Source of the DNA: Rhodospirillaceae bacterium | GTDB lineage: Bacteria; Pseudomonadota; Alphaproteobacteria; SP197 | Length of the DNA: 64,000 bases | NCBI GenBank assembly: GCA_002722885.1 | Contig: PBNE01000018.1 | Span: forward strand, 3,113 to 67,112 | Reading direction: 5' to 3' | Shown: in pieces, positions 1 to 64,000 of the stretch | Layout of the letters: each line of letters starts with the position of its first letter | How positions within the stretch are numbered: position 1 is the stretch's first letter | Program-made: the position numbers and the translations under genes | Notes under the pieces: model-generated | Told to the model about the DNA's origin: nothing | Seen by the model: only the letters and a program-made list of their open reading frames with translations | Databases searched by the model: none

Positions 1-305
1 CCGGCAGCGATGCCTTTCGCAAGGCCTTCGAGCGCATCGTGATCCCGGCCCTGGATGGGTTCCGCCCTGAAATCGTCTTCATTTCGGCCGGTTTTGACGC
101 CCATGAGCGTGATCCTCTCGCCCAGATCAATCTTGTGGAAGAAGATTATGCCTGGGCGACCGATCAGCTTGTGGCCGTGGCGGATACACACGCGGAGGGA
201 CGCGTTGTCTCTGTGCTCGAAGGGGGTTATGACCTCTCAGCACTGGCATCCAGCGCAGCAGCCCATGTGGCGCGGCTGATGGCGGTAGGCAAAAAGGAAC
301 AGTGA
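1..305 (+). CDS. Histone deacetylase/acetoin-utilisation family protein, 3' end (5' part lies outside the window)
   Basis: The frame is open from base 3. It reads ...IVFISAGFDAHERDPL...VLEGGY, the C-terminal signature of the HDAC/AcuC family. The stop overlaps the xseB start. Confidence 0.85.
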   Translation, partial: GSDAFRKAFERIVIPALDGFRPEIVFISAGFDAHERDPLAQINLVEEDYAWATDQLVAVADTHAEGRVVSVLEGGYDLSALASSAAAHVARLMAVGKKEQ

Positions 306-556
306 TGAGCAAAGCGGCCAAACACGACGATATCAAGGCCATGAGTTTCGAAGACGCCATGGCCGAACTCGAAGCTATCGTGGGACGCCTTGAGAGCGGC
401 GAAGCCAAACTCGACGACGCAATCGGCGCCTACGAACGTGGAGCCGCCCTGAAGCAGCACTGCGAAGCAAAGTTGCGCGAAGCCCAGGACAAGGTCGAGA
501 AGATCCGCCTGAACGCTGATGGCGGTGTCGAGGCAGAGCTGACGGAGATTGCATGA
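302..556 (+). CDS. xseB: Exodeoxyribonuclease VII small subunit
   Basis: About 83 aa with FEDAMAELEAIVGRLESGEAKLDDAI..YERG, the typical XseB helix. Start is GTG 302 or ATG 305. Conserved xseB-ispA-dxs synteny. Confidence 0.9.
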   Translation: MMSKAAKHDDIKAMSFEDAMAELEAIVGRLESGEAKLDDAIGAYERGAALKQHCEAKLREAQDKVEKIRLNADGGVEAELTEIA

Positions 557-1464
557 GCGTCGCCACCCTGGAACGCTCGGTCGATATCTCTGAAAGCCTC
601 AGTGCCACAGCACAGAAGGTCGAAGCGATGCTGGACCGGCTGTTGCCTCGTGGGGAGGGTCCTGAACGTCCTCTTCTGGAAGCCATGCGCTACGCATGTC
701 TCAACGGCGGCAAGCGACTGCGTCCCTATCTGACGGTCTGCACCGCGCACCTGTTCGATGTGGATGACGAACGTGCCTATCGGACAGCAGCGGCAGTGGA
801 AATGCTGCATTGCTATTCGCTGGTTCATGACGATCTGCCGGCCATGGATGACGACGAGCTTCGTCGGGGCCGGCCGACCTGCCATATCGCTTTCGATGAA
901 GCCACGGCCATCCTGTCGGGCGATGCCTTGTTGACCCTGGCCTTTGATGTCATGGTCGACGACGCGACCCATCACGATGCCGCCGTACGCATTGACCTGG
1001 TTCGCGGCCTGACCGAGGCTGCGGGCGCCCATGGCATGGTCGCGGGGCAGATGATCGATCTGGCCGTCGAGCACTGCGCCGTCGACGAACATACCGTGCA
1101 ACGCCTGCAGGCACTGAAAACCGGAGCCCTGATCACCTATTCCGCTGAAGCCGGGGCGATTTTGGGCGAGGCAGACCCTGATCAGCGCGAAGCGATCTTG
1201 TCCTACGGCCGCGATGTCGGCTTTGCCTTCCAGATCATCGATGATCTCCTCGACGAGGAAGGCGATCAGGACGCCATGGGCAAGGCTGTCGGCAAAGACG
1301 CCGCAGCCGGTAAAGCCACCTTGGTCGGCGTGTTGGGCCGGGACGCGGCCCGCGCCAAGGCCGAAGCGCTTTCGGACAGAGCCATTGCATCCCTTGAAAC
1401 ATTCGGCGAGGCTGCCGAACTCCTGCGAGAGGTGGCGCGCTTCATCGTTGCCCGCAGGTCGTGA
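553..1464 (+). CDS. ispA: Polyprenyl (farnesyl/geranylgeranyl) diphosphate synthase
   Basis: Two Asp-rich motifs ([20 protein letters not shown] and FQIIDDLLD). ATGA overlap with the xseB stop. Confidence 0.9.
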
Positions 1465-1483
1465 GCGCAGGAGCCCTGTTTCG

Positions 1484-3406
1484 GTGACAATCTCAAACTC
1501 AACCCCGCTTCTGGACCGCATCAAGGCTCCCGCCGACATGCGCGACCTCTCACCTGAGGAACTGCGCCAGCTTGCTGATGAGCTGCGTCGGGAGACTATT
1601 GACGCTGTCTCCACGACCGGCGGGCATCTCGGTGCCGGCCTGGGTGTGGTGGAACTGACGGTGGCAATCCATCACGTCTTCGAGACGCCACACGACCGGT
1701 TGATCTGGGATGTCGGACACCAGTGTTATCCGCACAAGATCCTTACCGGGCGCCGCGACCGTATCCGTACCCTGCGCCAGAAAGGCGGGCTGTCGGGATT
1801 CACCAAACGGGCCGAAAGCGAGTATGACCCGTTCGGGGCGGCACACAGCTCCACCTCGATCTCCGCCGGCCTGGGCATGGCGGTGGCTCGTGACCTCAAG
1901 GGTGAGCGACGCGAGGTCATCAGTGTTATCGGTGACGGCTCGATGTCGGCCGGCATGGCCTATGAAGCCATGAACAATGCCGGTGCGCGCGATTGCCGCC
2001 TGATCGTAATCCTGAACGACAATGACATGTCGATTGCTCCGCCCGTGGGTGCCATGAGTGCCTATCTGGCACGGGTGCTCTCGTCTGACACCTATCGCTC
2101 GGCGCGACATATGGCAAAGGAGATCGCCTCTCGGTTCCCGCGCACGGTCGAAACGGCCGCCAAGCGTTTTGAAGAGTATGCCCGCGGCATTGTCACCGGT
2201 GGCACTCTGTTCGAAGAGCTCGGCTTCTACTACATCGGCCCGATTGACGGCCACAATCTGGATCACTTGGTTCCGATTCTGAAGAACCTGCGCGACACCG
2301 ATGAAGACCGCCCTGTCCTGATCCATTGTGTAACGCAGAAGGGCAAAGGTTACGACCCAGCCGAGAAGGCTGACGACAAGTACCACGGCGTCGCCAAATT
2401 CGACGTGATCACCGGCACGCAATCCAAGCCGACGCCCAAAGCTCCGAGCTACACCAATGTTTTCGCCAAGGCCCTGATCGCCGAAGCCGAAGTGGATGAC
2501 CGCATCTGCGCGATCACTGCGGCGATGCCATCGGGCACCGGCGTCGACAAGTTCGCCAAGGCCTTCCCGGACCGTGCCTTCGATGTCGGCATCGCCGAAC
2601 AGCATGGCGTGACCTTTGCGGCAGGTCTCGCCTGCGAAGGCTACAAGCCATTCGCGGCTATCTATTCAACCTTCCTGCAGCGCGCCTACGATCAGGTCGT
2701 CCACGACGTCGCCATCCAGCGAATGCCGGTCCGGTTCGCCATAGATCGCGCCGGCCTTGTCGGTGCAGACGGCCCGACTCATGCGGGCTCGTTCGATGTC
2801 ACCTATCTCGCCACCCTGCCCGGTTTCGTGACCATGGCTGCGGCCGACGAGCTTGAGCTGATGCACATGGTGGCAACCGCCGCCCAGATCGATGACCGCC
2901 CTTCGGCCGTGCGCTATCCGCGCGGTGAAGGCGTAGGATTGGAGCTTCCCGAACGTGGTACTCCCATCGAACTCGGAAAGGGGCGAGTCATGAGGGAAGG
3001 AACCACGATTGCCATGCTGTCGCTGGGCACACGGCTTCAGGAGTGCATGGAGGCCGCCGACGAACTGGCGGCTCGCGGCCTGTCGACGACCGTGGCCGAC
3101 GCCCGCTTCTGTACGCCTCTCGACACCGACCTGGTGACGCGCCTGGCGCGCGAGCATGAGGTGCTGATCACAGTCGAAGAAGGTTCGATCGGCGGGTTCT
3201 CATCGCATGTCCTCGACCATCTCACCCGGAATGATCTTCTAGAGAACGGCCTGAAGGTCCGTCCCATGATCCTGCCGGCGACGTTCATCGATCAGGCCAA
3301 GCCTGACGACATGTACGATGCCGCGGGTCTCAACGCCCCGCAGATTGTCGAAACGGCTCTCACGGCACTTGGCAGGGACACTTCGGAAACACCGGCACGC
3401 GCCTGA
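1484..3406 (+). CDS. dxs: 1-deoxy-D-xylulose-5-phosphate synthase
   Basis: N-terminus [29 protein letters not shown], a GDG..AG..YEA.N ThDP motif, and about 640 aa from GTG 1484. The upstream part of the listed 730-aa ORF overlaps ispA and is not coding. Confidence 0.93.
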
Positions 3407-3422
3407 GCGCGGAGACGGACCG

Positions 3423-3908
3423 ATGTTTTTTGCCAAGCTCCTGAGCCGGGCCGTTTTGCTTGTGGCGGCCATCACTGTTCTTGCGCCGCACTCCCGCGCC
3501 GAAAACGGCATCTTCAACCTCTCCGAAGTCGATTGCCTGACTCTCAACATGTACTGGGAAGCTCGCGGCGAAGGCGAGGTCGGCCTGCGTGCGGTGGCTC
3601 ACGTCACCCTCAACAGAGTAAGGAGCTTACTGTTTCCGGATTCTATCTGTGACGTCGTTGCCCAGGGTGGTCAGAATGCTCAGGGCGGGGCGTGCCAGTT
3701 CAGCTGGTGGTGTGACGGTCTCGATGACTGGCCCTACGACATGCGCATGTGGCGGGCGTCCCACACCATCGCACGCAAGGTCATGCTTGGGCGGGACAGC
3801 GATCCTACCAGCGGCGCACTCTGGTACCATGCGGACTATGTCATCCCCTACTGGGCTGACGATTACATACAAACCGTTCAGATCGGGCCGCACATCTTCT
3901 ATCGTTGA
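3423..3908 (+). CDS. Cell-wall hydrolase, SleB-domain family, with signal peptide
   Basis: N-terminal hydrophobic leader (MFFAKLLSRAVLLVAAITVLA). Motifs CLTLNMYWEARGE..VAHVTLNRV and CQFSWWCDG are typical of the Hydrolase_2/SleB domain. Confidence 0.8.
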   Translation: MFFAKLLSRAVLLVAAITVLAPHSRAENGIFNLSEVDCLTLNMYWEARGEGEVGLRAVAHVTLNRVRSLLFPDSICDVVAQGGQNAQGGACQFSWWCDGLDDWPYDMRMWRASHTIARKVMLGRDSDPTSGALWYHADYVIPYWADDYIQTVQIGPHIFYR

Positions 3909-3911
3909 ACG

Positions 3912-4661
3912 ATGGCAACGGTGAAGCGCAAACGGATCGACCAGCTTCTTGTCCAGCGTGGTCTGGCCGAGAGCCGCACGCGTGCCCAGGCTCTGATCAT
4001 GGCAGGTCTGGTGTTCACCGGCGAGACGCGAATCAACAAACCGGGCCAGCAGTTTGCCCCCGACATCAAAGTTGAGATTCGCGGACGTGACCACCCATGG
4101 GTCTCGCGTGGCGGACTGAAGCTGGATCACGCACTCGAACACTTCGGGATCGATGCCAGCGGTGCGATCGCGATTGACCTTGGCGCATCGACAGGCGGTT
4201 TCACGGATGTGCTCTTGAGCAGAGGCGCCGCCCATGTCACCGCCGTCGACGTCGGTCACGGCCAATTAGCCTGGTCTCTGCGTCAGGACACGCGCGTGAC
4301 GGTCCAGGAGAAAACCAACGTACGGACACTGGATGCGGAAAGTATCACAACACCGCCCACGCTCGTTGTCGGCGACCTTTCTTTCATTTCGCTGAAGGTC
4401 GCGCTTCCGGCATCATTGGCGCTCGCCGCACCTGGCGCGCATCTCGTTATGCTGATCAAACCGCAGTTCGAAGCAGGTCAGGACCAGGTCGGCAAGGGCG
4501 GCATCGTGCGTGACCCGGAGATCCATGACGCCGTCTGCACCGACATCTCAGACTGGCTCTGCAACGACGCCGGCTGGGCCGTGCTCGGCATCACCGACAG
4601 CCCCGTGACAGGCGCCGACGGCAACCGGGAGTTCCTGATCGCCGCGCAAAAAAACAGTTAA
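3912..4661 (+). CDS. tlyA: TlyA-family rRNA 2'-O-methyltransferase (haemolysin A-like)
   Basis: S4-like N-terminus (RIDQLLVQRGLAESRTRAQALIMAG.V) followed by the FtsJ-type SAM motif DLGASTGGFTDVLL. Confidence 0.85.
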   Translation: MATVKRKRIDQLLVQRGLAESRTRAQALIMAGLVFTGETRINKPGQQFAPDIKVEIRGRDHPWVSRGGLKLDHALEHFGIDASGAIAIDLGASTGGFTDVLLSRGAAHVTAVDVGHGQLAWSLRQDTRVTVQEKTNVRTLDAESITTPPTLVVGDLSFISLKVALPASLALAAPGAHLVMLIKPQFEAGQDQVGKGGIVRDPEIHDAVCTDISDWLCNDAGWAVLGITDSPVTGADGNREFLIAAQKNS

Positions 4662-4668
4662 GCGGTCA

Positions 4669-5514
4669 CTATCGCGCGACCGGCCCCGCCTTTTCGTTCT
4701 CGTTGTACATCATGAACACGGAGATCAGAATCAGGGCGATCGAGACAACGACGATGATCGTGCCGATGGCGTTGATCTCCGGGGTGATGCCACGCCGGAT
4801 GACCGACCAGATGTACATCGGCAAGGTGTTGTCGCGACCGGTCAGGAAGAAGGTGACCGGAATCTCATCGAACGAAAGCGTGAACGAAATCAAAGACGAG
4901 CCGATGATCGCAGAACGGATGTTCGGCAGGGTAACGAACCAGAAGGTCTGAAGCGGGGTCGCGCCAAGATCAGCCGATGCCTCTTCGACACGGCGATCGA
5001 ACCGCTGAAGCCGTGCAAAAACATTGGTGACGACAATCGCGGTCAGTGCTGTCCCATGGCCGATGATGACGGTCCAGATGCTGAGGTCGACACCCACCGA
5101 ACGGAAAAAGGTCAGCATCGACACGCCCGTGATCAGACCGGGCAGCGTAATCGGCAGGATCACCAGACGACGGAACACGGTCTTGCCCGGAAAGTCGTAA
5201 CGATCGAGCGCAAGAGCTGTGGGAATGCCGATGGCAAGACAGATCACCACGGCGAACGAACCTACGAACACGGAGTTCCAGAGGGCATCCATGAGGTCGG
5301 AATTGCCCAACGCTTTCGTATACCAGTCGAACGTGAAGCTCTCGAGCGGCAGGCGGGTGATGCTGTTCGAGTTGAAGCTGAAGATGATCAGCGTGACGAT
5401 CGGCGTGTAGAGGAACGCCAGCACGCACATCGCAGCCACGCCAAGTCCCGTTGTGCCCACATCCATGGGCCGCTTGCGGGGATCTGCGCCATTCATGCTT
5501 GTGACAGCCATCAT
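4669..5514 (-). CDS. ABC transporter permease (PotC/PotI-like, polyamine/amine importer)
   Basis: Six hydrophobic segments and the EAA-loop-like sequence EEASADLGATPLQTFWFVTLP. Last gene of a binding protein-ATPase-permease-permease operon. Confidence 0.85.
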   Translation of the reverse strand: MMAVTSMNGADPRKRPMDVGTTGLGVAAMCVLAFLYTPIVTLIIFSFNSNSITRLPLESFTFDWYTKALGNSDLMDALWNSVFVGSFAVVICLAIGIPTALALDRYDFPGKTVFRRLVILPITLPGLITGVSMLTFFRSVGVDLSIWTVIIGHGTALTAIVVTNVFARLQRFDRRVEEASADLGATPLQTFWFVTLPNIRSAIIGSSLISFTLSFDEIPVTFFLTGRDNTLPMYIWSVIRRGITPEINAIGTIIVVVSIALILISVFMMYNENEKAGPVAR

Positions 5515-5520
5515 CTATCC

Positions 5521-6390
5521 CTAACCCATGTTGAGCCGGCCGACACGCTCAAGCTTGTCGGAGGCCGTGATGATTCCAAGAACAATAAACAGCAGAACGA
5601 CACCCAGCGCCGAACCGAGCGGCCAGTTCATGGCCATGCCGAATTGTGTCGCCACAACGTTGGCAATCATGTTCGAGTACGGCCCCCCGACCAGGACCGG
5701 CGAGATGAAGTCACCGATCGACAGGCCGAAGGTGAAGGTGAAGCCAGCCAGCACGCCCGGCATTGAGAGCGGCAAGGTAATCTTCAGGAAGGTCCGGAAT
5801 CGCGGTGCACCGAGATCCTTTGACGCCTCAATCAGGCTCTTCGGGATTTTCTCGAGCGACGCGTAGATCGGCATCACCATGAAGGGTGTGAAGATGTAGG
5901 CCATGGTGATGATCATGGCACCCTGATTGTAGAGAAAGATCGTTGACGGCTCGTCGATGATCCCGATCCACATCAGGAACGAATTCAGGATGCCCTCGCT
6001 GCCCAGAATAGTCTTCCAGGTGTAGGCACGCAGCAGGTAGCTCACCCACAGCGGTACGATCGTCGCGGTATAAAGAAAGAGCTGCAGGCGGCCCGAACGC
6101 ATCTTGAAGGCCAGGAAGTACGCCAGAGGATAACTCAGCAGGAAGGCCGTGACAGAGACCGCAAGTGAGATCCAGAGGCTGCGGAACAGCACGGTGTAGT
6201 ACTGCGAATCCTCAAGAAGCGCCGCGTAGTTGCCGAACTGGAAGTCCGGCACGTGAAACGGAAACTGGCGCGAGTAGAAGCTGATCGCCAACATGATGAG
6301 ATAGGGCACCAGAAGAACGGTGCCCCACCACAGGGCCGGTCCTGAAAACAGGGCCCAGAAGTTGAAGATGCGGCGAGACTTGTGTTTCAT
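5521..6390 (-). CDS. ABC transporter permease (PotB/PotH-like)
   Basis: Polytopic membrane protein with the EAA loop IEASKDLGAPRFRTFLKITLP. 4-nt overlap with the upstream ATPase gene. Confidence 0.85.
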   Translation of the reverse strand: MKHKSRRIFNFWALFSGPALWWGTVLLVPYLIMLAISFYSRQFPFHVPDFQFGNYAALLEDSQYYTVLFRSLWISLAVSVTAFLLSYPLAYFLAFKMRSGRLQLFLYTATIVPLWVSYLLRAYTWKTILGSEGILNSFLMWIGIIDEPSTIFLYNQGAMIITMAYIFTPFMVMPIYASLEKIPKSLIEASKDLGAPRFRTFLKITLPLSMPGVLAGFTFTFGLSIGDFISPVLVGGPYSNMIANVVATQFGMAMNWPLGSALGVVLLFIVLGIITASDKLERVGRLNMG

Positions 6391-7517
6391 GCTGCGGCCT
6401 CTTCGGCCTCGATAGCCGCCACCTCGGCCGTGTCGAACAGCCGGACCGTGTCGGCGCGTACCGAACAGGTCACCGTGGCACCGACACCCGGAAGGCCCGC
6501 TTCGTTGAGACCGGTATCAAGCTGGTGATGCACCATGACCGGACGGTCGGCCCCGACGTCGAGATCAATGCGTACGGCATTGCCACTGAAAAACAGCTCC
6601 TTCACCACGCCTGAGAATGTGCTGGCACCGTCCGATGCAGCGGCATCCCTGGCGAGCTTGATTTTCTCTGGCCGAATGAAGAGGGACCGCACAGCCCCGT
6701 CATCGACGTTGCCTTCAGCGCCATCAACCTTGATTTCCATATCGCCTGCCCGGGCGATCAACCCTGCAGCGCTCCTGGTGATTGAAGCTGGTATCATGTT
6801 CGAAGCGCCCAGGAACTCGGCCACATAGGCTGTCTCGGGCCGGTCGTAGAGTTCCGTGGCCAAGCCGATCTGCTCGATCGCGCCAGCGCGCATGACCATG
6901 ATCCGATCAGACATGATCATCGCTTCAGTCTGATCATGGGTAACCATGATGAACGTGATTCCGACCCGGTCATGAATGTGGCGCAGTTCAACCTGCATGG
7001 TTTCCTTCAGCTTGGCATCGAGCGCGGACATCGGCTCGTCCAGCAGAAGGACACGCGGGCTGTTGATCAGGGCACGGGCTAGCGCAATGCGCTGGCGTTG
7101 CCCGATCGAAAGCTGCGACGGCATACGGTCAGCCATCAGGGGCAACTCGATCATGTCGAGCATGCCGCGCACGCGCTCTTCAACCTCGGCGCGGCTGACA
7201 CCTGCGATCTTGAGGCCGTAGCCGATGTTCTCGGCCGACGACATGTGGGGAAAAAGGGCAAAGTCCTGGAACATCATGTTCACGGGGCGGCGGAACGGCG
7301 GGTCATCGGTGATGTCCTTGCCATCCAGAAGAATCGAGCCGCTGTCGGGATAATCGAACCCACCGATCATACGCAGGGTCGTCGTCTTGCCACAGCCGGA
7401 CGGGCCGAGCATCGTCAGGAATTCGCCTTCGCTGATGTCGAGTGAGACATCGTCGACAGCGACAACGCCGCCGCGGAAAGTCTTCGTGATGTTGCTCAGT
7501 TCAAGGATGTTGGTCAT
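6387..7517 (-). CDS. ABC transporter ATP-binding protein (PotA-like, with C-terminal TOBE-like domain)
   Basis: Walker A GPSGCGKTT, signature LSIGQRQRIALARAL, Walker B LLLDEP. Confidence 0.9.
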   Translation of the reverse strand: MTNILELSNITKTFRGGVVAVDDVSLDISEGEFLTMLGPSGCGKTTTLRMIGGFDYPDSGSILLDGKDITDDPPFRRPVNMMFQDFALFPHMSSAENIGYGLKIAGVSRAEVEERVRGMLDMIELPLMADRMPSQLSIGQRQRIALARALINSPRVLLLDEPMSALDAKLKETMQVELRHIHDRVGITFIMVTHDQTEAMIMSDRIMVMRAGAIEQIGLATELYDRPETAYVAEFLGASNMIPASITRSAAGLIARAGDMEIKVDGAEGNVDDGAVRSLFIRPEKIKLARDAAASDGASTFSGVVKELFFSGNAVRIDLDVGADRPVMVHHQLDTGLNEAGLPGVGATVTCSVRADTVRLFDTAEVAAIEAEEAAA

Positions 7518-7534
7518 CGCGCCGCGCCCGTGTT

Positions 7535-7589
7535 TCTAAAATCAAAAGGAAAAAGGAAGAGGGCCGGCTCAAACGTCGGAGCCGGCCCA
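7535..7589 (-). terminator. Intra-operon hairpin plus T-tract (attenuator/terminator) between the binding-protein and ATPase genes
   Basis: GGGCCGGCTC/GAGCCGGCCC 10-bp stem at 7561-7589. On the minus strand it is followed by TCTTCCTTTTTCCTTTTGATTTT. Confidence 0.55.
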
Positions 7590-7609
7590 CCTTACCAGTC
7601 AACAAGCGC

Positions 7610-8680
7610 TTACTGCGCAGCCTTCACGGCATTCCACGTGTTGATGTAGGCATCGACACGGGCGGGCTCCTCCCACAGGACGAGACCGTCGATGTAGGTG
7701 AAGTCGGACATGTTGAGCGCCATCATCTCGTCGTCCGTCAGGCAGGTCGACAGAGCAACGGGATTGGAACCGGAGTACCCGGTGACACCAACCACGCCAC
7801 ACTGGCCTTCAGCGCTGACCGAGAAGTTGAGCCACTGGTAGGCACAATCGTCGTTCGGCGAATCCTTGACGATCTGCCAAGCATCGGCCCAGCCATCGGC
7901 ATTTTCGACCGGGATGAACTCAATCATCTCGATGCCCTCGTCAGCCAGCAGAGCCGACTGATAACCACCCCAGGTGTTGGAGATGGTGACTTCGCCGTTG
8001 GCATAGAGGTTCACCAGCTCACCGGCGGTCGACCAGTACTTACGGATCGCAGGCTTGAGTTCGATCAGCTTGTCGCGCACGGCTGCGAGCTGGTCGTCGT
8101 CGAGATCATAAACGTTCACATCGGTGCCATAGATCATGCGGGCGACGATATAGATGTTGGTCTTGTCGTCCCAAAGGCTGATCTTGCCGTTCAGCGAATC
8201 GTCGCCCCAGAACTGAGCAATGCTGGTCGGCGCCACATCGAAGGAATCGGCGCGGTACATGAACGGAATGGCACCCCAAGTGTAGGGAACACCGTAGACA
8301 CCGCCGTCATAATTCACACCGACATGGCTGCTGAACTGCGGGAAGATGTCGTCCCAGCCTTCGATCCGGCTCGTGTCGATTTCTTCAACCAGACCGGCCT
8401 TCATCAGGATGGTCGTGGTGTCGACCGACGGCGAGACCAGGTCGTAGACACCGCCACCACCGGCCAGCTTGGCCGGGTATTCGTCGTTCGAGCCGACATA
8501 GGTCGGCGTCACGGTGCAGCCCGTCGCTTCTTCGAAGACTGACACGAAGCTCGGGTCGGTGTAACCCTCCCAGGTCAGAATGTTGAGTTCGCCCTCGGCC
8601 TGTGCTGCAGCAGCAAACCCGGTTGCGGCAAAAGCAGCGGCAGCGACCGCCGTACTCAACCTTTTGGTTATCAACTTCAT
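7610..8680 (-). CDS. Periplasmic substrate-binding protein (PotD/PotF-like extracellular solute-binding family 1)
   Basis: Signal peptide (AAAAFAATGFAAAAQA), about 330-aa mature protein, first gene of the ABC operon. GGAGGAG Shine-Dalgarno upstream. Confidence 0.85.
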   Translation of the reverse strand: MKLITKRLSTAVAAAAFAATGFAAAAQAEGELNILTWEGYTDPSFVSVFEEATGCTVTPTYVGSNDEYPAKLAGGGGVYDLVSPSVDTTTILMKAGLVEEIDTSRIEGWDDIFPQFSSHVGVNYDGGVYGVPYTWGAIPFMYRADSFDVAPTSIAQFWGDDSLNGKISLWDDKTNIYIVARMIYGTDVNVYDLDDDQLAAVRDKLIELKPAIRKYWSTAGELVNLYANGEVTISNTWGGYQSALLADEGIEMIEFIPVENADGWADAWQIVKDSPNDDCAYQWLNFSVSAEGQCGVVGVTGYSGSNPVALSTCLTDDEMMALNMSDFTYIDGLVLWEEPARVDAYINTWNAVKAAQ

Positions 8681-8973
8681 CGCTTTAAGACTCCTCCATT
8701 ACCCTGTTGTGTCCACCGTCCTCTTGGTGAGGTCGAGATGTTCCCTGACGGTGTTCGGTACGCACTTATCTTAACGCCGAACAGGTAGCGATGAAACGAC
8801 CCATTCCCCGCGAATTAGGGCTGGCCGGGGCGTCGAAGCCCGGATTCTTGGATTTCATGATCTTGATCATCAGCGATGACCCCGCTGGGTCTTCCGCACC
8901 ACGGTGCCGATATCAACACCCAGGGCCCGGGCGGTCGCTCGTTTGCTGCCGTGGCGGCGCACGGCATCTTCTA

Positions 8974-9840
8974 TCAGGCCGCCGCCATGTAGTCGTCGAT
9001 CCAGGGCGTCCGGTAGCCGTCCTCTGTCCACAGGATCGGGAAGTAGGCTTCATCCATGACCGGGTTACCGTCGTGGCGCATGTAGCGGCCATAGATCGGC
9101 CCGACGCCGATACCGATGTGTTCGGGAACGAACTTCGTTTCCGACGAGATGCAATGGACCACCAGAGAGCGCCGCGGGTTGTCGGACTGGTTCGGTCCGG
9201 AACCGTGCCACGTCAGGCCGTGGTGGAACGAGCCACCGCCCTTCTTGACCACGATGGGAACGATTTCAGCCTCCGCAATACCTTCCCGCTCCGCAGCCAT
9301 ACGCATGTATTTCTGGTAATCGTCCGGCCCGTGGAATTCACCTTCGGGCTTCGAAACGGCCCATTTGTGCGAGCCCTTCACGACTTCCATTGTGCCGCCG
9401 TTTGCCGCCGTGTCGTCGAGGGCAATCCAGCAGGACACCATCTCCTGCGGATTCATCCACGGCAGATAGGCTGCATCCTGATGCAGACCCAGGGACCGTG
9501 TACCGGCGGGTTTCCACAGAACATTGTCGACAAAGACGCGAGCGCCCGGCCAGCCGGCCAGTCGCGCGCAGGCCTTGCCGATATCAGCACGGAGCACCGT
9601 CCGGGCGACATCGTAATCACCCTTCCAGCCGCAGCAGATCTGACGGGTGAGAGACGGATCGCTCTTGCCTTCCTGCCAGTTGACCTCGTCCGGCAGAACG
9701 CCGGTCGCGAAGTCTCCGCTGAACATACGCTCATAGCTGCGACGCACCGTCTCAACAGTTGCATCGTCGATCATGCCATCATGAAAGACATAGCCATCAG
9801 CACGGAAACCATCGATCTGATCCTGTGTCAGTTCGAACAT
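8974..9840 (-). CDS. Phytanoyl-CoA dioxygenase (PhyH) family Fe(II)/2-oxoglutarate oxygenase
   Basis: N-terminal LTQDQIDGFRADGYV, an HQD facial-triad-like motif (LGLHQDAAY) and a distal H (WHGSGPN). Size and layout are typical of PhyH. Confidence 0.85.
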   Translation of the reverse strand: MFELTQDQIDGFRADGYVFHDGMIDDATVETVRRSYERMFSGDFATGVLPDEVNWQEGKSDPSLTRQICCGWKGDYDVARTVLRADIGKACARLAGWPGARVFVDNVLWKPAGTRSLGLHQDAAYLPWMNPQEMVSCWIALDDTAANGGTMEVVKGSHKWAVSKPEGEFHGPDDYQKYMRMAAEREGIAEAEIVPIVVKKGGGSFHHGLTWHGSGPNQSDNPRRSLVVHCISSETKFVPEHIGIGVGPIYGRYMRHDGNPVMDEAYFPILWTEDGYRTPWIDDYMAAA

Positions 9841-9855
9841 GTCGTCCTCCTTCGA

Positions 9856-11325
9856 TCAGGGTAGGCAGTCGAGGTACTTCTCGAGATCCCAGCTGCTCAC
9901 CTCGGCGTTGAAGCGATCCCATTCATCACGCTTGTATTCGTCATAAACCTCGTAGAGGCGGCCCGGCATGCCGGCCTGCACCACCTTGTCTTCAGCCAGA
10001 GCATCGAGCGCATCGCCGAAGTATTTAGGCAGGCGCTTGACCTGCTTTCCGGCCTCCATAGCGTCATAGATATTCCGCTGCTCGGGCTCACCGGCATCGA
10101 CGTTCCGCTTGATACCGTCATCCATGGCGGTCAGCAGGCATGACGCCATCAGGTACGGGTTCACCATCGAATCCACGGCCCTGTACTCGAACCGGCCCGG
10201 GGCGGATACACGCAGCGATGTCGTACGGTTCTGATAGCCCCAGTCGGCATAAACCGGCGCCCACATGCCAAGGTCCAGCATGCGCCGGAACGAGTTCGGC
10301 GTGGACGACCCGATGGCGGTCAGCGCGGGCAGATGCTCCATCACACCGGCGATGGCATTCAGTCCGATCGGGCCGGGCATCCAGTCCTTCGGATCACTGA
10401 TGAAGAGATTGCCGCCGCCCTTGCTGTGTTTGTAGACGTCATCGACGCCCGGACGCGGATCACCACAATGCGCAACGACCTCATCGTCACCGCCACGCCA
10501 CAGCGACATGTTGTGGTGACAGCCGTTGGCCGGCATGCCCATGAAGGATTTCGCCATGAAGTTGGCGATCAGCCCTTCTTCGCGGGCAACCTGGGCACAG
10601 ATCTGGCGATAGGTCGTCAGCCGGTCGCAGGTCCGCAAGGCGTGGTCGTAGGTAAAGTTGAGCTCCAGCTGGCCCGGTGCGTCCTCATGGTCACCCTGGA
10701 TCATGTCGAGCCCCATGGCCTGGCCGTAATCGACCACTTTCATGTAGACATGGCTGAGCGCCTCGAACTGGTCGATGTGATAGGCGTAGGGCTTGGTCGG
10801 GCCGCCGTCGGGCATGCCGTCTTCACCGCGGTTCAGCCAGTTCATCTCCGGCTCGCAGCCGTGACGCATGTGGAGACCGTCATGGTCGTCCATGAACTGT
10901 TGGTGAATCCGGCGCAGGTTGCCGCGGCAATCCTCTTCCATGAAGCCGCCAGGGTTCTCGTCTTCCTCCCGGCCATAAAAGACCGTGCAGAACACGCGCG
11001 CGGCACGCTTGTTCCAGGGAAGCTGACAGAAGGTGTCGGGATCCGGGATGCCGACCAGCTCATGAGCGTTGGAATCGAACCCGAGCAGATTGCCCGCACG
11101 ATCGGGGAAGACATTGGCGATGCCGCCGTACCAGGTCTGGATGCCCTTCATCGCCATGGTTTCCCAGTGCGGCGATGGCACGGCCTTGCCCATGATCCGG
11201 CCGGTGATCGAGATGTACTGGTAGTAGATAAAGTCGATACCCAATTCGTCGATCTTGGCGCGAACCTGCTTGATCAGCTCATCGCGCCCGGGCGAATGGC
11301 AATAGACGTCAACATCTTTGTCCAC
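9856..11325 (-). CDS. Glutamine synthetase-family ligase (489 aa, divergent; possible gamma-glutamyl-amine synthetase)
   Basis: GS beta-grasp N-domain and catalytic-domain motifs (GDHEDAPGQLELNF, NGCHHNMSLW). Confidence 0.85.
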   Translation of the reverse strand: MDKDVDVYCHSPGRDELIKQVRAKIDELGIDFIYYQYISITGRIMGKAVPSPHWETMAMKGIQTWYGGIANVFPDRAGNLLGFDSNAHELVGIPDPDTFCQLPWNKRAARVFCTVFYGREEDENPGGFMEEDCRGNLRRIHQQFMDDHDGLHMRHGCEPEMNWLNRGEDGMPDGGPTKPYAYHIDQFEALSHVYMKVVDYGQAMGLDMIQGDHEDAPGQLELNFTYDHALRTCDRLTTYRQICAQVAREEGLIANFMAKSFMGMPANGCHHNMSLWRGGDDEVVAHCGDPRPGVDDVYKHSKGGGNLFISDPKDWMPGPIGLNAIAGVMEHLPALTAIGSSTPNSFRRMLDLGMWAPVYADWGYQNRTTSLRVSAPGRFEYRAVDSMVNPYLMASCLLTAMDDGIKRNVDAGEPEQRNIYDAMEAGKQVKRLPKYFGDALDALAEDKVVQAGMPGRLYEVYDEYKRDEWDRFNAEVSSWDLEKYLDCLP

Positions 11326-11348
11326 GTGAATTCCTCCCCTCGGCCGCT

Positions 11349-12710
11349 TCAGACGGCTTCGATGTAACGCGCCCGTTCGAAGGCGCTGACGTGTTTGCGG
11401 ATCACCGCTTCTTCGTGGCGGCGTGTGGCAACGAAATGATCGACAAAGCGGTCACCGAACAGCGCGCGTGCCGGCTTGCAGACGTCCAGACGGTCGGCGG
11501 CTTCAAGCAGATCGTGCGGCAGGCCGGGCACACCTTCCGGCGTTTCATCGGGTCCGCCGCGCGTGATCGGCGCGGGCAGCTTGGCCTTGGTCTCGATGCC
11601 GTGAAGCGCACCGGCCAGGGTCAAAGCGATGGCGAGATAGGGATTGGTGTCCGATGCCGGAAGGCGGAACTCCATGCGTGCCAGTTTCGCGGGCGACGGC
11701 ACGGCGCGCACCGCAGCAGCATAATTCTGGACCGCCCAGGTCGCCGTCTTCGGGGCCCAGTTTCCGGGCGTCAGGCGCCGATAGGCATTGGCCGTATGGG
11801 CACAAAGCGCCAGGGCTTCGGGCGCAAGGTCGACCAGGCCCGCGATGGCGTGGCGCATGGTCTTGCTCATACCGTCCTTGTCCTTGGCGTCATGGAACAG
11901 GGGCTTGCCTGTCCTGGCGTCGGACAGCGAGAGATGCACATGGCCGGAAAGGCCCGCGTGTTGTGCGCTCAACTGCGCCATGAAGGTCGCTGTCAGGCCG
12001 CGGCGGCGCGAAAATGCCTTGGTGAAGGTCTTGAACAGCACGGCATCATCGGCCGCGCGCAGCGGATCGGTCGCCCGCAGGGTGGCCTCGAAACAACCGG
12101 GGCCCAGTTCGAGGCCCAGACCATAGACACCCACGCCCAGCGTATCGAGCACACCGTTCAGATCGGCGACATAGTCGCTGTAGATCGCAGCCGACTGGCT
12201 GGCCCAGCAGCGGTTGTCGGGCGCGTACATGCCGAACCCGTCGAACCCCTGATCGCGCAGAGTCTCAGCTGCCTCATCGAGAACATGGAACTCGAACTCC
12301 AGTGCTGCCTGGATCTTGAAACCCATGGCCCTGGCCCGCTTGATCTGCGCCTTCAGCAATTCGCGCGGACTGAGCTGAGCCGACGGACCGGCATAATCGG
12401 AAAACACCAGGGCGGCATCGGCCTCGAAGGGGTAATCCCTGACGCTGTTCCAATCGAGCGACATGGCCTCGCCCACGAAGGGCGGTTCGCCGATCACGCT
12501 CTCGCCGGAATCCCATTTGTGCAGCACGTTGACGAAGGTCCCGCCCGGCCCGAAGGCCGTCTCGACATCGTCCAGCGCCAGACGACGCTCACGAAGACTG
12601 GCATCGAGGTCTGGGATCGCGACATGGACGGTTTTCACACCACGCCTGCGCAGGCCTTCTTTGCCCCCACGACCCGCGGCCTTCTTCACCGTCTTTTTCA
12701 CCGCCATCAA
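11349..12710 (-). CDS. Glutamine synthetase-family ligase (GlnT/PuuA/GmaS-like, 453 aa)
   Basis: GS catalytic motifs (ELGPGCFEATL, SGHVHLSL). Preceded by a near-consensus sigma54 promoter. Confidence 0.85.
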   Translation of the reverse strand: MMAVKKTVKKAAGRGGKEGLRRRGVKTVHVAIPDLDASLRERRLALDDVETAFGPGGTFVNVLHKWDSGESVIGEPPFVGEAMSLDWNSVRDYPFEADAALVFSDYAGPSAQLSPRELLKAQIKRARAMGFKIQAALEFEFHVLDEAAETLRDQGFDGFGMYAPDNRCWASQSAAIYSDYVADLNGVLDTLGVGVYGLGLELGPGCFEATLRATDPLRAADDAVLFKTFTKAFSRRRGLTATFMAQLSAQHAGLSGHVHLSLSDARTGKPLFHDAKDKDGMSKTMRHAIAGLVDLAPEALALCAHTANAYRRLTPGNWAPKTATWAVQNYAAAVRAVPSPAKLARMEFRLPASDTNPYLAIALTLAGALHGIETKAKLPAPITRGGPDETPEGVPGLPHDLLEAADRLDVCKPARALFGDRFVDHFVATRRHEEAVIRKHVSAFERARYIEAV

Positions 12711-12778
12711 TCATGCCCCCAGGTGTTGGCGATCGTTCGATGCAGAAACGAATCGACCGCTGCCCCACAATCCTAACC

Positions 12779-12794
12779 CGCAAGGGCCGTGCCA
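12779..12794 (-). promoter_or_regulatory. Sigma54 (-24/-12) promoter upstream of the GS-like gene
   Basis: The minus strand reads CTGGCACGGCCCTTGCG, i.e. TGGCAC-N5-TTGC with exact spacing. It lies about 70 nt upstream of the start codon at 12710. Confidence 0.65.
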
Positions 12795-12980
12795 GTTCAA
12801 TCACTGAAGCCGGTCTTGTTTTTCTTCCTTGTTTTCCAACAGTTAGTCGGCCCATCAAAAAACCGAGGAGCAAGCTTCTGTTCTTGTTGATGTAGAAATG
12901 CAGCAATGCTGCAGTTTCTCAGCGAGAGATTGACGTCGTGACTCTCTGGAAATCTGACTGTGCAGCGCAAGAGTTTCCCG

Positions 12981-13841
12981 TCAGGCCGCGCGACTTTCCA
13001 GACTCAGAACAACACAGCGCAGGTGGCTCATGATCTTACTTCGGGGCCCGATGGCGCGAAGCTGTTCAAAGTCTATCGGCGCACCAATATGCACATCGAT
13101 CGGAGAGCCACAGCGCCGGCAAAACTCGCTCGCCATGAGCGTTCGCCGAAGATCGATTTTGATCTTCCCAAGCGCGTGGGCCAATCTGCTGGCTCTACCC
13201 GGCAAGAAGATGGGAACAGTGGTGGCCCGCGTCTCCAGGATCAAACTGGCGTTCAACCGGCCCCAGGGCTGATCAACGGCCGGGCCGAAGGGATTGCGCG
13301 CAATTGCGACTCCAGCAGTCGGGAACACAATCACGATCTCGCCTCGTAACAAGCAGGCGCGCGCCTCGCGGCGGCTTTCGATGTTGGTGGTCTTGGCCGC
13401 AGGCGCATCGGAAAAGTCGACAGATAAGGCGAACTTTCTTAGCGGCTCAAATCGCAACAAGGCCTGATCGATCAAGATACGAAAGCGACGGCCCATTTGT
13501 TCGGCAAACGCCAGCATTGTTAAGCCATCAAAAACACCCAAAGGATGGTTTGCCACCATAAGAACCGCGTCGTCTTTCGGAATCGTCGGCGGCCAGCTTT
13601 CACCGTGAAGACGGCGCTGAATTCCGAGACGACCCAATCCGTCATTCCAAATCAGAGGAGTGTCGCGTTCAGAGGCTACCAGCCAAGGAGTGAATTCATA
13701 GCGATAGTCGCGCAGAAATCGGGCACACTCGCCCACCGATTCAATTAGACGGAACGCCACGCGCTGCAGAAGCGGATGTTCTTCACGAACGTAGGTTAGA
13801 ATCCTGAGACTCATCGTTCGCTGGGGGCTTGCAAGCTTCAA
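12981..13841 (-). CDS. Lysophospholipid/PlsC-family acyltransferase
   Basis: VANHPLGVFDG (acyltransferase H-box) and IVIVFPTAG (FP.G block). The start is uncertain (13841 or ATG 13814). It sits in a visibly lower-GC stretch. Confidence 0.7.
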   Translation of the reverse strand: MKLASPQRTMSLRILTYVREEHPLLQRVAFRLIESVGECARFLRDYRYEFTPWLVASERDTPLIWNDGLGRLGIQRRLHGESWPPTIPKDDAVLMVANHPLGVFDGLTMLAFAEQMGRRFRILIDQALLRFEPLRKFALSVDFSDAPAAKTTNIESRREARACLLRGEIVIVFPTAGVAIARNPFGPAVDQPWGRLNASLILETRATTVPIFLPGRASRLAHALGKIKIDLRRTLMASEFCRRCGSPIDVHIGAPIDFEQLRAIGPRSKIMSHLRCVVLSLESRAA

Positions 13842-13883
13842 ATGAGGTTCGGCGAAGCAGCAGGGAAATTCGGTCGAGTTAGC

Positions 13884-15488
13884 CTAGCCCGCACGGATCA
13901 GCTCCGCCGCACGCTCGGCAATCATCATCGTCGGTGCGTTGGTGTTGGCTCCGACAAGCCTCGGCATGATCGAGGCATCGACCACCCTCAATCCTTCGAC
14001 CCCGCGCACGTTGAGCGACGGATCGACAACGGCCATGTCGTCGATCCCCATCTTGCACGTCCCGGCCGGGTGATAGTGCGTGGCGTAGAAACGGGCAATG
14101 TGCCGATCGATCTCATCATCGCTCTGGCACTGCTCGCCCGGATCGACTTCCTCACCGCGGTAAGGCTCGAAGGCCTGGGCGGCATGAATACGCCGCGAAA
14201 TCCGGAAGGCCTCGCGGTTCACACGCTTGTCCTCCGGATCGCCGAGATAGTTGTGCCAGATGACCGGAGCGTCGTAGGGAGAATCCGAACGCAACGTCAC
14301 GTTGCCGCGTGCATAGGGTCGCAGCTGCGCCCAATGAATGTTGTAGCCGTCGTAGCTGGCGTGGTGCAACGCATCGCTCTCGGCCGGTTTGGCCACAGGA
14401 AACATCAAGAGCTGAATGTTGGGTCGTTCCAGAGCCGGGTCCGATTTCACAAACGCCTGGGCATTCATCGGGAACACAGAAAGCGGTCCGCTGCGGGTCA
14501 GCGCGAGCTGTATCAGAGCGCCGGCGAGCCGGATCGGGTTGCGCAGCTGATAGTAGGTGATGGGCTGTTTGCAGCGGTGCTGAACCATGGAGCCGAAGTG
14601 ATCCTGTAGGTTCGCCCCCACACCGGGCAGCGGAACGATCACATCGATTCCCAGTTGCCGCAGATCATCCGGGTTGCCGATCCCCGACAGCATCAGCAAC
14701 TGGGGTGACTGATAGGCGCCCGCCGACAGGATCACCTCCTGGCCGGCATGAATGACGTGCTGCTTGCCCCGGATTTCCACCAAGAGACCTGTGCAGCGAT
14801 TCCCGTCAAAGAGCAGCTTCAGCGCCCTCGCCCCCGTTTCGACACGCACGTTCCGGCGCCGTTTCGCTGGTGTCAGATAGGCATTCGACGACGAGTGCCT
14901 CAGGGGAAAGGCATGGGTATGCGTGTACTGCGACGGCCCGAACCCTTCCTGTTGCGCGCCGTTGTAGTCATTGGTGACCGGATAACCCAGTTCTGAGCCG
15001 GCATCGATGAACGCCTGATAGAGCGGGTTGTCGTAACGGCCCAGGGCCGTCCGCAGCGGGCCGTCTGTGCCGCGCCGCTCGCTGGGCGGGCCGTTCCACC
15101 GCTCGGACTTCTTGAAGCAGGGCAGCACATCCTCGAACGACCAGCCGCGGCAACCAAGCTGTGCCCATTCGTCGTAGTCTCTGTCGTGGCCGCGGACGTA
15201 GAGCTGGCCGTTGATCGACGACGACCCCCCCAGCACCTTGCCCCGTGGCAGGCCGACACGGGCGCCTTCGAGCTCTCCTTCGGGCTCGGACACGAACTTC
15301 CAGTCATGCATACCGCCAACGGTGAAAACCTCTCCGATCGGCATCCGGATCATCGGACTCCAGTCACGCGCACCGGCTTCCAGCACAAGCACACTGACGC
15401 CGGAATCCTCCGAGATCCGGTTGGCGAGGACACAGCCCGCCGAACCGGCGCCGACAATGATCACATCGTATCGCGAGGCAAGGGTCAT
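13884..15488 (-). CDS. GMC-family FAD oxidoreductase (choline dehydrogenase-like)
   Basis: DVIIVGAGSAGCVLANRLSED-type FAD fold, GGSSSINGQ.Y, and the C-terminal HP.GTCKMG active-site block. Confidence 0.9.
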   Translation of the reverse strand: MTLASRYDVIIVGAGSAGCVLANRISEDSGVSVLVLEAGARDWSPMIRMPIGEVFTVGGMHDWKFVSEPEGELEGARVGLPRGKVLGGSSSINGQLYVRGHDRDYDEWAQLGCRGWSFEDVLPCFKKSERWNGPPSERRGTDGPLRTALGRYDNPLYQAFIDAGSELGYPVTNDYNGAQQEGFGPSQYTHTHAFPLRHSSSNAYLTPAKRRRNVRVETGARALKLLFDGNRCTGLLVEIRGKQHVIHAGQEVILSAGAYQSPQLLMLSGIGNPDDLRQLGIDVIVPLPGVGANLQDHFGSMVQHRCKQPITYYQLRNPIRLAGALIQLALTRSGPLSVFPMNAQAFVKSDPALERPNIQLLMFPVAKPAESDALHHASYDGYNIHWAQLRPYARGNVTLRSDSPYDAPVIWHNYLGDPEDKRVNREAFRISRRIHAAQAFEPYRGEEVDPGEQCQSDDEIDRHIARFYATHYHPAGTCKMGIDDMAVVDPSLNVRGVEGLRVVDASIMPRLVGANTNAPTMMIAERAAELIRAG

Positions 15489-15492
15489 GGGG

Positions 15493-15903
15493 TCAGGCTC
15501 CCGTCAGGTGGTTTCGCAGGGTCCCGATAAGCGCATCTGCAGCCCTGTCGTCGTATGGTTCCACCGTACCGACGCCCCAGACCGGGCCGGGCCAGGCATG
15601 GTCACCATCATGGCGCGCAATGACATGCACATGGAGCTGACGCACCATGTTGCCCAGCGCCGCGACGTTCATCTTGTCGGCGGACATGATGGAACCGAGG
15701 ACACGCGATACGCCGTCGATCTCCTCGGTAAGAAGATGGCGCTGGTCGGGATCGAGCTCCGTCAGTTCGACAAGGTTCGGCTGCATCGGCACCAGGATGA
15801 GCCACGGAAACCGTGCGTCGTTCATCAGGCGCACAGTGCTGAGCGTCAGATCGCACACCGGCCGCGTGTCGGCCTCAAGCCTGGGGTCGAGAACAAAACT
15901 CAT
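15493..15903 (-). CDS. HIT-family protein
   Basis: 136 aa with the histidine triad QLHVHVIAR. Confidence 0.85.
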   Translation of the reverse strand: MSFVLDPRLEADTRPVCDLTLSTVRLMNDARFPWLILVPMQPNLVELTELDPDQRHLLTEEIDGVSRVLGSIMSADKMNVAALGNMVRQLHVHVIARHDGDHAWPGPVWGVGTVEPYDDRAADALIGTLRNHLTGA

Positions 15904-15918
15904 GGCACCATACTCGAC

Positions 15919-17340
15919 CTAGATGGCAAAACCGCCAAGCTTGGTTTCGAGATATTCATCGAGGCCCTCGTGAGCGCCTTCCCGGCCCAGACCGCTGTCT
16001 TTCATGCCGCCGAAAGGCGCAGCGGCTGACGTCGGATTGATGTCGTTGATCCCGATGATACCGAATTCGAGCGCCTCGAAGGTCCGGAAAGCCCGAGCGA
16101 TGTCACGCGTGTAGATGTAGGCCGCCAGCCCATAATTCGTATCGTTGGCCATGGCGATTGCCTCCTGCTCGCCCTCGAAGGGCACGATTGCGGCGATCGG
16201 ACCAAAGGTTTCCTCACGGTAGATCAACATGTCGGGCGTGACATCGGTGAGGACAGTCGGCGCAAAAAAGAAGCCGCGATCCAGTCCGCCATCGGTCAGA
16301 CGATCACCACCACAGGCGACACCGGCACCGAGACTGCGTGCGTCATCGACCTGACGCGACATCTTGTCCAGCGCAGCCTGATTGACCAGAGGTCCGATGC
16401 TGACACCCTCTTCGAGGCCGCTGCCGGCCTTCATCCTGCCGACCCGTTCGGTCAGCGTCGCGACAAAAGGCTCCACCTTCGACCGGTGCACGAAGATCCT
16501 GTTCGGGCTGATACAGGCCTGGCCGGTGTTGAGGAACTTCAAGAGCTGGGCGCCTTTGGCGGCATGCACGGGATCAGCGTCTTCCAGCACCAGGAACGGT
16601 GCATGACCGCCGAGTTCGCAAGAGACACGCTTCATGTTGGCAGCTGCCTTGCCCGCCAGCATCTTCCCCACGGCGGTTGAACCGGTGAACGTGACCTTGC
16701 GCACCTTGGAATGGGTCGTCAGCACCTTGCCCACTGGAACAGGGTCGCTGCAGGTCACCAGATTGACGACGCCCTTGGGCACGCCGGCATCTTCAAACAG
16801 ACGCATCATGGCGATTGCGGTCAGCGGCGTCGCTTCGGCTGGTTTCAGAACCGCCGTGCATCCAGCCGCCAGCGCAGGCGCCAGCTTCCGCGTAATCATG
16901 GATACGGGATAGTTCCAGGGCGTAATCGCCGCCACGACACCGACCGGCTGCCGCACGGCAAGAAAGCGCTGATCGCGCCGTGCCGAGGGGATTGTACGGC
17001 CCTCGATACGCTTGGCTTCCTCGGCAAACCAGCTCAGGAAGTCAGCCCCATAGCGCACCTCCGTTGTCGCGGCCCGCAACGGTTTTCCCTGCTCAAGGGT
17101 CATGGTGCGAGCAAGCTCGTCGCGCCGTTCCAACATGAGAGCATGGGCTTTCATCAGGATGGCGGCGCGCTCATAGGCCGTGGTTTCGGCCCAGGCCGGA
17201 AACGCTGCATGAGCCGCTTCAACAGCACGGACGGCATGGTCGGCACCACCATCGGGCACCGCCTCCAGAACGGAGCCATCGGCGGGGTTGATCACATCGA
17301 ACTGCTGGTCGGCCTTTTCCCAGGCTCCATCAATCAGCAT
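15919..17340 (-). CDS. NAD(P)-dependent aldehyde dehydrogenase (succinate-semialdehyde dehydrogenase-like)
   Basis: ALDH motifs ITPWNYP, FTGST.VG, ELGGHAP and the catalytic Cys region NTGQACISPNR. Confidence 0.9.
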   Translation of the reverse strand: MLIDGAWEKADQQFDVINPADGSVLEAVPDGGADHAVRAVEAAHAAFPAWAETTAYERAAILMKAHALMLERRDELARTMTLEQGKPLRAATTEVRYGADFLSWFAEEAKRIEGRTIPSARRDQRFLAVRQPVGVVAAITPWNYPVSMITRKLAPALAAGCTAVLKPAEATPLTAIAMMRLFEDAGVPKGVVNLVTCSDPVPVGKVLTTHSKVRKVTFTGSTAVGKMLAGKAAANMKRVSCELGGHAPFLVLEDADPVHAAKGAQLLKFLNTGQACISPNRIFVHRSKVEPFVATLTERVGRMKAGSGLEEGVSIGPLVNQAALDKMSRQVDDARSLGAGVACGGDRLTDGGLDRGFFFAPTVLTDVTPDMLIYREETFGPIAAIVPFEGEQEAIAMANDTNYGLAAYIYTRDIARAFRTFEALEFGIIGINDINPTSAAAPFGGMKDSGLGREGAHEGLDEYLETKLGGFAI

Positions 17341-17421
17341 GGCGCATGTCCTTCAGAAGAAATGGGATCTCACTGTCTGCTTCGGGCTGGTACCACGACA
17401 ATGCAACTCCGTCATGCCGGT

Positions 17422-17640
17422 TCAACCGCACGCGGCGACATCGAGTGCGAGTTGCGGCAGATGAGACACCGAGCGCAAGACCTTCCGCAGCCTCTTCCGC
17501 GTCGGGCGATCCAGAGCGGCGATATCGACCTTTGAACCTGGCGCTTTGCCCTGCCCAATGTCTTGAAGCTGCTGTGCCAGAACCAGGCGCAAGAACAGAT
17601 CGTGTGCGTCGAGTAAAGCTGAAAGATCTCCCTCTCCCAC
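17422..17640 (-). pseudogene. C-terminal remnant of a DUF294-type (cNMP/CBS/nucleotidyltransferase) signalling protein
   Basis: LLDAHDLFLRLVLAQQLQDIGQGKAPGSKVDIAALDRPTRKRLRKVLRSV resembles the DUF294_C substrate-binding tail. There is no upstream coding continuation. Confidence 0.45.
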
Positions 17641-18370
17641 CAGACCGGGACATCTTTGCCTTCACCGACCACTCCTATCGCAAGCACGCTTACATGACGG
17701 CCCATGAGTTTGCCGCATTATGGAACAAATAAAGAACTTTCAATTAAGACCCGCCGAATGCAATTCTGACGTGGGTCTCAGGTGACGAAATCAACGAAAG
17801 TGAGATAACAATAAGCGGCGCGGAATGGCGTGGCGATGGACGAGTGACATACCCATTCACCGTCACAGCCGGAGATCTGCCAGTGAGAAGTTTGATGCGA
17901 GCTTCTCTGTTCGTGGATCGCACTGAAATAGGTAGGGGATGATTTCGGCACTTTCCCACTCTGTCTGAGTACTACTCCATCTCATTCAACACTCAACAGC
18001 CTGAGTAGAGTGTGGTGCCTTCCGGCATCTTGGTATTGCAGAAAACGGCACAAGACATCGCAGCACCGCTGAGGTTGGCACCTATGATGATACAATCGAA
18101 GTCAGCCATTTCATTTTACGCTTTAGCGTTTGCGACGAAGTCGCGGGACTCGCTGTGGCGATCGTTGCCCTGAGCCGCCGCCCAGTTGTAGCGAGCGTGC
18201 GCCTGATCCTAGGCTCGTAGAGCTCTCTGGCCGTCTTAAAACATAACGACCTCTATTTATATGTTCCTCGTGTCCACGTCTGATAACGACCATTCTGGAC
18301 GCGATAGTCAAGATACAGTTCGAATCTGTCTCTGACGGCAGTTATTCAAGTCAGTAATTTTAGAGTGATA

Positions 18371-18412
18371 CATCTGCACGCGCCTGAGGTTGGCCTCGGG
18401 CGCGTGCAGATG
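18371..18412 (-). terminator. 19-bp-stem hairpin downstream of the small membrane-protein gene
   Basis: CATCTGCACGCGCCTGAGG-TTGG-CCTCGGGCGCGTGCAGATG (one G-U pair). There is no U-tract, so its terminator role is inferred from position only. Confidence 0.5.
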
Positions 18413-18438
18413 CCATTGGGTAACTTACCCAGTTACGT

Positions 18439-18669
18439 CTACGCTCTCTTTCCTAAGAGATGCAGAATGATAGCGATAGCAACCAGACCAATAACGCCAG
18501 CTCCGCCGAGTTCGGCGACAAGGCCCATAATGTTGCCAGTCACGTCACCGGTGATGAACGCGACATTCTGACCAAAGAGAAGCTGAAGCACGATACCTAG
18601 GGCCAAAAGAGCGAGCCCAATTTCCGTTAACTGCATTACCCAAGATTTAATTTTACCAAGAACATCCAT
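18439..18669 (-). CDS. Small hydrophobic protein (76 aa, two predicted TM helices, basic C-terminus)
   Basis: Consensus AGGAGG Shine-Dalgarno 7 nt before the ATG. Two Gly/Ala/Leu/Ile-rich helices. Followed by a strong hairpin. No family recognised. Confidence 0.6.
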   Translation of the reverse strand: MDVLGKIKSWVMQLTEIGLALLALGIVLQLLFGQNVAFITGDVTGNIMGLVAELGGAGVIGLVAIAIILHLLGKRA

Positions 18670-18876
18670 TTTAAAACCTCCTAGCTAGAGAGTTAGTTGT
18701 TTGATGCACCCTCCAAGGACCTACTATATAGCATATTTAGTAGCGGCGACATCAATTAGTATCCTGCCCCAAAATTGGAGTGCGCGTCAGTTCAAAAGTG
18801 ACACGTCAGCAGAGAGGACTCGGACTTATCGGGAACAATGCTCAGCCCTGGTTGTTGGGAATCGTTCTCAAACCGG

Positions 18877-19642
18877 CTAGCCATGCATGAAGAGGTTCTT
18901 GGAAGCCGGGCTCTCGTAGATGACGAGGCCATTATCCAGACGTGTCATACCAAACCGCACCGGACAGGCATCAAGCAGGCGAAGAATGAACCCATTGCTG
19001 GTACGCGCGGATTCTTCAGCAGCCTTTAGCGATGTGATGTCGTTCCGCAACAGGCCGGCCGATTGCGTCCCTGGATGTGTGGCCGAACAAAGCCTCTGCC
19101 GCCAGATTGAAACCAACGACAATCCCGCTGATGTCGACGGACACGATTCCGTACTGCGAGGCTGCGAGAATGTCATGGTTGAACGCCTCGGTGTGGCGAA
19201 GGGCCTGCTCGGCCTCCTTCTCTGCGGTGATGTCGACCATGCAACCAACATACTCCCGCAGCTTGCCCGCCTCACTGGGCAGAAGGCGTATTTCATCTCG
19301 TAACCAGAGCCACTCATCGGATGCGGTTCTGTAGCGATAGGTCTGATGAATCTGTCGTGTCTCGGGCAGATTGGCGACCTTGGCCTGATAGGCGCCGAGG
19401 TCGTTGGTATGTATCAGACCACGCCCGAGCAACCGGTCCGTCGTGAAGTCGGTGGCCTTGTGGCCTGTGATGCGGGTGACGTTGTCGCTGACAAAGCGCA
19501 ACGGAGCGCCCCGTTCCACGGCATCTTCGGTGGCCTCGATCTCGGCGGTGCAGAAGATCGCTCGTGATTGCGCCACGGCGAAGTCAACAAGGGCCTGTTC
19601 TCTCAGACTTTGCTGCACATCATCGGTGTCAGGTGTGCTCAC
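18877..19642 (-). pseudogene. Truncated, frameshifted multi-PAS sensor protein
   Basis: The PAS-like sequence continues from frame 19016..19642 into frame 18877..19317 (..AIGRPVAE | LLRNDITSLKAAEES..). It ends abruptly inside a PAS fold (..VIYESPASKNLFMHG*) with no output domain. Confidence 0.6.
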
Positions 19643-19743
19643 GCGCGCATAATCCGGTCAAGAAGGGCGGCAAGCGGCTTTGTCAACCTCCAACCAGCAA
19701 CCCTCTCAAACCTGAGTTTCAGGCTTGCATCACCGTTTGTTTC

Positions 19744-19770
19744 AATTGTTTCAGCGGCGCTGAAACAATT
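19744..19770 (-). terminator. Perfect 12-bp inverted repeat immediately after the 839-aa gene
   Basis: AATTGTTTCAGC-GGC-GCTGAAACAATT lies 6 nt downstream of the stop at 19776. No clear U-tract. Confidence 0.5.
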
Positions 19771-19775
19771 CGATC

Positions 19776-22295
19776 TCAGTGCTTTCCGGACAGGACGATG
19801 TCCGTCGCCTCGGCTGTTGCCAGGGTCAGCGCACGCATGTCCTCAGGCTCGAGATTGTGGAGATTGGTCTTGCCCGTGCAACGCGCCATCATCGACGCCT
19901 CGCCGGACGCCGACTTCAGGATGTTGGCCACGGCATGGCCCCGCTCGTCTTCCGAATGATCCGGAGCAAACGCCAGTTCGTGGTCACCCACGATTTCCGC
20001 ACCCGCAGCAAACGCCACGGTCATGCCCATCACCACGGATTTGGCACCCATGCCGATGATCTTGGCGGCATCGGTTCCCGAGCGCACACCGCCAAACCAC
20101 AGAAGATCGATCTCTTCTTCCTGATTGAGGCGGCGCAGAATGCGGATCGCATCGCGCATCATACTGAGATCGGGCGGCCCCGACAGCTCAGGCCAGTCAC
20201 GACCAAGAGTAGCGTTGCCGTTCAGCAGAAGAACATCGAACTTGTTCTCCAATCCGAACACGATGGCCTCCTCTAGAGCGTCGGCATGAGAGACCGAAAG
20301 ACCCAGAAGCTGATCGTCATGCAGGCGGCCGACGTTTTCGGGCGCCTCGAAGCGGGGCCCGATGACATGAATCTGACCTGCGGCATCGGCACTCGGCGCA
20401 ATCTGGCCGGGAATCACGAGCTGGAGCCACGGCGTCTCATCGTCGATCGGCTGCACACCGATGTAACCACCGGCGGCGCCCTTCATGCCCGCGCCCACAC
20501 CGGCCTTCACGGACGACGGTGCGTTGTCGAAGCCGGTCACGAAGAACGGCTGGGCCACATCCATACGGCCGAAACCGAGATCGGTCGCCACATTGCAGGC
20601 CTCGCGATAGGGATCGATCACCAGACGCGAGAGGTTCGCCGGTAGGAAGACCAGATCGTCGACCGTAGCGACCCGATCCTCCGGGAACGGGTTCTCGCGG
20701 GGACGCAGGCGCTTGGCCAGCATCTTGGCCTGGCGCGCGACATCGGCCTTGTCCATGCGAGCCATGAGGAAGATGTCCTCACGGTTTTGCACGGAATAAT
20801 CCGCCGAACCGGTTTCGGCATCGCAGCGATAGCACCGCGCGGCCTCGGCCTGGGCCTCCTCCCAGGTGTAGGTCGACTCGATCTCCGGGAATTCGACCGG
20901 GTTTTCGCCCACGCCGTGGAACTCGGGGTGGTGAAGCTGGTTGATCTCCCACTTCAGGTCCTGTGCGACCGGCACACGGCGTGTGCGCCACGGTGTCCGG
21001 TAGGGTACTGGACTCTCATCACCGTCGAGGAACGAACGCACGTAATAGGCGACACGCTGGCCATGGCTCATGGCCATCACGATCGTGGACCCGCCAAAGG
21101 CACCGTCACCGGCGGCAAAGACCTTGGGATCACCGGTGCGCATGTTCTCCCAGGCGGTGTCGACCCGGTCGGAACCCATCAGTGCCTTGGTTCCCGCATC
21201 ATCACAGTCACCGAACTGACCGACTGCAGCGATCACCATGCCGCAATCGATGTCGTGCTCAGATCCGGCAATCGGCTCGGGACGGCGGCGGCCGTCATCG
21301 TCGGCTTCGCCCAGACCAGTCTGAACGCAGCGCAGTTTGAGGTTGTCGTCGCCTTCGGCGATCACCTCGACCTGTTGTGTGTTGTAGATGAACTCGATGC
21401 CTTCCTCGATCGCGCCTTCAAGCTCGATCTTCCGCGCGGGGATCTCGTCGGGCCCACGGCGGTAAACAACTTTGACCTTCTCGCAGCCCGGCAGTCGAAG
21501 GGCGGCACGGCATGCGTCCATCGCCACGTCACCACCGCCGATCACAACCACGGTCTTGGGCATCTGGGGCCGCTCGCCACCGTTGATCCGGCGCAGGAAC
21601 TCCACGCCGTCCACGACGCGGCTGTCGTCCTCGCCGGGAATGCCCATCTTCTTGCCCCACCAGGAGCCGATGGTCAGGACTACTGCATCATGGCGCTGCT
21701 TGAGCTCATCCAGCGAAACATCGCGACCCAGCCCGGTGTTGGTGTGGATCGTGAGACCCGGGCACCGCGCCATCAGGCGGTTCATATCTTCTTCGATCGT
21801 GCCTGCCGGAAGCCGGAAGGCCGGAATACCCCATATCATCATGCCGCCGGCGCGGTCAGTCATCTCATAGACGTCGACCTTGAAGCCCGCCACGGTGAGA
21901 TTATGCGCCGCAACCAGGCCCGCGGGACCTGCACCGACAATGCCGACACTCTGCTCGCGCGTCACAGGTGCAGCCTCGGGCGTCCAGGTCGCGCCGAGCT
22001 TGTCCATGACAAATCGCTTGAGATTACGGATCTGGAGGGCGCCATCGCTCGCCTCACGGCGGCAGGCAGGTTCACAAGGCGCATCACAGACACGACCACA
22101 GATCGAACTGAACGGATTGGTCGCCGTGATTGCCTCGAAGGCTTCGTCGAACTGGCCGTTCCAGATGTAGCCGATGTATGACGGCGCATCGGTGCCCACC
22201 GGGCAAGCGATCTGGCAGGGCGCGGGAACGTAGTGCTTGTCGCCGGCCGCACCGATCTGGTCGGTAGGCATCAGGTTCGCGTTGGTTTCGGTCAT
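19776..22295 (-). CDS. Fusion protein: GltD-like Fe-S/FAD-NAD(P)H oxidoreductase plus a C-terminal glutamate-synthase-type TIM-barrel-like domain (839 aa)
   Basis: The N-terminal half carries Cys clusters (CQIACPVGTD.., CGRVCDAPCEPAC) and two GxGxxG folds (VGIVGAGPAGL, VVVIGGGDVAMD), like the GOGAT small subunit. The C-terminal about 350 aa (VDDLVFLPANLSRL...GGVRSGTDAAKIIGMGA) resembles the FMN-domain family. Confidence 0.85.
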   Translation of the reverse strand: MTETNANLMPTDQIGAAGDKHYVPAPCQIACPVGTDAPSYIGYIWNGQFDEAFEAITATNPFSSICGRVCDAPCEPACRREASDGALQIRNLKRFVMDKLGATWTPEAAPVTREQSVGIVGAGPAGLVAAHNLTVAGFKVDVYEMTDRAGGMMIWGIPAFRLPAGTIEEDMNRLMARCPGLTIHTNTGLGRDVSLDELKQRHDAVVLTIGSWWGKKMGIPGEDDSRVVDGVEFLRRINGGERPQMPKTVVVIGGGDVAMDACRAALRLPGCEKVKVVYRRGPDEIPARKIELEGAIEEGIEFIYNTQQVEVIAEGDDNLKLRCVQTGLGEADDDGRRRPEPIAGSEHDIDCGMVIAAVGQFGDCDDAGTKALMGSDRVDTAWENMRTGDPKVFAAGDGAFGGSTIVMAMSHGQRVAYYVRSFLDGDESPVPYRTPWRTRRVPVAQDLKWEINQLHHPEFHGVGENPVEFPEIESTYTWEEAQAEAARCYRCDAETGSADYSVQNREDIFLMARMDKADVARQAKMLAKRLRPRENPFPEDRVATVDDLVFLPANLSRLVIDPYREACNVATDLGFGRMDVAQPFFVTGFDNAPSSVKAGVGAGMKGAAGGYIGVQPIDDETPWLQLVIPGQIAPSADAAGQIHVIGPRFEAPENVGRLHDDQLLGLSVSHADALEEAIVFGLENKFDVLLLNGNATLGRDWPELSGPPDLSMMRDAIRILRRLNQEEEIDLLWFGGVRSGTDAAKIIGMGAKSVVMGMTVAFAAGAEIVGDHELAFAPDHSEDERGHAVANILKSASGEASMMARCTGKTNLHNLEPEDMRALTLATAEATDIVLSGKH

Positions 22296-22309
22296 GGCCT
22301 TGGTCTCTC

Positions 22310-24262
22310 TTAACCCGCCGCTTGGAACAGCTCTGCGTTCCGGCGTTCGGACTCATAGGGCAATCCAGTGATCTCGGCGGCTTCCGGTGTCAGGGCGACG
22401 AGATCGTCGCGCGACAGGCCTGTCACGTTGCTGTGGCCGAGCGCCTTGGTGATCGCGGCAATCTGCCAGCGCACACTCTCCAGGAAGGTGTAAATGTGCT
22501 GGGCCTCGACCTGTGACTTGTAACGCCGCTCGTGCTCGGGATCCTGCGTCGCGATGCCGGTCACACACTGGCCGACATGACACTGCATGCAGGCGATACA
22601 ACCGCCGGCGATGATGGCCGCGGTGCCCAGCGCGATGGCATCAGCTCCCAGGCACAGGCCCTTCACGGCGTCGATACCGTCACGCAGCCCGCCCATCAGA
22701 ACGATCTCGATATCCTGGCGACGGCCGATGCTGGCGAGTGCTGTCTCGGCCTCGCAGATCGCGGCCAGGGTCGGAATGCCGACATACTCCATGACCTCGG
22801 CACCACCGGCACCGGTCGAGCCCTGCATGCCGTCGAGTTCGACAAAGTCGAAGCCGTCCTTCACCGCGATCTTGATATCGTCGTGGATACGGCCCGCACC
22901 CAGCTTCACGCTGACCGGCAGGCGGTATCCCGTGGCCTCGCGCAGCTCCTCGACTTTGATGACAAGATCGTCCGCACCGAGGATGTCCGGATGGCGTGAA
23001 GGCGAACGCAGGTCGATACCGGCCGGAATGCCGCGGATCTCCGCCAGTTCCTTGGTCACCTTCTTGGCCATGAGCTGGCCACCGAAGCCCGGCTTCGCGC
23101 CTTGGGAGATGTAGATCTCCAGGCCGTCGGCACGGTTCATATCGTGAATGTTCCAACCCAGGCGTCCGCCCAGCATCTGGAAGATCAGCTGGCCGGCCGC
23201 ATCGCGCTGGGCGTCGCTCATGCCGCCCTCGCCCGTGTTTTCGGCAATGCCCGCCATACCCGAGGCGATGGCGATGGCCTGCTTGGCCGAGCGCGACAAG
23301 GCACCATAGCTCATCGGTGCGATCAGCACCGGCATGGTCAGGTCCAGCGGATTGGCGCCGTTCTTGCCGCCGATTTTGGTGTGCATTTCGACATCACCGA
23401 CGGGATCGTCTCCAATCGCAGCCATGGTGATGTCCTTGCGGAAGGCGATGTCGGCCAGATGCGGCAGCTCACGTGCGCCGCCGTACCCGCGCACACGGTA
23501 CCGGCCGATCTGCGACTTGATATAGACGTCTTCCTGGATTTTGCGATTCCAGTAGTCGCTATCGCCCGAGAAGTTGAAGTAGGGGATCGAGCGCATCTGA
23601 CGCTCTGATGTTCCGTAGCGGAGCTTCTTGCCCGCGTTGACGACCTTCTTAAACGTTCCCTTGAAGGGGATCTCGTAGCGGTCGAGGAACTCCATGATCT
23701 CGTCGGCTTCAGCCGAATCCATGTCGGTCAGTTCGGCATCCGAACCCAGGGAGTTCAACTTGCCGCCCAGGAAAATCTCTCCACCTGACATGTCTTCACC
23801 TAGGCGCTCACCGGATTCACCCAGGATGATCATGCGGCCGCCGTACATCATGTAGCCGGCCATGAAGTTGGCATTGCCACAGCACAGCAGCGTGCCCTTC
23901 TTCATCACCTGGCCGGCACGACTGCCCATGTTGCCCTTGATCACCAGTTCGGCGCCGCGAATCGCGACACCGGCAATGGCTCCGGCGTTGCCGCCAACAA
24001 CGACCGAGCCGCGGTACATGTTGTCGGCCACCCCCCAGCCCACATTGCTTTCCACATGAAAGCGCGGCGTATCGGTCAACCCGGCCAGGAAATATCCGGC
24101 CGATCCGCGGACATGGATATCCACGGGGTGGATGACGCCCACGCCAATATGATGGCGGGCATCGGGGTTCAGAACCTCGATGCTTTCGCCCTGGCTGGCT
24201 GCTTCGCGGATCCGCTCGTTGGCCTCGCGAATCTCAAGGTCGCTCAGGTCAATCGTGACCAT
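22310..24262 (-). CDS. Fusion of a GXGXG (GltB C-terminal-like) domain and an FMN-dependent glutamate synthase central domain (650 aa)
   Basis: The N-terminal 230 aa hold repeated G-x-G motifs (GSAGYF.G, GNAGAIAG, GNMGSRAG, GNANFMAG). The C-terminal part has LIAPMSYGALS, NTGEGG, GAKPGFGGQL and a Cys cluster CIACMQCHVGQC. Confidence 0.88.
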   Translation of the reverse strand: MVTIDLSDLEIREANERIREAASQGESIEVLNPDARHHIGVGVIHPVDIHVRGSAGYFLAGLTDTPRFHVESNVGWGVADNMYRGSVVVGGNAGAIAGVAIRGAELVIKGNMGSRAGQVMKKGTLLCCGNANFMAGYMMYGGRMIILGESGERLGEDMSGGEIFLGGKLNSLGSDAELTDMDSAEADEIMEFLDRYEIPFKGTFKKVVNAGKKLRYGTSERQMRSIPYFNFSGDSDYWNRKIQEDVYIKSQIGRYRVRGYGGARELPHLADIAFRKDITMAAIGDDPVGDVEMHTKIGGKNGANPLDLTMPVLIAPMSYGALSRSAKQAIAIASGMAGIAENTGEGGMSDAQRDAAGQLIFQMLGGRLGWNIHDMNRADGLEIYISQGAKPGFGGQLMAKKVTKELAEIRGIPAGIDLRSPSRHPDILGADDLVIKVEELREATGYRLPVSVKLGAGRIHDDIKIAVKDGFDFVELDGMQGSTGAGGAEVMEYVGIPTLAAICEAETALASIGRRQDIEIVLMGGLRDGIDAVKGLCLGADAIALGTAAIIAGGCIACMQCHVGQCVTGIATQDPEHERRYKSQVEAQHIYTFLESVRWQIAAITKALGHSNVTGLSRDDLVALTPEAAEITGLPYESERRNAELFQAAG

Positions 24263-25155
24263 GTGTTGTAACTTCCCGGCGGTGGTTCACGGGTGTCGAG
24301 TGCCTGACCCGGGAACAGCCGGTTCAGCGACACCTCTTCGGATGCAATGGCGATGAGATCATCGTTCTCGAACATGATCATCGGCTTGGCGGCCAGACGA
24401 TCCTTGGCGTAACCGATCTCTTCCTTGGTCGAGACTAGGAACGAGAACGTGCCGTCCATGTCGTCAATCGAAGTCTTCAGCGCTTCCTTGAGCTCGATGC
24501 CATGGCTCATCTTGTCGGCCAGGTAGACTGCCAGAAGCTCGCTGTCATTGTCGGTCGCGAACTCGAAGCCACGGCGCTCAAGACGGCGGCGCATCTTCCA
24601 ATAGTTGGTGATCTGGCCGTTGTGGACGATCGCGACATCGGAGAAACCGGTGGCCCAGAACGGATGAGACGCTTCGGGCTCAACATCGGATTCGGTCGCC
24701 AGGCGCACATGGCCCAGGCCATGGGTACCCTTGAAGACATGGACGTCATAGACGTCGTCGACATCGTGGGCACCACCGATATCCTTGACGATCTCGAGGC
24801 TTTCGCCGATCGACATGGTCTTGGCGGCATGTTCGACCGCATAGGAGAACTTCTGGAGATCGCCGCCGAAACGCACGATCACTCGGTAGGCACCGCCGAT
24901 GCGCTCATCCTCGACAATCTCTGCACCGTGCTCGTCGAACACGGCCTTCAGGCGATCAATCGCGTCACCGGCCTCGTTGTCGTTGCCGACATAGAAACGC
25001 AACTTCAGCTGACCCTGGTTGTCGTCGCCATAAAGGGCGAATCCGGTGGAGTCAGGGCCGCGATGCTGACAGCCGTCTAGCATGTCGATCAGCGCACGAC
25101 CCGTGTCGACGGTGGTACCGTCGCGCTTCAACAAAATCCCTGCGATACCGCACAT
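24244..25155 (-). CDS. Class II (Ntn) glutamine amidotransferase, GltB-N-terminal/GlxB/MgsA-like
   Basis: The mature N-terminus MCGIAGIL provides the catalytic Cys right after Met, as in Ntn amidotransferases. About 300 aa. 19-nt overlap with the downstream gene. Confidence 0.88.
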   Translation of the reverse strand: MCGIAGILLKRDGTTVDTGRALIDMLDGCQHRGPDSTGFALYGDDNQGQLKLRFYVGNDNEAGDAIDRLKAVFDEHGAEIVEDERIGGAYRVIVRFGGDLQKFSYAVEHAAKTMSIGESLEIVKDIGGAHDVDDVYDVHVFKGTHGLGHVRLATESDVEPEASHPFWATGFSDVAIVHNGQITNYWKMRRRLERRGFEFATDNDSELLAVYLADKMSHGIELKEALKTSIDDMDGTFSFLVSTKEEIGYAKDRLAAKPMIMFENDDLIAIASEEVSLNRLFPGQALDTREPPPGSYNTWSRLT

Positions 25156-25493
25156 GACTTGTTTCCTCTGATGAAACGAAGTTTCCTGCTCGTATTATCA
25201 GGATATAGCGAGTCATGCCGGTCAGTGCAACGGAAAGCGGCACATGGTTCGGACCATCCACATCTTACCCCTCGATCCGGCATGCTCACTTTGCCTCAGA
25301 ACAAGTTGCGAACCTGTACCCGGCTCTCTCCGTACAATTCCGCAACTCATCGGTGACGACTGGGCCGGACCCGCCATAAACTCCCTTTGTTACGCAGCAC
25401 AGTCGAAAGGGCGCATCGCATGGAACTGGGAGACATTCTTAAAGCAAGATTTTCGGTGTCGCGCGGTACTGACCAGCCTCCGTATTGGGCCCT

Positions 25494-27020
25494 ATGCGCT
25501 TCCTGATCGGCGAGTTCAGCCACGAGAGCAACAGTTTCTGCGAGCATCCCACAACGCGGTCGGACTTTGCCGCGGCCACCCTGCTCGAGGGCGAGGCCGT
25601 CGTCGCCGGACACGAAGGCAAGAAGACCGTGGTCGGTGGTTTCATCCACTTTGGTGTCGAGCACGGGCATGACCTCGTGCCTGCCACTGCAGCAACGACA
25701 TTTCCCTCCGGTCCCGTCGAAGCGGCGTTCTTTCACGAGATGCTCGATCGCTTCATTGCGGTCATTGATCAGGCCGGTGATCTGGACGGCGTTCTCCTTT
25801 CCCTGCACGGCGGGATGAGCGTGACCGGTGACGGGCCGGAGGCTGATGACCCGGAGGGTGTCTTCGTGGCCCGACTGGCTGATGCGTTACCTCCCAACAC
25901 GCCCATTGCTGTCGTAATGGACCTGCATTCCGACACATCAGAGCTTCTATTGGACAACACGGCGATCACGCTGGCCTTCAACGAGGAGCCGCACCGCGAT
26001 GCCTGGGATCGCGGTCTTGAGGCCGCCGGACTTCTGTCACAGGTGGTCCGCGGCGATCTGAAGCCCGCTCGGGTCCGGGTCCGCGCCCCCATGCTGCTTC
26101 CGGCCATCAACATGGCGACCGACCACGGCCCCATGGAGGTGCTTCACGCCCTGCGGAAAGATCGGGAAAACCGGCCGGAAGTCATCGACATCTCGATCCA
26201 CGCCGGTTTCTACGGCGCGGATCAATCCCAGGCCGGGTTCAGCGTCGTTGCCACGACCCGCAACGAGCCGAATCTCGCTGAGACGATGGCCCGTGACCTG
26301 GCTCTCGATGCATGGAACCGCCGCGAAACCTTTCTGATCGATCTTGTCACACCCGAGGCGGGTGTCACCCGGGCACTCCGGTCCAACGCCCCCACAGCTC
26401 TCGTCGATGAAGCTGATGATCCCGCAGGAGGCGGCTCATGCGGCAGCGTGGTCATTTTGAAAGCCATGATGGACGGCGGTATCACCTCAGGTGGTGTCTC
26501 ATCGATCCACGATTCCGAAATCATCGAATGCGCAGCTTCGGCCGGCGAAGGAGGCACAGTCACAGCTCCGCTGGGGGCAAAGACCGATCGTCTCCACGGC
26601 ACGCCTGTCCACATCAGCGGTCGTGTGGTCCGTCTCAGCCGGGAACCTGTGCCCACGGACACCTGGTCGGGCCGGACCGTCGATGTCGGGCTTGTCGCGG
26701 CCATTGATGTTGACGGCATTATCGTCCTGGTCACCGAACGCAAGCTTGTGACCGAGAACATCGATCTCTTCGCCATTCTCGGCTTCGATGTCACAGCGAT
26801 GCAGGCCGTTGTCTTCAAGGGGCTGACCCTGCACGTCCGACAGGCACTGGCGGGAAAGATCGACGAGTTTCTTCCGATCGACGGGATCGGCATCACGCAT
26901 CCCGATGTCACCCGCCTGGGCCCCTATCTCCGGTTGCAGCGTCCCTGTTGGCCCTTCGACCCCATCGATCATGCGGCATGGCTGTCGCCAAGAACCGGTC
27001 CTGAAGAGCCTCAGCGATGA
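25494..27020 (+). CDS. M81-family metallopeptidase (MlrC-like)
   Basis: MRFLIGEFSHESNSF is the characteristic MlrC N-terminus, and the length of about 508 aa fits. An alternative TTG start exists at 25485. Confidence 0.85.
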   Translation: MRFLIGEFSHESNSFCEHPTTRSDFAAATLLEGEAVVAGHEGKKTVVGGFIHFGVEHGHDLVPATAATTFPSGPVEAAFFHEMLDRFIAVIDQAGDLDGVLLSLHGGMSVTGDGPEADDPEGVFVARLADALPPNTPIAVVMDLHSDTSELLLDNTAITLAFNEEPHRDAWDRGLEAAGLLSQVVRGDLKPARVRVRAPMLLPAINMATDHGPMEVLHALRKDRENRPEVIDISIHAGFYGADQSQAGFSVVATTRNEPNLAETMARDLALDAWNRRETFLIDLVTPEAGVTRALRSNAPTALVDEADDPAGGGSCGSVVILKAMMDGGITSGGVSSIHDSEIIECAASAGEGGTVTAPLGAKTDRLHGTPVHISGRVVRLSREPVPTDTWSGRTVDVGLVAAIDVDGIIVLVTERKLVTENIDLFAILGFDVTAMQAVVFKGLTLHVRQALAGKIDEFLPIDGIGITHPDVTRLGPYLRLQRPCWPFDPIDHAAWLSPRTGPEEPQR

Positions 27021-27077
27021 TCGTCGTCACGCCGGAATGCGCGTCTGTTTGTTGATTTCCTGCCGCCACTCGCCATG

Positions 27078-27719
27078 TCAGGTCTCGTCGGTCACATAGT
27101 TTGACCGAAGATCGACCGGCGAGATAACCCAGATGAACGTTGCCACGTCGGGTCCGGCATTGAAGAATCGGTGCGGCAGCGTGCGTGGGAAGGAATAACT
27201 GTCGCCGGCCACCAGCACAAAGCTCTCTCCGTCGATGGTCAGATCAACCGTTCCGTCGAGGATGTAACCAGCTTCCTCACCGCGATATGTGTAAGCATCA
27301 TCGCCGGTCGATCCCTGGGGCTCCAGATTGGTCAGACCCATCGCCAGATTGCTGTCGACATTGGTCGACAACAGAAAGTCGCTCATACCGAGATAGTCGG
27401 TGAATCCCATATCGGAGTATGCAATCCGACGACGGTTGCGGGCCCGAACGATGTAGCGCTGCTCCTTGGGATCGACATCGTCTCCGGGAGGGAAAAACCA
27501 GCCGACATCGACACCCAAGGCCTCGCTGATGATCTGAAGCACACCGGCCGAAGGCTTGGTGATATCCCGCTCGACCTGGCTCAGGTAGCCGATCGACTTG
27601 TGGGTCTTCTCCGCAAACTCGGTCAGCGTCATGCCCTTGACCTTGCGCAAGGCACGGATTTCGGCTCCCAGAGAGAGGATCCCGTTGAACTGCCGGTCAG
27701 GCTTTTTGGCGGTGGCCAC
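27078..27719 (-). CDS. XRE-family HTH plus cupin transcriptional regulator (PuuR-like)
   Basis: HTH LGAEIRALRKVKGMTLTEFAEKTHKSIGYLSQVERD, with a C-terminal cupin (YTYRGEEAGYILDG...GDSYSFP..LPHRF). GTG 27719 was chosen because ATG 27872 would overlap the upstream gene by 80 nt. Confidence 0.8.
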   Translation of the reverse strand: MATAKKPDRQFNGILSLGAEIRALRKVKGMTLTEFAEKTHKSIGYLSQVERDITKPSAGVLQIISEALGVDVGWFFPPGDDVDPKEQRYIVRARNRRRIAYSDMGFTDYLGMSDFLLSTNVDSNLAMGLTNLEPQGSTGDDAYTYRGEEAGYILDGTVDLTIDGESFVLVAGDSYSFPRTLPHRFFNAGPDVATFIWVISPVDLRSNYVTDET

Positions 27720-27792
27720 GTCGGTGTTTCCGGTTACAGAGCGACACGGCACCCATCCTAGAGCTTCAGGCACACCGCCGCAAAGCGGCTGT

Positions 27793-29592
27793 TCACAACC
27801 AGTCGGACTGTGTGTCCAGAACCGTTGGGTCGCCCAGTTCCGTCGGAGCAAGCCAGGCACGGGCAGGACCAAGTTCGTGCTTCACCATGTAACGCATGGC
27901 CTGCACCTTGCCGCGATAAAACAGGTCATCGTCAGCGCTGCAGCCGGTTTCGAGCGCCTGATGCGCAATCGCCGCCTGACGCAGCCACAACGCCGCGACG
28001 ACATGATGGCCAAAGCCGTAAAGAAACGTCGTGGCATGTGCCAGTGCCAGCGCGATGTGGCCCTCACCCAGTCGCGAACGCGCGGCATCAAGAGTGTCCG
28101 AGACGGCACTCCAGCCTTCGCGCACAACCGAAGCTTCATTTGTGAACCCGGCAGCATCTGCCTCCTGGGCCATGGATTCGATGTCTTCCGACAGAACCTG
28201 GAAACAAGCCCCCCCATCCATCATGGCCTTGCGCCCAAGCAGGTCCAGGCCCTGAATGCCCTGCGTGCCTTCGTGAATGGGGTTGAGCCGGTTATCGCGG
28301 TAAAGCCGCTCGACCGGAAAATCCCGGGTGTAGCCGTAGCCGCCATGTACCTGGATCGCCAGGCTGTTCGCCTCAAGGCCGAAATGGCTGGGCCAGGCCT
28401 TGGCGATCGGCGTGATGATGTCGAGCAGCTGTTTGGCCCGCTTACGGTCCTGTTCGCTCTCTGCCGTCTTTTCGTGATCGACCATCATGCCGCACCACAG
28501 GCCAAGGGCCAGACCTCCCTCCACATAGACCTTCTGCTGCAACAGCATGCGGCGGACATCGGGATGATCGACGATCGGAATCGGCGGCGATGTCGGGTCA
28601 CGACCGTCAAGCGGCCTCCCCTGCCTGCGTTCCCGCGCATAGGCCAGAGAATGGAGATAGCCGGAATATCCCAGCATCGTGGCGCCCAGGCCGACCCCGA
28701 TCCTGGCCTCGTTCATCATGTGAAACATGGCGATCAGACCGCGGTGCGGCTCACCCACCAGCTCGCCGATAGTCTCGCCCTTCTCACCGAAGTTCAGCAG
28801 GCAGTTGGTGATGCCGCGATAGCCCATCTTGTGGTTAAGGCCGGCGAGTTCGATGTTGTTGATCTCGCCAGGCCGGCCTTCGTCGTCCAGCCGATACTTC
28901 GGCACGACGAAGAGCGAGATCCCCTTCACGCCCGGCGGTGCATCGGGAAGCTTAGCCAGCACAAGATGGACGATATTCTCGGCCAGCTCATGCGCGCCGC
29001 CCGAAATCCACATCTTGTTGCCGGTGATGGCATAGGTGCCGTCGCCACGCGGCGTCGCCCGCGTACGGATATCGGCCAACGATGAACCAACGTCGGGTTC
29101 CGAAAGGCACATGGTGCCGAAGAACCGTCCCTCGTTCATCGGCGCCATGTACCGTTGCTTCTGTTCCTCGGTGCCGTGTGCTTCCAAAAGATTGGCCGCC
29201 GCCCGTGTCAGCAGCAGATAGCCGGTGGTCGAAACGTTCGCTCCCTTGAACAGGGCTGCGCAGGCCTGGCCCACGGTGAACGGAAGTTGCATGCCGCCCA
29301 GCTCTTCATCGAACGTTGCCGCAAAGAAACCGGCTTCGCGCAACTGCTCGAGCGCCGCACTGGTCTCAGGAATCTGCACAACCTTGCCGTCGGCCACAAA
29401 CGGTTCTTCGACATCGGCCCTTGCCGCATGGGGCTGCAAATGTTCGTCGGCCAGCCGGAACGCAAGATCGATCACAGCGTCAAACGACACACGATCGTGC
29501 ATGGCATAACGCGGCCGTTTCGCCAGCCGATCGGCCCCGAACACCTCGTAGAGCAGAAAATCGAGGTCCCGCCTGTTGCACACGGTCGACAT
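27793..29592 (-). CDS. Long (about 600 aa) acyl-CoA dehydrogenase, AidB/DmdC-like
   Basis: FFGTMCLSEPDVGSSL, KMWISGG, and a C-terminal extension typical of the long ACAD clade. ATG 29592 avoids overlap with the upstream gene. Confidence 0.88.
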   Translation of the reverse strand: MSTVCNRRDLDFLLYEVFGADRLAKRPRYAMHDRVSFDAVIDLAFRLADEHLQPHAARADVEEPFVADGKVVQIPETSAALEQLREAGFFAATFDEELGGMQLPFTVGQACAALFKGANVSTTGYLLLTRAAANLLEAHGTEEQKQRYMAPMNEGRFFGTMCLSEPDVGSSLADIRTRATPRGDGTYAITGNKMWISGGAHELAENIVHLVLAKLPDAPPGVKGISLFVVPKYRLDDEGRPGEINNIELAGLNHKMGYRGITNCLLNFGEKGETIGELVGEPHRGLIAMFHMMNEARIGVGLGATMLGYSGYLHSLAYARERRQGRPLDGRDPTSPPIPIVDHPDVRRMLLQQKVYVEGGLALGLWCGMMVDHEKTAESEQDRKRAKQLLDIITPIAKAWPSHFGLEANSLAIQVHGGYGYTRDFPVERLYRDNRLNPIHEGTQGIQGLDLLGRKAMMDGGACFQVLSEDIESMAQEADAAGFTNEASVVREGWSAVSDTLDAARSRLGEGHIALALAHATTFLYGFGHHVVAALWLRQAAIAHQALETGCSADDDLFYRGKVQAMRYMVKHELGPARAWLAPTELGDPTVLDTQSDWL

Positions 29593-29599
29593 GGTCGGG

Positions 29600-30223
29600 C
29601 TACAGCACCTTGAACAGCCACACCCTGTGACGCACCTCGGGCTCGCCGCCGGGCATCCCCTGGAACGGTTCACCGACGAACTGCTGCTCCCAGCGGCCCT
29701 CATTCGTCAGGCGCTCGAAGGTTTCGTAGAAACCGTCGGGCACGACATCATGGCGCAGCGTGAAGCAGATCACGCCTCCCGGCTTCACGATCCGGATCAG
29801 CTCACCAAAGCCTTCGGGCGGCGCATGGCCGGGCGTGAAGGTGCCGGCGCTGACCACGGCATCATAACTGTCGGTCTCGTAATCGAGCGGTTCACCCAGA
29901 ATGCCGACCCGGATGTCGCGGTAGACGCCGTGATCCCGGGCAATCTCCAGCATGTCGAGCGAGAGATCCAAGGCATCAAGCGTCGTGAACCCCAGCTCAC
30001 GCGCGGCCAGTCCCACGGCACCCGTGCCCGCTCCAGCGTCCAGAATCGCGGCATCATCGGCCAGTAGCGGTCGCACCTGTTGGGCAATCAGCCGCGGTCC
30101 CGACCAGCCGTAGTCGACCATGATCTGCTTGTCATAGGTCCTGGCCCACGCGTCATAGGCCTCGCGCAACTCATTGGTGGTCGAGGCGTCGTAGAGCTTC
30201 TTTAAGGCGACATGGTCGCTCAC
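29600..30223 (-). CDS. Class I SAM-dependent methyltransferase
   Basis: Motif I ILDAGAGTGAVG plus acidic post-I and motif II/III blocks. The start is uncertain (GTG 30223 or ATG 30283). Confidence 0.75.
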   Translation of the reverse strand: MSDHVALKKLYDASTTNELREAYDAWARTYDKQIMVDYGWSGPRLIAQQVRPLLADDAAILDAGAGTGAVGLAARELGFTTLDALDLSLDMLEIARDHGVYRDIRVGILGEPLDYETDSYDAVVSAGTFTPGHAPPEGFGELIRIVKPGGVICFTLRHDVVPDGFYETFERLTNEGRWEQQFVGEPFQGMPGGEPEVRHRVWLFKVL

Positions 30224-30321
30224 GGCACTCTCCCCGTTTCGGTCCCTGTGATGACCTCTCTGCGTGACCCTACCATCGCACATGATCCGTGTCAGACTGT
30301 CTGCAGATCATCTGAAGGCTG

Positions 30322-31281
30322 GTGGTGACTGTCATCGAACGATTGCGCGGCGGCAAGGCGGTCGTGCTGGACGGTGCGAACGGCACCGAGCTTGAAGAAC
30401 GCGGTGCGCCGCAGACCTCCGACGCGGCCTGGGCCGATTGCAGTGCCACCCATCCGGAGATCGTGCGCGCGGTCCATGAGGACTACATCCGCGCCGGCGC
30501 CGACATCATCACCACCAACACCTACTCCACCGGCGCCCATGTTCTGCGAACGATGGGGCGCGACGAGGTTATTGCACCCTGGAATCGCGCCTCTGTCGAC
30601 ATTGCGCGCAACGCGATCAACAACACAGCCCGGGGTCGCGAGGTTCTTGTCGCGGGATCCGCCTCGCCCTTCGGCAACGGGGCGATGCGCTATCCGAGCA
30701 TGGACGGCGCCTTTACCTGGGGTGAAGACGATCCCAACCTGCTTGCCGCGAACTACCGGGAGCAGATCGGTCACCTGGTTGAGGCAGGGATCGATCTCAT
30801 TCTGCTCGAGTTTCTTGCCGGGACCGCTGCCGACATCGAGATCGGTGTCGCCGTGGCGCGGGAGTTCGACAGGCCCGTCGTCGCGTCGCTGAGCGCAACC
30901 ATCGACGACCAGGGCACGGCGATCCTCACCAGCATCTCCGAAGCCAGTGAGGTCACGCTCGGGCATGAGACCGTGACCGACACCGTCCAGCGTATTGCGG
31001 GTTCGGGCGTCGACGCGATCTACGCCATGCATTCGGAGATCGACGAGATCGACGCCATTCTGGCGGCCATTCGCGCCGCATGGCACGGCCCGCTGGGCGC
31101 CTATCCTAACAGGACCGGATACTGTGATGGCAGCCAATGGGTTTTCACAGAGCAGGTGACACCGCAGGGCTACGCCGCCCGGGTGCAACGCTGGACCGAA
31201 CTGGGGGCAACCATGATCGGCGGCGGCGGCGGCACCACACCGGCCATGATCGAAGCCGTGGCTGGAACCCTCAAACACTAG
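30322..31281 (+). CDS. Homocysteine S-methyltransferase family protein (MmuM/BHMT-like)
   Basis: VVLDGANGTELE at the N-terminus, TNTY, and C-terminal GGCCGTTP-like IGGGGGTTPAMI. In the canonical family the last motif is Cys-rich (GGCCG), so the zinc site here looks atypical. Confidence 0.8.
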   Translation: MVTVIERLRGGKAVVLDGANGTELEERGAPQTSDAAWADCSATHPEIVRAVHEDYIRAGADIITTNTYSTGAHVLRTMGRDEVIAPWNRASVDIARNAINNTARGREVLVAGSASPFGNGAMRYPSMDGAFTWGEDDPNLLAANYREQIGHLVEAGIDLILLEFLAGTAADIEIGVAVAREFDRPVVASLSATIDDQGTAILTSISEASEVTLGHETVTDTVQRIAGSGVDAIYAMHSEIDEIDAILAAIRAAWHGPLGAYPNRTGYCDGSQWVFTEQVTPQGYAARVQRWTELGATMIGGGGGTTPAMIEAVAGTLKH

Positions 31282-33242
31282 ATTGCCATCGCGGCCTGAA
31301 GCCCTTCGACAACGGCTTCTTCTGCCGTTCGCGGCGACAACACGTCACCGATCACGTGGAGCTCGCCTGACCAGCTTTCCCGGAGTTCATCGAGCAGGGC
31401 CGAATCCCGCCTGTGGCCCTGGGCCAGGACGAGAGTCTCGACCTCCTCGGCAACCAGGGCTTCACCGTTGGTCATGTGCTGGAAAAACACGCTGTCGTCA
31501 TCGGCCCCGAACAGGCGGGCGTAGGACCTGGTCTCGACGCCCAGGCTGTCGAGCACGCCGATCCAGTGATCCCGCAGATAGGCCTGAAGGTTCTGGCCGG
31601 GCTGCGTGCCCTGGCAGTAAAGCCGAACGTGGCAGCCGTTCCGAGCCAGCATCTCAGCCACGCCCATGCCAACCCAGTCGCAGCGCCAGTCCGCAATCAC
31701 GACCTGCCCGCCGACATTGGCTTCACCGCTGATGACAGGCCACGCATCCACGGCATGCACCTCATCCAGCCCGTCGAGCGCCGGCAAATAAGGCATCGCA
31801 CCGGTGGCCACCACAACGGCGTCGGGCTCAACGGCCGCGACCATGGCCGCATCAACAGCCACGCCCTTCTTCACCGTGACACCCGCGAGTTCCATCTCGC
31901 GGCTGAGATTAGTGACGATCCCGCCGAACTCGGCACGATCCGGCAGCATCTGGGCCAAGCGGACCTGCCCGCCCAACTGATTGTCCTTCTCATAGAGCGT
32001 CACCTCATGACCGCGTTCAGCCGCAATCGCCGCGGCCTTCATGCCACCGGGTCCACCGCCTATCACCATGACCTTGCGGACCGTGGCTGTCTTCTCCTTG
32101 GCATGGGGGAAGGTCCGTTCGCGGCCGGTCTCCGGATGCTGGATACACGAGACGATCGCACCCATGTGCCGGTGGCCGATGCAGGCCTGATTGCAGGCGA
32201 TGCAGGCACGTATGTCGTCCGGCCGGCCGTCTTCGGCCTTGGCAGCAAAGAAAGGATCGGCAATCAGGGCGCGCACCAAACACACCATATCGGCCTGGCC
32301 CGAGCCGATGATCTGCTCAGCCGTCTGCGGCTGGTTGATCCGGCCTCCGAGCATCGTGGGCACAGACACGGACTGCTTCAGCGTCGCGGCCGGATCGGCC
32401 AGGTACCCCTGCTCGACAAACATCGGCGGCACGATGTGAACCGCCCCGCCGACCGAGGCACCGGAACCGCCGATGACGTTGACGTAGTCGATCAGCCCGG
32501 CGTCGGCGAGCGCCTTGGCCACAGCACTGCTCTCTTCCTGCGACAACCCGCCATAGTCCAGTTCGTCGACGGAGATCCGGATGCCGACCACGGTCTTGCT
32601 GTCGACCGAAGCACGGATGGCAGCGAGAGATTCCGTCACGAACCGCATCCGGTTCTCGAAGCTGCCGCCGTAGGTGTCGGTCCGCTGATTGGCGCGCGGA
32701 TTGACGAACTGGGCCGGCAGATAGCCCATCGAAATCATGTATTCGACACCGTCGAGCCCCGCCTCAGCCATGCGCCGTGCGCCGTCGCCGTAGGACCGGA
32801 TTATGTCCCGGATCATCGCTTCGGACATCGGGGCGGGCATCACGTGGTGACGCTCATCCGGCAGCTCCGACGGCGCATAGGCCGCGAGCAGCGCACCGTT
32901 CTTCCGGTTCGCAACGGCGCGGCCGGGGTGAAAGAGCTGCCCGAACATGCGGGCGCCATGCTTGTGGGCCACGCCCGCCATCTCCCGAAGTTCGGGAATG
33001 GCGTCATCGTCGCTCACGGCCAGCAGGTTGTGCCGCACCTCATAACTCTCATGCACCGTATGGGCCTCGGTGATGATCAGCCCCACGCCCCCCTGTGCGC
33101 GCGCCTCATGATAGGCCACGAGATCAGGCATGGTGCCCGGAGCGCGGCCCTGGCTGGTGCCGTGCGGCCCGAAAATCACCCGGTTCTTCATTTCGAGGGC
33201 GCCCAATTCGATGGGCTGGAAGAGATGCGGAAACCTGGTCAT
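31278..33242 (-). CDS. NADH:flavin oxidoreductase (OYE domain + 4Fe-4S + FAD/NAD(P) domain), StcD/DgcA-like N-methyl amino-acid demethylase family, paralogue 1
   Basis: FPHLFQPIELGALEMKNR (OYE N-terminus), CIACNQACIGH...C Fe-S motif, VMVIGGGPGGMKAA dinucleotide fold. 654 aa from ATG 33242. Confidence 0.88.
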   Translation of the reverse strand: MTRFPHLFQPIELGALEMKNRVIFGPHGTSQGRAPGTMPDLVAYHEARAQGGVGLIITEAHTVHESYEVRHNLLAVSDDDAIPELREMAGVAHKHGARMFGQLFHPGRAVANRKNGALLAAYAPSELPDERHHVMPAPMSEAMIRDIIRSYGDGARRMAEAGLDGVEYMISMGYLPAQFVNPRANQRTDTYGGSFENRMRFVTESLAAIRASVDSKTVVGIRISVDELDYGGLSQEESSAVAKALADAGLIDYVNVIGGSGASVGGAVHIVPPMFVEQGYLADPAATLKQSVSVPTMLGGRINQPQTAEQIIGSGQADMVCLVRALIADPFFAAKAEDGRPDDIRACIACNQACIGHRHMGAIVSCIQHPETGRERTFPHAKEKTATVRKVMVIGGGPGGMKAAAIAAERGHEVTLYEKDNQLGGQVRLAQMLPDRAEFGGIVTNLSREMELAGVTVKKGVAVDAAMVAAVEPDAVVVATGAMPYLPALDGLDEVHAVDAWPVISGEANVGGQVVIADWRCDWVGMGVAEMLARNGCHVRLYCQGTQPGQNLQAYLRDHWIGVLDSLGVETRSYARLFGADDDSVFFQHMTNGEALVAEEVETLVLAQGHRRDSALLDELRESWSGELHVIGDVLSPRTAEEAVVEGLQAAMAI

Positions 33243-33246
33243 GCCA

Positions 33247-35211
33247 TCACACCTTGAACGCCACTTGCAGGCCTTCCAGTACGGCCTCTTCCACCGTTCT
33301 GGGGGCCAGAGCATCACCGATGATGTGGAGCTCGACATCGCCGCCGTAAAGCTCCTCCCACAGCGCCGCCTCGCGTTTATGAGGCGCGGCCAGCACGAGG
33401 GTCTCTACATCGTCACAGATGATCGGCACACCGCTGGTGACATGCTGCATAAAGACGGAGGTGTCGTCACAGCCATAGAGGCGGGGGTATGGAATGACCT
33501 CGACCCCAAACTTGTGGAGCTGCCCCATCCAGCCGTCGCGCACCATCATCGGCAGGTGTTCGCCGGGCATCGGCCCATTCACGCACAGCCTGACCGAACA
33601 GCCATCCCGTGCCAGCTTCTCGGCGACGCCTAGACCGATCCAATTAGCGTGCCAGTCATAAACCACAACCTTGCCACCCACATTGGCCGTACCCCTGGCC
33701 ACATCCCAGGCACCGACCACATGCGCCTGGTCCATGCCTTCCAGATCGGGGCGCTGTTCGGTCGCACCGGTCGCCATGATCAGGACATCGGGCGCCTCGG
33801 CCTCGATCAGAGCCCGCGTCGCTTCGGTGCTCTTGCGGATGTCGACGCCATGAATCTCACATTCACGGGTCAGGTTCGTCACGATGCCGCCGAACTCAGC
33901 GCGTCCAGGGAGGAGCTGGGCGATGGCCGCCTGGCCACCGAGCTGCGGTGAGCGTTCAAGCAAGATGACACGATGGCCTCGCTCGGCCGCCACAGCCGCC
34001 GCTTTCATGCCACCCGGTCCGCCGCCGACCACCAGCACATGACGTGCGGTCTCGGCCTTCGGTTTGGCGTAATAGTCGAGCTCACGGCCTGTTTCCGGAT
34101 GCTGGATGCAGGAAATCGGGAACCCTCGCAGACGATGACCGATGCAGGCCTGGTCGCAGGCGATGCAGGCACGAATGTCATCCACCCGTCCGTCACGCGC
34201 CTTGTTGACAAACTCGGGGTCGGCAATGTGGCCCCGAACGATGCCGACCATGTCGGCCTGGCCGCTGGCGACGATCTCTTCGGCGATCTGCGGCTGGTTG
34301 ATTCGACCTGCGATCATCACGGGCAGGCGCTTCACTGCGGATTTCAGTTCGCCCGACTTCTGGCCCGTGTAGCCGGCGTCGTACTGCATATGCGGGATAA
34401 TGTGCTGCCAGCCTGTGTAGGTCGCTGTCGAGCCCAGCACAATGTTGAGATAGTCGAGCACACCATCGGCATCGAGCGCGGCGCAGGCTTCGCGCGACTC
34501 CTCAATTGTAAGCCCCTCTTCGTCCATCTCGTCAGCCGAAATGCGCAGACCCAGGATCATGTCATCCCCGATCTTGGCCCTGATGTCGCCCGCGACCTCT
34601 CGCACGAAGCGCATGCGGTTTTCGAAGTTGCCGCCGTACTCGTCGGTCCTGCGATTGAGCCTGGGATTGATGAACTGGCTGGCGAGGTAACCCATCGACG
34701 AAATTATCTCGACCCCATCGAGTCCGGCCTCCGCCATCCGCGCCGCGCCATCACCATGGGCCGTAACGATCTCCCGGATCAGGTCGGCCGTCAGTGGCGT
34801 GGGTACGGTCTTGTACATCTCATCGGGCACCTCGGACGGCGCATAGGCCGTCATCTTGGTGCCGTCGATCGAGGCTGCCGCCACCCGGCCGGGATGGAAC
34901 ACCTGACCGATGATAGTCACACCGTAGTCCCGGCCCTTCTGTCCCAGCCGTTTTAGACCCGGCAAGCACTCGTCATTGGAAGCCCAGGCGCGGCCCTGTG
35001 GCATGTAGGTCGGATGCACGCAGTGGACTTCTGTCATGATCATGCCGACACCGCCTCGCATCCGCGCCTCGTGATAGGCGATCATCGCATCACCAACGCG
35101 GCCACCCTCACTCAACGCGGTATTGTGGCCGGGAACGAAGACCCTGTTCTTGATTTCCTTTCCGCGAATCTCCAGCGGCGAAAACAGGTGGGGAAACTGC
35201 GGGTGACTCAC
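33247..35211 (-). CDS. NADH:flavin oxidoreductase, StcD/DgcA-like, paralogue 2
   Basis: Same architecture (FPHLFSPLEIRGKEIKNR, CIACDQACIGH, VLVVGGGPGGMKAA). The GTG start at 35211 overlaps the upstream stop (GTGA). Confidence 0.88.
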   Translation of the reverse strand: MSHPQFPHLFSPLEIRGKEIKNRVFVPGHNTALSEGGRVGDAMIAYHEARMRGGVGMIMTEVHCVHPTYMPQGRAWASNDECLPGLKRLGQKGRDYGVTIIGQVFHPGRVAAASIDGTKMTAYAPSEVPDEMYKTVPTPLTADLIREIVTAHGDGAARMAEAGLDGVEIISSMGYLASQFINPRLNRRTDEYGGNFENRMRFVREVAGDIRAKIGDDMILGLRISADEMDEEGLTIEESREACAALDADGVLDYLNIVLGSTATYTGWQHIIPHMQYDAGYTGQKSGELKSAVKRLPVMIAGRINQPQIAEEIVASGQADMVGIVRGHIADPEFVNKARDGRVDDIRACIACDQACIGHRLRGFPISCIQHPETGRELDYYAKPKAETARHVLVVGGGPGGMKAAAVAAERGHRVILLERSPQLGGQAAIAQLLPGRAEFGGIVTNLTRECEIHGVDIRKSTEATRALIEAEAPDVLIMATGATEQRPDLEGMDQAHVVGAWDVARGTANVGGKVVVYDWHANWIGLGVAEKLARDGCSVRLCVNGPMPGEHLPMMVRDGWMGQLHKFGVEVIPYPRLYGCDDTSVFMQHVTSGVPIICDDVETLVLAAPHKREAALWEELYGGDVELHIIGDALAPRTVEEAVLEGLQVAFKV

Positions 35212-36347
35212 GTCATCGCCTCCACGATGAGATTGGCAAAATGCTGTGCCTGACGGTCCCAGATATCCGACAGGACGCCGCCGTCGAAGGCCGGGGAGTG
35301 GCGGCCGGTCTGCATCCACTCGATCGCACCGATGTCTTCCCGGTTCAACTCATCCCACATATCCGCAACACTCTGTGCCGCCTCGGCATAGGCGGGATCG
35401 GTTGTCGCCTCACCGATCAGGAAGATGTGCAGGTTCTCGACCGTGTGTTCGGGCCCAATGGGGAAAAGCTGGAAAACAGTCAGCTGGTCGGGCCAGAGCT
35501 GAAGACAACAGCTCGGAAACAGGAAGTACCCGCCCGCGAAGCGCGCTTGGTCTCCAGTGAGCCCCGGATACCAAGGCAGCCCCACGCCCCGTCCCTTCTG
35601 CGGCTCATCGATCAGGTATTCCGTGCGCAGCAGACCACCGTCGATCTGAAACGCCGACCGCTTGCTCAGCGGATAGAAGGCGTTAAGGCGAGGGTGAATT
35701 GTCGGGATGTGGTGGTTGTCGAAGTAGTTCTCGAAGACCAGTTTCCAGTTTGCTTTGAACTCCCACTCGACCGTCTTGTAGAGACGCAGCGCACCAAGGT
35801 CGTGTTTCGGAAGCCGGTTGGCCAGGGTCGCAATGAAATCCTCGAACGGCGCGGCCTGACCATCGAGGTTGAGAAAGATCATGCGGAACCAACGGCCCAG
35901 CCGTATAGGGACCAGACCGGGCCCGCTCCGCGACAGGTCGTGACGGTTCGCCCCCTCGAAGTGCGGTCGTGTTCGCAGCGCACCATCCAGACTATAGGCC
36001 CAGGCGTGATAGGGACAGGTCAGGACCGTCTGGTTGCTGCAGGGCTCTTCAACAACGATTGCCCCCCGATGACGGCAAACATTGTGGAAGGCCCTGATCT
36101 CACCATCGTGACCGTGAACAAGAACCACAGGCTTGCCTGCGATGGTTGTGGGAAACGCGTCGCCGGGTTCGGCAATCTGATCCAGACACCCGGCAAACAT
36201 CCATGTTCTTGCGAACAGGCGCTCGTTTTCGAGCTCCAGCCAGGCAGGGTCGGTGTAGCAGGTGTTGGGCAGACAGCTTCCACCGTCACCGGTAGGCCGT
36301 GACAGCCGGTCCCTGACTTCGGGTGTGATGAACGGCTCGATATTCAC
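35208..36347 (-). CDS. Rieske [2Fe-2S] non-haem-iron oxygenase alpha subunit, paralogue 1 (Stc2/GbcA-type betaine demethylase-like)
   Basis: Rieske motif CRHRGAIV-x-CPYHAWAY and mononuclear iron motif ENYFDNHHIPTIHP. The GTG start at 36347 overlaps the upstream stop (GTGA). Confidence 0.88.
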   Translation of the reverse strand: MNIEPFITPEVRDRLSRPTGDGGSCLPNTCYTDPAWLELENERLFARTWMFAGCLDQIAEPGDAFPTTIAGKPVVLVHGHDGEIRAFHNVCRHRGAIVVEEPCSNQTVLTCPYHAWAYSLDGALRTRPHFEGANRHDLSRSGPGLVPIRLGRWFRMIFLNLDGQAAPFEDFIATLANRLPKHDLGALRLYKTVEWEFKANWKLVFENYFDNHHIPTIHPRLNAFYPLSKRSAFQIDGGLLRTEYLIDEPQKGRGVGLPWYPGLTGDQARFAGGYFLFPSCCLQLWPDQLTVFQLFPIGPEHTVENLHIFLIGEATTDPAYAEAAQSVADMWDELNREDIGAIEWMQTGRHSPAFDGGVLSDIWDRQAQHFANLIVEAMT

Positions 36348-37483
36348 GCCATGGACTCGACAACAAGTTTCGCGAAATGCTGATGCGACGGATCCCAGTG
36401 TCCCGACAGAATCCCGCCGTCGAAAGCCGGTGAATAACGGCCTTGCTGCATCCACTCGATTGCGTTGATGTCTTCACGATTCAGCTCGTCCCACATGTCG
36501 TAGACACCTTGCCGTGCGCCTCCAAAGGCACCGTCCGTCGCGGCATCGCCGATCATAAAGACATGCAGGTTCTCGATCGTGTGATCCGGTGCAACCGGCA
36601 GGACCTGAAACACCGTGAGTTGATCAGGCCAGATTTGGTAACAGCAGCTTGGGAACAGGTGATAGCCGCCTTCCAACCGCTCAAGCTCCGGCGTCAGGCC
36701 GGGGTAATAGGGCAGCCCTACACCGCGCCCTCCCTCGGGTTCACCGAAGGCTACCTCGGTGTGGAACAGCTTGTCTTCGAATTCGAACCCCTGACGTGAG
36801 GTCATCAGTGCAAAGGCGTCGAGCCGGGGGTGGATGGCGAAGATGTGGTAGTTTTCGAAGTAGTTCTCGAAGACCAGCTTCCAGTTCGCTTTGACCTCCC
36901 ACACCAGAGTCTTCGCCAGCCGAAGCGCGGAGAGATCGTGGCCGGAAAGACGCCGTGCGAGCGGAGCGATATAGTCTTCGAACGGCGCAGCCTTGCCGTC
37001 GAGATTGAGAAAGATGGTGCGGTGGAACAGGCCCAGCCTGATCGGTACAAGCCCCGGCCCGTCCCTTGAGACGTCATGCACATCGGCACCGTTGAAATGC
37101 GGGTGCGTCCGCAGCTTGCCACCCAGTCCATAGGCCCAGGCGTGATAAGGGCAGGTCAGCACCGACTGGTTGCTGCAGGCCTGTTCGGCCACAATCGCAC
37201 TGCGGTGCCGGCAGACGTTGTGAAAGGCTCTGATCTCGCCATCACGTCCATGAACCAGAACCACAGGCTTGTTGCCGATGGTCGTGGGAAACACGTCGCC
37301 GGGTTGCGGCACATTGTCGATCGACCCCGCAAACATCCAAGTTTGCGCAAACAGGCACTCGTTCTCAAGTTCGAGCCAGCCGGAATCGGTGTAACAGGCA
37401 TTCAGCAGACACGCGGCGCCCTCGCCTGTCGGCCGCGACAATCGGTCCATGGTCTCTTTTGGGATCAAGAACGGGATGCCCAT
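36344..37483 (-). CDS. Rieske non-haem-iron oxygenase alpha subunit, paralogue 2
   Basis: CRHRSAIV..CPYHAWAY and ENYFENYHIFAIHP. Aligns with paralogue 1 from the N-terminus (GIPFLIPKETMDRLSRPTG vs NIEPFITPEVRDRLSRPTG). The ATG 37483 start overlaps the upstream gene by 19 nt. Confidence 0.85.
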   Translation of the reverse strand: MGIPFLIPKETMDRLSRPTGEGAACLLNACYTDSGWLELENECLFAQTWMFAGSIDNVPQPGDVFPTTIGNKPVVLVHGRDGEIRAFHNVCRHRSAIVAEQACSNQSVLTCPYHAWAYGLGGKLRTHPHFNGADVHDVSRDGPGLVPIRLGLFHRTIFLNLDGKAAPFEDYIAPLARRLSGHDLSALRLAKTLVWEVKANWKLVFENYFENYHIFAIHPRLDAFALMTSRQGFEFEDKLFHTEVAFGEPEGGRGVGLPYYPGLTPELERLEGGYHLFPSCCYQIWPDQLTVFQVLPVAPDHTIENLHVFMIGDAATDGAFGGARQGVYDMWDELNREDINAIEWMQQGRYSPAFDGGILSGHWDPSHQHFAKLVVESMA

Positions 37484-38673
37484 GGCCGCCTCGCCTCGTG
37501 GGCGATCATGAGGTCGGCGATCTGGCGGCCGAAATGCTGTGTCGCCGGATCCCAGAAAGGCGAGAACGCACCGCCGTCGAAGCCCGGCGAGACACGTCCG
37601 GCCTGCATGGATTCCAGCGGGTGGATATCCTCCTGATTCAGGGAATCCCATGTCTCGAACACCTTCGCACGCGTCTCATCGTACTGCCCCGCCATCGCCT
37701 CGCTCGGAAAGACGATGTGGATCATCTCCCTGGTCCTGCCCGGTGCTACAGGCTCCGCCACCAGAAAGGCGATGTGATCGGGCCAGATGTTGATGTTGCA
37801 GGTCGGCGTCACGGTAAACATGCGCCCTTCCCGGTGCAGCACGTCCGGCAGCCCCTCAAAGTAAGGCAGGCCTTGCCCCCTGCCCTCATGCGGTTTGGCG
37901 ATCACATGCCATGTCATTGTCATGTGCTGTGCGACCGGCGTCATCGGGTTGCTGGTTTCCATCGGAGCGAACTCACACAGCGCCGGGTGGATCGCGAACT
38001 TGTGGTAGACGTCGATGAAGTTCTCGTGGATGTGCTTCCAGTTGGCGTCGATGTCGTAGGTCAGGCACCCGCCGTGGGTGAAGTCGCGGCTTTCCCAGCC
38101 ATCCAGGTGCGCGTCGGCTGGCGCCATGTGTTCGGCCAGCGGCGCGGCGTCGCCCGAAATGTTCACGAACAGCACCCCGCGCCAGCTCTCGCAGCGCACG
38201 GGACGCAGGTTGCCGCGCTCATCGCCATCCTGCAGGACATCATGGTTGCCGCCACCCCGGAAATGCGGACGGGTCCGCAGCTTGCCGTCCAGGCCGTAGG
38301 CCCAGCCGTGATAGGGACAGGTGAAGGCCGCCAGCCTGCTGCAGGGTTCAGTCACGATCACCGCGCCGCGATGGCGACAGACATTGTGGAAGGCCCCGAT
38401 CGAACCGTCGTGATGCCGGACAAGGACGATCGGGCAGCCGGCCACGCGAACCGGCAGAGCATCGCCCGGCGCCAGAATCTGGCTTTCAAATCCGACCAGC
38501 ATCCACATTGGCCATATCAGGTGACGTCGTTCCAGTTCGAGCCAGTCGTTGCTGGTGTATGCGACATTGGGAAGAGCGCTGCCGTCGTCCACACCGGCAT
38601 GAAGCCGGATAAGGGCCTCCGCACCCAGAATGTCGGTCACACGGCTCGCAGCCGTCCGGTCGGCAGATGACAC
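37465..38673 (-). CDS. Rieske non-haem-iron oxygenase alpha subunit, paralogue 3 (more divergent)
   Basis: CRHRGAVIV..CPYHGWAYGLDG and ENFIDVYHKFAIHP. GTG start at 38673. Confidence 0.85.
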   Translation of the reverse strand: MSSADRTAASRVTDILGAEALIRLHAGVDDGSALPNVAYTSNDWLELERRHLIWPMWMLVGFESQILAPGDALPVRVAGCPIVLVRHHDGSIGAFHNVCRHRGAVIVTEPCSRLAAFTCPYHGWAYGLDGKLRTRPHFRGGGNHDVLQDGDERGNLRPVRCESWRGVLFVNISGDAAPLAEHMAPADAHLDGWESRDFTHGGCLTYDIDANWKHIHENFIDVYHKFAIHPALCEFAPMETSNPMTPVAQHMTMTWHVIAKPHEGRGQGLPYFEGLPDVLHREGRMFTVTPTCNINIWPDHIAFLVAEPVAPGRTREMIHIVFPSEAMAGQYDETRAKVFETWDSLNQEDIHPLESMQAGRVSPGFDGGAFSPFWDPATQHFGRQIADLMIAHEARRPWASRS

Positions 38674-38696
38674 GGCGATCTTACCTCTTACTTATC

Positions 38697-38724
38697 CGTG
38701 AAAACTCTTCCATGTAATTTCACG
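38697..38724. promoter_or_regulatory. Operator-like site A: CGTGAAA-N14-TTTCACG
   Basis: Perfect 7-bp inverted half-sites with a 14-nt spacer, 24-51 nt upstream of the Rieske paralogue 3 start. The same architecture recurs at 39888 and 45664. Confidence 0.5.
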
Positions 38725-38761
38725 CAACACAACACTCGAGAGCGGAGGAACATCCAGATCG

Positions 38762-39844
38762 TCAGGGATCGTTCGGCTGCACCACGACGTGACGTAGTCC
38801 GAGACCGCTTTCCTCCGCCTTGAGAAGCGCAGCCATGGTCTCCTCAAGCGGATAAACGATCGGTTCAACCGCCGAAAGATCGAGCTGCCCGGACGCGATC
38901 ATGGCGACCATGTGGTGGCCGGCCTCACGCGGGAACCAGATCGAGCCGATGATGTGAAGTTCCTGGAACAGGATGTCTTCATAGACAAGCGTCAGCGGGT
39001 CGGTGAACCCGACCCCCACCAGAGCGGCGCGCCCACCCTGGCCGAGACCGGCGAGCGCTGCCATCGTAGCCTCAGGCGCTGCCCCGTATCCGATCGCATC
39101 CAACATGACATCGGCGCCGCCACCGGCGGCATCACGGATGGCCGCGCCGTCGCTGTCGTCGCCGTTCAACACCACGGGCACGATCCGATTCGGCGCGAGC
39201 GCGGTCAGTTCATCGAGCAACGCCCGCCTGCGCCCGGTCGCCACAATGCGTGTGGCACCCATGGCAAGCGCCATCAAAACGCCCGACGCGCCGACCTGTC
39301 CTGTGGCGCCGCTGACAATCACGGTCTCACCCGGCTGCAGGTCCGCGTTCAGAAAGCCGCCGTAGGCTGTGCCGATCCAGCCCAGGCGCACCAGTTGCGC
39401 TGGCGTCGCTTTCTCTGTCGCCCGGCCCAGGCGCACCATGCACTCGGCGGGCTGGATCATCTGTTCCGCGAAGTTACCGTTCCGCCAGCGGGCCAGCGGC
39501 CGGTCCGATTGCTCCCCGAGCCCGAAGGATGCCAGCAAGCACCGGTCGTCGATGCCACCGGCAACCCGCGAACCATAAAAGTGGTCGCAATAGACGAGAT
39601 CGCCCGGGGCCACATGTGTGACACCGTCGGCCACGGCTCTCACGCGACCGATCGTATCCAGCCCCGGAACAAAGGGCTTCGGCGGAAACATCATGTCGGG
39701 CGGGTTTCTGATCCGCTCGGCCAGTCCACCAGTGCCGAAGGCCGCCACCACGTCCACAATTACGGAATCAGGCAACATCTCCGGCTCCGGAATGTCTTCC
39801 ATCACCAGTTCGCTGTTGTCTTCGTGCCAGACCGCCGCACGCAT
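38762..39844 (-). CDS. Medium-chain dehydrogenase/reductase (zinc-ADH/quinone oxidoreductase superfamily)
   Basis: MRAAVWHE..., GroES-like N-domain, Rossmann motif VIVSGATGQVG. First gene of the minus-strand operon. ATG 39844 was chosen over 39880. Confidence 0.85.
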   Translation of the reverse strand: MRAAVWHEDNSELVMEDIPEPEMLPDSVIVDVVAAFGTGGLAERIRNPPDMMFPPKPFVPGLDTIGRVRAVADGVTHVAPGDLVYCDHFYGSRVAGGIDDRCLLASFGLGEQSDRPLARWRNGNFAEQMIQPAECMVRLGRATEKATPAQLVRLGWIGTAYGGFLNADLQPGETVIVSGATGQVGASGVLMALAMGATRIVATGRRRALLDELTALAPNRIVPVVLNGDDSDGAAIRDAAGGGADVMLDAIGYGAAPEATMAALAGLGQGGRAALVGVGFTDPLTLVYEDILFQELHIIGSIWFPREAGHHMVAMIASGQLDLSAVEPIVYPLEETMAALLKAEESGLGLRHVVVQPNDP

Positions 39845-39887
39845 CGCTGCCTCCCCTTTTGCGAATGAAAACGCTACCACCCTTCTT

Positions 39888-39915
39888 CGTGAAATTGTTT
39901 TCCATCTTTTTCACG
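39888..39915. promoter_or_regulatory. Operator-like site B: CGTGAAA-N14-TTTCACG
   Basis: Identical half-sites and spacing to site A, in the divergent intergenic region between the MDR gene and the decayed Rieske gene. The spacer again contains TTCCAT. Confidence 0.5.
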
Positions 39916-39958
39916 AACTGAGTTAGAATGTCATCAACGCATTTGCCGGGGTCATGCC

Positions 39959-41083
39959 ATGTCCGCAAAAACCGCCGAAGCACTGGGCTTCGACATCGCT
40001 GAAATCGAGGATAGGATCGCCAACAACTGGAGCCTTCCGACCCGCTGTTACTGGGATCAGGACATCTTCGATTTCGATCTCGAAGCGATCTTTGCCAGGC
40101 GCTGGCAGTTCTTCTGTCCCGTACACAAGGTGATGAAGCCGGGTGACGTGGCCGTCCGGCAGGTAGGCCGGTATCCCGTTGTAGTCACTTGCGACCGCAA
40201 CGGCAGGCTGCAAGGCTTTCTCAACATCTGTCGCCACCGAGGCTACACAGTGGCCGAACGGGATCAGTAGAAGTGCCTCAGGCTCGTGCGCCGCTATCAC
40301 GGCTGGTCCTACAACCTCGACGGAGCGCTGGCACACGCCCCTGACGCCGACGGCGAAGCCGGGTTCTGCAAGGACGATCTGAGTCTCAGGCGGGTTGCGG
40401 TCGACCAGTGGGGAGCAGCGATCTTCATCCATCCGGATCCCCAGGCCGCCTGCATGCGCGAGACGTATCCTACTTTGTTCGAAACCGCCGACGAGATCGC
40501 CTTTGATCCCGATCCGGCAGAGTGGATTCCGTACAAGGAGGTCGTCTACGACATCCCGACCAACTGGAAGCTTTGGTACGATAACGGGACGGTGTGCTAC
40601 CACTGCCCCACGATCCACGAGAGCTCATTTGCCGACAGCTATGACTCCGGCGAAGGCAGCTACAGTTCGGAGATGGGGCCGGGCTATCTGATGAGCCACT
40701 ATCTCAACAAGCCCGGCGACCGGCGCAACGCCCCCATCGAGACCGAGCAGTATGCCTTCCAGGTCTTCCCCGGCTTCGTCTGCATCGGAGAGGGCGACAT
40801 CCTGCATATGACCGGCATGGTGCCGATCTCAGCCGGACGAACCCACCATGTCACACACTGGCTGGCGCGTCCTGGAACCGATCCGGACTACTCCAGAACG
40901 TTATCGGATGTCTGGGACCAGACCTACCGTGAAGACAACGCGGCCACATCCGACCAGTACAACAACCTTGCCGTGGGCCATCAGGACTGGAATCGTTATG
41001 TGGCAGGCCGGGAGTTCGGTGCGGTTCACATGAGCCGCACCATCTGGGACCACTACAAGGCCGCACTTTCGCCTGTCCACTGA
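39959..41083 (+). pseudogene. Rieske oxygenase alpha subunit (GbcA/CntA-like CYHC subtype) disrupted by an in-frame TAG and lacking a Rieske Cys ligand
   Basis: ORFs 39959..40270 and 40286..41083 are in the same frame, separated by TAG at 40268. The sequence reads CRHRGYTVAERDQ*KCLRLVRRYHGWSY, whereas the paralogues have C-P-Y-H at that position (Cys to Arg). Confidence 0.75.
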
Positions 41084-41134
41084 ACAACAGCACCCGCCAA
41101 CGGGCACACCACCAGGACACAAAGGGACAAACAC

Positions 41135-41524
41135 ATGACCGATCGACGCAAGGAACTCGAAGAGCTCACACATCAGTTCGTTGACTGCTTCAACCGTCAG
41201 GACATTGACGGGATCGCGGCCTTCTTTGCCGAAGACGGAGTCTATGAGGATTCCAACGGCGGCAGCCACACGGGGCCCGCCGCTATCAAGGAAGCGTTTG
41301 TGCCGCTGGTCTGCGGCAGTCGCGGCAAGATCAGCTTTGATGACGAGGACTTTTTCGCTGAGCCCGAGTCCGACAAAGTCATGGCGAGCTGGACGCTCAA
41401 CATGGAGATCGAAGGCAAGCCGATGAGGCTGCGCGGGCTGGATCTACTTCATTTCCGCGGTGACAAGCTCGTGCGCAAGATGGCGTATTGCAAGGCCGCA
41501 GCGCCCCAGCTCACCGAGGGCTGA
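41135..41524 (+). CDS. SnoaL-like/NTF2-fold protein
   Basis: 129 aa. FVDCFNRQDIDGIAAFFAEDGVYEDSNG is the typical SnoaL_2 N-terminal pattern. Confidence 0.8.
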   Translation: MTDRRKELEELTHQFVDCFNRQDIDGIAAFFAEDGVYEDSNGGSHTGPAAIKEAFVPLVCGSRGKISFDDEDFFAEPESDKVMASWTLNMEIEGKPMRLRGLDLLHFRGDKLVRKMAYCKAAAPQLTEG

Positions 41525-41689
41525 AGACACCAACCGGGCCTGTCTAAGAATCGGTTTCTTCGGTTGCATAAGGACTCGCAAATCTAAAAAGTACGGGGCA
41601 TGTTTGTCATCTGACTGCACAAGAATGCGGCTTCAACGGCTGCGGAAACTACGCATCCTCGAGAGATGTTTGAGACAAGGGAGAACACC

Positions 41690-42622
41690 ATGGGAGTTCT
41701 GAGTAGAAAACTGTTGGGTGCTGTTGCAGGCACCGTTATGGCGATGAGTGTTGCTGGAACAGCAACGGCCGACGTACCGGAAAGTGACCGGGCGATCATT
41801 ATTCCGCTCCATAACTGGACCGGAGCCACCATCGGCGGTGCGATCGCCGGCCAGATTCTTCAGGACATGGGCTACAACGTCGAGTTTGTGGCCGTGGGTG
41901 CGCTGGCTGCAGCACAGGCCATCGCAGACGGTGATGTGACCTTCACACCTGAACTCTGGGACAACAACCTCGGCGAGCTCTATCCGACCCTGATGGCAGA
42001 AGGCAAGATTGTTGACTTGGGTGAGGTCGGCATTGACGCACGCGAGGGCTGGCTCTATCCCATTCATGTCGAAGAACTCTGCCCCGGCCTGCCCGACTGG
42101 GAGGCCTTCTTGGGCTGTTCCGAGATTTTCGCAACGCCTGAGACCTTCCCCAACGGCCGTTACCTCGACTACCCCGCCGAGTGGCTGAGCCGTGGTGGCG
42201 ATATGGTGCGCAACGAAGGCCTGCCGTTCGACGTCGTACCCGCCGGATCGGAAGGCGCTCTGGTTGCCGAGCTGAACTCCTCTGTCGACCGTCAGTCTGC
42301 CCTGATCATGATGTTCTGGGCGCCGCACTGGGTCCTGTTCAAGCATGACTACAACTGGGTCGAGATGCCGACGGACCTGGTCGAGAAGTACAGCATGCAG
42401 AAGCCGCGCGTGTTCAAGGCCGGTTGGCCCGGTATGTTCGATGAATGGCCGGTGGCTTCGAACTTCATCCAGAGCTTCCAGATCGACAACGCGGCGCAGG
42501 AAGTCCTGATGGATGAGATCGACAACAAGGGTGTGCCCCTGATGGAGGCCACCCGTGCGTGGATCGACGCCAATCCCGACAAGTGGCAGCCCTTCGTGGA
42601 CGAAGCCATGGCGGGCAGCTGA
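41690..42622 (+). CDS. Glycine betaine/proline betaine-type ABC substrate-binding protein (OpuAC/ProX family)
   Basis: Signal peptide, then PLHNWTGATIGG..., TFTPELWDNN and GWLYP aromatic-box-like motifs typical of OpuAC. ATG 41690 is preceded by GGGAGA. Confidence 0.85.
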   Translation: MGVLSRKLLGAVAGTVMAMSVAGTATADVPESDRAIIIPLHNWTGATIGGAIAGQILQDMGYNVEFVAVGALAAAQAIADGDVTFTPELWDNNLGELYPTLMAEGKIVDLGEVGIDAREGWLYPIHVEELCPGLPDWEAFLGCSEIFATPETFPNGRYLDYPAEWLSRGGDMVRNEGLPFDVVPAGSEGALVAELNSSVDRQSALIMMFWAPHWVLFKHDYNWVEMPTDLVEKYSMQKPRVFKAGWPGMFDEWPVASNFIQSFQIDNAAQEVLMDEIDNKGVPLMEATRAWIDANPDKWQPFVDEAMAGS

Positions 42623-42649
42623 ACGAACCCGTCTGACTGAAACGGCAAG

Positions 42650-42686
42650 GGGCCGGGTGGCAACACCCGGCCCTTTCCATTTTGTG
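42650..42686 (+). terminator. Rho-independent terminator after the binding-protein gene
   Basis: GGGCCGGGTG-GCAA-CACCCGGCCC followed by TTTCCATTTTGTG. Confidence 0.8.
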
Positions 42687-42805
42687 TCGGCCCGAACTTG
42701 CCGATCATGGCCACAACAGGCTCGGGGCAAAGCAACTCAGGCTGCTTGAACCCGCCGATACAACCCGTCACGATGGCCGCAGCGAACCAACTTCGAGGAT
42801 CCGAC

Positions 42806-43564
42806 ATGGCCGCCACCGCACAACCCGTCAGCCAGGAGTTCAACGAACGCCGCGTCCGCGTGGAACTTGCGGCGATGTACCGTATCTCGCACTTCTACGG
42901 CTGGACCGATGTGATCGACACACATCTGACCGCACGTGTACCGGGCACCGATGATCAGTACTTCATCAACCCCTATGGCCTGATGTTCGATGAGATCACG
43001 GCCTCGACCCTTCTGAAGGTTGATTTCGAGGGCAATGTGCTGGAAGGCGACTATCCCACCAACGAGGCCGGGCATCTCATTCACACCGCCGTTTTGAAAG
43101 CGCGCCCCGATCTCAACGTCGTGCTCCATACGCACGCCCGTGCCAGCAGCGCCGTCTCGGCCATGGAATGCGGTCTGCTTCCGATCAGCCAGCAGGCCAA
43201 CGAAGTCATCAAGCTGGTGCGTTATCACGACTACCACAATGTCGTCGCCAGCCCGGAAGCCGAGTGTGAAGCGCTCGCCCGTGACATGGGCGACGATGCC
43301 AAGCTCATGATCATGCGCAACCACGGCCTGCTCTCCGGCGGCCGCACGATGTCCGAAGCCTTCTGGCTGATGATGCGCCTGGAAACCGCCTGCAAGATTC
43401 AGGTCGATGTCCTAGGCTCCGGCCAGCCCTATGTAACGCCTTCGCAGGACGCCATCGACGACCTCGCCGCCTACGCCGTGAACGCCGAAGCCGACGACTA
43501 CGACCGCTACTGGCAGGCTGCCTTGCGCCTGGCCCACCGCAAGTATCCGGGCTTCGACGCCTAG
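42806..43564 (+). CDS. Class II aldolase/adducin-family protein
   Basis: VRVELAAMYRISHFYGW.D...THLTARVPG, the metal-ligand block VVLHTHA, and RNHGLLSGG. ATG 42806 is preceded by GAGGA. Confidence 0.85.
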   Translation: MAATAQPVSQEFNERRVRVELAAMYRISHFYGWTDVIDTHLTARVPGTDDQYFINPYGLMFDEITASTLLKVDFEGNVLEGDYPTNEAGHLIHTAVLKARPDLNVVLHTHARASSAVSAMECGLLPISQQANEVIKLVRYHDYHNVVASPEAECEALARDMGDDAKLMIMRNHGLLSGGRTMSEAFWLMMRLETACKIQVDVLGSGQPYVTPSQDAIDDLAAYAVNAEADDYDRYWQAALRLAHRKYPGFDA

Positions 43565-43580
43565 ATCAGGTTCTCCCGCC

Positions 43581-45017
43581 CTAGGTCACATCCGGCATCG
43601 GCGTGTAGGCGTGCTCACCATCATTGAGCGCGGCATCGCGCCCCCCCAGGTCTGCAACCTTGTCCGCCTGCTCGGCCATGCATTGCGCGTTGACCGCTTC
43701 GTAATCGACAATCGAACGCAGCTTGGTATCGCAGGCAGAGAGGGTCTCTGCATGGGCAGGGTCGCCCATCAGATCATGCGCTTCGATCGGATCAGCGACC
43801 ATGTCGAAGAGCTGGGGTGGATAGCCCGGATAGGCAATGTACTTCCAGTTTCGCCAGCGCAGCATGAACATGCCTGTGATCGCTCCAGTCTCATGAAACT
43901 CGCTGATCACGCCCCGGTCCCTGTGATCGCCACTGATTAGGTCCTGCAGGGCCAACCCTGACAGCTCGCTGTCATCATCTCCAAGCGCCAGATCGTGCGC
44001 CTTCAGGATCGTCTGGTGCAGATCGACGTGGGACGTAGCGGAATCGCAACGCTCACCCTCAGGAATGCCGGGGCCCGCCACGATCAGCGGGATGGCCGAG
44101 GATTCCTCGTACATGTTCATCTTGGCCCACATGCCGTGGTTGCCCAGCATCTCGCCATGATCGCTGGTGTAGATGATCAGTGTGTTGTCAGCCTGGCCCG
44201 AGTCCTCAAGTGCGGCCAGGATCTTGCCGATGTTGTCGTCCAGGAATGAGACGTAGCCGTAGTACGACAGCCTCGCCTCACGAATATGGTCGTCGTCGCG
44301 GAAGTGCTTGTCGTAGTCCCAGACCGTCTGTGTGACATCGAGCACAGGATGATCCGGGCGTTCATCTGCCCCCCGCAGACGGGGCGTATCAATCGCATCG
44401 CGGTCATAGAGGTCATAGAACGCGTCAGGCGCTACGATCGGATGATGGGGCGCCACGAAGGAGGCGAACAGCGTCCAGGGTTGCTCCTGCTTCGGGGCCT
44501 CATCCCGCAACCACGCCGAGGCGAGTTCACACACCTTGCGGTCGTAGCTGGTGTAACGGGATTCACCCCGGCCGATATCGTTCGCGAAGTCCTCATTGCT
44601 TGGGTAGCCGAAGTCCCGGTCACGGACCATGGTCGAAGTGAACCCGATGCCGTCCAGGATGTGGACGGGAATCACCTCATGGGAGAACCCATTGTTGTCT
44701 TCGTTCGAACGGAAGTGGAGCTTGCCGATCGAAAAGCACTCACGTCCTTCCGCAAGCAGACGATGACCCCAGCCCTCGATATGCCCGGTGTAGGGCTCCG
44801 CACTCGACCATGTGCCCAGCTGATGCACCCAGCGGCCGGTCTGCATCGAAGCCCGTGTCGACACGCAGATCGGCCCGGCGCAATAGGCCGTGTCGAAGAT
44901 CGTGCCGCGCGCCGCGAGGCGATCGAGGTTCGGCGTCTTGACCAGCGGGTCACCGTAACATCCGGTGATGTCTCGCTGATGCTGATCCGAGCAGATGAAA
45001 AGAACGTTCTGCGCCAC
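43581..45017 (-). CDS. Sulfatase-family (alkaline-phosphatase superfamily) hydrolase
   Basis: NVLFICSDQH, PICVSTRASMQTG (sulfatase signature region) and IIYTSDHGEMLG. GTG start at 45017. Confidence 0.88.
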   Translation of the reverse strand: MAQNVLFICSDQHQRDITGCYGDPLVKTPNLDRLAARGTIFDTAYCAGPICVSTRASMQTGRWVHQLGTWSSAEPYTGHIEGWGHRLLAEGRECFSIGKLHFRSNEDNNGFSHEVIPVHILDGIGFTSTMVRDRDFGYPSNEDFANDIGRGESRYTSYDRKVCELASAWLRDEAPKQEQPWTLFASFVAPHHPIVAPDAFYDLYDRDAIDTPRLRGADERPDHPVLDVTQTVWDYDKHFRDDDHIREARLSYYGYVSFLDDNIGKILAALEDSGQADNTLIIYTSDHGEMLGNHGMWAKMNMYEESSAIPLIVAGPGIPEGERCDSATSHVDLHQTILKAHDLALGDDDSELSGLALQDLISGDHRDRGVISEFHETGAITGMFMLRWRNWKYIAYPGYPPQLFDMVADPIEAHDLMGDPAHAETLSACDTKLRSIVDYEAVNAQCMAEQADKVADLGGRDAALNDGEHAYTPMPDVT

Positions 45018-45103
45018 GACGAAGCCTCCTCAGTTCAGACCGATGGACGGTCAGGACACTGTTCCATCCCAGGGGTCCCGATGGCAACGCCCGCGCCTGG
45101 AGC

Positions 45104-45331
45104 CTACCGGCGTTCGAGTTTGGCGCGCCATCCCGGATGGTCGACGACCGCCGTGTTCACGAGGTTGCCCGGCACCTCACCGCGTTTGACGGCCAGCACC
45201 GCCCCAATGGCCTCTTGCGATGCGTCACTGTAACTCCTATCGGTCATACACATGGAATGGGGCGTCACCACGACGTTGGGCATGCTGAGCAACGGATTGC
45301 CGTCCTCAATCGGTTCGGGCCTCAAACACAC
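45104..45331 (-). pseudogene. C-terminal fragment of a D-isomer-specific 2-hydroxyacid dehydrogenase
   Basis: NPLLSMPNVVVTPHSM..T......A..A..AVKRGE.P.NLVN matches the last about 65 residues of the family. No N-terminal or NAD-binding domain is present. Confidence 0.6.
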
Positions 45332-45635
45332 CGCTGTGAATCACGAAGCCGGTCTTGGGCGCCAGTCCCTCACCGTCGATCACCTCAATCGTGTTGCCCT
45401 CCACATCCACCTTCACCAGCAGAGAAGCGGTCATCTCGTCCCAGCGCACACTCATGGGGTTAATCAGGCAGTGGTTGGGGTTGTCCGGGCAGCGCGCGGT
45501 GATGTGGTTCCACACCAGCTGATACCATCCGAACCGGTCGGCGAGCCGGAAAGCAGCCGCCAGGTCGACCCTGAGATCGTGTTCAGTCTGCCACATTCGG
45601 CCCTGATTCATCGCGACAACGGACGACATCATCAA
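45306..45635 (-). pseudogene. N-terminal fragment of a class II aldolase/adducin-family gene (paralogue of 42806..43564)
   Basis: LRVDLAAAFRLADRFGWYQLVWNHITARCPD...MTASLLVKVDVEGN aligns with residues about 15-105 of the intact paralogue. It stops before the metal-binding HTH block. Confidence 0.6.
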
Positions 45636-45663
45636 ACTTCTCGTCTTTGAACAGCATCCGAAT

Positions 45664-45691
45664 AATGAAACATTGCTAACGAATTTTCACG
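45664..45691. promoter_or_regulatory. Operator-like site C: AATGAAA-N14-TTTCACG (plus an adjacent CGTGAAC at 45698-45704)
   Basis: Same 14-nt spacing and a perfect right half-site. The left half has 2 mismatches. It lies 72-99 nt upstream of the TMADH-like gene. TTCACG-N6-CGTGAA forms a second, tighter palindrome. Confidence 0.45.
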
Positions 45692-45762
45692 CCAATTCGT
45701 GAACGGGGTCTGGCGCACCGAAGCACAACGCGTCAGGCTCTGCACGCTCGACGGAGGGCACC

Positions 45763-47832
45763 ATGGCACGCGATCCGCGCTACGACATCCTCTTCGAACC
45801 GGTGAAGATCGGTCCGGTCACGGCCAGGAACCGGTTCTATCAGGTTCCCCATTGCAACGGCATGGGCCGGAAGCATCCCACGGCCATGGCCGTGATGCGG
45901 GGTGTGAAAGCCGAAGGCGGCTGGGCTGTCGTCTGCACCGAACAGTGCGACATTCATGTTACTTCGGACACTGAGCGTGAAATCCGCCTGTGGGACGACC
46001 GCGACATTCCCTACCTCGCGCGCGTGGCCGACCAGGTGCACAAGCACGGCGGCCTCGCGGGTCTCGAACTCACCCACATGGGTTATCACGCCGGCAACTA
46101 CATTGGCCGCGAGGTCGCCATGGCGCCCTCGGGACGCCCGGCCTACGGCAACATGCCCTTCCATGCCCGTGCGATGGACAAGACCGACATTGCGGACTAC
46201 CGCCGCTGGCATCGGGCCGCCGCCCTGCGCGGCAAGGAGGCCGGCTTCGACATCATGTATGTCTACGCCGGACACAGTCTCAGTCTGCCGATGCACTTTC
46301 TGTCGCAGCGCCACAACACCCGTACTGACGAATACGGCGGCTCAATGGAGAACCGCGTGCGCCTGCTGCGCGAGGTGATCGAGGACACCAAGAACGCTGT
46401 GGGCGACACCTGCGGCATCGCCGTGCGCCTAGCGGTTAACGAACTGCTGGGTCCCGGCGGCATCACTCCCGACAAAGAAGGCCGCGCCGTCATCGAGATG
46501 CTGGGTGAGCTGCCTGATCTCTGGGACGTTAACGTGGCGGATTGGGAAAACGACAGCGAAACGTCGCGCTTCACCGAAGAGGGCTACCAAGAAGAACACA
46601 CCAGCTTCGTAAAGTCGCTGACCTCCAAGCCTGTCGTTGGTGTCGGTCGCTACACCAGCCCCGACAAGATGGTCTCGCTTATCAAGAACGGCGTGCTCGA
46701 CATGATCGGCGCGGCGCGGCCCTCGATCGCCGATCCCTTTCTGCCGAAGAAGATCGAGGAAGGCCGAATCGAGGACATTCGCGAGTGCATCGGCTGCAAC
46801 ATTTGCATCGGCACCGCGAACCAGAACACCTACATGCGCTGCACCCAGAACCCGACCCAGAGCGAGGAATGGCGGCGTGACTGGCATCCCGAGGTCATAC
46901 CGCCCAAGAACACAGACGACCGGATACTGATCGTGGGTTCCGGACCAGCCGGCCTGGAAGCGGCGCGAGCCCTTGGTCAGCGCGGCTACGACGTCATGCT
47001 GGCAGAAGCCCGCCACGAGTTGGGCGGACGTGCGGCCTGGGAATCGGGCCTGCCGGGCCTTTCGGCCTGGGGCCGTGTGAAGGACTGGCGCATCGGCCAG
47101 CTTCACAAGTTGCCCAATGTCGAGATCTTCATGGATTCGGAGATGACCGCCGAGACCGTGCGCGAAACCGGTGCCAGCCTTGTGGCCCTGGCAACCGGCG
47201 CCACATGGCGGCGCGACGGGTCGGGCCGCTATCACGACCATGCGATGCAGAGCGCCCTGAAGTTCGCCCAGAAAATCTTCACACCCGAGGACATCGTGGC
47301 CGGCGCCGATGTGGAAGGCCCCGTCGTCGTCTTCGATGATGACCACTACTACATGGGCGGTGTCATCGCCGAAGCCCTGGCCCGCGCCGGGCGCACGGTC
47401 AGCATCGTCACGCCCTCCGCTTCGGTCTCGTCATGGACCGCCTTCACGCTCGAGATCGGACGCATTCAGGCGCGCATGCGGGAGCTCGGCATTGCGCTCC
47501 ACCTCGACCACACCCTGACAGATATCGACATGGGCGAAATCGAGATTACCGACATCTACTCCGGCCGTACAGAGTGGATCAACTGCAGCAGTGTGGTGAT
47601 GGTCACCGGCCAGAATCCGAACGATGCGCTCTACCACGAGCTCATGGCCGACAAAGCCGCGAACGAAGCCGCCGGCATCCGCCGCATCTCGCGCATTGGC
47701 GACTGCTACGGCCCCGGACCCATCGCCGCCGCCGTCTTCGGCGGCCACCGTTATGCCCGTGAACTGGGTGACCATGTCGGTGACGGCGTACCCTTCAAAC
47801 GTGAAATCGTCGAACTCGTGGCCGAGATCTGA
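45763..47832 (+). CDS. Trimethylamine/dimethylamine dehydrogenase-family flavin/Fe-S protein
   Basis: The N-terminus ARDPRYDILFEPVKIGPVTARNRFYQVPHCNGMG closely parallels the remembered Methylophilus TMADH N-terminus, including the Cys used for 6-S-cysteinyl-FMN. CIGCNIC...C Fe-S motif and an ADP-binding fold ILIVGSGPAGLEAA. Confidence 0.9.
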   Translation: MARDPRYDILFEPVKIGPVTARNRFYQVPHCNGMGRKHPTAMAVMRGVKAEGGWAVVCTEQCDIHVTSDTEREIRLWDDRDIPYLARVADQVHKHGGLAGLELTHMGYHAGNYIGREVAMAPSGRPAYGNMPFHARAMDKTDIADYRRWHRAAALRGKEAGFDIMYVYAGHSLSLPMHFLSQRHNTRTDEYGGSMENRVRLLREVIEDTKNAVGDTCGIAVRLAVNELLGPGGITPDKEGRAVIEMLGELPDLWDVNVADWENDSETSRFTEEGYQEEHTSFVKSLTSKPVVGVGRYTSPDKMVSLIKNGVLDMIGAARPSIADPFLPKKIEEGRIEDIRECIGCNICIGTANQNTYMRCTQNPTQSEEWRRDWHPEVIPPKNTDDRILIVGSGPAGLEAARALGQRGYDVMLAEARHELGGRAAWESGLPGLSAWGRVKDWRIGQLHKLPNVEIFMDSEMTAETVRETGASLVALATGATWRRDGSGRYHDHAMQSALKFAQKIFTPEDIVAGADVEGPVVVFDDDHYYMGGVIAEALARAGRTVSIVTPSASVSSWTAFTLEIGRIQARMRELGIALHLDHTLTDIDMGEIEITDIYSGRTEWINCSSVVMVTGQNPNDALYHELMADKAANEAAGIRRISRIGDCYGPGPIAAAVFGGHRYARELGDHVGDGVPFKREIVELVAEI

Positions 47833-47844
47833 GCCGCCCCTCGC

Positions 47845-49452
47845 ATGTCTCAGTCCGGTTCCAGTCTACCACCGCTGCCGGTCTCGATCCCGCACATGCT
47901 GTCCGAACGGGCACGCGCAACGCCGGATCGTGAAGCGTTTGTCTTTTTCGACCAGAACAAGACAATTACTTACCGGGGACTTGAGGAGGAAGTCAGGCGG
48001 GTTGCCGCCGGCCTCTCTTCCATGGGTGTCCGCAAGGGGACCCATGTCGCGCTGATGCTGCCCAACATCGCTGAATTCCCGTTCACCTGGCTGGCACTAG
48101 CCTGGTTGGGTGCCATTTCGGTCCAGCTCAACCCGAAGTTCACCGGCCGGGAGCTCGACTACGTTCTGAACGACGCCGATGTCGACTACCTAGTGATCGA
48201 CGAAACCTGCCTGTCGTCGTTCGATGCGATGGAACAGCGCAGCGCACGCCTGCCCGACGCCAACATCATCGTTTGCAGCACGGAACGCACCGACAGTCCC
48301 TATGCCCTCTGGGCTTCATTGACCGACTCCGCCCCACTGCCCGAGGCCCCGCGCGACGACGTCACCCGGCACGATGTCGTCGCCATTCTCTACACCTCAG
48401 GCACCACAGGATTTCCCAAGGGGTGCATGCTCGATCATCAGTACTGGCTGCAGATCGCCACCTGCGCGCTGTTGGCCCAGGGCGATCACACGCCGCGCCG
48501 GTCTCTGATTCAGGAGCCGATGTTCTACATCCAAGGCAACGCCATCTTCGTTGCCTCATTGCTCGCCAACGCCACGGTCTACTGCCCCGCGAGGCCCAGC
48601 ATCGCGAAGTTCCTCGGTTGGGTGCAGGACTACGCCATCGACTATTGCGCGATCCCTGTCCCGCTGCTCCATGTCATGGAAGACTACCCTGCGGAGATGG
48701 GCCAGAGCCTTTGCTTTGTCCATGCCTGGTACTATCCTGGCGGTGCCCTGGAGCGCCTCGAAGAGCGCTTCAGACTTGTCGGCAGAGATTCCTATGCGAT
48801 GACCGAAAATGGGCTCTGTCTCTACGTGCCCGTTGACCGCCCCGACCTCGCGGGCAGGGGCTCGGTCGGTGTCCCGGCACCCGGACGCGAGATTCGTATC
48901 GTCGATGAGGATGGCAACGATGTGGCCGACGGAGAGACCGGTGAAGTCTGGACGGCCGGCCCCGGACATTTCCACGGCTACTACCGCAAGACCACCGCCA
49001 ACCGTGAGAGCTTCCAGGGACGCTGGTTCCGCACCGGCGACCTGATGCGGCGTGACGCAGACGGCGGCCACTATCTGGTCGGACGCATCAAAGACATGAT
49101 CAAACGCTCAGGAGAGAACATCTCAGCAGCAGAAGTCGAAGGCTGCCTTGCCCGCCTGCCCGGGATTGTCATGACCGCTGTGATCTCCGTGCCTGATCCG
49201 GAGCGCGGTGAAGAGGTCAAGGCCTACCTTTGTCTCGCACCGGACCTGACGCCGGAGGACATCACGCCGCAGATGGTCTTCGACCACTGCGCAGACGGCC
49301 TTGCCGCCTTCAAAATTCCTCGCTACCTCGCCTACGTTGAGAGCCTTCCCATGACCGCCAGCGACGACAAGGTTTCGAAGGCCGAGCTGACCGTTGGCAT
49401 CGATGATCTCACGTCCGGTTCGTTTGACCGAATCGACGGCGTCTGGCGCTGA
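47845..49452 (+). CDS. AMP-binding acyl-CoA synthetase/ligase
   Basis: AMP motif ILYTSGTTGFPKG, YAMTE, TGD and a C-terminal K (IKRSGENI). Confidence 0.9.
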   Translation: MSQSGSSLPPLPVSIPHMLSERARATPDREAFVFFDQNKTITYRGLEEEVRRVAAGLSSMGVRKGTHVALMLPNIAEFPFTWLALAWLGAISVQLNPKFTGRELDYVLNDADVDYLVIDETCLSSFDAMEQRSARLPDANIIVCSTERTDSPYALWASLTDSAPLPEAPRDDVTRHDVVAILYTSGTTGFPKGCMLDHQYWLQIATCALLAQGDHTPRRSLIQEPMFYIQGNAIFVASLLANATVYCPARPSIAKFLGWVQDYAIDYCAIPVPLLHVMEDYPAEMGQSLCFVHAWYYPGGALERLEERFRLVGRDSYAMTENGLCLYVPVDRPDLAGRGSVGVPAPGREIRIVDEDGNDVADGETGEVWTAGPGHFHGYYRKTTANRESFQGRWFRTGDLMRRDADGGHYLVGRIKDMIKRSGENISAAEVEGCLARLPGIVMTAVISVPDPERGEEVKAYLCLAPDLTPEDITPQMVFDHCADGLAAFKIPRYLAYVESLPMTASDDKVSKAELTVGIDDLTSGSFDRIDGVWR

Positions 49453-49467
49453 GGGCGGACAGAGACA

Positions 49468-49920
49468 ATGAGCTCCGAGACATCGATTATCCTGGAACGG
49501 TTGCACCGTCCGGACACCGAGCTTGGTGTCTCCGGTTGGCTGCTCGTCGACGCGACTCTCAATCAGGCCTTCGCCGATGCCACGCTTGATCCCGTCGCCA
49601 TAGAGATCGAAGGACAGGCTCATGCTCACGGTTTCCTCACCATGTCCCTGCTTTCCCATTTGTGCTCGCAGGCGCTGGGCCTCGTGACGCCGGGCGACAT
49701 GACGGAGGAAGGCTACACCCTTAACTACGGCTTCAACCGTCTGCGCCTGATCGAACCGGTGCCTCTGGGATCCCGCATCCGCGGGCACTTCAGGACCTCT
49801 ACTGACGGCCCGACGGAACGGGGGGAGGTTACCCTGCTGCCGCTCGATGTCAGGATCGAGATCGAGGACAACGAACGACCGGCCATGGCCGCCCAGTGGC
49901 TGCTCGCCTGGCGACCCTGA
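49468..49920 (+). CDS. MaoC-like (hot-dog fold) dehydratase/hydratase
   Basis: 150 aa with ...HAHGFLTMSLLS... and the YGFNRLRLIEPV pattern typical of the MaoC/NodN family. Confidence 0.8.
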   Translation: MSSETSIILERLHRPDTELGVSGWLLVDATLNQAFADATLDPVAIEIEGQAHAHGFLTMSLLSHLCSQALGLVTPGDMTEEGYTLNYGFNRLRLIEPVPLGSRIRGHFRTSTDGPTERGEVTLLPLDVRIEIEDNERPAMAAQWLLAWRP

Positions 49921-49929
49921 GCAGCGGGT

Positions 49930-50712
49930 TTAAGCACCTTCCAACCCATCGATCAGGGCCGGCAGGTCAGCGACGGAATCGATGACGTGATCGGCGCCGG
50001 CGGCCCTCAGCTTAGCCACGGCGTGGTCACGCAACGGTGCGATCTCCGCTTCCGACATGGCCGCTAGCTCGTCCGGAGTCTTGCCGACATAGTTGCCCGA
50101 CAGCGATACACCCACGGTCAGGCAGCCCGCCGCCACACCCTCGGTAATCCCCGGCTCGGTATCGTCGACCTTGATCACAGCTGACGGCGGATAGACGTCG
50201 AGATCAATGAAGCATTGGTACATGCCCAGCGGCCCGGGTCTGCCTTCCTTAAGATCATCGGAACAGACGAGGTTGTCGGGTTCATAGCCCTGGGCTGCAG
50301 CCACCGGCAGGACGTGGGCCATGATCGAACGGGTGTATCCGGTGGTCGAACCAATCTTCATGCCACGTCTGCGAAGGTCCTGGATCGTGCCAAGCGCACC
50401 GGGAACCAGATCGGCATACTTGGCCACAACCCGTTCGTTCATCGGTACAAACATCTCGTAGAGCGCATCGACATCCCGATCGGTCGGCGCGGCTCCGTTC
50501 AACACTTGCCACTGCGTCGCAATTCGTCCCTCGCGCAGCATCGTCCGGATGTGGTCCCGTTTGGCCATGCCCATTGGCGCGCGGGCCTCCTCGACGGTCG
50601 CCTCGATGCCGAACGCTGCAAAGGCCTCCACGAACACGCCCATCGGCGCAAACGATCCGAAGTCGACCATCGTACCGGCCCAGTCGAACACCACCGCCTT
50701 GAACATCGTCAT
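49930..50712 (-). CDS. phnX: Phosphonoacetaldehyde hydrolase (phosphonatase), HAD superfamily
   Basis: AVVFDWAGTMVDFGSFAP (HAD motif I in the PhnX context), GMAKRDHI (Schiff-base Lys region), GSTTGYTR, GRPGPLGMY and DDTEPGI. Confidence 0.85.
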   Translation of the reverse strand: MTMFKAVVFDWAGTMVDFGSFAPMGVFVEAFAAFGIEATVEEARAPMGMAKRDHIRTMLREGRIATQWQVLNGAAPTDRDVDALYEMFVPMNERVVAKYADLVPGALGTIQDLRRRGMKIGSTTGYTRSIMAHVLPVAAAQGYEPDNLVCSDDLKEGRPGPLGMYQCFIDLDVYPPSAVIKVDDTEPGITEGVAAGCLTVGVSLSGNYVGKTPDELAAMSEAEIAPLRDHAVAKLRAAGADHVIDSVADLPALIDGLEGA

Positions 50713-51064
50713 GTGCGTCACCTGTTGTTGCGGCACTCTTGTTGACCTCAACCTGCCTGTAATCCTTCCAGCCGCGACAAGATTGTGAAGCCAATCAGAT
50801 TGTAAACAATTGCATCCTTTATTGATCTGCCGGAGCCGAGCCGATGTCTTCCCTGCCAAACAACACCGATGTTCTGGTCATCGAGGCATCCAGGATGGCC
50901 GTGCAGCCCCAGTCTCCGCTCTCGCCGAGATGTTCCAGCCAACCCTCAGCGGCGTCGCGCCAATTGTCGTTCACATCATTCCTCCCCACGGGCCGCATTG
51001 TGCTACAGGAGTCTGGAAGACACGAACACCTGATAACCTTTGGGAACCCGTGAGGCACGAGGCC

Positions 51065-52741
51065 ATGCGACACGCCCCAGACGCCAGCAGCGAAACGACC
51101 GTAAGCTATCGTCGGTCGCCTTCCGAGGTCATGCGGCTCGACCGGCTGGGTTCGTTTCATGCCACGCGCCTGTCCTTCATGCAGACGCTGCTACGGCGGG
51201 TGGAGCGCGAAGACTGGCGCTTCGAACGGCGGCTATGGGAAATCGACGAAAACGGTTTGGGTCGCGCGGTCTACACCGTCTACGGCCCGGAACGTGACTA
51301 TTCTCTTGTGGCCTTTGCCCATGATCTGCCCGACGACATGCGCTCGGACCGCGTCATCGCCACAGCCTGGGACGCCACCTTCAGCCTGTTTGACGGCATC
51401 CCCGACGAAGCGGACCTGCAGCGCCTGGAAGCCAATGTGCCGAAGCAGGAAGCCGGTCGGGTGTCCGACAACGAACTGTCACTTTCCCGCGCCAACCGTT
51501 CCGTGCGCCTGTTCAACCATGTCGTCGAAAGCCTGGCATCCGGCCAGCAGCCCGACCGCGAGCGGGTGGAGAGCACCGGCTACCTGATGCGGACCACGGC
51601 CGTCTACGGCTCCGGCAAGTTCGGCGCGGCAGACCGTGTGAAGATTGCCGACCGTCCGGATGTCAGCGGCCCCTTTCAGGCCGAGATGCTCTCGGTCTGG
51701 CTCACCCGCGCCTTCACCCTCGATCTCGCAGAACATCTGGCCCGTTGTCGGGGCGGCGAGCGGGCGACGACGCTTGATCCGGACCTGCGCCGCCTGTTCG
51801 GCGTCGGCAACTCCACCGGTCTGGGCATGGCTCCGTTCCTGATGAATCATCCCGTGCTCTTTAACAATTGGATCGCCGCGCGTGAGGAGGCCTTCGCCCG
51901 CGTCCGCGCCTTGCCCATTGCCGGGACGGAAGAGATTGCCACCTTCCGCGACACGCTCCAGGCCGCCATTCGCAACGCCCGCTTCTGGACGTCCGATCAT
52001 CCGCTTCAGCAGGACAAGCTGGCCGTTCTGCGCCGTGATCTCGAGACCATCACCGGACACACGACCGATAATGCTGCATTTGCCGGGGACAGACCGTGGG
52101 ATCGCCTGTGGCACTGGGGCCAGCAGACACTGGGTCTCGAAGGACAGGAGGCACTCGTCCCGTTGATCCTTGAGCCGCACGGAGATCTGATCGACGACCT
52201 CACCGCCTGCATGGCGGCTGATGAGGACTCGGAGTTCCGCATCAATGGTGGCCAGACCGTCACGGAGCTTCGGGATCTCATGGTCCGAAGCTACGACTGG
52301 GCGCTCGACACCGACTACGACACACCGGACCACAACGCCCGCTTCTGGTACGTCTCCGAAGAGAAACTCGAGCCGCGCCTGGGCGAGCGGCACAGCGAGG
52401 ACGGCGGCCACCTCGAACAACCCCTCGCCACCGGCCGCGACGCGGCGCGGCTGAAGACAGCGCTGGATGCCTGGCGGGGCGGAGACCTCGTGGCCGACTT
52501 TCTGCTCGCCCACCCCGAGCACCGTCATATGGTCCGCCGCGCCCAGATTGCCGCCCGATTCCCCTATTCCGAGATTCGCGACAACCTGATCGACGCCACC
52601 ATGCTTCCGATCGACCTGTTGCGCTGCAAGCTCTCCTTCTTCGGCGCCTCACGCTTCGATCCGCGTTCGGACCGTTGGGTACGCATCTGCATGTATCAGG
52701 GAGCTACCTTCCCGCACGAGCTGCTTAAGGCACCGGCATGA
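51065..52741 (+). CDS. Conserved-looking hypothetical protein (558 aa), no recognisable domain
   Basis: Long ORF with native-like composition and codon usage. ATGA overlap with the downstream gene. The start is uncertain (ATG 51065; the listed ORF opens at 50810). Confidence 0.7.
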   Translation: MRHAPDASSETTVSYRRSPSEVMRLDRLGSFHATRLSFMQTLLRRVEREDWRFERRLWEIDENGLGRAVYTVYGPERDYSLVAFAHDLPDDMRSDRVIATAWDATFSLFDGIPDEADLQRLEANVPKQEAGRVSDNELSLSRANRSVRLFNHVVESLASGQQPDRERVESTGYLMRTTAVYGSGKFGAADRVKIADRPDVSGPFQAEMLSVWLTRAFTLDLAEHLARCRGGERATTLDPDLRRLFGVGNSTGLGMAPFLMNHPVLFNNWIAAREEAFARVRALPIAGTEEIATFRDTLQAAIRNARFWTSDHPLQQDKLAVLRRDLETITGHTTDNAAFAGDRPWDRLWHWGQQTLGLEGQEALVPLILEPHGDLIDDLTACMAADEDSEFRINGGQTVTELRDLMVRSYDWALDTDYDTPDHNARFWYVSEEKLEPRLGERHSEDGGHLEQPLATGRDAARLKTALDAWRGGDLVADFLLAHPEHRHMVRRAQIAARFPYSEIRDNLIDATMLPIDLLRCKLSFFGASRFDPRSDRWVRICMYQGATFPHELLKAPA

Positions 52742-53442
52742 GTGATCCCACCGCGCAAACCCCGGCCGCTCCAACCACCGACGTCACTGGAGCCTGGGAT
52801 GTCTCGCTGGCCGAAATCGACGCCATGGGGCTGAAGGCCGCACGCGGGGCCGGGTTTGCCTGGGGCATGGCCCAGGAGGCCGGACGTGCGGCTCGTTGGC
52901 TTGCCTCCTACGGCCTGCCGGGTCCAGAAACGCTGGCCAACCTGCTGCAGATCATCGACGGCGAAAACGAACGCCACACGCCGGTCGCCGACGGTCCCGT
53001 CTGGCACGGCAGGGGTGGACCCATGTGCCCCATTCATCTGGGCACCGTGCTTTCGGATCGCGCACACGAGATCACGGATTCTCGACACATGGCGGCCGGC
53101 GCTCTTGACCTTCCGATTCTCGTTCTGCCCTTCCTGTGCCGTGTTGCCCGAGACCTCGACATGACCCTGATGATGGAGCTGCAGGCTCTGACAGCATATG
53201 CAACCCCCACGGGGCCGGCGCTTGAGGATCTGCAGGCACCCTGGCCCGGTACCACAGAACGCCTGGTCGTGAGCCGCGTCGCAGCTAGCGCCTGGACGCC
53301 CCGTTCCAATAAGCCCGATGCCCACACCATTCGCCTCGACATCTGGCGTGTTCTCGATGGTTTCGCCCAGCGCACCTATGTTCCGACAACCGAACAGTCC
53401 CGTGCCACCGGCGCCGGGTCCGGGCTTGACGACAACGACTGA
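52738..53442 (+). CDS. Hypothetical protein, possibly DUF3726-like (234 aa)
   Basis: GLKAARGAGFAWGMAQEAGRAARWLASYGLPG resembles, from memory, the N-terminal signature of DUF3726 proteins. Translationally coupled to the upstream gene. Confidence 0.7.
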   Translation: MSDPTAQTPAAPTTDVTGAWDVSLAEIDAMGLKAARGAGFAWGMAQEAGRAARWLASYGLPGPETLANLLQIIDGENERHTPVADGPVWHGRGGPMCPIHLGTVLSDRAHEITDSRHMAAGALDLPILVLPFLCRVARDLDMTLMMELQALTAYATPTGPALEDLQAPWPGTTERLVVSRVAASAWTPRSNKPDAHTIRLDIWRVLDGFAQRTYVPTTEQSRATGAGSGLDDND

Positions 53443-53514
53443 GCCCCAACGGTTCCCAAGGGCCGGCCTCGGCACTATCGTGTCCACCGCATTATCGAAG
53501 TTGAGGAGTGTGTG

Positions 53515-54702
53515 ATGCCTGATCCCAAGAGCGGCGAACTCAGAGGCAACCGGAACCTGAAGCGCCTTGAGCGCATCTCGCAGACCAAGCAGCAGCAGGA
53601 GATCGAACGCGGACTGGAGCTCGGGCTCGAAGCCGCCGAGTCGATCAACGACCGCACCATCTCGAACTTCAGCCGAGGCCACCTCCCGGCCTTTGCCGGC
53701 ATCAACACCTTCATGAAGACGCCGTATTGCGAGGACATTCGCAAGGTCGGCGAGTACGAGGCCGCCTTTGTCGGCGTGCCCTTCGACACCGGCACCACCT
53801 ACCGTCCCGGAACCCGCTTCGGACCCCAGGGTGTCCGGCGCATCTCGGCGGTCTATGACGGCTACTGTGTCGACGGGGCCGTCGATCTCTTCGAAGAGCT
53901 CGATATCTGCGATGCCGGCGACATCTTTGTCATTCCCGGCAACATCGAAAAGACTTTCGATCAGGTCTCCAAGGGCATCTCGCATATCTTCCAGTCTGGC
54001 GCCTTCCCCGTCATCGTCGGCGGCGATCACAGTCTCGGCTATCCCAATGTCAGGGGTGTCGCGCCGCACATCGACGGCAATGTCGGCATCATCCATTTCG
54101 ACCGTCACCTGGACACCCAGGACATCGACATGGACGAGCGGATGCACACCACTCCGTGGTACTGGACGACCAACAACCACGAGAGCGTCGATCACTCCAA
54201 GGCCCATCAACATCACCACCACATGCACGATGTCGGGCTTTCCAACTGCCCGCCGAAGAACCTGGTGCAGATCGGCATCGGCGGCTGGTACGGCAACCGT
54301 CCGGGCTCCGAGGTCGCGCGCGACCGCGGCACCAGCGTCATCACCATGAAGGATTTCGAGGAGCTGGGTATCGCCGGCACCGCCGAAATGGCGCTGGAAC
54401 TCGCCTGGAAAGACGCTGAGGCGGTTTATCTCTCCTTCGATATCGACTCGATCGATCCCGGTTACGCGCCGGGCACCGGCACACCGGAACCGGGCGGCTT
54501 CACACCGCGCGAGGCGCTCGAGATGGTACGCCTGATCGCCCGTGAAGGCCTTTGCGCCATGGAAGTGGTCGAGGTTTCACCGCCCTATGACGTGAACGAC
54601 AACACCTCCCAGCTCGCCTGCCGTGTCATCCTGGACACGTTGGGTACCATGGTCAGCGAGGGCAAACTGGGCCACCGCGATCAGGTCATGCGGCCCGAGT
54701 AG
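53515..54702 (+). CDS. Arginase/agmatinase/guanidino-acid hydrolase (ureohydrolase) family protein with N-terminal extension and a His-rich insertion
   Basis: Metal-ligand blocks VGGDHSLGYP, IHFDRHLDT and LSFDIDSIDPGYAPGTGTPEPGG. GAGGAG Shine-Dalgarno 7 nt upstream of ATG 53515. Confidence 0.88.
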   Translation: MPDPKSGELRGNRNLKRLERISQTKQQQEIERGLELGLEAAESINDRTISNFSRGHLPAFAGINTFMKTPYCEDIRKVGEYEAAFVGVPFDTGTTYRPGTRFGPQGVRRISAVYDGYCVDGAVDLFEELDICDAGDIFVIPGNIEKTFDQVSKGISHIFQSGAFPVIVGGDHSLGYPNVRGVAPHIDGNVGIIHFDRHLDTQDIDMDERMHTTPWYWTTNNHESVDHSKAHQHHHHMHDVGLSNCPPKNLVQIGIGGWYGNRPGSEVARDRGTSVITMKDFEELGIAGTAEMALELAWKDAEAVYLSFDIDSIDPGYAPGTGTPEPGGFTPREALEMVRLIAREGLCAMEVVEVSPPYDVNDNTSQLACRVILDTLGTMVSEGKLGHRDQVMRPE

Positions 54703-54721
54703 AAGGACAGGAGTTTCCCTC

Positions 54722-55408
54722 GTGACATTTGCCGTTCCCCCGCTTGATCCTGTCGGGCTCGCCATCGAGGACAGCGAGGCGTTACTCCCTGTCGCCCGCG
54801 CCTATTGCATCGGCCGCAACTATGCCGATCACTCCATCGAGATGGGCGGAAACCCTGACCGCGAGGAACCGTTCTTCTTCACCAAACCGGCAACAGCCAT
54901 CGTTCCCGGTGGTGGCGAAATCGCCTACCCCAGTGCCACGTCGGATATGCATCACGAGCTTGAGCTTGTCGTGGCGCTCGGCAAGGGCGGGCGGGACATT
55001 GCCGTGGGCGACGCTCTGGATCATGTCTTCGGCTATGCCGTCGGCATCGACCTCACCCGCCGCGACCTGCAGGCAGCCGCGAAGAAGGCAAGTCGTCCCT
55101 GGGACATGTCCAAGGGCTTTGACCAGTCAGGCCCCATCGGCACGCTCATGACGGTCGATGCCTGCGGCCATATCGACGATGCGCCCATGAGTCTCACGGT
55201 GAACGGCGAGACGCGTCAGAGCGGTAATGTGAACCAGATGATCTGGAAGCCGCCCGAAGCGATCGCCTATCTCTCCGGTCTTGTGGAGTTGCGCGCCGGC
55301 GATATCATCTTCACCGGCACACCCGCCGGCGTTGCTGCGGTGGAGCGGGGCGACAGCCTTCATGCCGACGTTGCCGGACTTCCGGCCCTCGACTGCACCG
55401 TCGTCTGA
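54722..55408 (+). CDS. Fumarylacetoacetate hydrolase (FAH)-family protein
   Basis: YCIGRNYADH, FFTKP, ELELVVALG, GYAVGIDLTRRD and IFTGTPAGV. GTG 54722 is preceded by AGGAG. Confidence 0.85.
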   Translation: MTFAVPPLDPVGLAIEDSEALLPVARAYCIGRNYADHSIEMGGNPDREEPFFFTKPATAIVPGGGEIAYPSATSDMHHELELVVALGKGGRDIAVGDALDHVFGYAVGIDLTRRDLQAAAKKASRPWDMSKGFDQSGPIGTLMTVDACGHIDDAPMSLTVNGETRQSGNVNQMIWKPPEAIAYLSGLVELRAGDIIFTGTPAGVAAVERGDSLHADVAGLPALDCTVV

Positions 55409-55426
55409 TACGCCCGCGACCCGGGT

Positions 55427-56464
55427 CTAAGTCAGGTCCGCGCGGTCGATCACTGAGCAGATCATGGCGAGGTGATCACCGGGTTTGACGACCGGGTTCC
55501 GCCGCCGCACGGCCAGGAGGCCGCTTTGCGGCGCCACAAGTGTGCCGGCAATCATGCCAAAGCGATGAACATCGTGAATCGTCGCCACAAGAGCACCTTC
55601 CTCGACTTCCTGAGCCAGTACGAGATGTGGCTCGGCCAGGCCGTGACAATCGGTCGTAAGCAGTGAAGCGCCGTCGGTGATGTTCAGGAAGGTGGTAGCG
55701 GCTCCCTGCGAATCACCGCCCAGCGCATCGCGCAGGTCGCTGTCGATCAACCCTTCGCGACACAACAGCCGCAGGCAGCCTCGCCAGCCATGATCGAGCG
55801 AGGAGGCCGAGACCGTTCCCATACCGCCAAGCTCACAAGACAGGAATCGCGTGTTCTGACGGTAGGCCGCCGTATCGAAATCACCGGAATAGGGTCCGCC
55901 GATGGGACAGATCATGGTGTGCGGTGCTCCGAAACACTCGGCTGACGCCAGATTGTCCGCATCAAGCTCGGGCTGATCGCCGCGGCAGAGGAAGGCGCAA
56001 TCGACATACTGGGTTGCCGTGCCGCCTGAATGGAAATCGAGGATCAGGTCGGCCATGGCGATTAGATGCTCGTTGACCCATCCTGCAATGGCACGGGTCG
56101 GTCCCTGATCGGTCGCACCGGGAAAGGCCCGGTTCATGTTGCCCTTGTCCAGTGGCGAGACTCGAGCTCTGTCCAGCATGGCCGGCGTGTTGAGCGCCGG
56201 CATCATGATCAGCCGGCCCGAGATCTGATTCGGTGCCAGCGCGGTCATCAGCTGCCGCAAAACGATCTGTCCTTCGTACTCGTCTCCGTGATTGCCGGCT
56301 GTCAGCAGGATCGTCGGCCCGTCACCACCGACAAGAACGCCGATTGGCACACGAATGCTGCTGAAGGCATGCTCGCTGTCGGAGTGATCGAGATCGACAA
56401 ATCCGGCCCGTTTCCCTGGTGCCTCAAAATCAAGGGCGCAGCGCGCCGGCCCAAAGCTCAGCAT
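55427..56464 (-). CDS. Succinylglutamate desuccinylase/aspartoacylase (AstE/AspA, M14-like) family deacylase
   Basis: ILLTAGNHGDEYEG (zinc-ligand H..E block) and LDFHSGG. TGATG overlap with the upstream hyuB-like gene. Confidence 0.85.
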   Translation of the reverse strand: MLSFGPARCALDFEAPGKRAGFVDLDHSDSEHAFSSIRVPIGVLVGGDGPTILLTAGNHGDEYEGQIVLRQLMTALAPNQISGRLIMMPALNTPAMLDRARVSPLDKGNMNRAFPGATDQGPTRAIAGWVNEHLIAMADLILDFHSGGTATQYVDCAFLCRGDQPELDADNLASAECFGAPHTMICPIGGPYSGDFDTAAYRQNTRFLSCELGGMGTVSASSLDHGWRGCLRLLCREGLIDSDLRDALGGDSQGAATTFLNITDGASLLTTDCHGLAEPHLVLAQEVEEGALVATIHDVHRFGMIAGTLVAPQSGLLAVRRRNPVVKPGDHLAMICSVIDRADLT

Positions 56465-58239
56465 CAGTTTTCCCCTTCTTCGTTCGTGAGGCGCCGCCGC
56501 AAGGCAGTCGTCGCGTCCCCATCGACTCCGCCCGATGTATCGAGCACGACGCCGTAAACATCCCGCGCCCTTTGCACCGACACCAGACCTTCGGCAACAT
56601 CATGGGCCACACGGCCGGGTTCCCTTCGATGGGCAGCACCATAACCGCCGCCACCCGGTGAAACACCGGTGACGCAATCGCCCTTCTCCAGCACTAGGGT
56701 CGCCCAACCGTCGGCCGCCTCGTCGTCTCCGGCACGGCGGGTCACGGTGTTGCGTGCCGGGGCACCCGCACCACCACCCCGCGCACCCAGCGCCGGGAAG
56801 GTCGTGCCATCACTTTGATAAAACACCTCCATGCAGGCACCATGAGCCGCAAAGGTGACCTGCGACGCCGGAGCCCCCCGGAACGTCCCGGCACCCTCGC
56901 GATCCGGCACCAGGCGTCGTTCGGTCACGAGCACGGGATGGCGCAGCTCATCGACCTCGACGCTGTCAAAAAACGACATTCCGGCCGTGCCGGTCGTGAT
57001 CATTGCAAGCCAGCCGTCGGCACGCGGGCTTCCTGCTCCCAGCGTGTCGCCCAGGATCAACTGGTCGACGAAGGGCCTGCCGTCCCGTCCCTCCTCGTGG
57101 CCGGAGATCACCGCCTGCGCTGCGGTCTGAACGCCGCCGACCTCGGCCATGCCGTAGCCATCCGCCAGATTGGCAAAGGCTAGGTGCACCGCATTGGTCA
57201 GCCGGTCTGCGACGTTCTGGGTCGCCACTGAACAGCTCGTCGGATGGCGCGGAATTCCCACCACGCAATTCTCGCGCAGAGCCATATCCAGTCGCCGGAA
57301 GCTGCCTGCGTTGGTCGGCACATCAAGACCCAGACTGTTGAACGTCCCCACCATGGCGGCCGTTCGGGCGCAGGCCTCGCTGAGGTTGAGCCCGTTGGGC
57401 AGACAATCGGGGTTGTCGGTGAGATCAACCGCGATCCTGCCTCCCTCAGGGTCGACCGCAATCTCGGCCTTGATCGGGATGCCGTCCGCGGGCGTGCCGG
57501 GGAACGGATCGTGCCGTGTCTGACCGACTGCCGACCCTGCGGGCAGTTCCGCGACGGCCAGCGCCATTCGGCGTTCGCTGTAATCGAACCAGGCGGCGAT
57601 CATCTCGTCCAACCGGTCCCAGCCCATCTCACCGGCCAGCGTGATCAGTTCTCGCTCGCCCACACGCGCGGAGCCGACGCCGGCAAGATAGTCCCCGCGC
57701 CACTGCTCCGGGCTCCGGATGCGCAGTTCACACATTCGAATAAGGTCATCGAGGTCCTCGTAGTCACGCTGCACGCGGGTCGCGGCAAAGATCAATGCAC
57801 CTTCCTCGTACACATCACGGGCGGCAGCGTGATAGGTCGTGGGCACAGAGTTGCCGATGTCGGCCTGGTGGGCCTTGGCCATCACTGTGAAGCGATGGCG
57901 ACCCTGATCATCCATGACAGGCACCAGAACCGAGAGATCGGCCGCGTGGGAACAGCCGTGATAGGGCGAGTTGTGCAGAAACGCGTCGCCAGCCGCCAGG
58001 CCAGGGTGAAAGTCCTGCATCGTCGCTGCCATCTGGTCCGGGCCCGCCATCACGTGGATGGGAAGGCTTTCGGCAGCGGCCACCAGTTCGTTGCCCGCCG
58101 TAAGCACGCAGCAGGAGAAATCCCGACCCGTGTTGATCACGCCGGAGCGCGCAGAACGCAGCAGCGTGTTCTGCATCTTGCGTGCGACCCCTTCCATGCG
58201 CTTGGAGAAGATCGCGAGATCGAGGCCACTCACGGTCAT
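56464..58239 (-). CDS. Hydantoinase B/oxoprolinase family protein
   Basis: FSCCVLTA, NSPYHG.SH..D and ADGW..GG..G blocks typical of HyuB. ATGA overlap with the hyuA-like gene. Confidence 0.9.
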   Translation of the reverse strand: MTVSGLDLAIFSKRMEGVARKMQNTLLRSARSGVINTGRDFSCCVLTAGNELVAAAESLPIHVMAGPDQMAATMQDFHPGLAAGDAFLHNSPYHGCSHAADLSVLVPVMDDQGRHRFTVMAKAHQADIGNSVPTTYHAAARDVYEEGALIFAATRVQRDYEDLDDLIRMCELRIRSPEQWRGDYLAGVGSARVGERELITLAGEMGWDRLDEMIAAWFDYSERRMALAVAELPAGSAVGQTRHDPFPGTPADGIPIKAEIAVDPEGGRIAVDLTDNPDCLPNGLNLSEACARTAAMVGTFNSLGLDVPTNAGSFRRLDMALRENCVVGIPRHPTSCSVATQNVADRLTNAVHLAFANLADGYGMAEVGGVQTAAQAVISGHEEGRDGRPFVDQLILGDTLGAGSPRADGWLAMITTGTAGMSFFDSVEVDELRHPVLVTERRLVPDREGAGTFRGAPASQVTFAAHGACMEVFYQSDGTTFPALGARGGGAGAPARNTVTRRAGDDEAADGWATLVLEKGDCVTGVSPGGGGYGAAHRREPGRVAHDVAEGLVSVQRARDVYGVVLDTSGGVDGDATTALRRRLTNEEGEN

Positions 58240-60314
58240 GACGTCATCTCCCCGCCGACAGTCACAATGAGATTTCCGCTCTCGTCGCGCCTAAAGGTCG
58301 CATCGTCGTCGACCACCAGGGTTGTGACGTCGGTTTCAACAAAAGCAGGCCCCGTGAACATCGCTCCGGGTTCCAGCGAACCGAAGCCGAGGACCGGCAC
58401 CGATTGCCAGCGCCCGCCCAGGAAACCCTGCCGTGTGTTCACCGAACCGATGCGATCACCGCCTTGTTCCAGCATTGCCAGCGGCCCGGAACGCAGGTCA
58501 GCCGAAACACGCGCGCGCCAGTTCACGAATTCAATCTCCGCCCCGCGATCGTCAAACGCAAATATGTCCCGATGCAGTCGGTGGAAGTCCTCGATCAGCG
58601 CGCCAATACCATCTTCGCAGTCGAAGGTGCCATCCCGCAGAGGCAACTTGATCTCCCAAATCTGTTGCGCGTAGCGCGCTTCAACACTGTAGGACACGCG
58701 TGCCGCCTGTGGATGGGCCAGCCGCTGTGCAAAGGCATCACACCGTTTCTTCAGGCTGTTCAGGACCGCTCTGGCGCGGCCGATATCGAAGGCATCGCTC
58801 CGGATGAGCTGAAACTCTGCAACGTCGTCGCTCAACGGGCACAGCAGCCCTCCGACGGCACTGATCGCCGCCCCCGCACCGGGGAACAAAACTGTCGAAC
58901 AACTCAGTCGTCGAGCAATCGCCACGGCATTCAGACCGGCCGCACCGCCACCGCCGATCAGCACCGTCTCACGGGGATCGACACCCTGATTGACTGTGAT
59001 GTCCTCGATCGCGCCGGCCATGGTTTCGGTTGTCAACGCCAGCACAGCCGCCGCGGCCTCCTCCACGTCAAGGCCCATTGGCTCGGCAACTTCCCGTACA
59101 AGCGCCTCACGCGCCAGGTCAGGGTCAAGCGCCATCCGTCCGCCCAGGAAGTAAGCGGGATCGATGTGACCCAGCACGACAGAGGCGTCGGTCACCGTGG
59201 GAAGCCGGCCGCCTGCGCCATAGCAGGCCGGACCGGGCACGGCCCCCGCGCTTTGCGGCCCCACGTACAGGAGCCCGGCGTCGTCCACGCCCGCAATGCT
59301 GCCGCCGCCGGCTCCCACACTCGAGATGTCGACCGACGGAAATCCTGTCATGTGGCCGAGGTAGGGCTGACCGATCCAGGTTTCGCGGGTCTCCGGGATC
59401 TCGCCATCCCGGACCAGCGCCACGTCGTACGTCGTACCGCCGGTGTCCGCCACGATAGCGCGGTGCCCCAATCCAGCCCGCTCGATCAGATGGTTGGCCG
59501 CGACAGGGGCCATAGCCGGGCCCGATTTGACGACGTGAACCGGTGATGCTGCGAGCTCGGCCGCTTCCTTCATCATGCCCTGTGAAGTCACCACCAGTAG
59601 CCTGCCTTCATAGCCGGCACCACGAAGCCGTTCCTCAAGCTGTTCCAGATATGACGTCATGACCGGCTTCAGCGCCGCATCCAGTGCCGTTGCCGACGCA
59701 CGTCTGTATTCGCGCAGCGACGGATTGACTCGGTGAGAAAGGCTGACGGGAAGATCCGGAAAGCGTTCCTGGAGCATTGCACCCACACGCTGCTCGTGAA
59801 TCGGATTAACGATCGACCAAAGAAGGCAGACCGCGATGGCCTCAACTTCTGCAGCCTCGAGCCTGTCCATGACATCAACCAGCCCGCCTTCATCAAGCGG
59901 CTGCACCACGAAACCTGTCACGTCGATCCGTTCAGGCACCTCGTAGGTCAGCGCCCGCGGCACAAAGGGCTCGGGATAGGCAATGCCGTGATCGAACAAC
60001 GGCAGTCCAATGCGGCCGCCCTCGCGCAACATCAGGATATCGGGATGGCCCTTCGTTGTCAGAAAGGCAGTGCGGGCCGTCAAGCCGGTGATCACAGCGT
60101 TGGTTGCCGTGGTCGTGCCATGCACGAAGAGCTCGCAGCTCGCCAGAAGTCTGGTTGTTGTCAGCTCCAATTCGCGTGCAGCCACGTCCAGGACACCAAG
60201 CACGCCGTCCACCGGATTGTCCGGGGTGGTCGGCGCCTTGAAGAGACGCAGCGTGTTACCGTCCTCGATCACCAGATCGGTGAAGGTGCCGCCCGTATCG
60301 ACCGCAAACCGCAT
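58236..60314 (-). CDS. Hydantoinase A/oxoprolinase family protein (ATP-dependent)
   Basis: MRFAVDTGGTFTDLV at the N-terminus, HGTTTATNA and DTGGTTYDV (actin-fold ATPase motifs). Confidence 0.9.
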   Translation of the reverse strand: MRFAVDTGGTFTDLVIEDGNTLRLFKAPTTPDNPVDGVLGVLDVAARELELTTTRLLASCELFVHGTTTATNAVITGLTARTAFLTTKGHPDILMLREGGRIGLPLFDHGIAYPEPFVPRALTYEVPERIDVTGFVVQPLDEGGLVDVMDRLEAAEVEAIAVCLLWSIVNPIHEQRVGAMLQERFPDLPVSLSHRVNPSLREYRRASATALDAALKPVMTSYLEQLEERLRGAGYEGRLLVVTSQGMMKEAAELAASPVHVVKSGPAMAPVAANHLIERAGLGHRAIVADTGGTTYDVALVRDGEIPETRETWIGQPYLGHMTGFPSVDISSVGAGGGSIAGVDDAGLLYVGPQSAGAVPGPACYGAGGRLPTVTDASVVLGHIDPAYFLGGRMALDPDLAREALVREVAEPMGLDVEEAAAAVLALTTETMAGAIEDITVNQGVDPRETVLIGGGGAAGLNAVAIARRLSCSTVLFPGAGAAISAVGGLLCPLSDDVAEFQLIRSDAFDIGRARAVLNSLKKRCDAFAQRLAHPQAARVSYSVEARYAQQIWEIKLPLRDGTFDCEDGIGALIEDFHRLHRDIFAFDDRGAEIEFVNWRARVSADLRSGPLAMLEQGGDRIGSVNTRQGFLGGRWQSVPVLGFGSLEPGAMFTGPAFVETDVTTLVVDDDATFRRDESGNLIVTVGGEMTS

Positions 60315-60488
60315 GGTAATGGTGCTGCCTTCCCTGAGGCTGGCAGCATGGCCTGCGACAAGGTGCGATGTCGAGCAGGCGCTTGGAAGTCACCATAGCG
60401 TGTCGGGTCTTGCCGATCAGTGCGATCGGGTTCAACGTCGCTCGACAAGACGGCCTAATCGCCTGATTTCTGTAGGAAAGGACACGAC

Positions 60489-60866
60489 ATGCTCGCCTAT
60501 GTGATGGTCGGCAGCGCCAATCTGAAACGCTCCGCAAAGTTCTACGACGCGGTGATGGATGCACTCGGCTACATCCGAACTGAAACTGAGAAGAGCTACA
60601 TCGGCTACGGGACCAAACGTGCCCCGGATCAGACGGTGTTTTACATCACCCGCCCCTACAACCGTCGCAAGGCAAGCGTGGGCAACGGCACGATGATCAC
60701 TTTGAAGGCGCGATCCCGCAAAGCACTCGATGCCTTCCACGCAGCTGCCCTTGCGAACGGCGGAACCAACGAAGGCAAGCCCGGACCACGGCTCGACGGC
60801 GACCCTACCTGTTACGCATATGCCCGCGACCCCGACGGCAACAAGATCTGCGCCTGCAGCCCCTAG
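60489..60866 (+). CDS. VOC (glyoxalase/bleomycin-resistance) family protein
   Basis: 125 aa. LAYVMVGSANLKRSAKFYDAVMDALG... and YAYARDPDGNKI are the typical VOC ends. Confidence 0.85.
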   Translation: MLAYVMVGSANLKRSAKFYDAVMDALGYIRTETEKSYIGYGTKRAPDQTVFYITRPYNRRKASVGNGTMITLKARSRKALDAFHAAALANGGTNEGKPGPRLDGDPTCYAYARDPDGNKICACSP

Positions 60867-61152
60867 ATCGGTTCGCTGGCGATGGCGCCAGTCAAGAGCG
60901 TCACGTCGGCGTCCCCGATGACGTTCCAGACGTCGAGCTGGATCGAGCCGCCGGTCAGGTCCGCGAAGTCGCCAACCGTCGAAACCAGTCCCTGATCGGC
61001 CGTGTAACGTTCCCAGTCAAACACATCGTTGCTGGCGAAAAACCCATAGGTCTCCGTCCTGTCGGTCGTACCGCCCCGTCAAAGTCGCACGTGACCTGTG
61101 CCTGCGTGCCATTACCTACCTCGCCGCCAGCATCGAGCGGCAATGTGAACAC
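60863..61152 (-). pseudogene. Frameshifted remnant of an unidentified gene (C-terminal about 90 codons)
   Basis: The native-GC minus-strand reading ..PLDAGGEVGNGTQAQVTCDFD switches frame to TETYGFFASNDVFDWERYTADQGLVSTVGDFADLTGGSIQLDVWNVIGDADVTLLTGAIASEPI*. There is no start codon, and the upstream part is replaced by lower-GC DNA. Confidence 0.35.
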
Positions 61153-61411
61153 CGAGCTTTTTGTCAGCCTTGCAAACAGATGTAAGCTCTACAGTTCCGA
61201 GAACTATGCCGAACTGCCAGCCCTATACTTCAAGGATATGGAGACCGACGAGTTTAGCGTTGTGCTTGCGTAAATGTTGTTGAGATACCGCGGGTTCCGA
61301 GAGCACCACTACTTTCAACTGGCCAAGGCTCGGTTCTGAAAGGTAAACACGCGAAAACCGGAGGCTTTAGCTTCCAGTTTTTCTGAATTTCTTAGCGAAT
61401 TTCACAACATT

Positions 61412-61439
61412 TTTACAAACGAATTATATTTGTTATCAT
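61412..61439 (+). promoter_or_regulatory. Sigma70-type promoter candidate for the islet genes
   Basis: TTTACA-N16-TATCAT in an AT-rich stretch, 27 nt upstream of ATG 61466. Confidence 0.45.
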
Positions 61440-61465
61440 TTCATGAATATCAAAATGAGTGTGAC

Positions 61466-61693
61466 ATGAAAAACGAGTCTGTAAAACGTGAGAAATTTGT
61501 GCGCCTAGCTGAAGGTCGAACTCAAGCAGCTTTGAACGCAATTCGGAAGATCGGAAATTTATCAAACATGCGTGCTTACGAGTACACAGATGCCGATATC
61601 AAGAAGATCATCAAAGCACTGAAAGATGCAGTTAGCGATGCTGAACGCAGCTTTTCGTCGACGGGCGAACAATCCGACGCGTTTAAGCTTTAG
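61466..61693 (+). CDS. Small hydrophilic helical protein (75 aa), unknown function
   Basis: MKNESVKREKFVRLAEGRTQAALNAIRKIGNLSNMRAYEYTDADIKKIIKALKDAV. Lies 9 nt upstream of, and co-directional with, the GHKL gene. An alternative TTG start at 61430 overlaps the promoter. Confidence 0.65.
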   Translation: MKNESVKREKFVRLAEGRTQAALNAIRKIGNLSNMRAYEYTDADIKKIIKALKDAVSDAERSFSSTGEQSDAFKL

Positions 61694-61702
61694 GAGAAGT
61701 CC

Positions 61703-63571
61703 ATGGGCTCGGAACCTCTGACGATATACGATGTAAAATTCACGATTCGGCGTATGATCCAGCAGGCACCGAAGAGCACTCTGGTCCGCGAGTTCTTCAA
61801 GAACGCGGAGGAAAATGCTGCGCTAACTCCAGGCGGGCAGGGAAAAATCCGTATCTATCCAGTAACTGTTGATGGGGTTAGAAAGCTCGCCTTTTGGAAT
61901 ACCGGGATTGGCATGGACGAGGTTGAGCTTCGGACGGCGACCGAGATCTCCGCTTCAATCAACAAGCGGATGGGGTTGGATGGCAACTTCGGCATTGGAG
62001 CGAAAGTGTCGGGGCTAGCCGTATCACCTGCGGGAATCCGATACAGGTCCTGTAAGAACGGTACAGTCAACGAAGTAACAATCGGTTATGACGAAACCGA
62101 AGGCGAGTATGTTCGTTTCGCAGTTCAATTTGATGATGGAAAGACGGACACCGTATTTGATGTCACTGAGGTAGTAGAGTCCGAGGGTCACTCAACGGAT
62201 AGCGATTGGACGGAAGTTGTTTTGCTTGGTGAAAGCGACGGACATGACACTGTAGACCAACCCCTTAAGGAGGGGGATTCCCTAGAGCGGAGCTATATCC
62301 CAAGTGAGATCTTTCGCCGCTTTTCGAGATTTGCGCCCGATGTTGAGCTCGATGTCGATACGGCAATGACAAAGGGCGGAGGAAAGGATGAAACCGGCAG
62401 AAACCGATCGGTCAAACCGCTAGAGGCAATTCTCGATGACTTGCCCAGACACGAAATTATCAGCGACGACGAAAGCCGTGTTTCCGTTCGATACATCCAC
62501 GATCCAAAGCACGCCACCTCGAGCCACACTGAAAGTGCTCGTAAAATCCCGGCTGTCGCATCGACGACATTCTGTGCGTTGGTTCATAAAGGCGAGCGTT
62601 ACGACTACAAAACCAAGAAGGCTTGGTCGTCGGCGGCGCCGAACTTTGGTATCCCTTTTGGCTCAAAAGTGCTGACAATTGAAATTCATCTCTCAGACGA
62701 TATGGCCTCGCCGAACCAGTACCGGGATGGGTTAACCGATCCAAATGATCGTTCCCCTCTCGTTGCGCAGGATTTCGATGACTCGGTGCGGGAACTAATG
62801 CCGGATTGGGTAAAGGCGATCATCCAAGCAGAATCTCCAAAGTCGGGAGAAAACCTTGATGACTTGCAGAGTGAGCTGCAGAAGCTGCTAGATGAGTTCA
62901 AGGTGCCGACCCCTGCGTACCGTGAGATTTCCGCAAACGATTCGGTGCGATCCGATACATCGGACCAAGGTGAAGATTCATCAGAGCCGGTTGATGTTGA
63001 TTTCAGTCAGTTCCCCGGCGACATTGACTTCACATTGAGAGAACAGGTCGATGAAGCAATAACGGGGCAACGGGCTAACCCAAATAAGGTCCGCCGCGCT
63101 CCACAAGGCGCAAAGGCGTCAAAAGCACTCCAAGCTTTGGAACGCGTCCCAAAGATCCACATTCTCGATGATCCAACTGATATCGACGATAAGTCGATCA
63201 AAGGAAAAGCCGCCTGCTACTACAAAGACTCGCAAGAGATTTTTGTTAATGGCTTTTATCCAGCCGTCGATCGAATGGCCACAGAACTAGAAGCAGAACT
63301 GGCCGGTGAGGGTGATGCCGAGGTGCGGCGTACAGCGATAATTATGGCGTCAAGACGCTCCATGGCCTTCCGTGTTGGCAAAGCAGTCTGTTATGCGATC
63401 AGTAAGCGCCTAGTTGACGAATGGAATGCAGACGATCTCGATAAGGCAACCTCACCCGAGGCGCTATCCCTAATGGCTGACGATTATCGGCAGGGCATAA
63501 GCGAGGCCAAGCGGCATGCTAAGCAGCAAATCAAGCTTGAGGATGTGGAGAAACTCATAGCATCTAGCTAA
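61703..63571 (+). CDS. GHKL-superfamily (HATPase_c_3/MORC-like) ATPase with uncharacterised C-terminal half (622 aa)
   Basis: Bergerat-fold motifs in the correct order: N-box REFFKNAEENA, G1 box WNTGIGMD, G2 box GNFGIGAK. The remaining about 450 aa have no recognisable domain. Confidence 0.8.
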   Translation: MGSEPLTIYDVKFTIRRMIQQAPKSTLVREFFKNAEENAALTPGGQGKIRIYPVTVDGVRKLAFWNTGIGMDEVELRTATEISASINKRMGLDGNFGIGAKVSGLAVSPAGIRYRSCKNGTVNEVTIGYDETEGEYVRFAVQFDDGKTDTVFDVTEVVESEGHSTDSDWTEVVLLGESDGHDTVDQPLKEGDSLERSYIPSEIFRRFSRFAPDVELDVDTAMTKGGGKDETGRNRSVKPLEAILDDLPRHEIISDDESRVSVRYIHDPKHATSSHTESARKIPAVASTTFCALVHKGERYDYKTKKAWSSAAPNFGIPFGSKVLTIEIHLSDDMASPNQYRDGLTDPNDRSPLVAQDFDDSVRELMPDWVKAIIQAESPKSGENLDDLQSELQKLLDEFKVPTPAYREISANDSVRSDTSDQGEDSSEPVDVDFSQFPGDIDFTLREQVDEAITGQRANPNKVRRAPQGAKASKALQALERVPKIHILDDPTDIDDKSIKGKAACYYKDSQEIFVNGFYPAVDRMATELEAELAGEGDAEVRRTAIIMASRRSMAFRVGKAVCYAISKRLVDEWNADDLDKATSPEALSLMADDYRQGISEAKRHAKQQIKLEDVEKLIASS

Positions 63572-63602
63572 TATCCTTAATCTCCTTTCCACCCAAAATG
63601 CC

Positions 63603-63632
63603 CCCCCGAGCACGACGCTCGGGGGAGATTTT
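63603..63632 (+). terminator. Rho-independent terminator of the islet operon
   Basis: CCCCCGAGC-ACGAC-GCTCGGGGG followed by AGATTTTG, about 30 nt after the stop. Confidence 0.75.
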
Positions 63633-63920
63633 GCGGCAAAAACTGTTTATGCCGCTGACTTCGAACCAAGGCTTTCAGACGCCACAGCCGCTCGAACTTG
63701 CATAACAATCAATTCATGGCTTGCTGAATTCTTCGAGATCTTCTGCGGATCCCACGCCCCCATATCCAGGGCGAGCTTTTAGGCACCGACCAAACGGTCT
63801 ATGTGACGGTGCAGAAAAGCGACAGGGTCATCGACGGCCCAAAGTACCTTTCCCCCGTCAACTTTCATCAAACCTGTCAAACCGTGGAACATGGGCGCAA
63901 CCAAACCGTCGGGGTAAATG

Positions 63921-63956
63921 AAAAAGGGCCTAGCCCATATGAGCTAAGCCCTTTTT
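63921..63956 (-). terminator. Bidirectional-looking hairpin terminator just downstream of the tRNA
   Basis: AAAAAGGGCCTAGC-CCATATGA-GCTAAGCCCTTTTT (one mismatch). On the minus strand the stem is followed by TTTTTCATTT. Confidence 0.6.
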
Positions 63957-63960
63957 CAAT

Positions 63961-64000
63961 TGGTAGCGGGGGTAGGATTTGAACCTACGACCTTCAGGTT
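63961..64000 (-). tRNA. tRNA gene, 3' 40 nt only (T-arm, acceptor 3' strand, encoded CCA); probably tRNA-Met(CAU), initiator-like
   Basis: The reverse complement AACCTGAAGGTCGTAGGTTCAAATCCTACCCCCGCTACCA has T-stem GTAGG/CCTAC, T-loop TTCAAAT and a CCA end. It closely parallels the 3' half of E. coli tRNA-fMet (..AACCCGAAGGTCGTCGGTTCAAATCCGGCCCCCGCAACCA). The anticodon is outside the window. Confidence 0.85.

Follow-up and report, generated by a model that had tools for sequence, protein, structure and literature searches.

The glutamate synthase (GOGAT) GltBD (EC 1.4.1.13; Azospirillum brasilense, PDB 2vdc/6s6s) combines a single large subunit, with amidotransferase, central, FMN and GXGXG domains in that order, with the small subunit GltD, which carries two [4Fe-4S] clusters, FAD and an NAD(P)H site. 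The central domain of GltB is viewed as an accessory barrel that arose by duplication of the synthase barrel (PMC8097209). In MgsABC, the equivalent of GlxBCD (EC 2.1.1.21; Aminobacter, Methylobacterium and the Rhizobium glnT-glxBCD clusters), amidotransferase, GXGXG domain and FMN barrel are separate proteins encoded in that order, and the genes lie in the neighborhood of gmaS and mgdABCD. For the proposed reaction, in which gamma-glutamylmethylamide and 2-oxoglutarate give N-methylglutamate (NMG) and glutamate, the electron donor is unknown (PMC6237917). GltD-like modules also occur in dihydropyrimidine dehydrogenase (DPD; pig, PDB 1h7w; bacterial PreT/PreA), where an Fe-S/FAD/NADPH module precedes an FMN-type (beta/alpha)8 barrel that is DHODH-like, with a 2x[4Fe-4S] domain at the C terminus, and in homologues of the NfnB, NfnABC and sulfide dehydrogenase type (PRK12771, PRK12814), which pair with ferredoxin-like or NfnA partners.

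A three-gene operon with the parts of a glutamate synthase

The window analyzed here, a 64,000-nucleotide stretch of DNA from an uncultured marine alphaproteobacterium, is an island of genes for the catabolism of methylated amines. It contains an operon of three tightly packed genes which, like all genes and domains given by coordinates below, are located on the minus strand: an amidotransferase gene (24244-25155; 303 aa), a gene for a fusion of GXGXG and FMN synthase domains (22310-24262; 650 aa) and a gene for a GltD-type reductase with an extra C-terminal barrel, TIM2 (19776-22295; 839 aa). The first two genes overlap by 19 nucleotides (24244-24262), and a gap of 14 nucleotides (22296-22309) separates the second from the third. 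This three-way partition is exactly that of the original prediction, made from the sequence of the window, and the domains it had assigned to each protein were upheld by Pfam boundaries and, for the C-terminal barrel, by profile alignment. Marine metatranscriptome contigs cover each of the three genes and the two junctions between them; the genes flanking the trio had zero coverage in the same search. We tentatively regard the three proteins as a single multisubunit enzyme with a glutamate synthase mechanism, although with slightly less than even confidence.

Domain and motif searches recovered the full set of GOGAT redox-chain parts, and the catalytic parts are the same as those of GltBD: a GltD module, a GXGXG domain, the Ntn amidotransferase and an FMN barrel that shares with GltB both its 2-oxoglutarate loop and the site of an Fe-S motif. 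Instead of one large subunit, however, the trio consists of three proteins and has the GXGXG domain before the FMN domain; the amidotransferase is of the small GlxB type (PF13522/PF13537) rather than GATase_2, the synthase cluster motif has four cysteines rather than three, and both the fusion of TIM2 to GltD and the circular permutation of GltD set the trio apart. The nearest sequence relative is MgsABC (35 to 38% identity), which shares the gene order of the trio, but the equivalents of MgsB and MgsC, separate there, are fused here, and canonical mgs clusters contain neither TIM2 nor a reductase. The GXGXG-FMN order, originally described as permuted, was found as stated but amounts to no more than a fusion in the gene order glxC-glxD (mgsB-mgsC). 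It had also been considered that this might be the known architecture of an archaeal-type NADPH-GOGAT; no characterized enzyme of that type with this architecture was found in the PDB or the searchable literature, and for archaeal split-GOGAT open reading frames the literature search gave only statements that they exist (PMC8097209).

Amidotransferase and synthase subunits

The 303-aa protein, which starts with MCGIAG and matches GATase_6/7 in Pfam, is a class II (Ntn) amidotransferase of the GlxB/MgsA type, with Cys1, the motifs RGPDS, HNGQITN and DNDSE, and 35% identity to Aminobacter MgsA. It has the Cys1 N-terminal nucleophile of a glutamine amidotransferase, as does GltBD, the subtype being that of GlxB. 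In the 650-aa protein, residues 1 to 225 (23588-24262) form the GXGXG beta-helix domain, equivalent to GlxC/MgsB, with a match to PF01493 at residues 35 to 166, FwdC-like NCBIfam matches and 35% identity to MgsB. The FMN synthase barrel (residues ~235 to 640; 22343-23560), equivalent to GlxD/MgsC and to the FMN domain of GltB, matches Glu_synthase (PF01645) at residues 302 to 610 (E 7e-92) and the alpha chains of GltS in the PDB (E 1e-40), and it is 38% identical to MgsC.

The barrel has retained GEGG and the 2-oxoglutarate/iminoglutarate loop QGAKPGFGGQL...R (Q387 to R410; 23033-23104), where the GGQL of GltB stands in place of the GGML seen in MgsC. A putative Fe-S ligand motif, C555-x2-C558-x2-C561-x4-C566 (22565-22600), lies where GltB binds its [3Fe-4S] cluster. 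All three positions of the GltB motif C-x5-C-x4-C are cysteines, and all four cysteines are invariant across the family of TIM2-associated synthase barrels, which also carries GltB-like NTGEGG, GGRLG, GGQL and GxTGA motifs. In contrast, the four canonical MgsC/GlxD sequences examined have GDGG, GGML and GGTAA, and no cysteines at the cluster site, where an insertion is found instead. Where the active sites of MgsC and GltB diverge, the residues found here are GltB-like, which is equally compatible with ammonia or glutamine as the substrate.

In a neighbor-joining tree of synthase barrels, those associated with TIM2 fall together in a single clade whose sister is MgsC/GlxD; their identity is 37 to 43% to MgsC and 28 to 33% to GltB. 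Canonical MgsC/GlxD barrels are 80 to 87% identical among themselves, and the barrel of the trio did not group with them. Because the clade has kept a four-Cys motif at the site of the GltB cluster, along with GltB-like active-site motifs, it is predicted to be wired for external electrons, as in GOGAT.

Reductase module and extra barrel

Pfam matches Fer4_20 and Pyr_redox_2 at residues 25 to 412 of the 839-aa protein and, weakly, FMN_dh at residues 718 to 766. The GltD-type module (residues 25 to 425; 21021-22223) comprises Rossmann folds for FAD and NAD(P)H and six of the eight [4Fe-4S] cysteines, and it shares 35% identity with Klebsiella GltD across residues 27 to 424 (BLASTP). The last two cluster cysteines are found in a segment ending in EAARCYRC (residues 467 to 491; 20823-20897), to which a second BLASTP segment aligns residues 26 to 50 of GltD and where Fer4_20 positions 7 to 60 are matched. 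Counting this segment, all eight cysteines are present, and the protein has the sequence features of a GltD small subunit, namely, ligands for two [4Fe-4S] clusters and folds for FAD and NAD(P)H. The GltD module is itself circularly permuted, its N-terminal RCxxC segment being placed after the Rossmann domains. Foldseek matches the module to A. brasilense GltD (TM 0.75, rmsd 3.5 A) and to NfnB; by structure as well as by profile, NfnB-type homologues match best (residues 24 to 495), extending to the segment after the Rossmann domains, with scores for the 839-aa protein that are below the NCBIfam cutoffs (390 versus 516 bits and 375 versus 916 bits). Unlike those homologues, the reductase of the trio accompanies a synthase barrel.

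The likeness to electron-bifurcating NfnABC/NfnB subunits, together with the methylated-amine catabolic setting, would suit an oxidative enzyme, a glutamate or N-alkylglutamate dehydrogenase that releases 2-oxoglutarate and amine and passes electrons to NAD(P)+ or bifurcates them in the manner of NfnB. We consider this highly improbable, since an intact Cys1 amidotransferase, translationally coupled and with conserved hydrolytic motifs, is sensible only for the synthetic direction, and since ATP-dependent ligases co-occur with the cassette. A reductive mechanism of the GOGAT type is the probable one.

TIM2 (residues ~500 to 839; 19779-20798) aligns with the 650-aa family over 321 columns (hhalign probability 99.1%, E 8.6e-19), and AF2 models it as a (beta/alpha)8 barrel with a core pLDDT above 90. 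All 25 TIM2 family members match PF01645, while 10 of the 25 match PF01180, weakly; the originally proposed kinship with the FMN barrel of the synthase was thus confirmed, and the idea that the extra domain might be unrelated to it can be dropped. TIM2 lacks the GEGG motif, the 2-oxoglutarate loop and the cluster cysteines; its best-conserved parts are the N- and C-terminal segments (LSRLVIDPYRE, ARCTGKTNLHNLEPEDMR). What is retained is an FMN-phosphate-type motif, GGVRSGTDAAK (G735 to K745; 20061-20093), which aligns with the motif at beta7 in GltB and in flavocytochrome b2. G735, G740 and D742 (G265, G270 and D272 in domain numbering) are invariant in both TIM2 alignments, and conservation is complete or reaches at least 90% at G736, R738, A744 and K745. 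In GltB the accessory barrel is the central domain and in the trio it is TIM2; PF04898, the central domain, has no match in any trio protein or in the 25 TIM2 members, and the TIM2 profile aligns to GltB only over the beta7-beta8 region of the FMN domain. TIM2 is a degenerate, though full-length, duplicate of the synthase barrel with only the phosphate-binding motif left, and it looks noncatalytic. We think that it anchors the complex and, in the lineage of the window, tethers GltD to the synthase. The strict conservation of the phosphate motif suggests ligand binding rather than a mere scaffold, which counts against an anchor-only role.

That motif, near-invariant as GG(V/L)RSGTDAAK, could also mark a second active site for FMN or another phosphorylated cofactor, in which case the 839-aa protein would be a self-contained, DPD-like reductase beside a redox-neutral pair resembling N-methylglutamate synthase. 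DPD has the same order of GltD module and FMN-type barrel, and no other solved chain aligns over the two parts; in addition, genes for F420 biosynthesis or an FrhB-like gene adjoin the cassette in two related loci (L029 and L028). Foldseek aligns about 900 columns, but the overall superposition is poor (rmsd 17 to 24 A), and TIM2, as a degenerate Glu_synthase-like barrel without catalytic residues, has lost the isoalloxazine and substrate contacts of its parent (GEGG, the Lys/Gln loop and GGTGA). Moreover, there are forms of TIM2 that lack GltD and are joined to the synthase protein instead, and the cluster motif of the synthase barrel would be pointless in a redox-neutral enzyme. We therefore find a second active site unlikely. 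As for an identity with DPD or PreTA itself, neither a PF01180 barrel with the catalytic Cys loop nor, in Pfam, a ferredoxin domain was found in the 839-aa protein, and this candidate was rejected.

Family distribution and genomic context

Relatives of the cassette were found in 354 species-level genomes. All 80 related loci are bacterial, and in each of them with a complete contig the genes of the cassette are colinear. Fusions of TIM2 to GltD account for 62 loci and fusions to the synthase protein for 18, and it is free-standing in some; the hallmark of the family, and its constant addition, is TIM2 rather than GltD. Its presence with the cassette in several architectures constitutes a Rosetta-stone link. 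No reductase gene was found near the GXGXG-FMN-TIM2 forms, which counts against the proposed electron chain in those loci. While the subunit design is indeed nonstandard, as had been predicted, it is not unique, belonging to a widespread, conserved and apparently unstudied family.

An XRE regulator with 55 to 68% identity to that of Aminobacter lies upstream of the trio in 35 loci, a gmaS orthologue (60 to 65%) directly downstream in 8 and Sox/Mgd-like genes nearby in 14 to 17, in the gene order of the Aminobacter XRE-mgsABC-gmaS-mgdABCD cluster. In many loci, then, the trio takes the place of mgsABC, flanked by the shared regulator and gmaS, and mgd-like genes are close by. In the window, no gmaS orthologue (best match, 27 to 29%) and no mgd are present, and the HTH_3 plus cupin (PuuR-like) regulator upstream of the cassette (27078-27872), whose membership in the unit is uncertain, is only 28% identical to the XRE regulator of the NMG clusters. 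Since neither the window nor its closest relatives (L001 to L015) have gmaS, an NMG-type regulator or mgd within reach, the alkylamide reading is transferred to them from more distant members.

The two GS-like genes placed about 7 kb away in the original prediction were found at 9856-12710. GS1 (9856-11325) and GS2 (11349-12710) resemble GmaS-type gamma-glutamyl-amine ligases and have Trp at the Glu-flap position, as do all GS-like neighbors examined; by the residue criteria of PMC7948447, most of these also have the GmaS-type D-H-E-D pocket, which GS2 of the window lacks. A perfect TGGCAC-N5-TTGC motif at 12780-12794, just upstream of the pair, agrees with the predicted sigma54 promoter. GS1 orthologues (60 to 63%) lie beside the trio in four other loci (L026, L028, L049 and L053), and it is from this conserved proximity that we tentatively link the pair to the trio; GS1 and GS2 could supply the amide donor.

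These neighborhoods bear on whether the trio is, rather, a glutamine-dependent NAD(P)H-GOGAT of GlxBCD descent and alternative architecture that serves ordinary ammonium assimilation and, in methylamine clusters, reassimilates the nitrogen released there, possibly after a Sox-like enzyme has demethylated gamma-glutamylmethylamide to glutamine. The GltB-like catalytic motifs (GEGG and GGQL), the Fe-S cluster motif and the complete GltD module would fit such an enzyme, as would the situation in the subclade of the window, where the cassette stands alone among varying neighbors, with Amt as the adjacent gene in L001 and L010; in L085, it is near GDH-PII-Amt. In L026 the trio and canonical mgsABC share one gene string, which argues against simple functional equivalence and suggests a nonredundant role, and in the window in situ transcription covers the trio but not the catabolic genes around it. 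On the other hand, the recurring ligase partner is of the GmaS type (Trp for the flap Glu, and the GmaS Asp) and not a true GS, Amt does not discriminate because it flanks canonical mgs/gmaS clusters too, and the shared NMG-type regulator and mgd-like genes would require an extra, undocumented activity. An ordinary GOGAT is hence a serious possibility, if a doubtful one.

Proposed reaction and its meaning

Our preferred reading, which we advance tentatively as somewhat short of an even bet, is that the trio is an NAD(P)H-driven (alkyl)amide transferase with a GOGAT mechanism, an electron-fed sister of the cluster-less MgsABC. We infer that NAD(P)H would reduce the FAD of the GltD module and that electrons would then travel by way of its two [4Fe-4S] clusters to the four-Cys cluster of the 650-aa subunit and on to the FMN of that subunit. 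The 303-aa amidotransferase would hydrolyze a gamma-glutamyl amide, and the freed amine would be channeled to the synthase barrel and condense with 2-oxoglutarate to an imine, the reduction of which would yield glutamate or N-alkylglutamate. The original suggestion of an NAD(P)H-linked synthase for either product agrees with the retained Fe-S ligands, the GltB-like motifs and the replacement of mgsABC in gmaS/mgd clusters. An alkylamide donor may well be ancestral in the family, although we would not quite call it probable. In loci beside gmaS and mgd-like genes, the expected reaction is that of gamma-glutamylmethylamide, 2-oxoglutarate and NAD(P)H to N-methylglutamate and glutamate. In the window, the donor may be a different one, as gmaS and mgd are lacking there; it is perhaps glutamine or the product of GS1 and GS2.

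The family of the trio could answer the electron-donor question of N-methylglutamate formation, and it may show how some bacteria move the nitrogen of ammonia or methylamine into glutamate.

Domain content of the three-gene cassette

All three genes of the cassette were found on the minus strand exactly where they had been predicted, with a 19-nt overlap between the amidotransferase ORF (303 aa; 24244 to 25155) and the GXGXG-FMN ORF (650 aa; 22310 to 24262) and a 14-nt gap between the latter and the GltD-TIM2 ORF (839 aa; 19776 to 22295). The first product, starting with MCGIAG, is a class-II amidotransferase (Pfam and NCBIfam), and its Ntn amidotransferase domain is intact. The second consists of a GXGXG beta-helix (residues 35 to 166) followed by a Glu_synthase FMN barrel (residues 302 to 610; E = 7e-92), and the third of a Fer4_20 plus Pyr_redox_2 module (residues 25 to 412), beyond which some 340 residues gave a weak match to FMN_dh (Pfam); in an NCBIfam search of all three proteins, nothing exceeded the cutoff. 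Among solved structures, the FMN domains of GltS large subunits match the 650-aa barrel (E = 1e-40), and comparison with these structures showed that the barrel retains both a set of cysteines at the [3Fe-4S] site and the loop for 2-oxoglutarate (QGAKPG-GGQL-R). The PDB yielded no characterized match for the trio, the hits being GltS FMN domains, FwdC beta-helices, flavocytochrome b2-type oxidases, and NfnB, GltD, and DPD only. A complete set of GOGAT redox parts is present in the trio.

Over its first 425 residues, the 839-aa protein is 35% identical to Klebsiella GltD (BLASTP). A second alignment segment places GltD residues 26 to 50, with the first two cluster cysteines (the first C-x2-C), at residues 467 to 491 (window positions 20823 to 20897), behind the Rossmann domains; the GltD module is thus complete, with eight cysteines, but circularly permuted. 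The NCBIfam models PRK12771 and PRK12814 also align through the relocated segment, to about residue 491 to 495. When an AF2 model of the whole 839-aa chain (pLDDT 81.8) was used as a Foldseek query, NfnB and NfnABC subunits were matched, as was A. brasilense GltD (TM 0.75; rmsd 3.5 Å), and dihydropyrimidine dehydrogenase aligned across both halves with a poor superposition.

The TIM2 barrel and its distribution

The C-terminal domain of the 839-aa protein, TIM2, was studied in two alignments of diverse copies (A1 and A2). All 25 members match PF01645 (best E = 8.7e-13) and PF01070, and hhalign against the 650-aa family paired TIM2 residues 27 to 366 with synthase residues 235 to 637, the whole barrel (probability 99.1%; E = 8.6e-19). 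The AF2 model of TIM2 is a (beta/alpha)8 barrel (core pLDDT > 90), and the solved structures closest to it in fold are FMN-dependent 2-hydroxy-acid oxidases, in agreement with the sequence profile. Relative to the parent barrel, GEGG, the entire 2-oxoglutarate loop, GGTGA, and all cluster cysteines are absent; the beta7/beta8 phosphate-binding motif GG(V/L)RSGTDAAK...GA is near-invariant in both alignments. Conservation peaks toward the start of the domain, in LSRLVIDPYRE, and toward its end, in ARCTGKTNLHNLEPEDMR; these stretches were modeled with low confidence in the monomer, which hints at, but does not prove, subunit interfaces there.

The central domain of GltB is thought to be the product of a synthase-barrel duplication. 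We rejected TIM2 as a homologue of that domain for want of sequence support, as none of the 25 members matches the corresponding family (PF04898); in addition, when two full GltB sequences were compared with the TIM2 profile by hhalign, the FMN beta7-beta8 region alone was picked up (probability 6%). The two may be functionally analogous; the Foldseek top 50 of the TIM2 model contained no GltS chain. A TIM2 search of 1.84 billion representative proteins returned only 355 at E ≤ 1e-3, so that TIM2 is a small, distinct family out of the reach of canonical GltB. On sequenced plasmids we found no TIM2 orthologues; what matched there was the C-terminal half of GlxD/MgsC, partially and at 32%.

Full-length relatives of the 839-aa architecture number more than 120 (64 to 90% identity) and are named in databases only as "FAD-dependent oxidoreductase" or "glutamate synthase." A relative is encoded in 354 stretches (one genome per species), the best 80 of which come from uncultured marine Alphaproteobacteria (mostly Rhodospirillales), one Acidiferrobacterales metagenome-assembled genome (MAG), Acidimicrobiia, Thermoleophilia, Latescibacterota, Desulfobacterales, and Syntrophobacterales. 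In all loci with enough flank, the amidotransferase and GXGXG-FMN genes lie directly upstream, in the same order. Cultured carriers include Desulfosarcina variabilis, Desulfatitalea alkaliphila, Desulfobacter curvatus, and Desulfospira joergensenii, and the cassette is also present in complete genomes such as OZ242015.1, OZ243917.1, OZ244839.1, and CP159846.1. TIM2 is fused behind GltD in 62 loci, at the C terminus of the GXGXG-FMN protein in 18 (e.g., 1025 aa in Desulfosarcina variabilis), none of which has a reductase gene nearby, and free-standing beside a fused GXGXG-FMN gene (locus L085) or split genes (locus L086). A 1486-aa protein, matched by the query in an FMN-barrel region (482 to 556) and a C-terminal TIM2 (1117 to 1477), is as long as the 650- and 839-aa proteins joined and may be such a fusion. 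Since TIM2 occurs behind GltD, behind the synthase, or on its own, TIM2 rather than GltD is the constant extra part of the family, and its varying fusion partners link it in function to the synthase.

Relation to GltB and N-methylglutamate synthase

On plasmids of cultured bacteria, the annotated sequences closest to the 650-aa protein are neighboring genes for a GXGXG and an FMN-binding protein in Rhizobium, Paracoccus, Aminobacter, and Acinetobacter, with approximately 35 to 38% identity. In Aminobacter niigataensis, a textbook N-methylglutamate (NMG) cluster runs XRE regulator-mgsA-mgsB-mgsC-gmaS-mgdABCD, amid serine-cycle genes, with gmaS annotated as glnT, type III; identity to the window proteins is 35% for MgsA, 35% for MgsB, and 38% for MgsC. 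The original prediction had described the GXGXG-FMN order as circularly permuted relative to GltB; it is simply that of mgsB and mgsC, fused.

In a neighbor-joining tree of synthase barrels (no bootstrap, few outgroups), all TIM2-associated barrels, regardless of gene fusion and of the presence of GltD, fell into one clade, sister to canonical MgsC/GlxD and with GltB outside. The canonical barrels (four carriers: loci L084, L087, L088, and L026) have no cysteine at the GltB cluster site, contain an insertion of about 16 residues (GDNDP...DDWHEG), and show the motifs GDGG, PSRYG, GGML, and GGTAA, whereas in the TIM2 clade four cysteines are invariant (C-x2-C-x2-C-x4-C) and the motif states are GltB-like (GEGG, GGRLG, GGQL, and GxTGA). 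In the literature searched, we found no statement on the missing Fe-S cysteines of canonical NMG synthase barrels. The phylogenetic position of the TIM2 clade suggests that the NMG synthase lineage has lost the Fe-S ligand motif and that MgsC is a derived, cluster-less branch. We also compared 53 positions at which GltB and MgsC are each fixed for another residue and the TIM2 clade is fixed as well: 23 were MgsC-like, 15 GltB-like, and 15 neither, and the GltB-like ones were located at catalytic and cofactor motifs. Together with the motif states, this split points to an MgsC-like scaffold equipped with GOGAT-like redox and active-site machinery, which would fit the classical description (Pollock and Hersh), according to which NMG synthase is reportedly a redox-neutral flavoenzyme.

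A GOGAT-type reductive mechanism of the trio is, in our view, probable. Electrons would pass from NAD(P)H via FAD and two [4Fe-4S] clusters to the synthase cluster and on to FMN; the amidotransferase would hydrolyze a gamma-glutamyl amide and channel the amine to 2-oxoglutarate, the resulting imine would be reduced, and TIM2 may act as a structural or docking module. The cautious reading first proposed, an NAD(P)H-linked synthase for glutamate or an N-alkyl-glutamate, is supported by redox parts, motifs, and synteny.

Gene neighborhoods and the amide donor

Flanking ORFs of 84 loci were clustered, and recurrent clusters were annotated. In 35 loci, an XRE/cupin regulator (55 to 68% identical to that of the Aminobacter NMG cluster) immediately precedes the amidotransferase gene, and in eight alpha- and gammaproteobacterial loci (L016, L025, L026, L028, L029, L031, L049, and L053), a gmaS orthologue (60 to 65% to Aminobacter GmaS) directly follows the trio; a more distant GS-like gene (34 to 43%) is found in about 30 further loci. 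By the residue criteria of the GmaS crystal-structure paper (PMC7948447), every GS-like neighbor examined, including the window genes GS1 and GS2, has a Trp at the flap-glutamate position of true GS, and most have the GmaS-type Q-x-D-H-E-D...E-x-N pocket, which GS2 lacks. The TIGR03105 call ("type III glutamine synthetase") of a Desulfosarcina neighbor was dropped as evidence for a true GS, since bona fide gmaS genes carry the same name at NCBI and both the Trp and the Asp typical of GmaS are present in the protein. Similarly, the proximity of Amt (17 loci) was dropped as evidence for GS/GOGAT because the canonical mgs-gmaS clusters of Paracoccus and Acinetobacter adjoin Amt genes too.

Genes resembling heterotetrameric sarcosine oxidase or Mgd (an alpha subunit of Fer2_4, Pyr_redox_2, SO_alpha_A3, and GCV_T, a DAO-type beta subunit, and delta and gamma subunits) are present in 14 to 17 loci, mostly of Syntrophobacteraceae and Desulfobacterales but also of Thermoleophilia and Acidiferrobacterales. 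The Syntrophobacteraceae order, regulator-amidotransferase-GXGXG/FMN-GltD/TIM2-soxB-D-A-G-like, is that of a canonical NMG cluster with the trio replacing mgsABC. On account of such neighborhoods, we tentatively favor, at somewhat below even likelihood, gamma-glutamylmethylamide as the ancestral donor of the family, with N-methylglutamate and glutamate as products. Glutamine as the donor is a somewhat less likely alternative, in favor of which speak the GltB-like active-site residues of the TIM2 clade, the stand-alone context in the subclade to which the window belongs, and the co-occurrence of trio and mgsABC in one Rhodospirillales MAG (L026). There, a single gene string (L026:4271-15029) holds an NMG-type regulator, a TIM2-type trio, canonical mgsABC (54%, 57%, and 84% identity, the last being that of MgsC to Aminobacter), and gmaS, so that both synthase types lie side by side, which warns against simple equivalence. 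Combining either donor scheme with a demethylase of the Sox/Mgd type and a GmaS-type ligase yields the same net stoichiometry, and context alone therefore cannot separate the two. In its fullest form, the gamma-glutamylmethylamide reading makes the cassette a "methylamine GOGAT," i.e., an NAD(P)H-driven (in GltD-less forms, ferredoxin-driven) gamma-glutamylmethylamide:2-oxoglutarate methylaminotransferase that forms N-methylglutamate without ammonia release, with TIM2 as a pseudo-enzyme; as a whole, we consider this proposal rather unlikely.

Several further neighbors deserve mention. A YbaK/ProX-like aminoacyl-tRNA editing gene (tRNA_edit) lies beside the cassette in 15 loci, in Deltaproteobacteria and Alphaproteobacteria alike (L067:11069-11536, L001:12526-13053, and 13 others), and could guard against mischarging with a pathway-made glutamine or glutamate analogue. 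In an anaerobe-like genome (L085:3487-10532), a nonpyrrolysine MttB-family methyltransferase gene directly precedes amidotransferase-GXGXG/FMN-free-standing TIM2-GS-like, a further link of the cassette to methylated-amine metabolism; this cassette adjoins GDH-PII-Amt. In two marine Rhodospirillales MAGs, F420 biosynthesis genes (cofE, cofC, and fbiC-like) lie directly upstream of regulator-trio-gmaS (L029:35-4993) and an FrhB/FdhB-like gene lies downstream of the cassette (L028:14938-16203). An F420 link is thus conceivable, but F420 dependence was set aside because it would rest on just two loci.

Surroundings and transcription of the cassette

The region occurs at full identity in marine metagenomes, and among genomes, alphaproteobacterial MAGs come closest to it (87 to 90% identity); the source of the window is an uncultured marine bacterium. 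The surrounding 64 kb looks like a catabolic island for methylated amines and osmolytes: the genes at 31278 to 38673 and 45763 to 47832 include three OYE plus Pyr_redox_2 demethylase-like genes, resembling trimethylamine dehydrogenase, DgcA, or StcD, and three Rieske oxygenase alpha-subunit genes in a row (35208 to 38673), and elsewhere there are a choline-dehydrogenase-like GMC enzyme, an aldehyde dehydrogenase, a sulfatase, and hydantoinase A/B. Links to homarine catabolism or the TmaR regulon were discarded, both being unrelated to the cassette.

As predicted, a sigma54 promoter motif precedes the GS-like ligases: a perfect -24/-12 consensus, TGGCACGGCCCTTGC (12780 to 12794, minus strand), lies 70 nt upstream of the GS2 start and heads an apparent operon of GS2, GS1, a PhyH dioxygenase, SBP_bac_8, an ABC ATPase, and two permeases (4669 to 12710). 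A scan for sigma54 and sigma70 promoters and terminators around the trio gave nothing above chance. The window and its closest relatives (loci L001 to L015) contain no gmaS orthologue, NMG-type regulator, or mgd genes, and the window's HTH-cupin gene is just 28% identical to the NMG-type regulator. The one observation from which we infer a link between the trio and the nearby GS1 and GS2 is that GS1 orthologues (60 to 63%) lie a few kilobases from the trio in L026, L028, L049, and L053.

In a metatranscriptome from the same sample as one of the metagenomes, contigs cover all three trio genes and span both junctions (22191 to 22465 and 24197 to 24599), while the flanking genes have zero coverage despite even DNA coverage. 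This indicates that the trio is transcribed in situ as a unit, with the proviso that expression is poorly reflected in contig depth and that carried-over DNA may contribute. Separately, a low-GC, empty-looking stretch (17985 to 18721), flanked by the aldehyde dehydrogenase gene on one side and a PAS-domain ORF on the other, is covered by a metatranscriptome contig at about 10 times the depth of the trio (62 versus 3 to 9); it contains small ORFs only, one of them encoding a hydrophobic 76-aa product (18439 to 18669, minus strand), and an Rfam scan of the highly transcribed gap (17.3 to 19.8 kb) found no match. The PAS-domain ORF (19016 to 19642, minus strand), just downstream of the 839-aa gene, looks truncated or frameshifted (18877 to 19642), with an overlapping second ORF (18877 to 19317) and lower local GC (0.546).

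Implications

Glutamate synthase and the NMG pathway are the main gates by which ammonium and methylamine nitrogen enter bacterial metabolism, and methylated amines form a sizeable nitrogen pool in the ocean. In the searchable literature, we found no description of the cassette, of TIM2, or of a reductase-linked NMG synthase relative, and none in the PDB. Because the trio is built from known parts and, we believe, works like a known enzyme, it is not categorically new; what is new is the conserved fourth module, the permuted and fused GltD, the four-cysteine cluster site, and the phylogenetic position. For enzyme evolution, the family clearly illustrates how duplication of a catalytic barrel gave rise to a conserved noncatalytic partner, which is fused to different subunits by lineage.

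The electron donor of the proposed GOGAT-like step of the NMG pathway is an acknowledged gap (PMC6237917). With a built-in reductase and Fe-S relay, absent in canonical MgsC, the TIM2 family makes this question testable with defined genes, and it suggests an unrecognized methylamine route in sulfate-reducing and syntrophic anaerobes. Were the "methylamine GOGAT" proposal true, it would supply the long-missing reductant of that step. In combination with Sox/Mgd-like dehydrogenases and GmaS-type ligases, it would also give marine Alphaproteobacteria a closed path by which methylamine nitrogen reaches glutamate; strictly anaerobic Desulfobacterales and Syntrophobacterales would gain pyrrolysine-independent methylamine use, with the methyl group passed to tetrahydrofolate, and TIM2 would be a pseudo-enzyme barrel born of catalytic-barrel duplication, a living analogue of the origin of the GltB central domain. 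The reading of "gmaS-positive" genomes and metagenomes would change as well, since the cassettes currently carry no annotation beyond "FAD-dependent oxidoreductase" or "glutamate synthase family protein." If the trio is instead an ordinary glutamine-dependent GOGAT, it would still represent a fourth architectural type, common in uncultured marine bacteria.

Follow-up and report, generated by a model that had tools for sequence, protein, structure and literature searches.

A Rieske oxygenase and Fe-S flavoprotein operon of a Rhodospirillaceae bacterium with a possible role in the breakdown of quaternary-ammonium compounds

Introduction

In proline-betaine catabolism, a Rieske oxygenase is combined with a flavin-dependent second demethylase (PMC3950512), and one OYE-family Fe-S flavoprotein, which carries a C-x2-A cluster motif, has been characterized in vitro as an N-methylproline demethylase (PMC11759058). 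Among the Rieske enzymes, Stc2, GbcA and BmoA carry an Asn at a position discussed below, and CntA releases trimethylamine without removing a methyl group (PMC7948474). In 2-naphthoyl-CoA reductase (NCR), which is fed by a low-potential protein donor, a canonical NAD(P)H loop is missing (PMC6502838). A preliminary description of the locus studied here related its enzymes to Stc2, GbcA, CntA, StcD and DgcA, and was mistaken in listing CntA among the enzymes that take off a methyl group.

Gene content and organization

The window, i.e. the whole stretch of DNA analysed, comprises 64,000 nt of a Rhodospirillaceae bacterium (assembly GCA_002722885.1, contig PBNE01000018.1, positions 3,113 to 67,112, forward strand). 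Open reading frames and Pfam matches define a six-gene operon on its minus strand (31278-39844), with the gene order and the three Rieske and two flavoprotein paralogues already described for it:

38762..39844, minus strand: MDR, zinc-type alcohol dehydrogenase superfamily, first gene of the operon (Pfam ADH_N and ADH_zinc_N)
37465..38673, minus strand: Rk3, 'RkA'-type alpha-only Rieske oxygenase, GTG start (Pfam Rieske and Ring_hydroxyl_A)
36344..37483, minus strand: Rk2, 'RkB'-type Rieske oxygenase, copy 2 (Pfam Rieske and Ring_hydroxyl_A)
35208..36347, minus strand: Rk1, 'RkB'-type Rieske oxygenase, copy 1 (Pfam Rieske and Ring_hydroxyl_A)
33247..35211, minus strand: OYE2, 'OYEa' FMN/[4Fe-4S]/FAD-fold flavoprotein, 654 aa (Pfam Oxidored_FMN and Pyr_redox_2)
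31278..33242, minus strand: OYE1, 'OYEb' flavoprotein, 654 aa, last gene of the operon (Pfam Oxidored_FMN and Pyr_redox_2)

Five of the six genes are translationally coupled. Rk3 and Rk2 overlap by 19 nt, the Rk2 ATG lying inside the 3' end of Rk3, GTGA start/stop overlaps occur at the Rk2/Rk1 and Rk1/OYE2 junctions, and OYE2 and OYE1 are 4 nt apart. MDR, whose ATG is preceded by a GGGGAGG ribosome-binding site, is separated from Rk3 by 88 nt, and its best PDB matches are alcohol dehydrogenases, at a weak level (about 1e-15). A Pfam and motif scan of the 64-kb window found no beta subunit, FNR/ferredoxin-type reductase or small ferredoxin, in line with the preliminary description.

The synteny extends to marine and sponge metagenomes, with seven distinct related loci (L001/2, L003-5, L089/90, L091/92, L099, L105 and a JGI contig). 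TARA contigs identical to the window also exist, beyond these seven. MDR is an accessory gene, present in L001 and the JGI contig and missing from L003, L091 and L099. The OYEa-OYEb pair is kept in five of the seven loci while the Rieske set varies; most syntenic loci are close relatives (70-87% identical proteins), and their gene order carries limited independent weight. L001/L002 have MDR-RkA-RkB with no flavoprotein nearby, and L105 has the flavoprotein pair with RkC only, lacking RkA and RkB, together with TauD, FMO-like, DAO and OpuAC genes. A recurrent flavoprotein pair with a variable Rieske complement is consistent with different oxygenases acting as front ends to one shared flavoprotein step, in keeping with the earlier idea of a multi-substrate hub.

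Rieske oxygenases

Rk1 and Rk2 are 64% (BLASTP) or 68% (alignment) identical, against about 41% for Rk3 overall and about 42% for the Rk1/Rk3 pair, close to an earlier estimate by eye of roughly two-thirds identity over the N-terminal halves of Rk1 and Rk2, with a more divergent Rk3. All three keep the C-x-H...C-x2-H and [D/E]-x2-H-x4-H motifs reported for them (motif ENFIDVYHKFAIH in Rk3, ENYFENYH in Rk2 and ENYFDNHH in Rk1). The Cys-x2-Cys pair is absent from the Rieskes, and the group V-typical bridging Glu from Rk1 and Rk3. In the syntenic loci, Rk3 is 67-70% identical to the first Rieske, Rk2 71% to the L003 RkB and Rk1 74-75% to the L089/L091 RkB.

The closest solved structures are Stc2, CntA and a Ruegeria homologue (for Rk1, Stc2 at 6e-37 and CntA at 2e-34). 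Identity to YeaW/CntA and to an Stc2-like rhizobial pSymA protein is only 26-29%, and the GbcA equivalog model scores 118-141 bits with Rk1-3, over the Rieske domain only, versus 471 bits over the full length of the pSymA protein. Membership in the GbcA/Stc2 demethylase clade was rejected on these grounds, and on sequence comparison Rk1-3 are part of an uncharacterized clade outside it. The kinship first suggested with Stc2, GbcA and CntA therefore holds for the alpha-only architecture and the nearest solved relatives, but not at the level of the clade. JGI labels the clade 'choline monooxygenase', and relatives at 50% identity adjoin a genuine choline sulfatase (with Choline_sulf_C) as well as GMC oxidoreductase and GFA formaldehyde-activating genes, both in favour of a choline/betaine-type role; we found no RkA/RkB member with a characterized function or an informative database name.

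These data bear on a first alternative, in which the Rieskes would be Stc2/GbcA-type N-demethylases removing the first methyl group and the flavoproteins StcD/DgcA-type enzymes removing the second and third, from several betaines or sequentially from one polymethylated compound. We regard it as possible but doubtful. It follows the established logic of proline-betaine catabolism and agrees with the N-methylproline demethylase activity of one OYE/Fe-S flavoprotein in vitro (PMC11759058). One Rieske homologue of 51% identity is immediately preceded by a GFA formaldehyde-activating gene. Two successive demethylations would also match two flavoproteins. The partial GbcA match argues against it, as does the lack of an adjacent Stc3/GbcB/HpbC-type reductase and of an ETF gene. 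Rk1-3 moreover have Tyr or Phe where Stc2, GbcA and BmoA have Asn (PMC7948474), a weak discriminator given that 96 of 103 homologues are aromatic there.

Flavoproteins

OYE1 and OYE2 are 53% identical to each other and 76-83% and 77-86% identical, respectively, to OYEb and OYEa of L003/L099. Both keep the Fe-S motif noted in the preliminary description (C-x2-C-x3-C-x11-C) and also the first nucleotide loop (GGGPGG); the second, NAD(P)H loop of the supposed FAD/NAD fold is degenerate in both. The GxGxxG loop of FadH is replaced by a TMADH-like D-x4-aromatic stretch, and the same replacement is seen in rhizobial flavoproteins from proline/glycine-betaine transporter clusters, a likeness that supports amine breakdown in general and the N-demethylase alternative as well. 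Being without this loop, like TMADH, OYE1 and OYE2 probably use a protein redox partner.

Their identity is 32-33% to FadH, 32-34% to the rhizobial betaine-cluster flavoproteins and 28-29% to TMADH. PDB matches of OYE1 are FadH (270 bits), NCR (255 bits) and TMADH (192 bits), and its best NCBIfam match, mycofact_OYE_2, scores 563 bits, under the 793 cutoff. OYE1/2 have four Cys, unlike OYEBi, to which the C-x2-A motif belongs, and they lack Cys30, His172 and the aromatic bowl of TMADH. A specific kinship with StcD/DgcA was rejected, since OYE1/2 stand at about 33% from FadH and the betaine-cluster flavoproteins alike and have no C-x2-A motif; the StcD/DgcA-like label does not hold, and the N-demethylase alternative loses support with it. 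We found no member of this subfamily with a characterized function or an informative database name. The closest homologues from named organisms (50-54%) have cupin-domain proteins as neighbours, and genes for transport or hydroxyproline catabolism lie close by.

The top characterized matches of OYE1/2, above TMADH, are thus C=C reductases (FadH and NCR, the latter aligned over its full length), which counts against an amine substrate. A second alternative would make OYE1/2 FadH/NCR-like C=C or aromatic/heteroaromatic reductases in a CoA-dependent route with an acyl-CoA dehydrogenase and a CoA ligase, the Rieskes preparing or finishing the carbon skeleton and N-demethylation not being required. 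OYE1/2 retain the Tyr that FadH uses in catalysis (G-Y), and the missing loop would agree with NCR. However, identity to FadH is no higher than to the amine-cluster flavoproteins, and in place of the His/Asn pair with which ene-reductases activate their substrate, OYE1/2 carry Met/Ile and Met.

Neighbouring genes and a candidate operator

The operon is surrounded by the following features:

27078-27872, minus strand: XRE-cupin regulator (Pfam; 61% identity to the L099 XRE-cupin)
27793-29703, minus strand: large acyl-CoA dehydrogenase with Acyl-CoA_dh_C (Pfam)
29600-30283, minus strand: small methyltransferase (Pfam)
30322..31281, plus strand: homocysteine S-methyltransferase-domain protein, convergent with OYE1 with a 4-nt overlap (Pfam S-methyl_trans 1.5e-44)
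38695..38726, no strand: second palindrome copy, GTGAAA-N14-TTTCAC, in the MDR/Rk3 spacer, about 25 nt upstream of the Rk3 GTG
39886..39917, no strand: operator-like palindrome TTCGTGAAA-N14-TTTCACGAA, a perfect 9-nt inverted repeat in the divergent MDR/Rk4-pseudogene promoter region
39959..41083, plus strand: Rk4, 'RkC'-type Rieske pseudogene, divergent to the operon (in-frame stop and lost ligands)
41135..41524, plus strand: SnoaL-like gene, after RkC in relatives (80% identity to the L099 SnoaL-like protein)
41666..42622, plus strand: OpuAC-type (betaine/choline) substrate-binding protein (Pfam OpuAC 2e-33)
42698..43564, plus strand: class II aldolase/adducin-family protein (Pfam; NCBIfam PRK07044 265 bits, over the 207 cutoff)
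43581..45017, minus strand: choline-sulfatase-related sulfatase (Pfam Sulfatase; NCBIfam choline-sulfatase 296 bits, under the 433 cutoff)
45665..45690, no strand: third palindrome copy, 73 nt upstream of OYE3
45763..47832, plus strand: OYE3, histamine-dehydrogenase/TMADH-family amine dehydrogenase (PDB 3k30 9e-239, 6l6j 9e-210, TMADH 6e-166)
47845..49452, plus strand: acyl-CoA synthetase (AMP-binding), directly downstream of OYE3 (Pfam; no NCBIfam cutoff met)

Rk4, OYE3 and the common palindrome were absent from the preliminary description. Rk4 has an in-frame TAG at 40268-40270, where orthologues carry Ser/Thr, has lost a Rieske Cys ligand (CRYH to RRYH) and has Val for the bridging Glu; at 52-59% identity to intact orthologues, it is by its sequence a pseudogene in this genome. 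OYE3 has the Trp264 equivalent and a VPHC motif with the Cys needed for 6-S-cysteinyl-FMN. Five of eight pocket residues depart from those of histamine dehydrogenase (reference PMC10180351), and OYE3 is conserved in L003, L089, L091 and L099.

The palindrome at 39886..39917 is the only such 9-nt repeat in the window (0 expected), and GTGAAA-N14-TTTCAC gives six strand-matches (three sites) versus 0.25 expected. Relatives share this motif, which lies in the corresponding promoter regions at L089, L091 and L099. The operator-like element is common to the operon and OYE3 promoters, and OYE3 appears to be co-regulated with the operon.

Several neighbours recur in the related loci: OpuAC in L003, L099, L105 and the JGI contig, the sulfatase in L001, L003 and L091 (71-82% identity), the aldolase/adducin-family gene in L091 (82%), SnoaL Pfam matches in L089 and L099, and the homocysteine S-methyltransferase-domain gene, in the same position, in L003, L101 and the JGI contig. 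The window also encodes gamma-glutamyl-amine-type ligases and a choline-dehydrogenase-subfamily GMC enzyme (618 bits, cutoff 605). OpuAC, the choline-sulfatase-like sulfatase, choline dehydrogenase and homocysteine S-methyltransferase support a quaternary-amine-like genomic setting.

The acyl-CoA dehydrogenase and CoA ligase could point instead to CoA-ester chemistry. At L089, Rieske, flavoprotein, methyltransferase and acyl-CoA dehydrogenase are co-directional with 10-32 nt gaps, and in the window the ligase directly follows OYE3, as the reductase alternative would expect. OpuAC, the sulfatase, histamine-dehydrogenase-like OYE3 and the XRE-cupin regulator nevertheless point to amines, and the L105 flavoproteins stand beside DAO, TauD, FMO-like and OpuAC genes at a locus with no acyl-CoA dehydrogenase. 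The reductase alternative is therefore distinctly unlikely.

Proposed function

Taken together, these features suggest, with a probability of roughly 0.4, that the operon forms a co-regulated module for the catabolism of one or more quaternary-ammonium (choline/betaine-type) compounds, with front-end Rieskes and a flavoprotein pair; choline/betaine-type nitrogen compounds are most likely what it breaks down. The genes present, their motifs and coupling, the synteny and the common operator are observed; the substrate class, step order and direction of electron flow given below are inferred. In an uncultured marine alphaproteobacterium, the alpha-only Rieskes RkA (Rk3) and RkB (Rk1, Rk2) would serve as substrate-specific, O2-dependent front ends, RkC having decayed here. 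They would hydroxylate a carbon beside the charged nitrogen, either a methyl (demethylation) or a chain carbon (CntA/choline-monooxygenase-like). OYEa/OYEb (OYE2/OYE1) would oxidize a common downstream amine intermediate at FMN. The electrons would travel via the [4Fe-4S] cluster to a protein, most simply a housekeeping electron-transfer flavoprotein, and not to NAD(P)+. MDR may handle an alcohol or aldehyde function, and the Rieske reductase would be encoded elsewhere in the genome. Against this reading stand the lack of a nearby ETF gene, the Cys-x2-Cys pair missing from the Rieskes, the bridging Glu missing from Rk1 and Rk3, the TMADH residues missing from OYE1/2 and the want of characterized members in either enzyme group.

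A third alternative dispenses with an NAD(P)H-dependent reductase: the Fe-S flavoproteins would oxidize a tertiary or secondary amine and pass the electrons straight to the Rieske clusters. The electrons would balance (two consumed per oxygenation, two released per dehydrogenation), OYE1/2 seem to need a protein partner, the Rk1/OYE2 overlap recurs in relatives, and the 64 kb and the syntenic loci yielded neither an FNR/ferredoxin reductase nor an ETF gene. We know of no precedent for such direct transfer. Among the roughly 80 loci whose Rieske homologues are 30-46% identical, no more than about 10 carry a reductase within 10 kb; its absence is the norm in this radiation and hence weak evidence for flavoproteins as electron donor. 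Rieskes also occur without a nearby flavoprotein (L001/L002), and the flavoprotein pair without RkA/RkB (L105). The acyl-CoA dehydrogenase of the same cluster needs an ETF as well, which must then be encoded elsewhere. This direct route is very improbable.

Compared with the described systems, the enzymes of the proposed quaternary-ammonium module represent uncharacterized branches, distinct from the known StcD/DgcA and GbcA/Stc2 demethylase families.

Organization of the operon

All six genes of the minus-strand operon (31278-39844) proposed in the preliminary description were recovered as ORFs and by Pfam domains:

38762-39844, minus strand, MDR dehydrogenase (ADH_N + ADH_zinc_N)
37465-38673, minus strand, Rieske oxygenase Rk3 (Rieske + Ring_hydroxyl_A)
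36344-37483, minus strand, Rieske oxygenase Rk2 (Rieske + Ring_hydroxyl_A)
35208-36347, minus strand, Rieske oxygenase Rk1 (Rieske + Ring_hydroxyl_A)
33247-35211, minus strand, flavoprotein OYE2, 654 aa (Oxidored_FMN + Pyr_redox_2)
31278-33242, minus strand, flavoprotein OYE1, 654 aa (Oxidored_FMN + Pyr_redox_2)

The Rieske genes are paralogues, as had been claimed, Rk1 and Rk2 being 64-68% identical and Rk3 about 41% identical to either, and their C-x-H...C-x2-H and [D/E]-x2-H-x4-H motifs are intact. OYE1 and OYE2 share 53% identity. Stop and start codons overlap (GTGA) at the Rk2/Rk1 and Rk1/OYE2 junctions, 4 nt separate OYE2 from OYE1, Rk3 and Rk2 overlap by 19 nt, and an 88-nt spacer lies between the MDR gene and Rk3. 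These junctions indicate tight coupling. A scan for sigma-70 promoters and terminators gave no signal over background. Look-alike N-terminal ORF extensions of Rk1, Rk2 and OYE2 raised the suspicion of a repeated intergenic element, which was rejected; the resemblance arises because each extension reads, in another frame, the 3' end of the Rieske gene before it, and these 3' ends are homologous.

The reported absence of a beta subunit and of a reductase or ferredoxin gene was borne out over the 64 kb. Neither Pfam searches of all sizeable ORFs nor a motif scan of all ORFs of at least 50 aa revealed a beta subunit, an FNR/ferredoxin-type reductase or a small ferredoxin, and the syntenic loci likewise contain no beta-subunit gene.

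Additional Rieske and flavoprotein genes

A fourth Rieske gene and a third flavoprotein gene had been overlooked in the window. They are listed here with the genes that follow them:

39959-41083, plus strand, Rk4, a decaying Rieske pseudogene of the RkC type, divergent from the MDR gene
41135-41524, SnoaL-like gene directly after Rk4, in the same arrangement as in relatives
45763-47832, plus strand, OYE3, a true histamine-dehydrogenase/TMADH-family flavoprotein
47845-49452, plus strand, acyl-CoA synthetase directly after OYE3

In Rk4, an in-frame TAG (40268-40270) stands at a position that is Ser/Thr in the orthologues. The Rieske Cys ligand is lost (CRYH to RRYH) and the bridging Glu is replaced by Val, so that pyrrolysine insertion or read-through at the TAG was rejected. 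The RkC orthologues of four related loci (L089, L091, L099 and L105) are intact.

The best PDB matches of OYE3 were histamine dehydrogenase 3k30 (9e-239, 798 bits), 6l6j (9e-210) and TMADH (6e-166). OYE3 has the VPHC cysteine for covalent 6-S-cysteinyl-FMN, the Tyr-His-Asp triad and the C-x2-C-x2-C spacing, all of which fail in OYE1 and OYE2. Its substrate is probably an amine other than histamine, because five of the eight proposed histamine-binding residues (PMC10180351) are changed. For the same reason, a role as the histamine dehydrogenase ending a trimethylhistamine demethylation chain was unsupported. OYE3 is kept beside Rieske clusters in relatives.

Placement of the Rieske oxygenases

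Rk1-3 are alpha-only proteins with a Rieske [2Fe-2S] domain and a 2-His-1-carboxylate catalytic domain, as in group V. Their nearest solved structures are Stc2 (6e-37), CntA (2e-34) and the Ruegeria homologue 3n0q (1e-33), and dioxygenase alpha subunits score worse (6e-28 or weaker). They are therefore closer to group V than to ring-hydroxylating dioxygenases, though they are no more than 26-29% identical to E. coli YeaW (CntA) and a Stc2-like protein of S. meliloti pSymA.

The preliminary description had likened these enzymes to the demethylases Stc2 and GbcA, an identity that profile scores contradict. Against the GbcA glycine betaine monooxygenase equivalog (NCBIfam NF058607, full-length cutoff 670 bits), Rk1-3 reached 118-141 bits over the Rieske domain only (model positions ~28-227), whereas the Stc2-like pSymA protein reached 471 bits over its full length. 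Because their scores are low and confined to the Rieske domain, Rk1-3 are placed outside the GbcA/Stc2 N-demethylase clade. [quoted passage not shown]

Groups Va (CntA, choline monooxygenase, OxyBAC) and Vb (GbcA, BmoA, Stc2) differ in the residue two positions ahead of the bridging carboxylate, an aromatic pi-cation residue in the former and Asn in the latter (PMC7948474). This residue is Tyr in Rk1 and Rk2 and Phe in Rk3, which is Va-like. It would only exclude group Vb and assigns no reaction, because 96 of 103 homologues of all kinds have Tyr or Phe there. The iron-site neighbourhood reads D-N-H-H in Rk1, E-N-Y-H in Rk2 and D-V-Y-H in Rk3. The bridging residue is thus Asp in Rk1 and Rk3, and all three lack the Cys-x2-Cys pair that lies next to the iron site in "some" group V members (PMC10952381); the RkC orthologues have E-C-Y-H-C. 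The Rk clade carries the JGI automatic label "choline monooxygenase", and Rieske relatives of 50% identity adjoin genuine choline sulfatase, GMC oxidoreductase, GFA or class II aldolase genes.

The pSymA Rieske gene used for comparison (locus L008 9177-11505; pSymA 404-406.5 kb) encodes the motif ENNRECYHC of the GbcA/Stc2 clade and is directly followed by an FNR/[2Fe-2S] reductase gene. No OYE-type gene was found around it across 50 kb (pSymA 395-445 kb), consistent with the reported location of stcD on pSymB (PMC12239276).

Placement of the flavoproteins OYE1 and OYE2

Among solved relatives, OYE1 matched FadH best (270 bits), followed by 2-naphthoyl-CoA reductase (NCR, 255 bits) and TMADH (192 bits); OYE1 and OYE2 are 32-33% identical to FadH and 28-29% to TMADH. 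Their best NCBIfam model was the mycofactocin-system FadH/OYE oxidoreductase 2 (TIGR03997; 563 and 588 bits, below the cutoff of 793), and Pfam searches of the window showed no mycofactocin genes. Proteins of 50-57% identity occur in Shinella, Paracoccus aminophilus and a Rhodospirillaceae isolate; they are uncharacterised, none of the relatives has an informative name, and the cluster names of six of them are generic only.

The label StcD/DgcA-like was upheld for the layout, since OYE1 and OYE2 have the OYE FMN domain, Fe-S motif and FAD fold (~650-690 aa) of StcD, DgcA and OYEBi. It did not extend to finer features. Only one N-methylproline demethylase of the OYE family, OYEBi, has been characterised in vitro, and its SSN cluster has C-x2-A-x-x-C (PMC11759058), a variant missing from OYE1 and OYE2. 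These have canonical four-Cys motifs (CIACNQAC and CIACDQAC, respectively), and an ETF-linked Rhizobium homologue has CVGAN-YC. StcD, DgcA and HpbA were represented by rhizobial stand-ins, flavoproteins from betaine/proline-betaine transporter clusters, to which OYE1 and OYE2 are 32-34% identical, the same as to FadH. As far as could be tested, with StcD/DgcA judged by these stand-ins, the operon enzymes appear to fall outside both the GbcA/Stc2 and the DgcA/StcD families. The strict demethylation cascade of the preliminary description, with Stc2/GbcA/CntA-like oxygenases followed by StcD/DgcA-like demethylases, is considered unlikely.

The C-x2-C-x3-C-x11-C motif and the first GGGPGG loop are intact, but the second nucleotide-binding loop of the claimed FAD/NAD fold is degenerate. 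The FadH NADPH loop IIGCGGIG corresponds to VIADWRCDWVG in OYE1 and VVYDWHANWIG in OYE2 (V-x-x-D-W-x-x-x-W-x-G), similar to ILNADTYFMAP of TMADH and to the rhizobial amine-cluster proteins. The safest inference from these motifs is that OYE1 and OYE2 would exchange electrons with a protein partner and not with NAD(P)(H). The direction of electron flow cannot be read from the sequence alone, because NCR also lacks the NAD(P)H loop, yet is a reductase with a low-potential donor (PMC6502838). A reductive, CoA-linked role like that of FadH or NCR could be considered: these members of the 2-enoate-reductase subfamily are the top-scoring characterised relatives and share the four-Cys spacing, the G-Y tyrosine and the FAD GxGxxG. 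We regard such a role as improbable, as the genomic setting of OYE1 and OYE2 is of an amine type and not a fatty-acid or aromatic one; moreover, they carry Met/Ile and Met where ene-reductases have their His/Asn pair.

TMADH-specific features are absent as well. The position of Cys30 is Gly in OYE1 and Asn in OYE2, that of His172 is Met, the aromatic bowl (Tyr60/Trp264/Trp355) is missing, and the Fe-S spacing is C-x2-C-x3-C against C-x2-C-x2-C in TMADH. With these catalytic and bowl residues missing, a function as TMA and DMA dehydrogenases after a CntA-like cleavage was unsupported.

Conservation of the locus

Identical copies of the OYE1 protein are encoded on TARA Oceans metagenome contigs. 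Close relatives are labelled "MAG: Alphaproteobacteria bacterium" at NCBI, and further ones come from MAGs with names suggesting sponge metagenomes (e.g. RHO1_bin_48, GCA_028821455.1). Seven distinct related loci were compared (L001/2, L003-5, L089/90, L091/92, L099, L105 and a JGI contig). Their recurring genes are a divergent RkC (+ SnoaL) and [MDR]-RkA-RkB-OYEa-[OYEb], a convergent S-methyltransferase-domain gene, a small methyltransferase, a large acyl-CoA dehydrogenase, an XRE-cupin regulator, OpuAC, a class II aldolase, a sulfatase and OYE3. By alignment, Rk3 corresponds to RkA (67-70%), Rk1 and Rk2 to RkB (63-78%), Rk4 to RkC (52-59%), OYE2 to OYEa (77-86%) and OYE1 to OYEb (76-83%).

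Rieske and flavoprotein genes of the window and the related loci
Window: RkA, two RkB and a dead RkC
L099, L091, JGI contig: RkA, RkB and RkC
L003: RkA and RkB, without divergent RkC
L089: RkB and RkC, one flavoprotein
L001: MDR-RkA (fragment)-RkB, flavoprotein absent nearby
L105: OYEa-OYEb pair and RkC only; also OpuAC, TauD, FMO-like and DAO genes

Because the OYEa-OYEb pair is kept in five of the seven loci while the Rieske set varies, the oxygenases are, judging from this gene content, the interchangeable part of the module.

Predicted operator

A GTGAAA-N14-TTTCAC palindrome was found at three sites of the window:

39886-39917, divergent region between MDR and Rk4, perfect 9-nt arms
38695-38726, MDR/Rk3 spacer, upstream of Rk3
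45665-45690, 73 nt upstream of OYE3

These sites give six strand-matches against a chance expectation of 0.25. Across 1.77 Mb of loci, the palindrome occurred almost only in the equivalent promoters of L089/L090, L091 and L099; the aldolase-II and OpuAC promoters of relatives also carry it. Because it is common to both promoters, OYE3 seems to share a regulon with the Rieske/flavoprotein operon, and the second site upstream of Rk3 may reflect a partly separate regulation of the MDR gene. The XRE-cupin gene (27078-27872) is the sole candidate regulator within the window.

Electron supply to the oxygenases

An iterated HMM with E. coli YeaX as its seed was used to search every ORF of 98 loci for reductase genes. 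No adjacent FNR/[2Fe-2S] reductase occurs in the window or the syntenic loci, which thus lack the two-component arrangement of CntAB, GbcAB, BmoAB, Stc2/3 and HpbBC. A scan of genome contigs, whose listed matches were mostly homologues of 30-46% identity and not the close clade, served as baseline. Among the matches listed, only about 10 of some 80 loci with such homologues have this reductase within 10 kb, so its absence seems typical of this Rieske radiation.

The missing reductase and the degenerate loop of the flavoproteins could be explained by a closed redox loop, in which OYEa/OYEb would pass electrons from a tertiary or secondary amine directly to the Rieske clusters, without an NAD(P)H-dependent reductase. 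Quaternary-amine attack would then be driven by the oxidation of its own product, and a new class of Rieske redox partner would be at hand. However, absence of the reductase is the norm, flavoprotein genes are missing near the Rieske genes of L001, and RkA and RkB are missing beside the flavoprotein pair of L105; the neighbouring acyl-CoA dehydrogenase likewise needs ETF, and none is encoded locally. These points leave reduction of the oxygenases by the flavoproteins possible, but not favoured, and we consider it very improbable.

Other genes of the window

Upstream in the window lies a large amine-assimilation block (4669-25155, minus strand). It includes a polyamine-type ABC transporter (4669-8680), two glutamine-synthetase-like ligases (9856-12710; best models type III GS and gamma-glutamylputrescine synthetase, both below cutoff), and a choline-dehydrogenase-subfamily GMC enzyme with an aldehyde dehydrogenase (13884-17340). 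A split glutamate-synthase-like set comprises a GATase (24244-25155), a fused GXGXG+Glu_synthase protein (22310-24262) and an 839-aa GltD-like protein (19776-22295) whose C-terminal half has no assignment. The block recalls pathways of the N-methylglutamate type.

A stand-alone homocysteine S-methyltransferase-domain gene (30322-31281, plus strand) is convergent with OYE1, overlapping it by 4 nt, and its position is kept in relatives. The protein scored below the BHMT and MmuM cutoffs; its methyl donor is possibly a betaine or a sulfonium compound.

For a 643-aa ORF (50810-52741, plus strand), Pfam gave no match at a threshold as loose as E = 0.05. Its stop codon runs into the start of a DUF3726 gene (52738-53442), behind which lie arginase-family and FAA-hydrolase genes; the ORF seems to be a genuine operon gene of an unknown family. 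Across 60300-64000 the G+C content falls from ~63% to 51-55%, and this region may be foreign DNA; its 622-aa ORF (61703-63571) had only a weak GHKL-ATPase (HATPase_c) match.

Proposed function and significance

Taken together, the operon is real, conserved and uncharacterised, and follows, in variant form, the "Rieske oxygenase plus Fe-S flavoprotein" scheme known from betaine catabolism. Our preferred reading, held tentatively at a probability of about 0.4, is a co-regulated module for quaternary-ammonium (choline/betaine-type) compounds with Rieske front ends and an OYEa/OYEb step. The variable oxygenases would act as substrate-specific front ends, and the conserved OYEa/OYEb pair would oxidise a common downstream amine intermediate and deliver the electrons to a protein acceptor. 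The MDR enzyme may handle an alcohol or aldehyde function, and OYE3, the sulfatase, the aldolase-II protein and OpuAC would serve the same regulon. Gene inventory, motifs, coupling, synteny and operator are observed here; substrate class, regiochemistry and electron flow we infer. No publication describing this cluster was found in the literature searched, and the homarine (hom) operon proved unrelated.

In the ocean, methylated amines and betaines serve as major currencies of carbon, nitrogen and energy. To our knowledge, not all degraders are explained by the aerobic routes described so far (GbcAB, CntAB, BHMT, MtgBCD). The module, present in TARA Oceans and sponge-associated alphaproteobacteria, unites two uncharacterised clades, namely the Rieske proteins labelled as choline monooxygenase and the OYE/Fe-S flavoproteins without an NAD(P)H site. 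The shared putative operator brings in a histamine-dehydrogenase-like enzyme and a sulfatase. Assignment of a substrate would annotate thousands of marine-metagenome genes named "FAD-dependent oxidoreductase" or "ring-hydroxylating dioxygenase", and would reveal which redox partner serves a large OYE subfamily that has no NAD(P)H site.

Comparison with known systems

Rk1-3 share the alpha-only layout and all metal ligands with the group V Rieske enzymes (CntA/YeaW, plant choline monooxygenase, OxyBAC, GbcA/BmoA and Stc2), the aromatic residue before the bridging carboxylate, widespread among homologues, with CntA and choline monooxygenase, and a gene setting with a betaine-binding protein and choline-type genes. 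They differ in lacking an adjacent CntB/GbcB-type reductase gene and in occurring as tandem RkA-RkB pairs. OYE1 and OYE2 have in common with the TMADH, dimethylamine dehydrogenase and histamine dehydrogenase family the three-domain layout (FMN, [4Fe-4S] and ADP/FAD fold) and the degenerate NAD(P)H loop of the third domain.

The proline- and hydroxyproline-betaine pathways (Stc2-Stc3-Stc4-StcD of S. meliloti; HpbB1C1/HpbB2C2 and HpbA of Paracoccus and Rhodobacter; PMC3950512, PMC11759058) also proceed by a Rieske step and then a flavoprotein step, as proposed here, and their genomes likewise have paralogous Rieske systems with overlapping roles and a nearby betaine transporter component. Unlike them, the present operon has no reductase partner, its oxygenases belong to another Rieske clade and its flavoproteins to an uncharacterised subfamily kept as a pair, and it seems to be co-regulated with a sulfatase-linked, histamine-dehydrogenase-like enzyme.

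Follow-up and report, generated by a model that had tools for sequence, protein, structure and literature searches.

The 64-kb stretch of DNA analysed here (hereafter referred to as the window) contains a gene cluster with Rieske, TMADH-like, methyltransferase and acyl-CoA dehydrogenase (ACAD) genes. The first unit of the cluster (31278–39844, minus strand) comprises genes for an MDR dehydrogenase (38762–39844), Rieske-3 (37465–38673), Rieske-2 (36344–37483), Rieske-1 (35208–36347) and two TMADH-like flavoproteins (33247–35319 and 31278–33338). The second unit (39959–43564, plus strand) is divergent from the first and encodes a decayed Rieske protein, the gene for which has an in-frame TAG at 40268–40270, a SnoaL-like protein, an OpuAC-type binding protein and a class II aldolase. 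The third (45763–49920, plus strand) encodes another TMADH-like flavoprotein, an AMP-dependent ligase and a 150-aa protein without a family match. Methyltransferase and ACAD genes (27793–30283, minus strand) form one unit with the gene for a candidate regulator of the XRE-cupin type (27078–27719, minus strand), and the same order is found in the related loci L086 and L114–L117. A single minus-strand operon running from 39844 to 27078 and ending in the regulator gene was also considered and ruled out, since a plus-strand gene for a homocysteine S-methyltransferase (30322–31281; PF02574, 1.5e-44), found in the same arrangement in L114, splits the run into two units.

Three 28-bp palindromes are present in the intergenic regions of this cluster. 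Site A (38697–38724), a perfect CGTGAAA-N14-TTTCACG, is located between the MDR dehydrogenase gene and Rieske-3, in a gap of 88 bp, and ends 24 nt 5' of the GTG start codon of the latter. Site B (39888–39915), perfect as well, occupies the centre of the 114-bp gap between the divergent units, with 43 nt separating it from the ATG of the MDR gene and 43 nt from that of the decayed Rieske gene. Site C (45664–45691; AATGAAA-N14-TTTCACG) lies between a truncated aldolase gene (minus strand) and the TMADH-like operon (plus strand), 71 nt ahead of the ATG of the TMADH-like gene, and is followed 6 nt further on by an extra half-site, CGTGAAC (45698–45704), giving TTCACG-N6-CGTGAA. The positions and sequences of the three sites, including the trailing CGTGAAC, had been reported in a sequence-only reading of the same DNA, as had their placement in front of Rieske-3, in the MDR/decayed-Rieske divergent gap and in front of the TMADH-like operon; all were confirmed by a check of the sequence. 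Among the strain variants L001–L004, spacer base 45680 (C/T) is the sole difference at site C. The hexamer TTCCAT, to which attention had been drawn in the spacers of A and B, is indeed present in both, albeit offset by one base (positions 5–10 in A and 6–11 in B), and it is not a common spacer element, as the spacers show no general conservation of it. The heptamer CATGGAA is common to site A and its L119 counterpart only. Nor does conservation extend over the full 7-bp half-site: what is conserved is the core TGAAA/TTTCA, with R favoured before and A after.

The three 28-bp palindromes are real, non-random and operator-like. The core TGAAA-N14-TTTCA occurs without mismatches exactly three times in the 64-kb window, at A, B and C, all of which are in short intergenic regions; in the three host intergenic regions the number of core sites expected from shuffling of these regions is 0.00027, against the three observed. 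Allowing for up to three mismatches, the 28-mer has seven matches in the 64-kb window versus 2.27 expected, a number reached in none of 100 shuffles. The other four of these matches all have three mismatches, and the two placed on the gene map (28272–28299 and 39617–39644) are both in coding DNA. CGTGAAA and TTTCACG occur five times each on the plus strand of the whole window. A position matrix trained solely on sites from outside the window and then run over it gave its three highest scores to A, B and C (26.9, 28.1 and 28.5 bits, respectively). The next-best match in the window scored 18.6 bits and is located in an AT-rich segment (61418–61445), whereas the best score in shuffled sequence was 14.2 bits. 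The other intergenic regions yielded no further site, in agreement with the earlier observation that the motif was not seen in those that had been read.

Phylogenetic footprinting, which had been suggested as a check, showed that the core is kept at equivalent intergenic positions in the related clusters L086, L087 and L119, and that spacers and flanks diverge. Zero-mismatch cores number two in L086, which has in addition one site with a single mismatch, three in L087 and three in L119. Orthologues of site A are found at 11118–11145 (L086), 11121–11148 (L087) and 3608–3635 (L119), and counterparts of site B, in divergent regions, at 9829–9856 (L087), 9927–9954 (L086, one mismatch) and 3469–3496 (L119). 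A site placed similarly to C is present in L087 between TMADH-like and sulfatase genes (6049–6076). L086 and L087 were the only orthologous clusters obtained with MDR homologues as anchors; the MDR-homologue loci without the cluster (L085, L088–L091 and L104–L108), which have unrelated or decayed contexts and serve as negative controls, do not contain the core. In a search of genome contigs with Rieske-3 the motif was found in none of the 80 loci listed, the best match among which was 32% identical, and megablast of the cluster against plasmids gave no match.

Site A had been taken to suggest an internal regulated promoter. This is plausible: the site is retained at the MDR–Rieske junction of L086 and L087, and in L119, which has no MDR gene, its counterpart stands directly before the equivalent Rieske gene. 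A TTGT box (38729–38732, minus strand), which precedes site A by 4–7 nt in the direction of transcription, is invariant in four aligned orthologous regions, and it is possible that it represents the -35 element of such a promoter. The box is compatible with overlap of the operator with the -35/-10 region. A scan for consensus sigma-70-like promoters near A, B and C detected none.

The candidate cognate regulator is a protein of 213 aa, translated from a GTG at 27719, with SIGYLSQVER in the region of the recognition helix. It consists of an N-terminal HTH domain (PF01381, HTH_3; E = 2.2e-13) and a C-terminal cupin domain (PF07883, Cupin_2; E = 7.8e-16), the latter being conserved through the clade. 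Its sequence matches in the PDB are to the HTH domains of ClgR, SinR and DdrO. Orthologues sharing 61–76% identity are always located at the end of the same Rieske/TMADH-like/methyltransferase/ACAD cluster, which is conserved together with the regulator in the window, L086, L114–L117 and L119. All three sites found in the 64 kb scanned fall inside the gene cluster of the regulator, and in L086 the sequence TTTCACGTGAAA is located just upstream of the XRE-cupin gene. A metagenome-contig search with the regulator retrieved one distant, uninformative locus. The sequence-only reading viewed the motif as a regulon-defining operator for a regulator not encoded next to the operons. The former part of this view stands, in that the motif marks a small set of co-regulated units and survives footprinting. 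The latter part is probably wrong, because an XRE-cupin gene lies within the cluster and its homologues from three proteobacterial classes carry the motif beside their own genes.

These more distant homologues (34–45% identity) were chosen by tblastn similarity to the regulator protein alone and are encoded on plasmids of Rhizobium, Agrobacterium, Sinorhizobium, Paracoccus, Cupriavidus, Comamonadaceae and Microbulbifer. The promoter regions of the homologue genes themselves contain [G/A]TGAAA-N13/14-TTTCA[C/T]: zero-mismatch N13/14 sites number 22 in 314 kb of XRE-cupin loci, whereas 1.52 Mb of control loci have 5 (Poisson p ~6e-22), and perfect or near-perfect inverted repeats stand beside homologous regulator genes in at least 12 non-window loci. 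The regulator promoter region of R. leguminosarum contains two sites and that of S. meliloti N15 variants; the motif is also present in those of A. tumefaciens, S. fredii NGR234, A. vitis, Cupriavidus and Comamonadaceae. In P. denitrificans PD1222 and Microbulbifer the sites are found 14 and 47 nt ahead of the regulator start codon. No clear site was seen within the fetched range of L110, L113 and L117. TGAAA half-sites are associated with homologues whose helix reads G[YFW]LS[QE].ER, the Roseovarius protein with the helix SHLSTIER is accompanied by CGAAA-N13-TTTCG, and the Shinella protein with GYISQIER by GTAAAA-N13-TTTTAC.

What the analysis shows is that the sites exist, are non-random, recur at equivalent positions and accompany this clade of regulators. 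We estimate at roughly 80% the probability that A, B and C are operators of the PuuR-like XRE-cupin (HTH_3 + Cupin_2) factor encoded in the same cluster, a predicted regulator that probably switches the methylated-amine breakdown genes on and off. The sites might instead be operators of another regulator encoded elsewhere, of the IclR, GntR or GbdR/CdhR-type AraC-GATase families, with the XRE-cupin gene being a mere passenger. AraC-GATase regulators of the GbdR/CdhR/SouR type control catabolism of betaine, carnitine and sarcosine and act as activators; the pathway type, oxidative demethylation of quaternary or methylated amines, is similar to the one considered here, but the protein family is different. 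In L086 and L119 an IclR gene is divergent from an OpuAC gene with a zero-mismatch site in between, so a second regulator may act there; in R. leguminosarum (L094) the sites have a GlxA-type gene 4 kb away; and no recognisable motif precedes the methyltransferase-ACAD-XRE unit in the window, which leaves the unit of the regulator without a site of its own. However, no IclR, GntR or AraC gene is found among the window ORFs scanned. L086 and L119 are the only related loci with an IclR gene, which is absent from the plasmid loci carrying the motif, and L094 is the only one with a GlxA-type gene, so that the motif does not travel with AraC-GATase genes either. The one regulator gene shared by all related loci is that of the XRE-cupin protein, and in the motif loci of Agrobacterium, Phaeobacter, Cupriavidus, Comamonadaceae, Paracoccus and Microbulbifer it is always directly beside the site, with no IclR or GlxA gene nearby. 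In addition, where the recognition helix of the XRE protein differs, the half-sites differ with it. We therefore consider the regulator families proposed earlier to be quite unlikely owners of the sites.

It is extremely unlikely that the palindromes function as RNA hairpins involved in transcript stability, processing or attenuation, rather than as DNA sites for a protein. A stem of 7–9 bp is possible at each site, the one at B on the plus strand having a folding energy of -10.4 kcal/mol (z = -3.6), and site A is intercistronic. However, the stems are weak and closed by 14-nt loops, those at A and C are no better than shuffles (z = -1.0 and +0.6), and neither a T-run or terminator-like site at A, B and C nor an Rfam family match was found. 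Furthermore, B and C are located in divergent regions, upstream of both genes, and regulator genes from three classes of proteobacteria are accompanied by the same half-sites at a fixed distance from one another, with the sequence between them free to vary. The possibility that the palindromes are repeat elements was rejected on the same evidence as the hairpin and IclR explanations.

If the sites are indeed operators of the XRE-cupin protein, a dimer would bind the TGAAA half-site with one of its helix-turn-helix domains and the TTTCA half-site with the other. The centres of the half-sites are ~19–21 bp, or about two helical turns, apart, so that both would be on the same side of the double helix. 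The sites end 24–71 nt before the start codons; because of these distances and the conserved TTGT box we infer that they probably overlap core promoters or transcription starts, in which case the bound protein would most likely block RNA polymerase. Repression at site B would affect the MDR/Rieske/TMADH-like unit and its divergent partner, repression at site A an internal promoter ahead of the three Rieske genes, and repression at site C the second TMADH-like/ligase unit. Release would be brought about by a small-molecule ligand of the cupin domain, probably the substrate or an intermediate of the methylated-amine pathway. The genes likely to be co-induced are those for three Rieske oxygenases, three TMADH-like flavoproteins, the MDR dehydrogenase, the OpuAC-type binding protein, the aldolase and the ligase, a delimited set that narrows the hunt for the methylated-amine substrate. 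That the protein binds the same sites as an activator or a dual regulator, and not as a repressor, seems unlikely. NceR of Neisseria, also an XRE-cupin protein, is cited as an activator (PMC12724383), and the Rhizobiaceae sites lie ~80–210 nt upstream of the regulator start codon. Against this, the distances of 24–71 nt in the window and of 6–47 nt in L119 and Microbulbifer leave little room for a downstream promoter, and nearly all characterised XRE-cupin members are repressors (PMC7901475).

Local switches of the XRE-cupin type are a known class, of which the system in the window would be a further example; the understanding of the class itself is unchanged. XRE-cupin factors locally repress the metabolic genes in their own neighbourhood by binding promoter-proximal palindromes of 15–25 bp (PMC7901475, PMC12724383), and spacers of 12–14 bp are common in palindromes of the XRE family (PMC12565409). 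PsdR, PauR and ErfA of Pseudomonas (Trouillon et al. 2021, PMC7901475) and DbuR of P. putida (PMC12724383) resemble the window regulator in their HTH_3 + cupin build, in having a gene beside the controlled metabolic genes and a small local regulon, and in a palindromic operator near target starts, with repression expected here, too, to be relieved by a small ligand. There is, however, no close sequence relationship between these proteins and the window regulator. The half-sites also differ and are more widely separated here, being TGAAA/TTTCA with 24–28 bp overall in the present case, TTAAG-N5-CTTAA (15 bp) for PsdR and a 20-bp palindrome for DbuR. Unlike the genes of these factors, that of the window regulator is not divergent from its target but 11 kb from the nearest operator, and while every one of the Pseudomonas paralogues has a motif to itself, one half-site is found here across a whole clade with different targets. 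The best-scoring named family is PuuR, the putrescine-utilisation repressor of E. coli (NF007408), which has the same architecture and controls an amine catabolic cluster. Nevertheless, the window protein is not an orthologue of PuuR, scoring 68.3 bits against a curated cutoff of 211, and the targets are different, namely Rieske oxygenases and TMADH-like flavoproteins.

In the literature we found no description of this regulator clade or its motif, nor of the regulator with betaine or dimethylglycine genes; a paper on R. phaseoli 'PuuR' was considered and set aside, as it concerns a different 182-aa orthologue. A broader proposal, to which we would give somewhat less than even odds, is that a widespread clade of PuuR-like XRE-cupin proteins in Alpha-, Beta- and Gammaproteobacteria keeps the operator RTGAAA-N13/14-TTTCAY, with half-sites about two turns apart, despite quite different amine and N-demethylation gene sets, and that in the marine alphaproteobacterium studied here it controls an uncharacterised pathway for a methylated osmolyte, in which several Rieske and TMADH-like enzymes take part. 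Tying an uncharacterised regulator clade to a concrete DNA motif would enable regulon prediction in many members of the three classes, and, given a known ligand, the regulator and its operator might be turned into a biosensor. One plasmid record contains up to five places homologous to the regulator; if the proposal is true, genomes with several paralogues sharing the operator would show cross-regulation. Some loci carry paired sites ~33 and ~64 bp apart (~3 and ~6 turns), and these, together with the wide spacing of the half-sites, could reflect cooperative or tetrameric binding unlike that of the characterised members.

The three 28-bp palindromes of the CGTGAAA-N14-TTTCACG type (sites A, B and C) are present at the coordinates where the sequence-only reading had placed them, as was verified by reading the window there. 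Site A (38697–38724; CGTGAAAACTCTTCCATGTAATTTCACG) is positioned 24 nt upstream of the start codon of Rieske-3, site B (39888–39915; CGTGAAATTGTTTTCCATCTTTTTCACG) lies 43 nt from each of two divergent start codons, and site C (45664–45691; AATGAAACATTGCTAACGAATTTTCACG) precedes a TMADH-like start codon by 71 nt. A CGTGAAC half-site is located six bases beyond site C and a truncated aldolase gene ~30 nt from it. When up to three mismatches were allowed, the 28-mer matched the window seven times (2.27 expected; no shuffle attained seven), and each 7-mer half-site occurs five times on the plus strand; therefore, two perfect, equally spaced copies cannot be explained by chance. The four additional matches carry three mismatches each, and the two that were mapped (28272–28299 and 39617–39644) fall in coding DNA. 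Without mismatches, the core TGAAA-N14-TTTCA occurs exactly three times in the 64 kb, at sites A, B and C; 0.00027 such sites are expected when only the three short host intergenic regions are shuffled. In four strain variants of the window (L001–L004), site C differs solely in spacer base 45680 (C/T), both half-sites being identical. A weight matrix trained solely on sites from outside the window ranked A, B and C as its top three positions (26.9–28.5 bits), the best score over 20 shuffled windows being 14.2. The prediction that the three sites constitute a real operator set is well supported. The fourth-ranked matrix match (61418–61445; AACGAATTATATTTGTTATCATTTCATG; 18.6 bits), which exceeds the shuffled maximum, is found in an AT-rich segment just upstream of ORFs at 61430 and 61703 and is probably a composition effect.

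The surrounding genes were mapped by Pfam and NCBIfam scans, complemented by the gene calls of metagenomic contig L001 (99.97% identity). The minus strand carries genes for an MDR-type dehydrogenase (38762–39844), three paralogous Rieske oxygenase alpha-subunits (37465–38673, 36344–37483 and 35208–36347) and two TMADH-like FMN/FAD flavoproteins extending down to 31278. This run is broken by a plus-strand homocysteine S-methyltransferase gene (PF02574; 30322–31281), beyond which minus-strand genes for a methyltransferase, then an acyl-CoA dehydrogenase (ACAD), and a protein with HTH_3 and Cupin_2 domains (27078–27719), hereafter the XRE-cupin regulator, are found. The presence of this opposite-strand S-methyltransferase gene within the cluster, an arrangement shared by the comparison locus L114, suggests that methyl groups are transferred to homocysteine (betaine-homocysteine type) in addition to oxidative demethylation. 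Divergent from the MDR gene is a decayed plus-strand Rieske gene (39959–41083), followed in the same group by a SnoaL-like gene, an OpuAC-type binding protein gene and, on the plus strand, a full-length class II aldolase gene (42806–43564). The decayed gene contains an in-frame TAG (40268–40270) and has apparently lost the second Cys-x-x-His of the Rieske motif; the identical split is called in L001, the L087 counterpart is interrupted at another position and that in L086 is intact. Farther along are a minus-strand choline-sulfatase-like gene, a truncated minus-strand copy of the aldolase (45306–45635; profile positions 2–83 of 183 only) and a third TMADH-like gene on the plus strand (45763–47832), next to which is an AMP-dependent ligase gene. 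The truncated copy adjoins site C, with its full-length paralogue 2 kb off, so that one flank of site C is a gene remnant. Two ORFs without Pfam or NCBIfam matches, one of 150 aa (49468–49920, plus) and a long one (50810–52741, plus; 558 aa as called in L001), are kept downstream of the TMADH-like/ligase unit in related contigs. The Rieske proteins score far under the GbcA cutoff (118 versus 670 bits) and the TMADH-like flavoproteins fall under all curated cutoffs; therefore, the pathway is assigned to the general type of methylated amine or osmolyte demethylation. In the species-representative genome collection, the best identity to Rieske-3 among the matches listed was 32%; this value, the origin of the contigs in ENA and Tara-type metagenomes and the label 'MAG: Alphaproteobacteria bacterium' on the closest named homologue of the regulator point to an uncultured marine alphaproteobacterium as the source of the window.

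Related clusters were reached via homologues of the MDR protein and of the XRE-cupin regulator. Phylogenetic footprinting, suggested by the sequence-only reading as a check, revealed that the core recurs in three of these clusters. L087 (MDR 70% identical) contains three zero-mismatch core sites, in the MDR/Rieske gap, the divergent Rieske/MDR region and the TMADH-like/sulfatase gap. L086 (MDR 56%, regulator 63% identical) has core sites in the MDR/Rieske and IclR/OpuAC gaps, and an additional one-mismatch site ahead of the MDR gene. L119 (regulator 61% identical) has a pair of sites where two Rieske genes diverge and a third in its IclR/OpuAC gap. The zero-mismatch sites at L086 6344–6371 and L119 679–706 separate divergent IclR-family and OpuAC transporter genes; in the window no IclR gene was found among the ORFs scanned and no site precedes the OpuAC gene. 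MDR-homologue loci of unrelated or decayed context (L085, L088–L091, L104–L108) contained no core site. What is kept of the proposed 28-bp motif is TGAAA, TTTCA and their spacing, with weak conserved preferences for R preceding and A following at the half-sites; the flanks and spacer sequences diverge. Half-sites without a spacer and in the opposite orientation (TTTCACGTGAAA) occur directly ahead of the L086 regulator gene (19046–19062), and a site in L119 (3604–3635) has overlapping half-sites (GTGAAATGAAATTTCAT); these arrangements hint at multiple binding registers or cooperative binding.

The XRE-cupin regulator is the sole DNA-binding protein among the scanned window ORFs, and its orthologues (61–76% identical) are always encoded behind Rieske/TMADH-like/methyltransferase/ACAD genes, as in the window. 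A zero-mismatch site is located ahead of the methyltransferase-ACAD-regulator unit in L114–L116; the window unit lacks a site of its own. Judging from this distribution, the regulator would appear to be autoregulated in the relatives, and its expression in the window may be constitutive.

For a window-independent test, plasmid records were picked solely by the presence of a tblastn homologue of the regulator (34–45%) and the adjoining DNA was inspected. Two sites each are present in R. leguminosarum (zero-mismatch, N14; CGTGAAAAAAACGTATTGATTTTTCACA and CTTGAAAATCTAGCGTTCGTTTTTCATG), in A. vitis and, as N15 variants, on S. meliloti pSymA; in A. tumefaciens and S. fredii NGR234, each locus has a site without mismatches accompanied by a degenerate one. 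A single N13 site is found at the head of the regulator-containing operon in Cupriavidus, and two sites flank the regulator gene on a Comamonadaceae plasmid. Perfect sites are present in P. denitrificans PD1222 (AATGAAAAT...ATTTTCATT) and, 14 and 47 nt ahead of the regulator start codon, in Microbulbifer; Phaeobacter and Pseudosulfitobacter possess versions with one mismatch. Collectively, 22 zero-mismatch N13/14 cores were counted in 314 kb of regulator-bearing loci versus five in control loci with comparable G+C totalling 1.52 Mb, a ~21-fold enrichment (Poisson p ~6e-22). One operator motif is kept throughout the regulator clade despite differences in the attached amine-catabolic gene sets: Rieske/TMADH-like in the window, DMGDH-like/ETF/purU/folD in Rhizobiaceae and roseobacters, and gabT/GGT in Comamonadaceae. 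The recognition-helix region is conserved as S-x-G-[YFW]-L-S-[QE]-x-E-R; the Roseovarius homologue deviates (SHLSTIER) and is accompanied by a CGAAA-N13-TTTCG palindrome, as does that of Shinella (GYISQIER), with GTAAAA-N13-TTTTAC. This apparent co-variation of recognition helix and half-site, seen in few cases, points the same way, in agreement with the XRE-cupin protein as the candidate binder.

The sequence-only reading had instead suggested a binder encoded away from these operons, with GntR, IclR or AraC-GATase types as candidates. Regulators of other types do occur at motif loci (IclR in two, GlxA in one, LysR/DeoR in others), but none is common to all; a distant regulator is unlikely because IclR, GntR and AraC-type genes do not accompany the motif across loci. 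It is likewise unlikely that the palindromes act as an RNA hairpin: the stems are weak, the folds of sites A and C do not surpass those of shuffled sequences, T-runs are absent after the sites, Rfam gave no match and the sites are situated in divergent regions. A mobile repeat is excluded, since nothing but the half-sites is shared.

The XRE-cupin proteins that have been characterised repress adjacent metabolic genes locally, binding as dimers to promoter-proximal palindromes (PMC7901475). The operator of PsdR is TTAAG-N5-CTTAA (PMC10965056), that of DbuR is a 20-bp palindrome over the -10 element (PMC12724383), and a survey of XRE-family palindromes reported spacers of ~12–14 bp (PMC12565409). 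The window system, as predicted from its genes and sites, is one that works like the PsdR/PauR/ErfA/DbuR/PuuR class, with which it shares the two-domain build, a palindromic operator close to adjacent metabolic genes and the local scope of the regulon. However, the half-site sequence differs, the half-sites are more widely separated (24–28 bp overall), the regulator gene is 11 kb from the nearest predicted operator, and one operator spans a whole clade with varied gene sets; the regulator is also not an orthologue of PuuR (68 bits; cutoff, 211). A non-exhaustive literature search retrieved no description of this XRE-cupin clade or motif.

The sites are 24–71 nt from the start codons in the window and 6–47 nt in L119 and Microbulbifer, leaving little space for a promoter downstream of them. 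A TTGT located 4–7 nt upstream of site A is invariant in four orthologous regions; if it served as the -35 element, operator A would extend over the promoter spacer and -10 region. A simple sigma-70 scan detected no promoters near the sites. Taking together the known XRE-cupin repressors, the short distances and the TTGT placement, we infer that the XRE-cupin protein would repress by occlusion at three promoter regions, that of site A being internal, and that binding of a substrate or intermediate of the pathway to the cupin domain would bring about induction. Alternatively, the protein may be an activator.

Elsewhere in the window (within 9856–12710 and 19776–25155), two glutamine-synthetase-like genes, as well as a trio of GATase/GXGXG/glutamate-synthase type accompanied by a large NAD(P)-flavoprotein, are reminiscent of the N-methylglutamate pathway for methylamine utilisation, and the window, including the studied cluster, looks like a methylated-amine catabolic island. 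Two segments, 17400–19700 and 61000–64000, have a G+C content of ~49–51% versus ~62% in the remaining window and may be acquired DNA; a PAS-domain ORF (19016–19642) is the only recognisable gene of the former, and the latter contains a 622-aa ORF (61703–63571) without a Pfam match.
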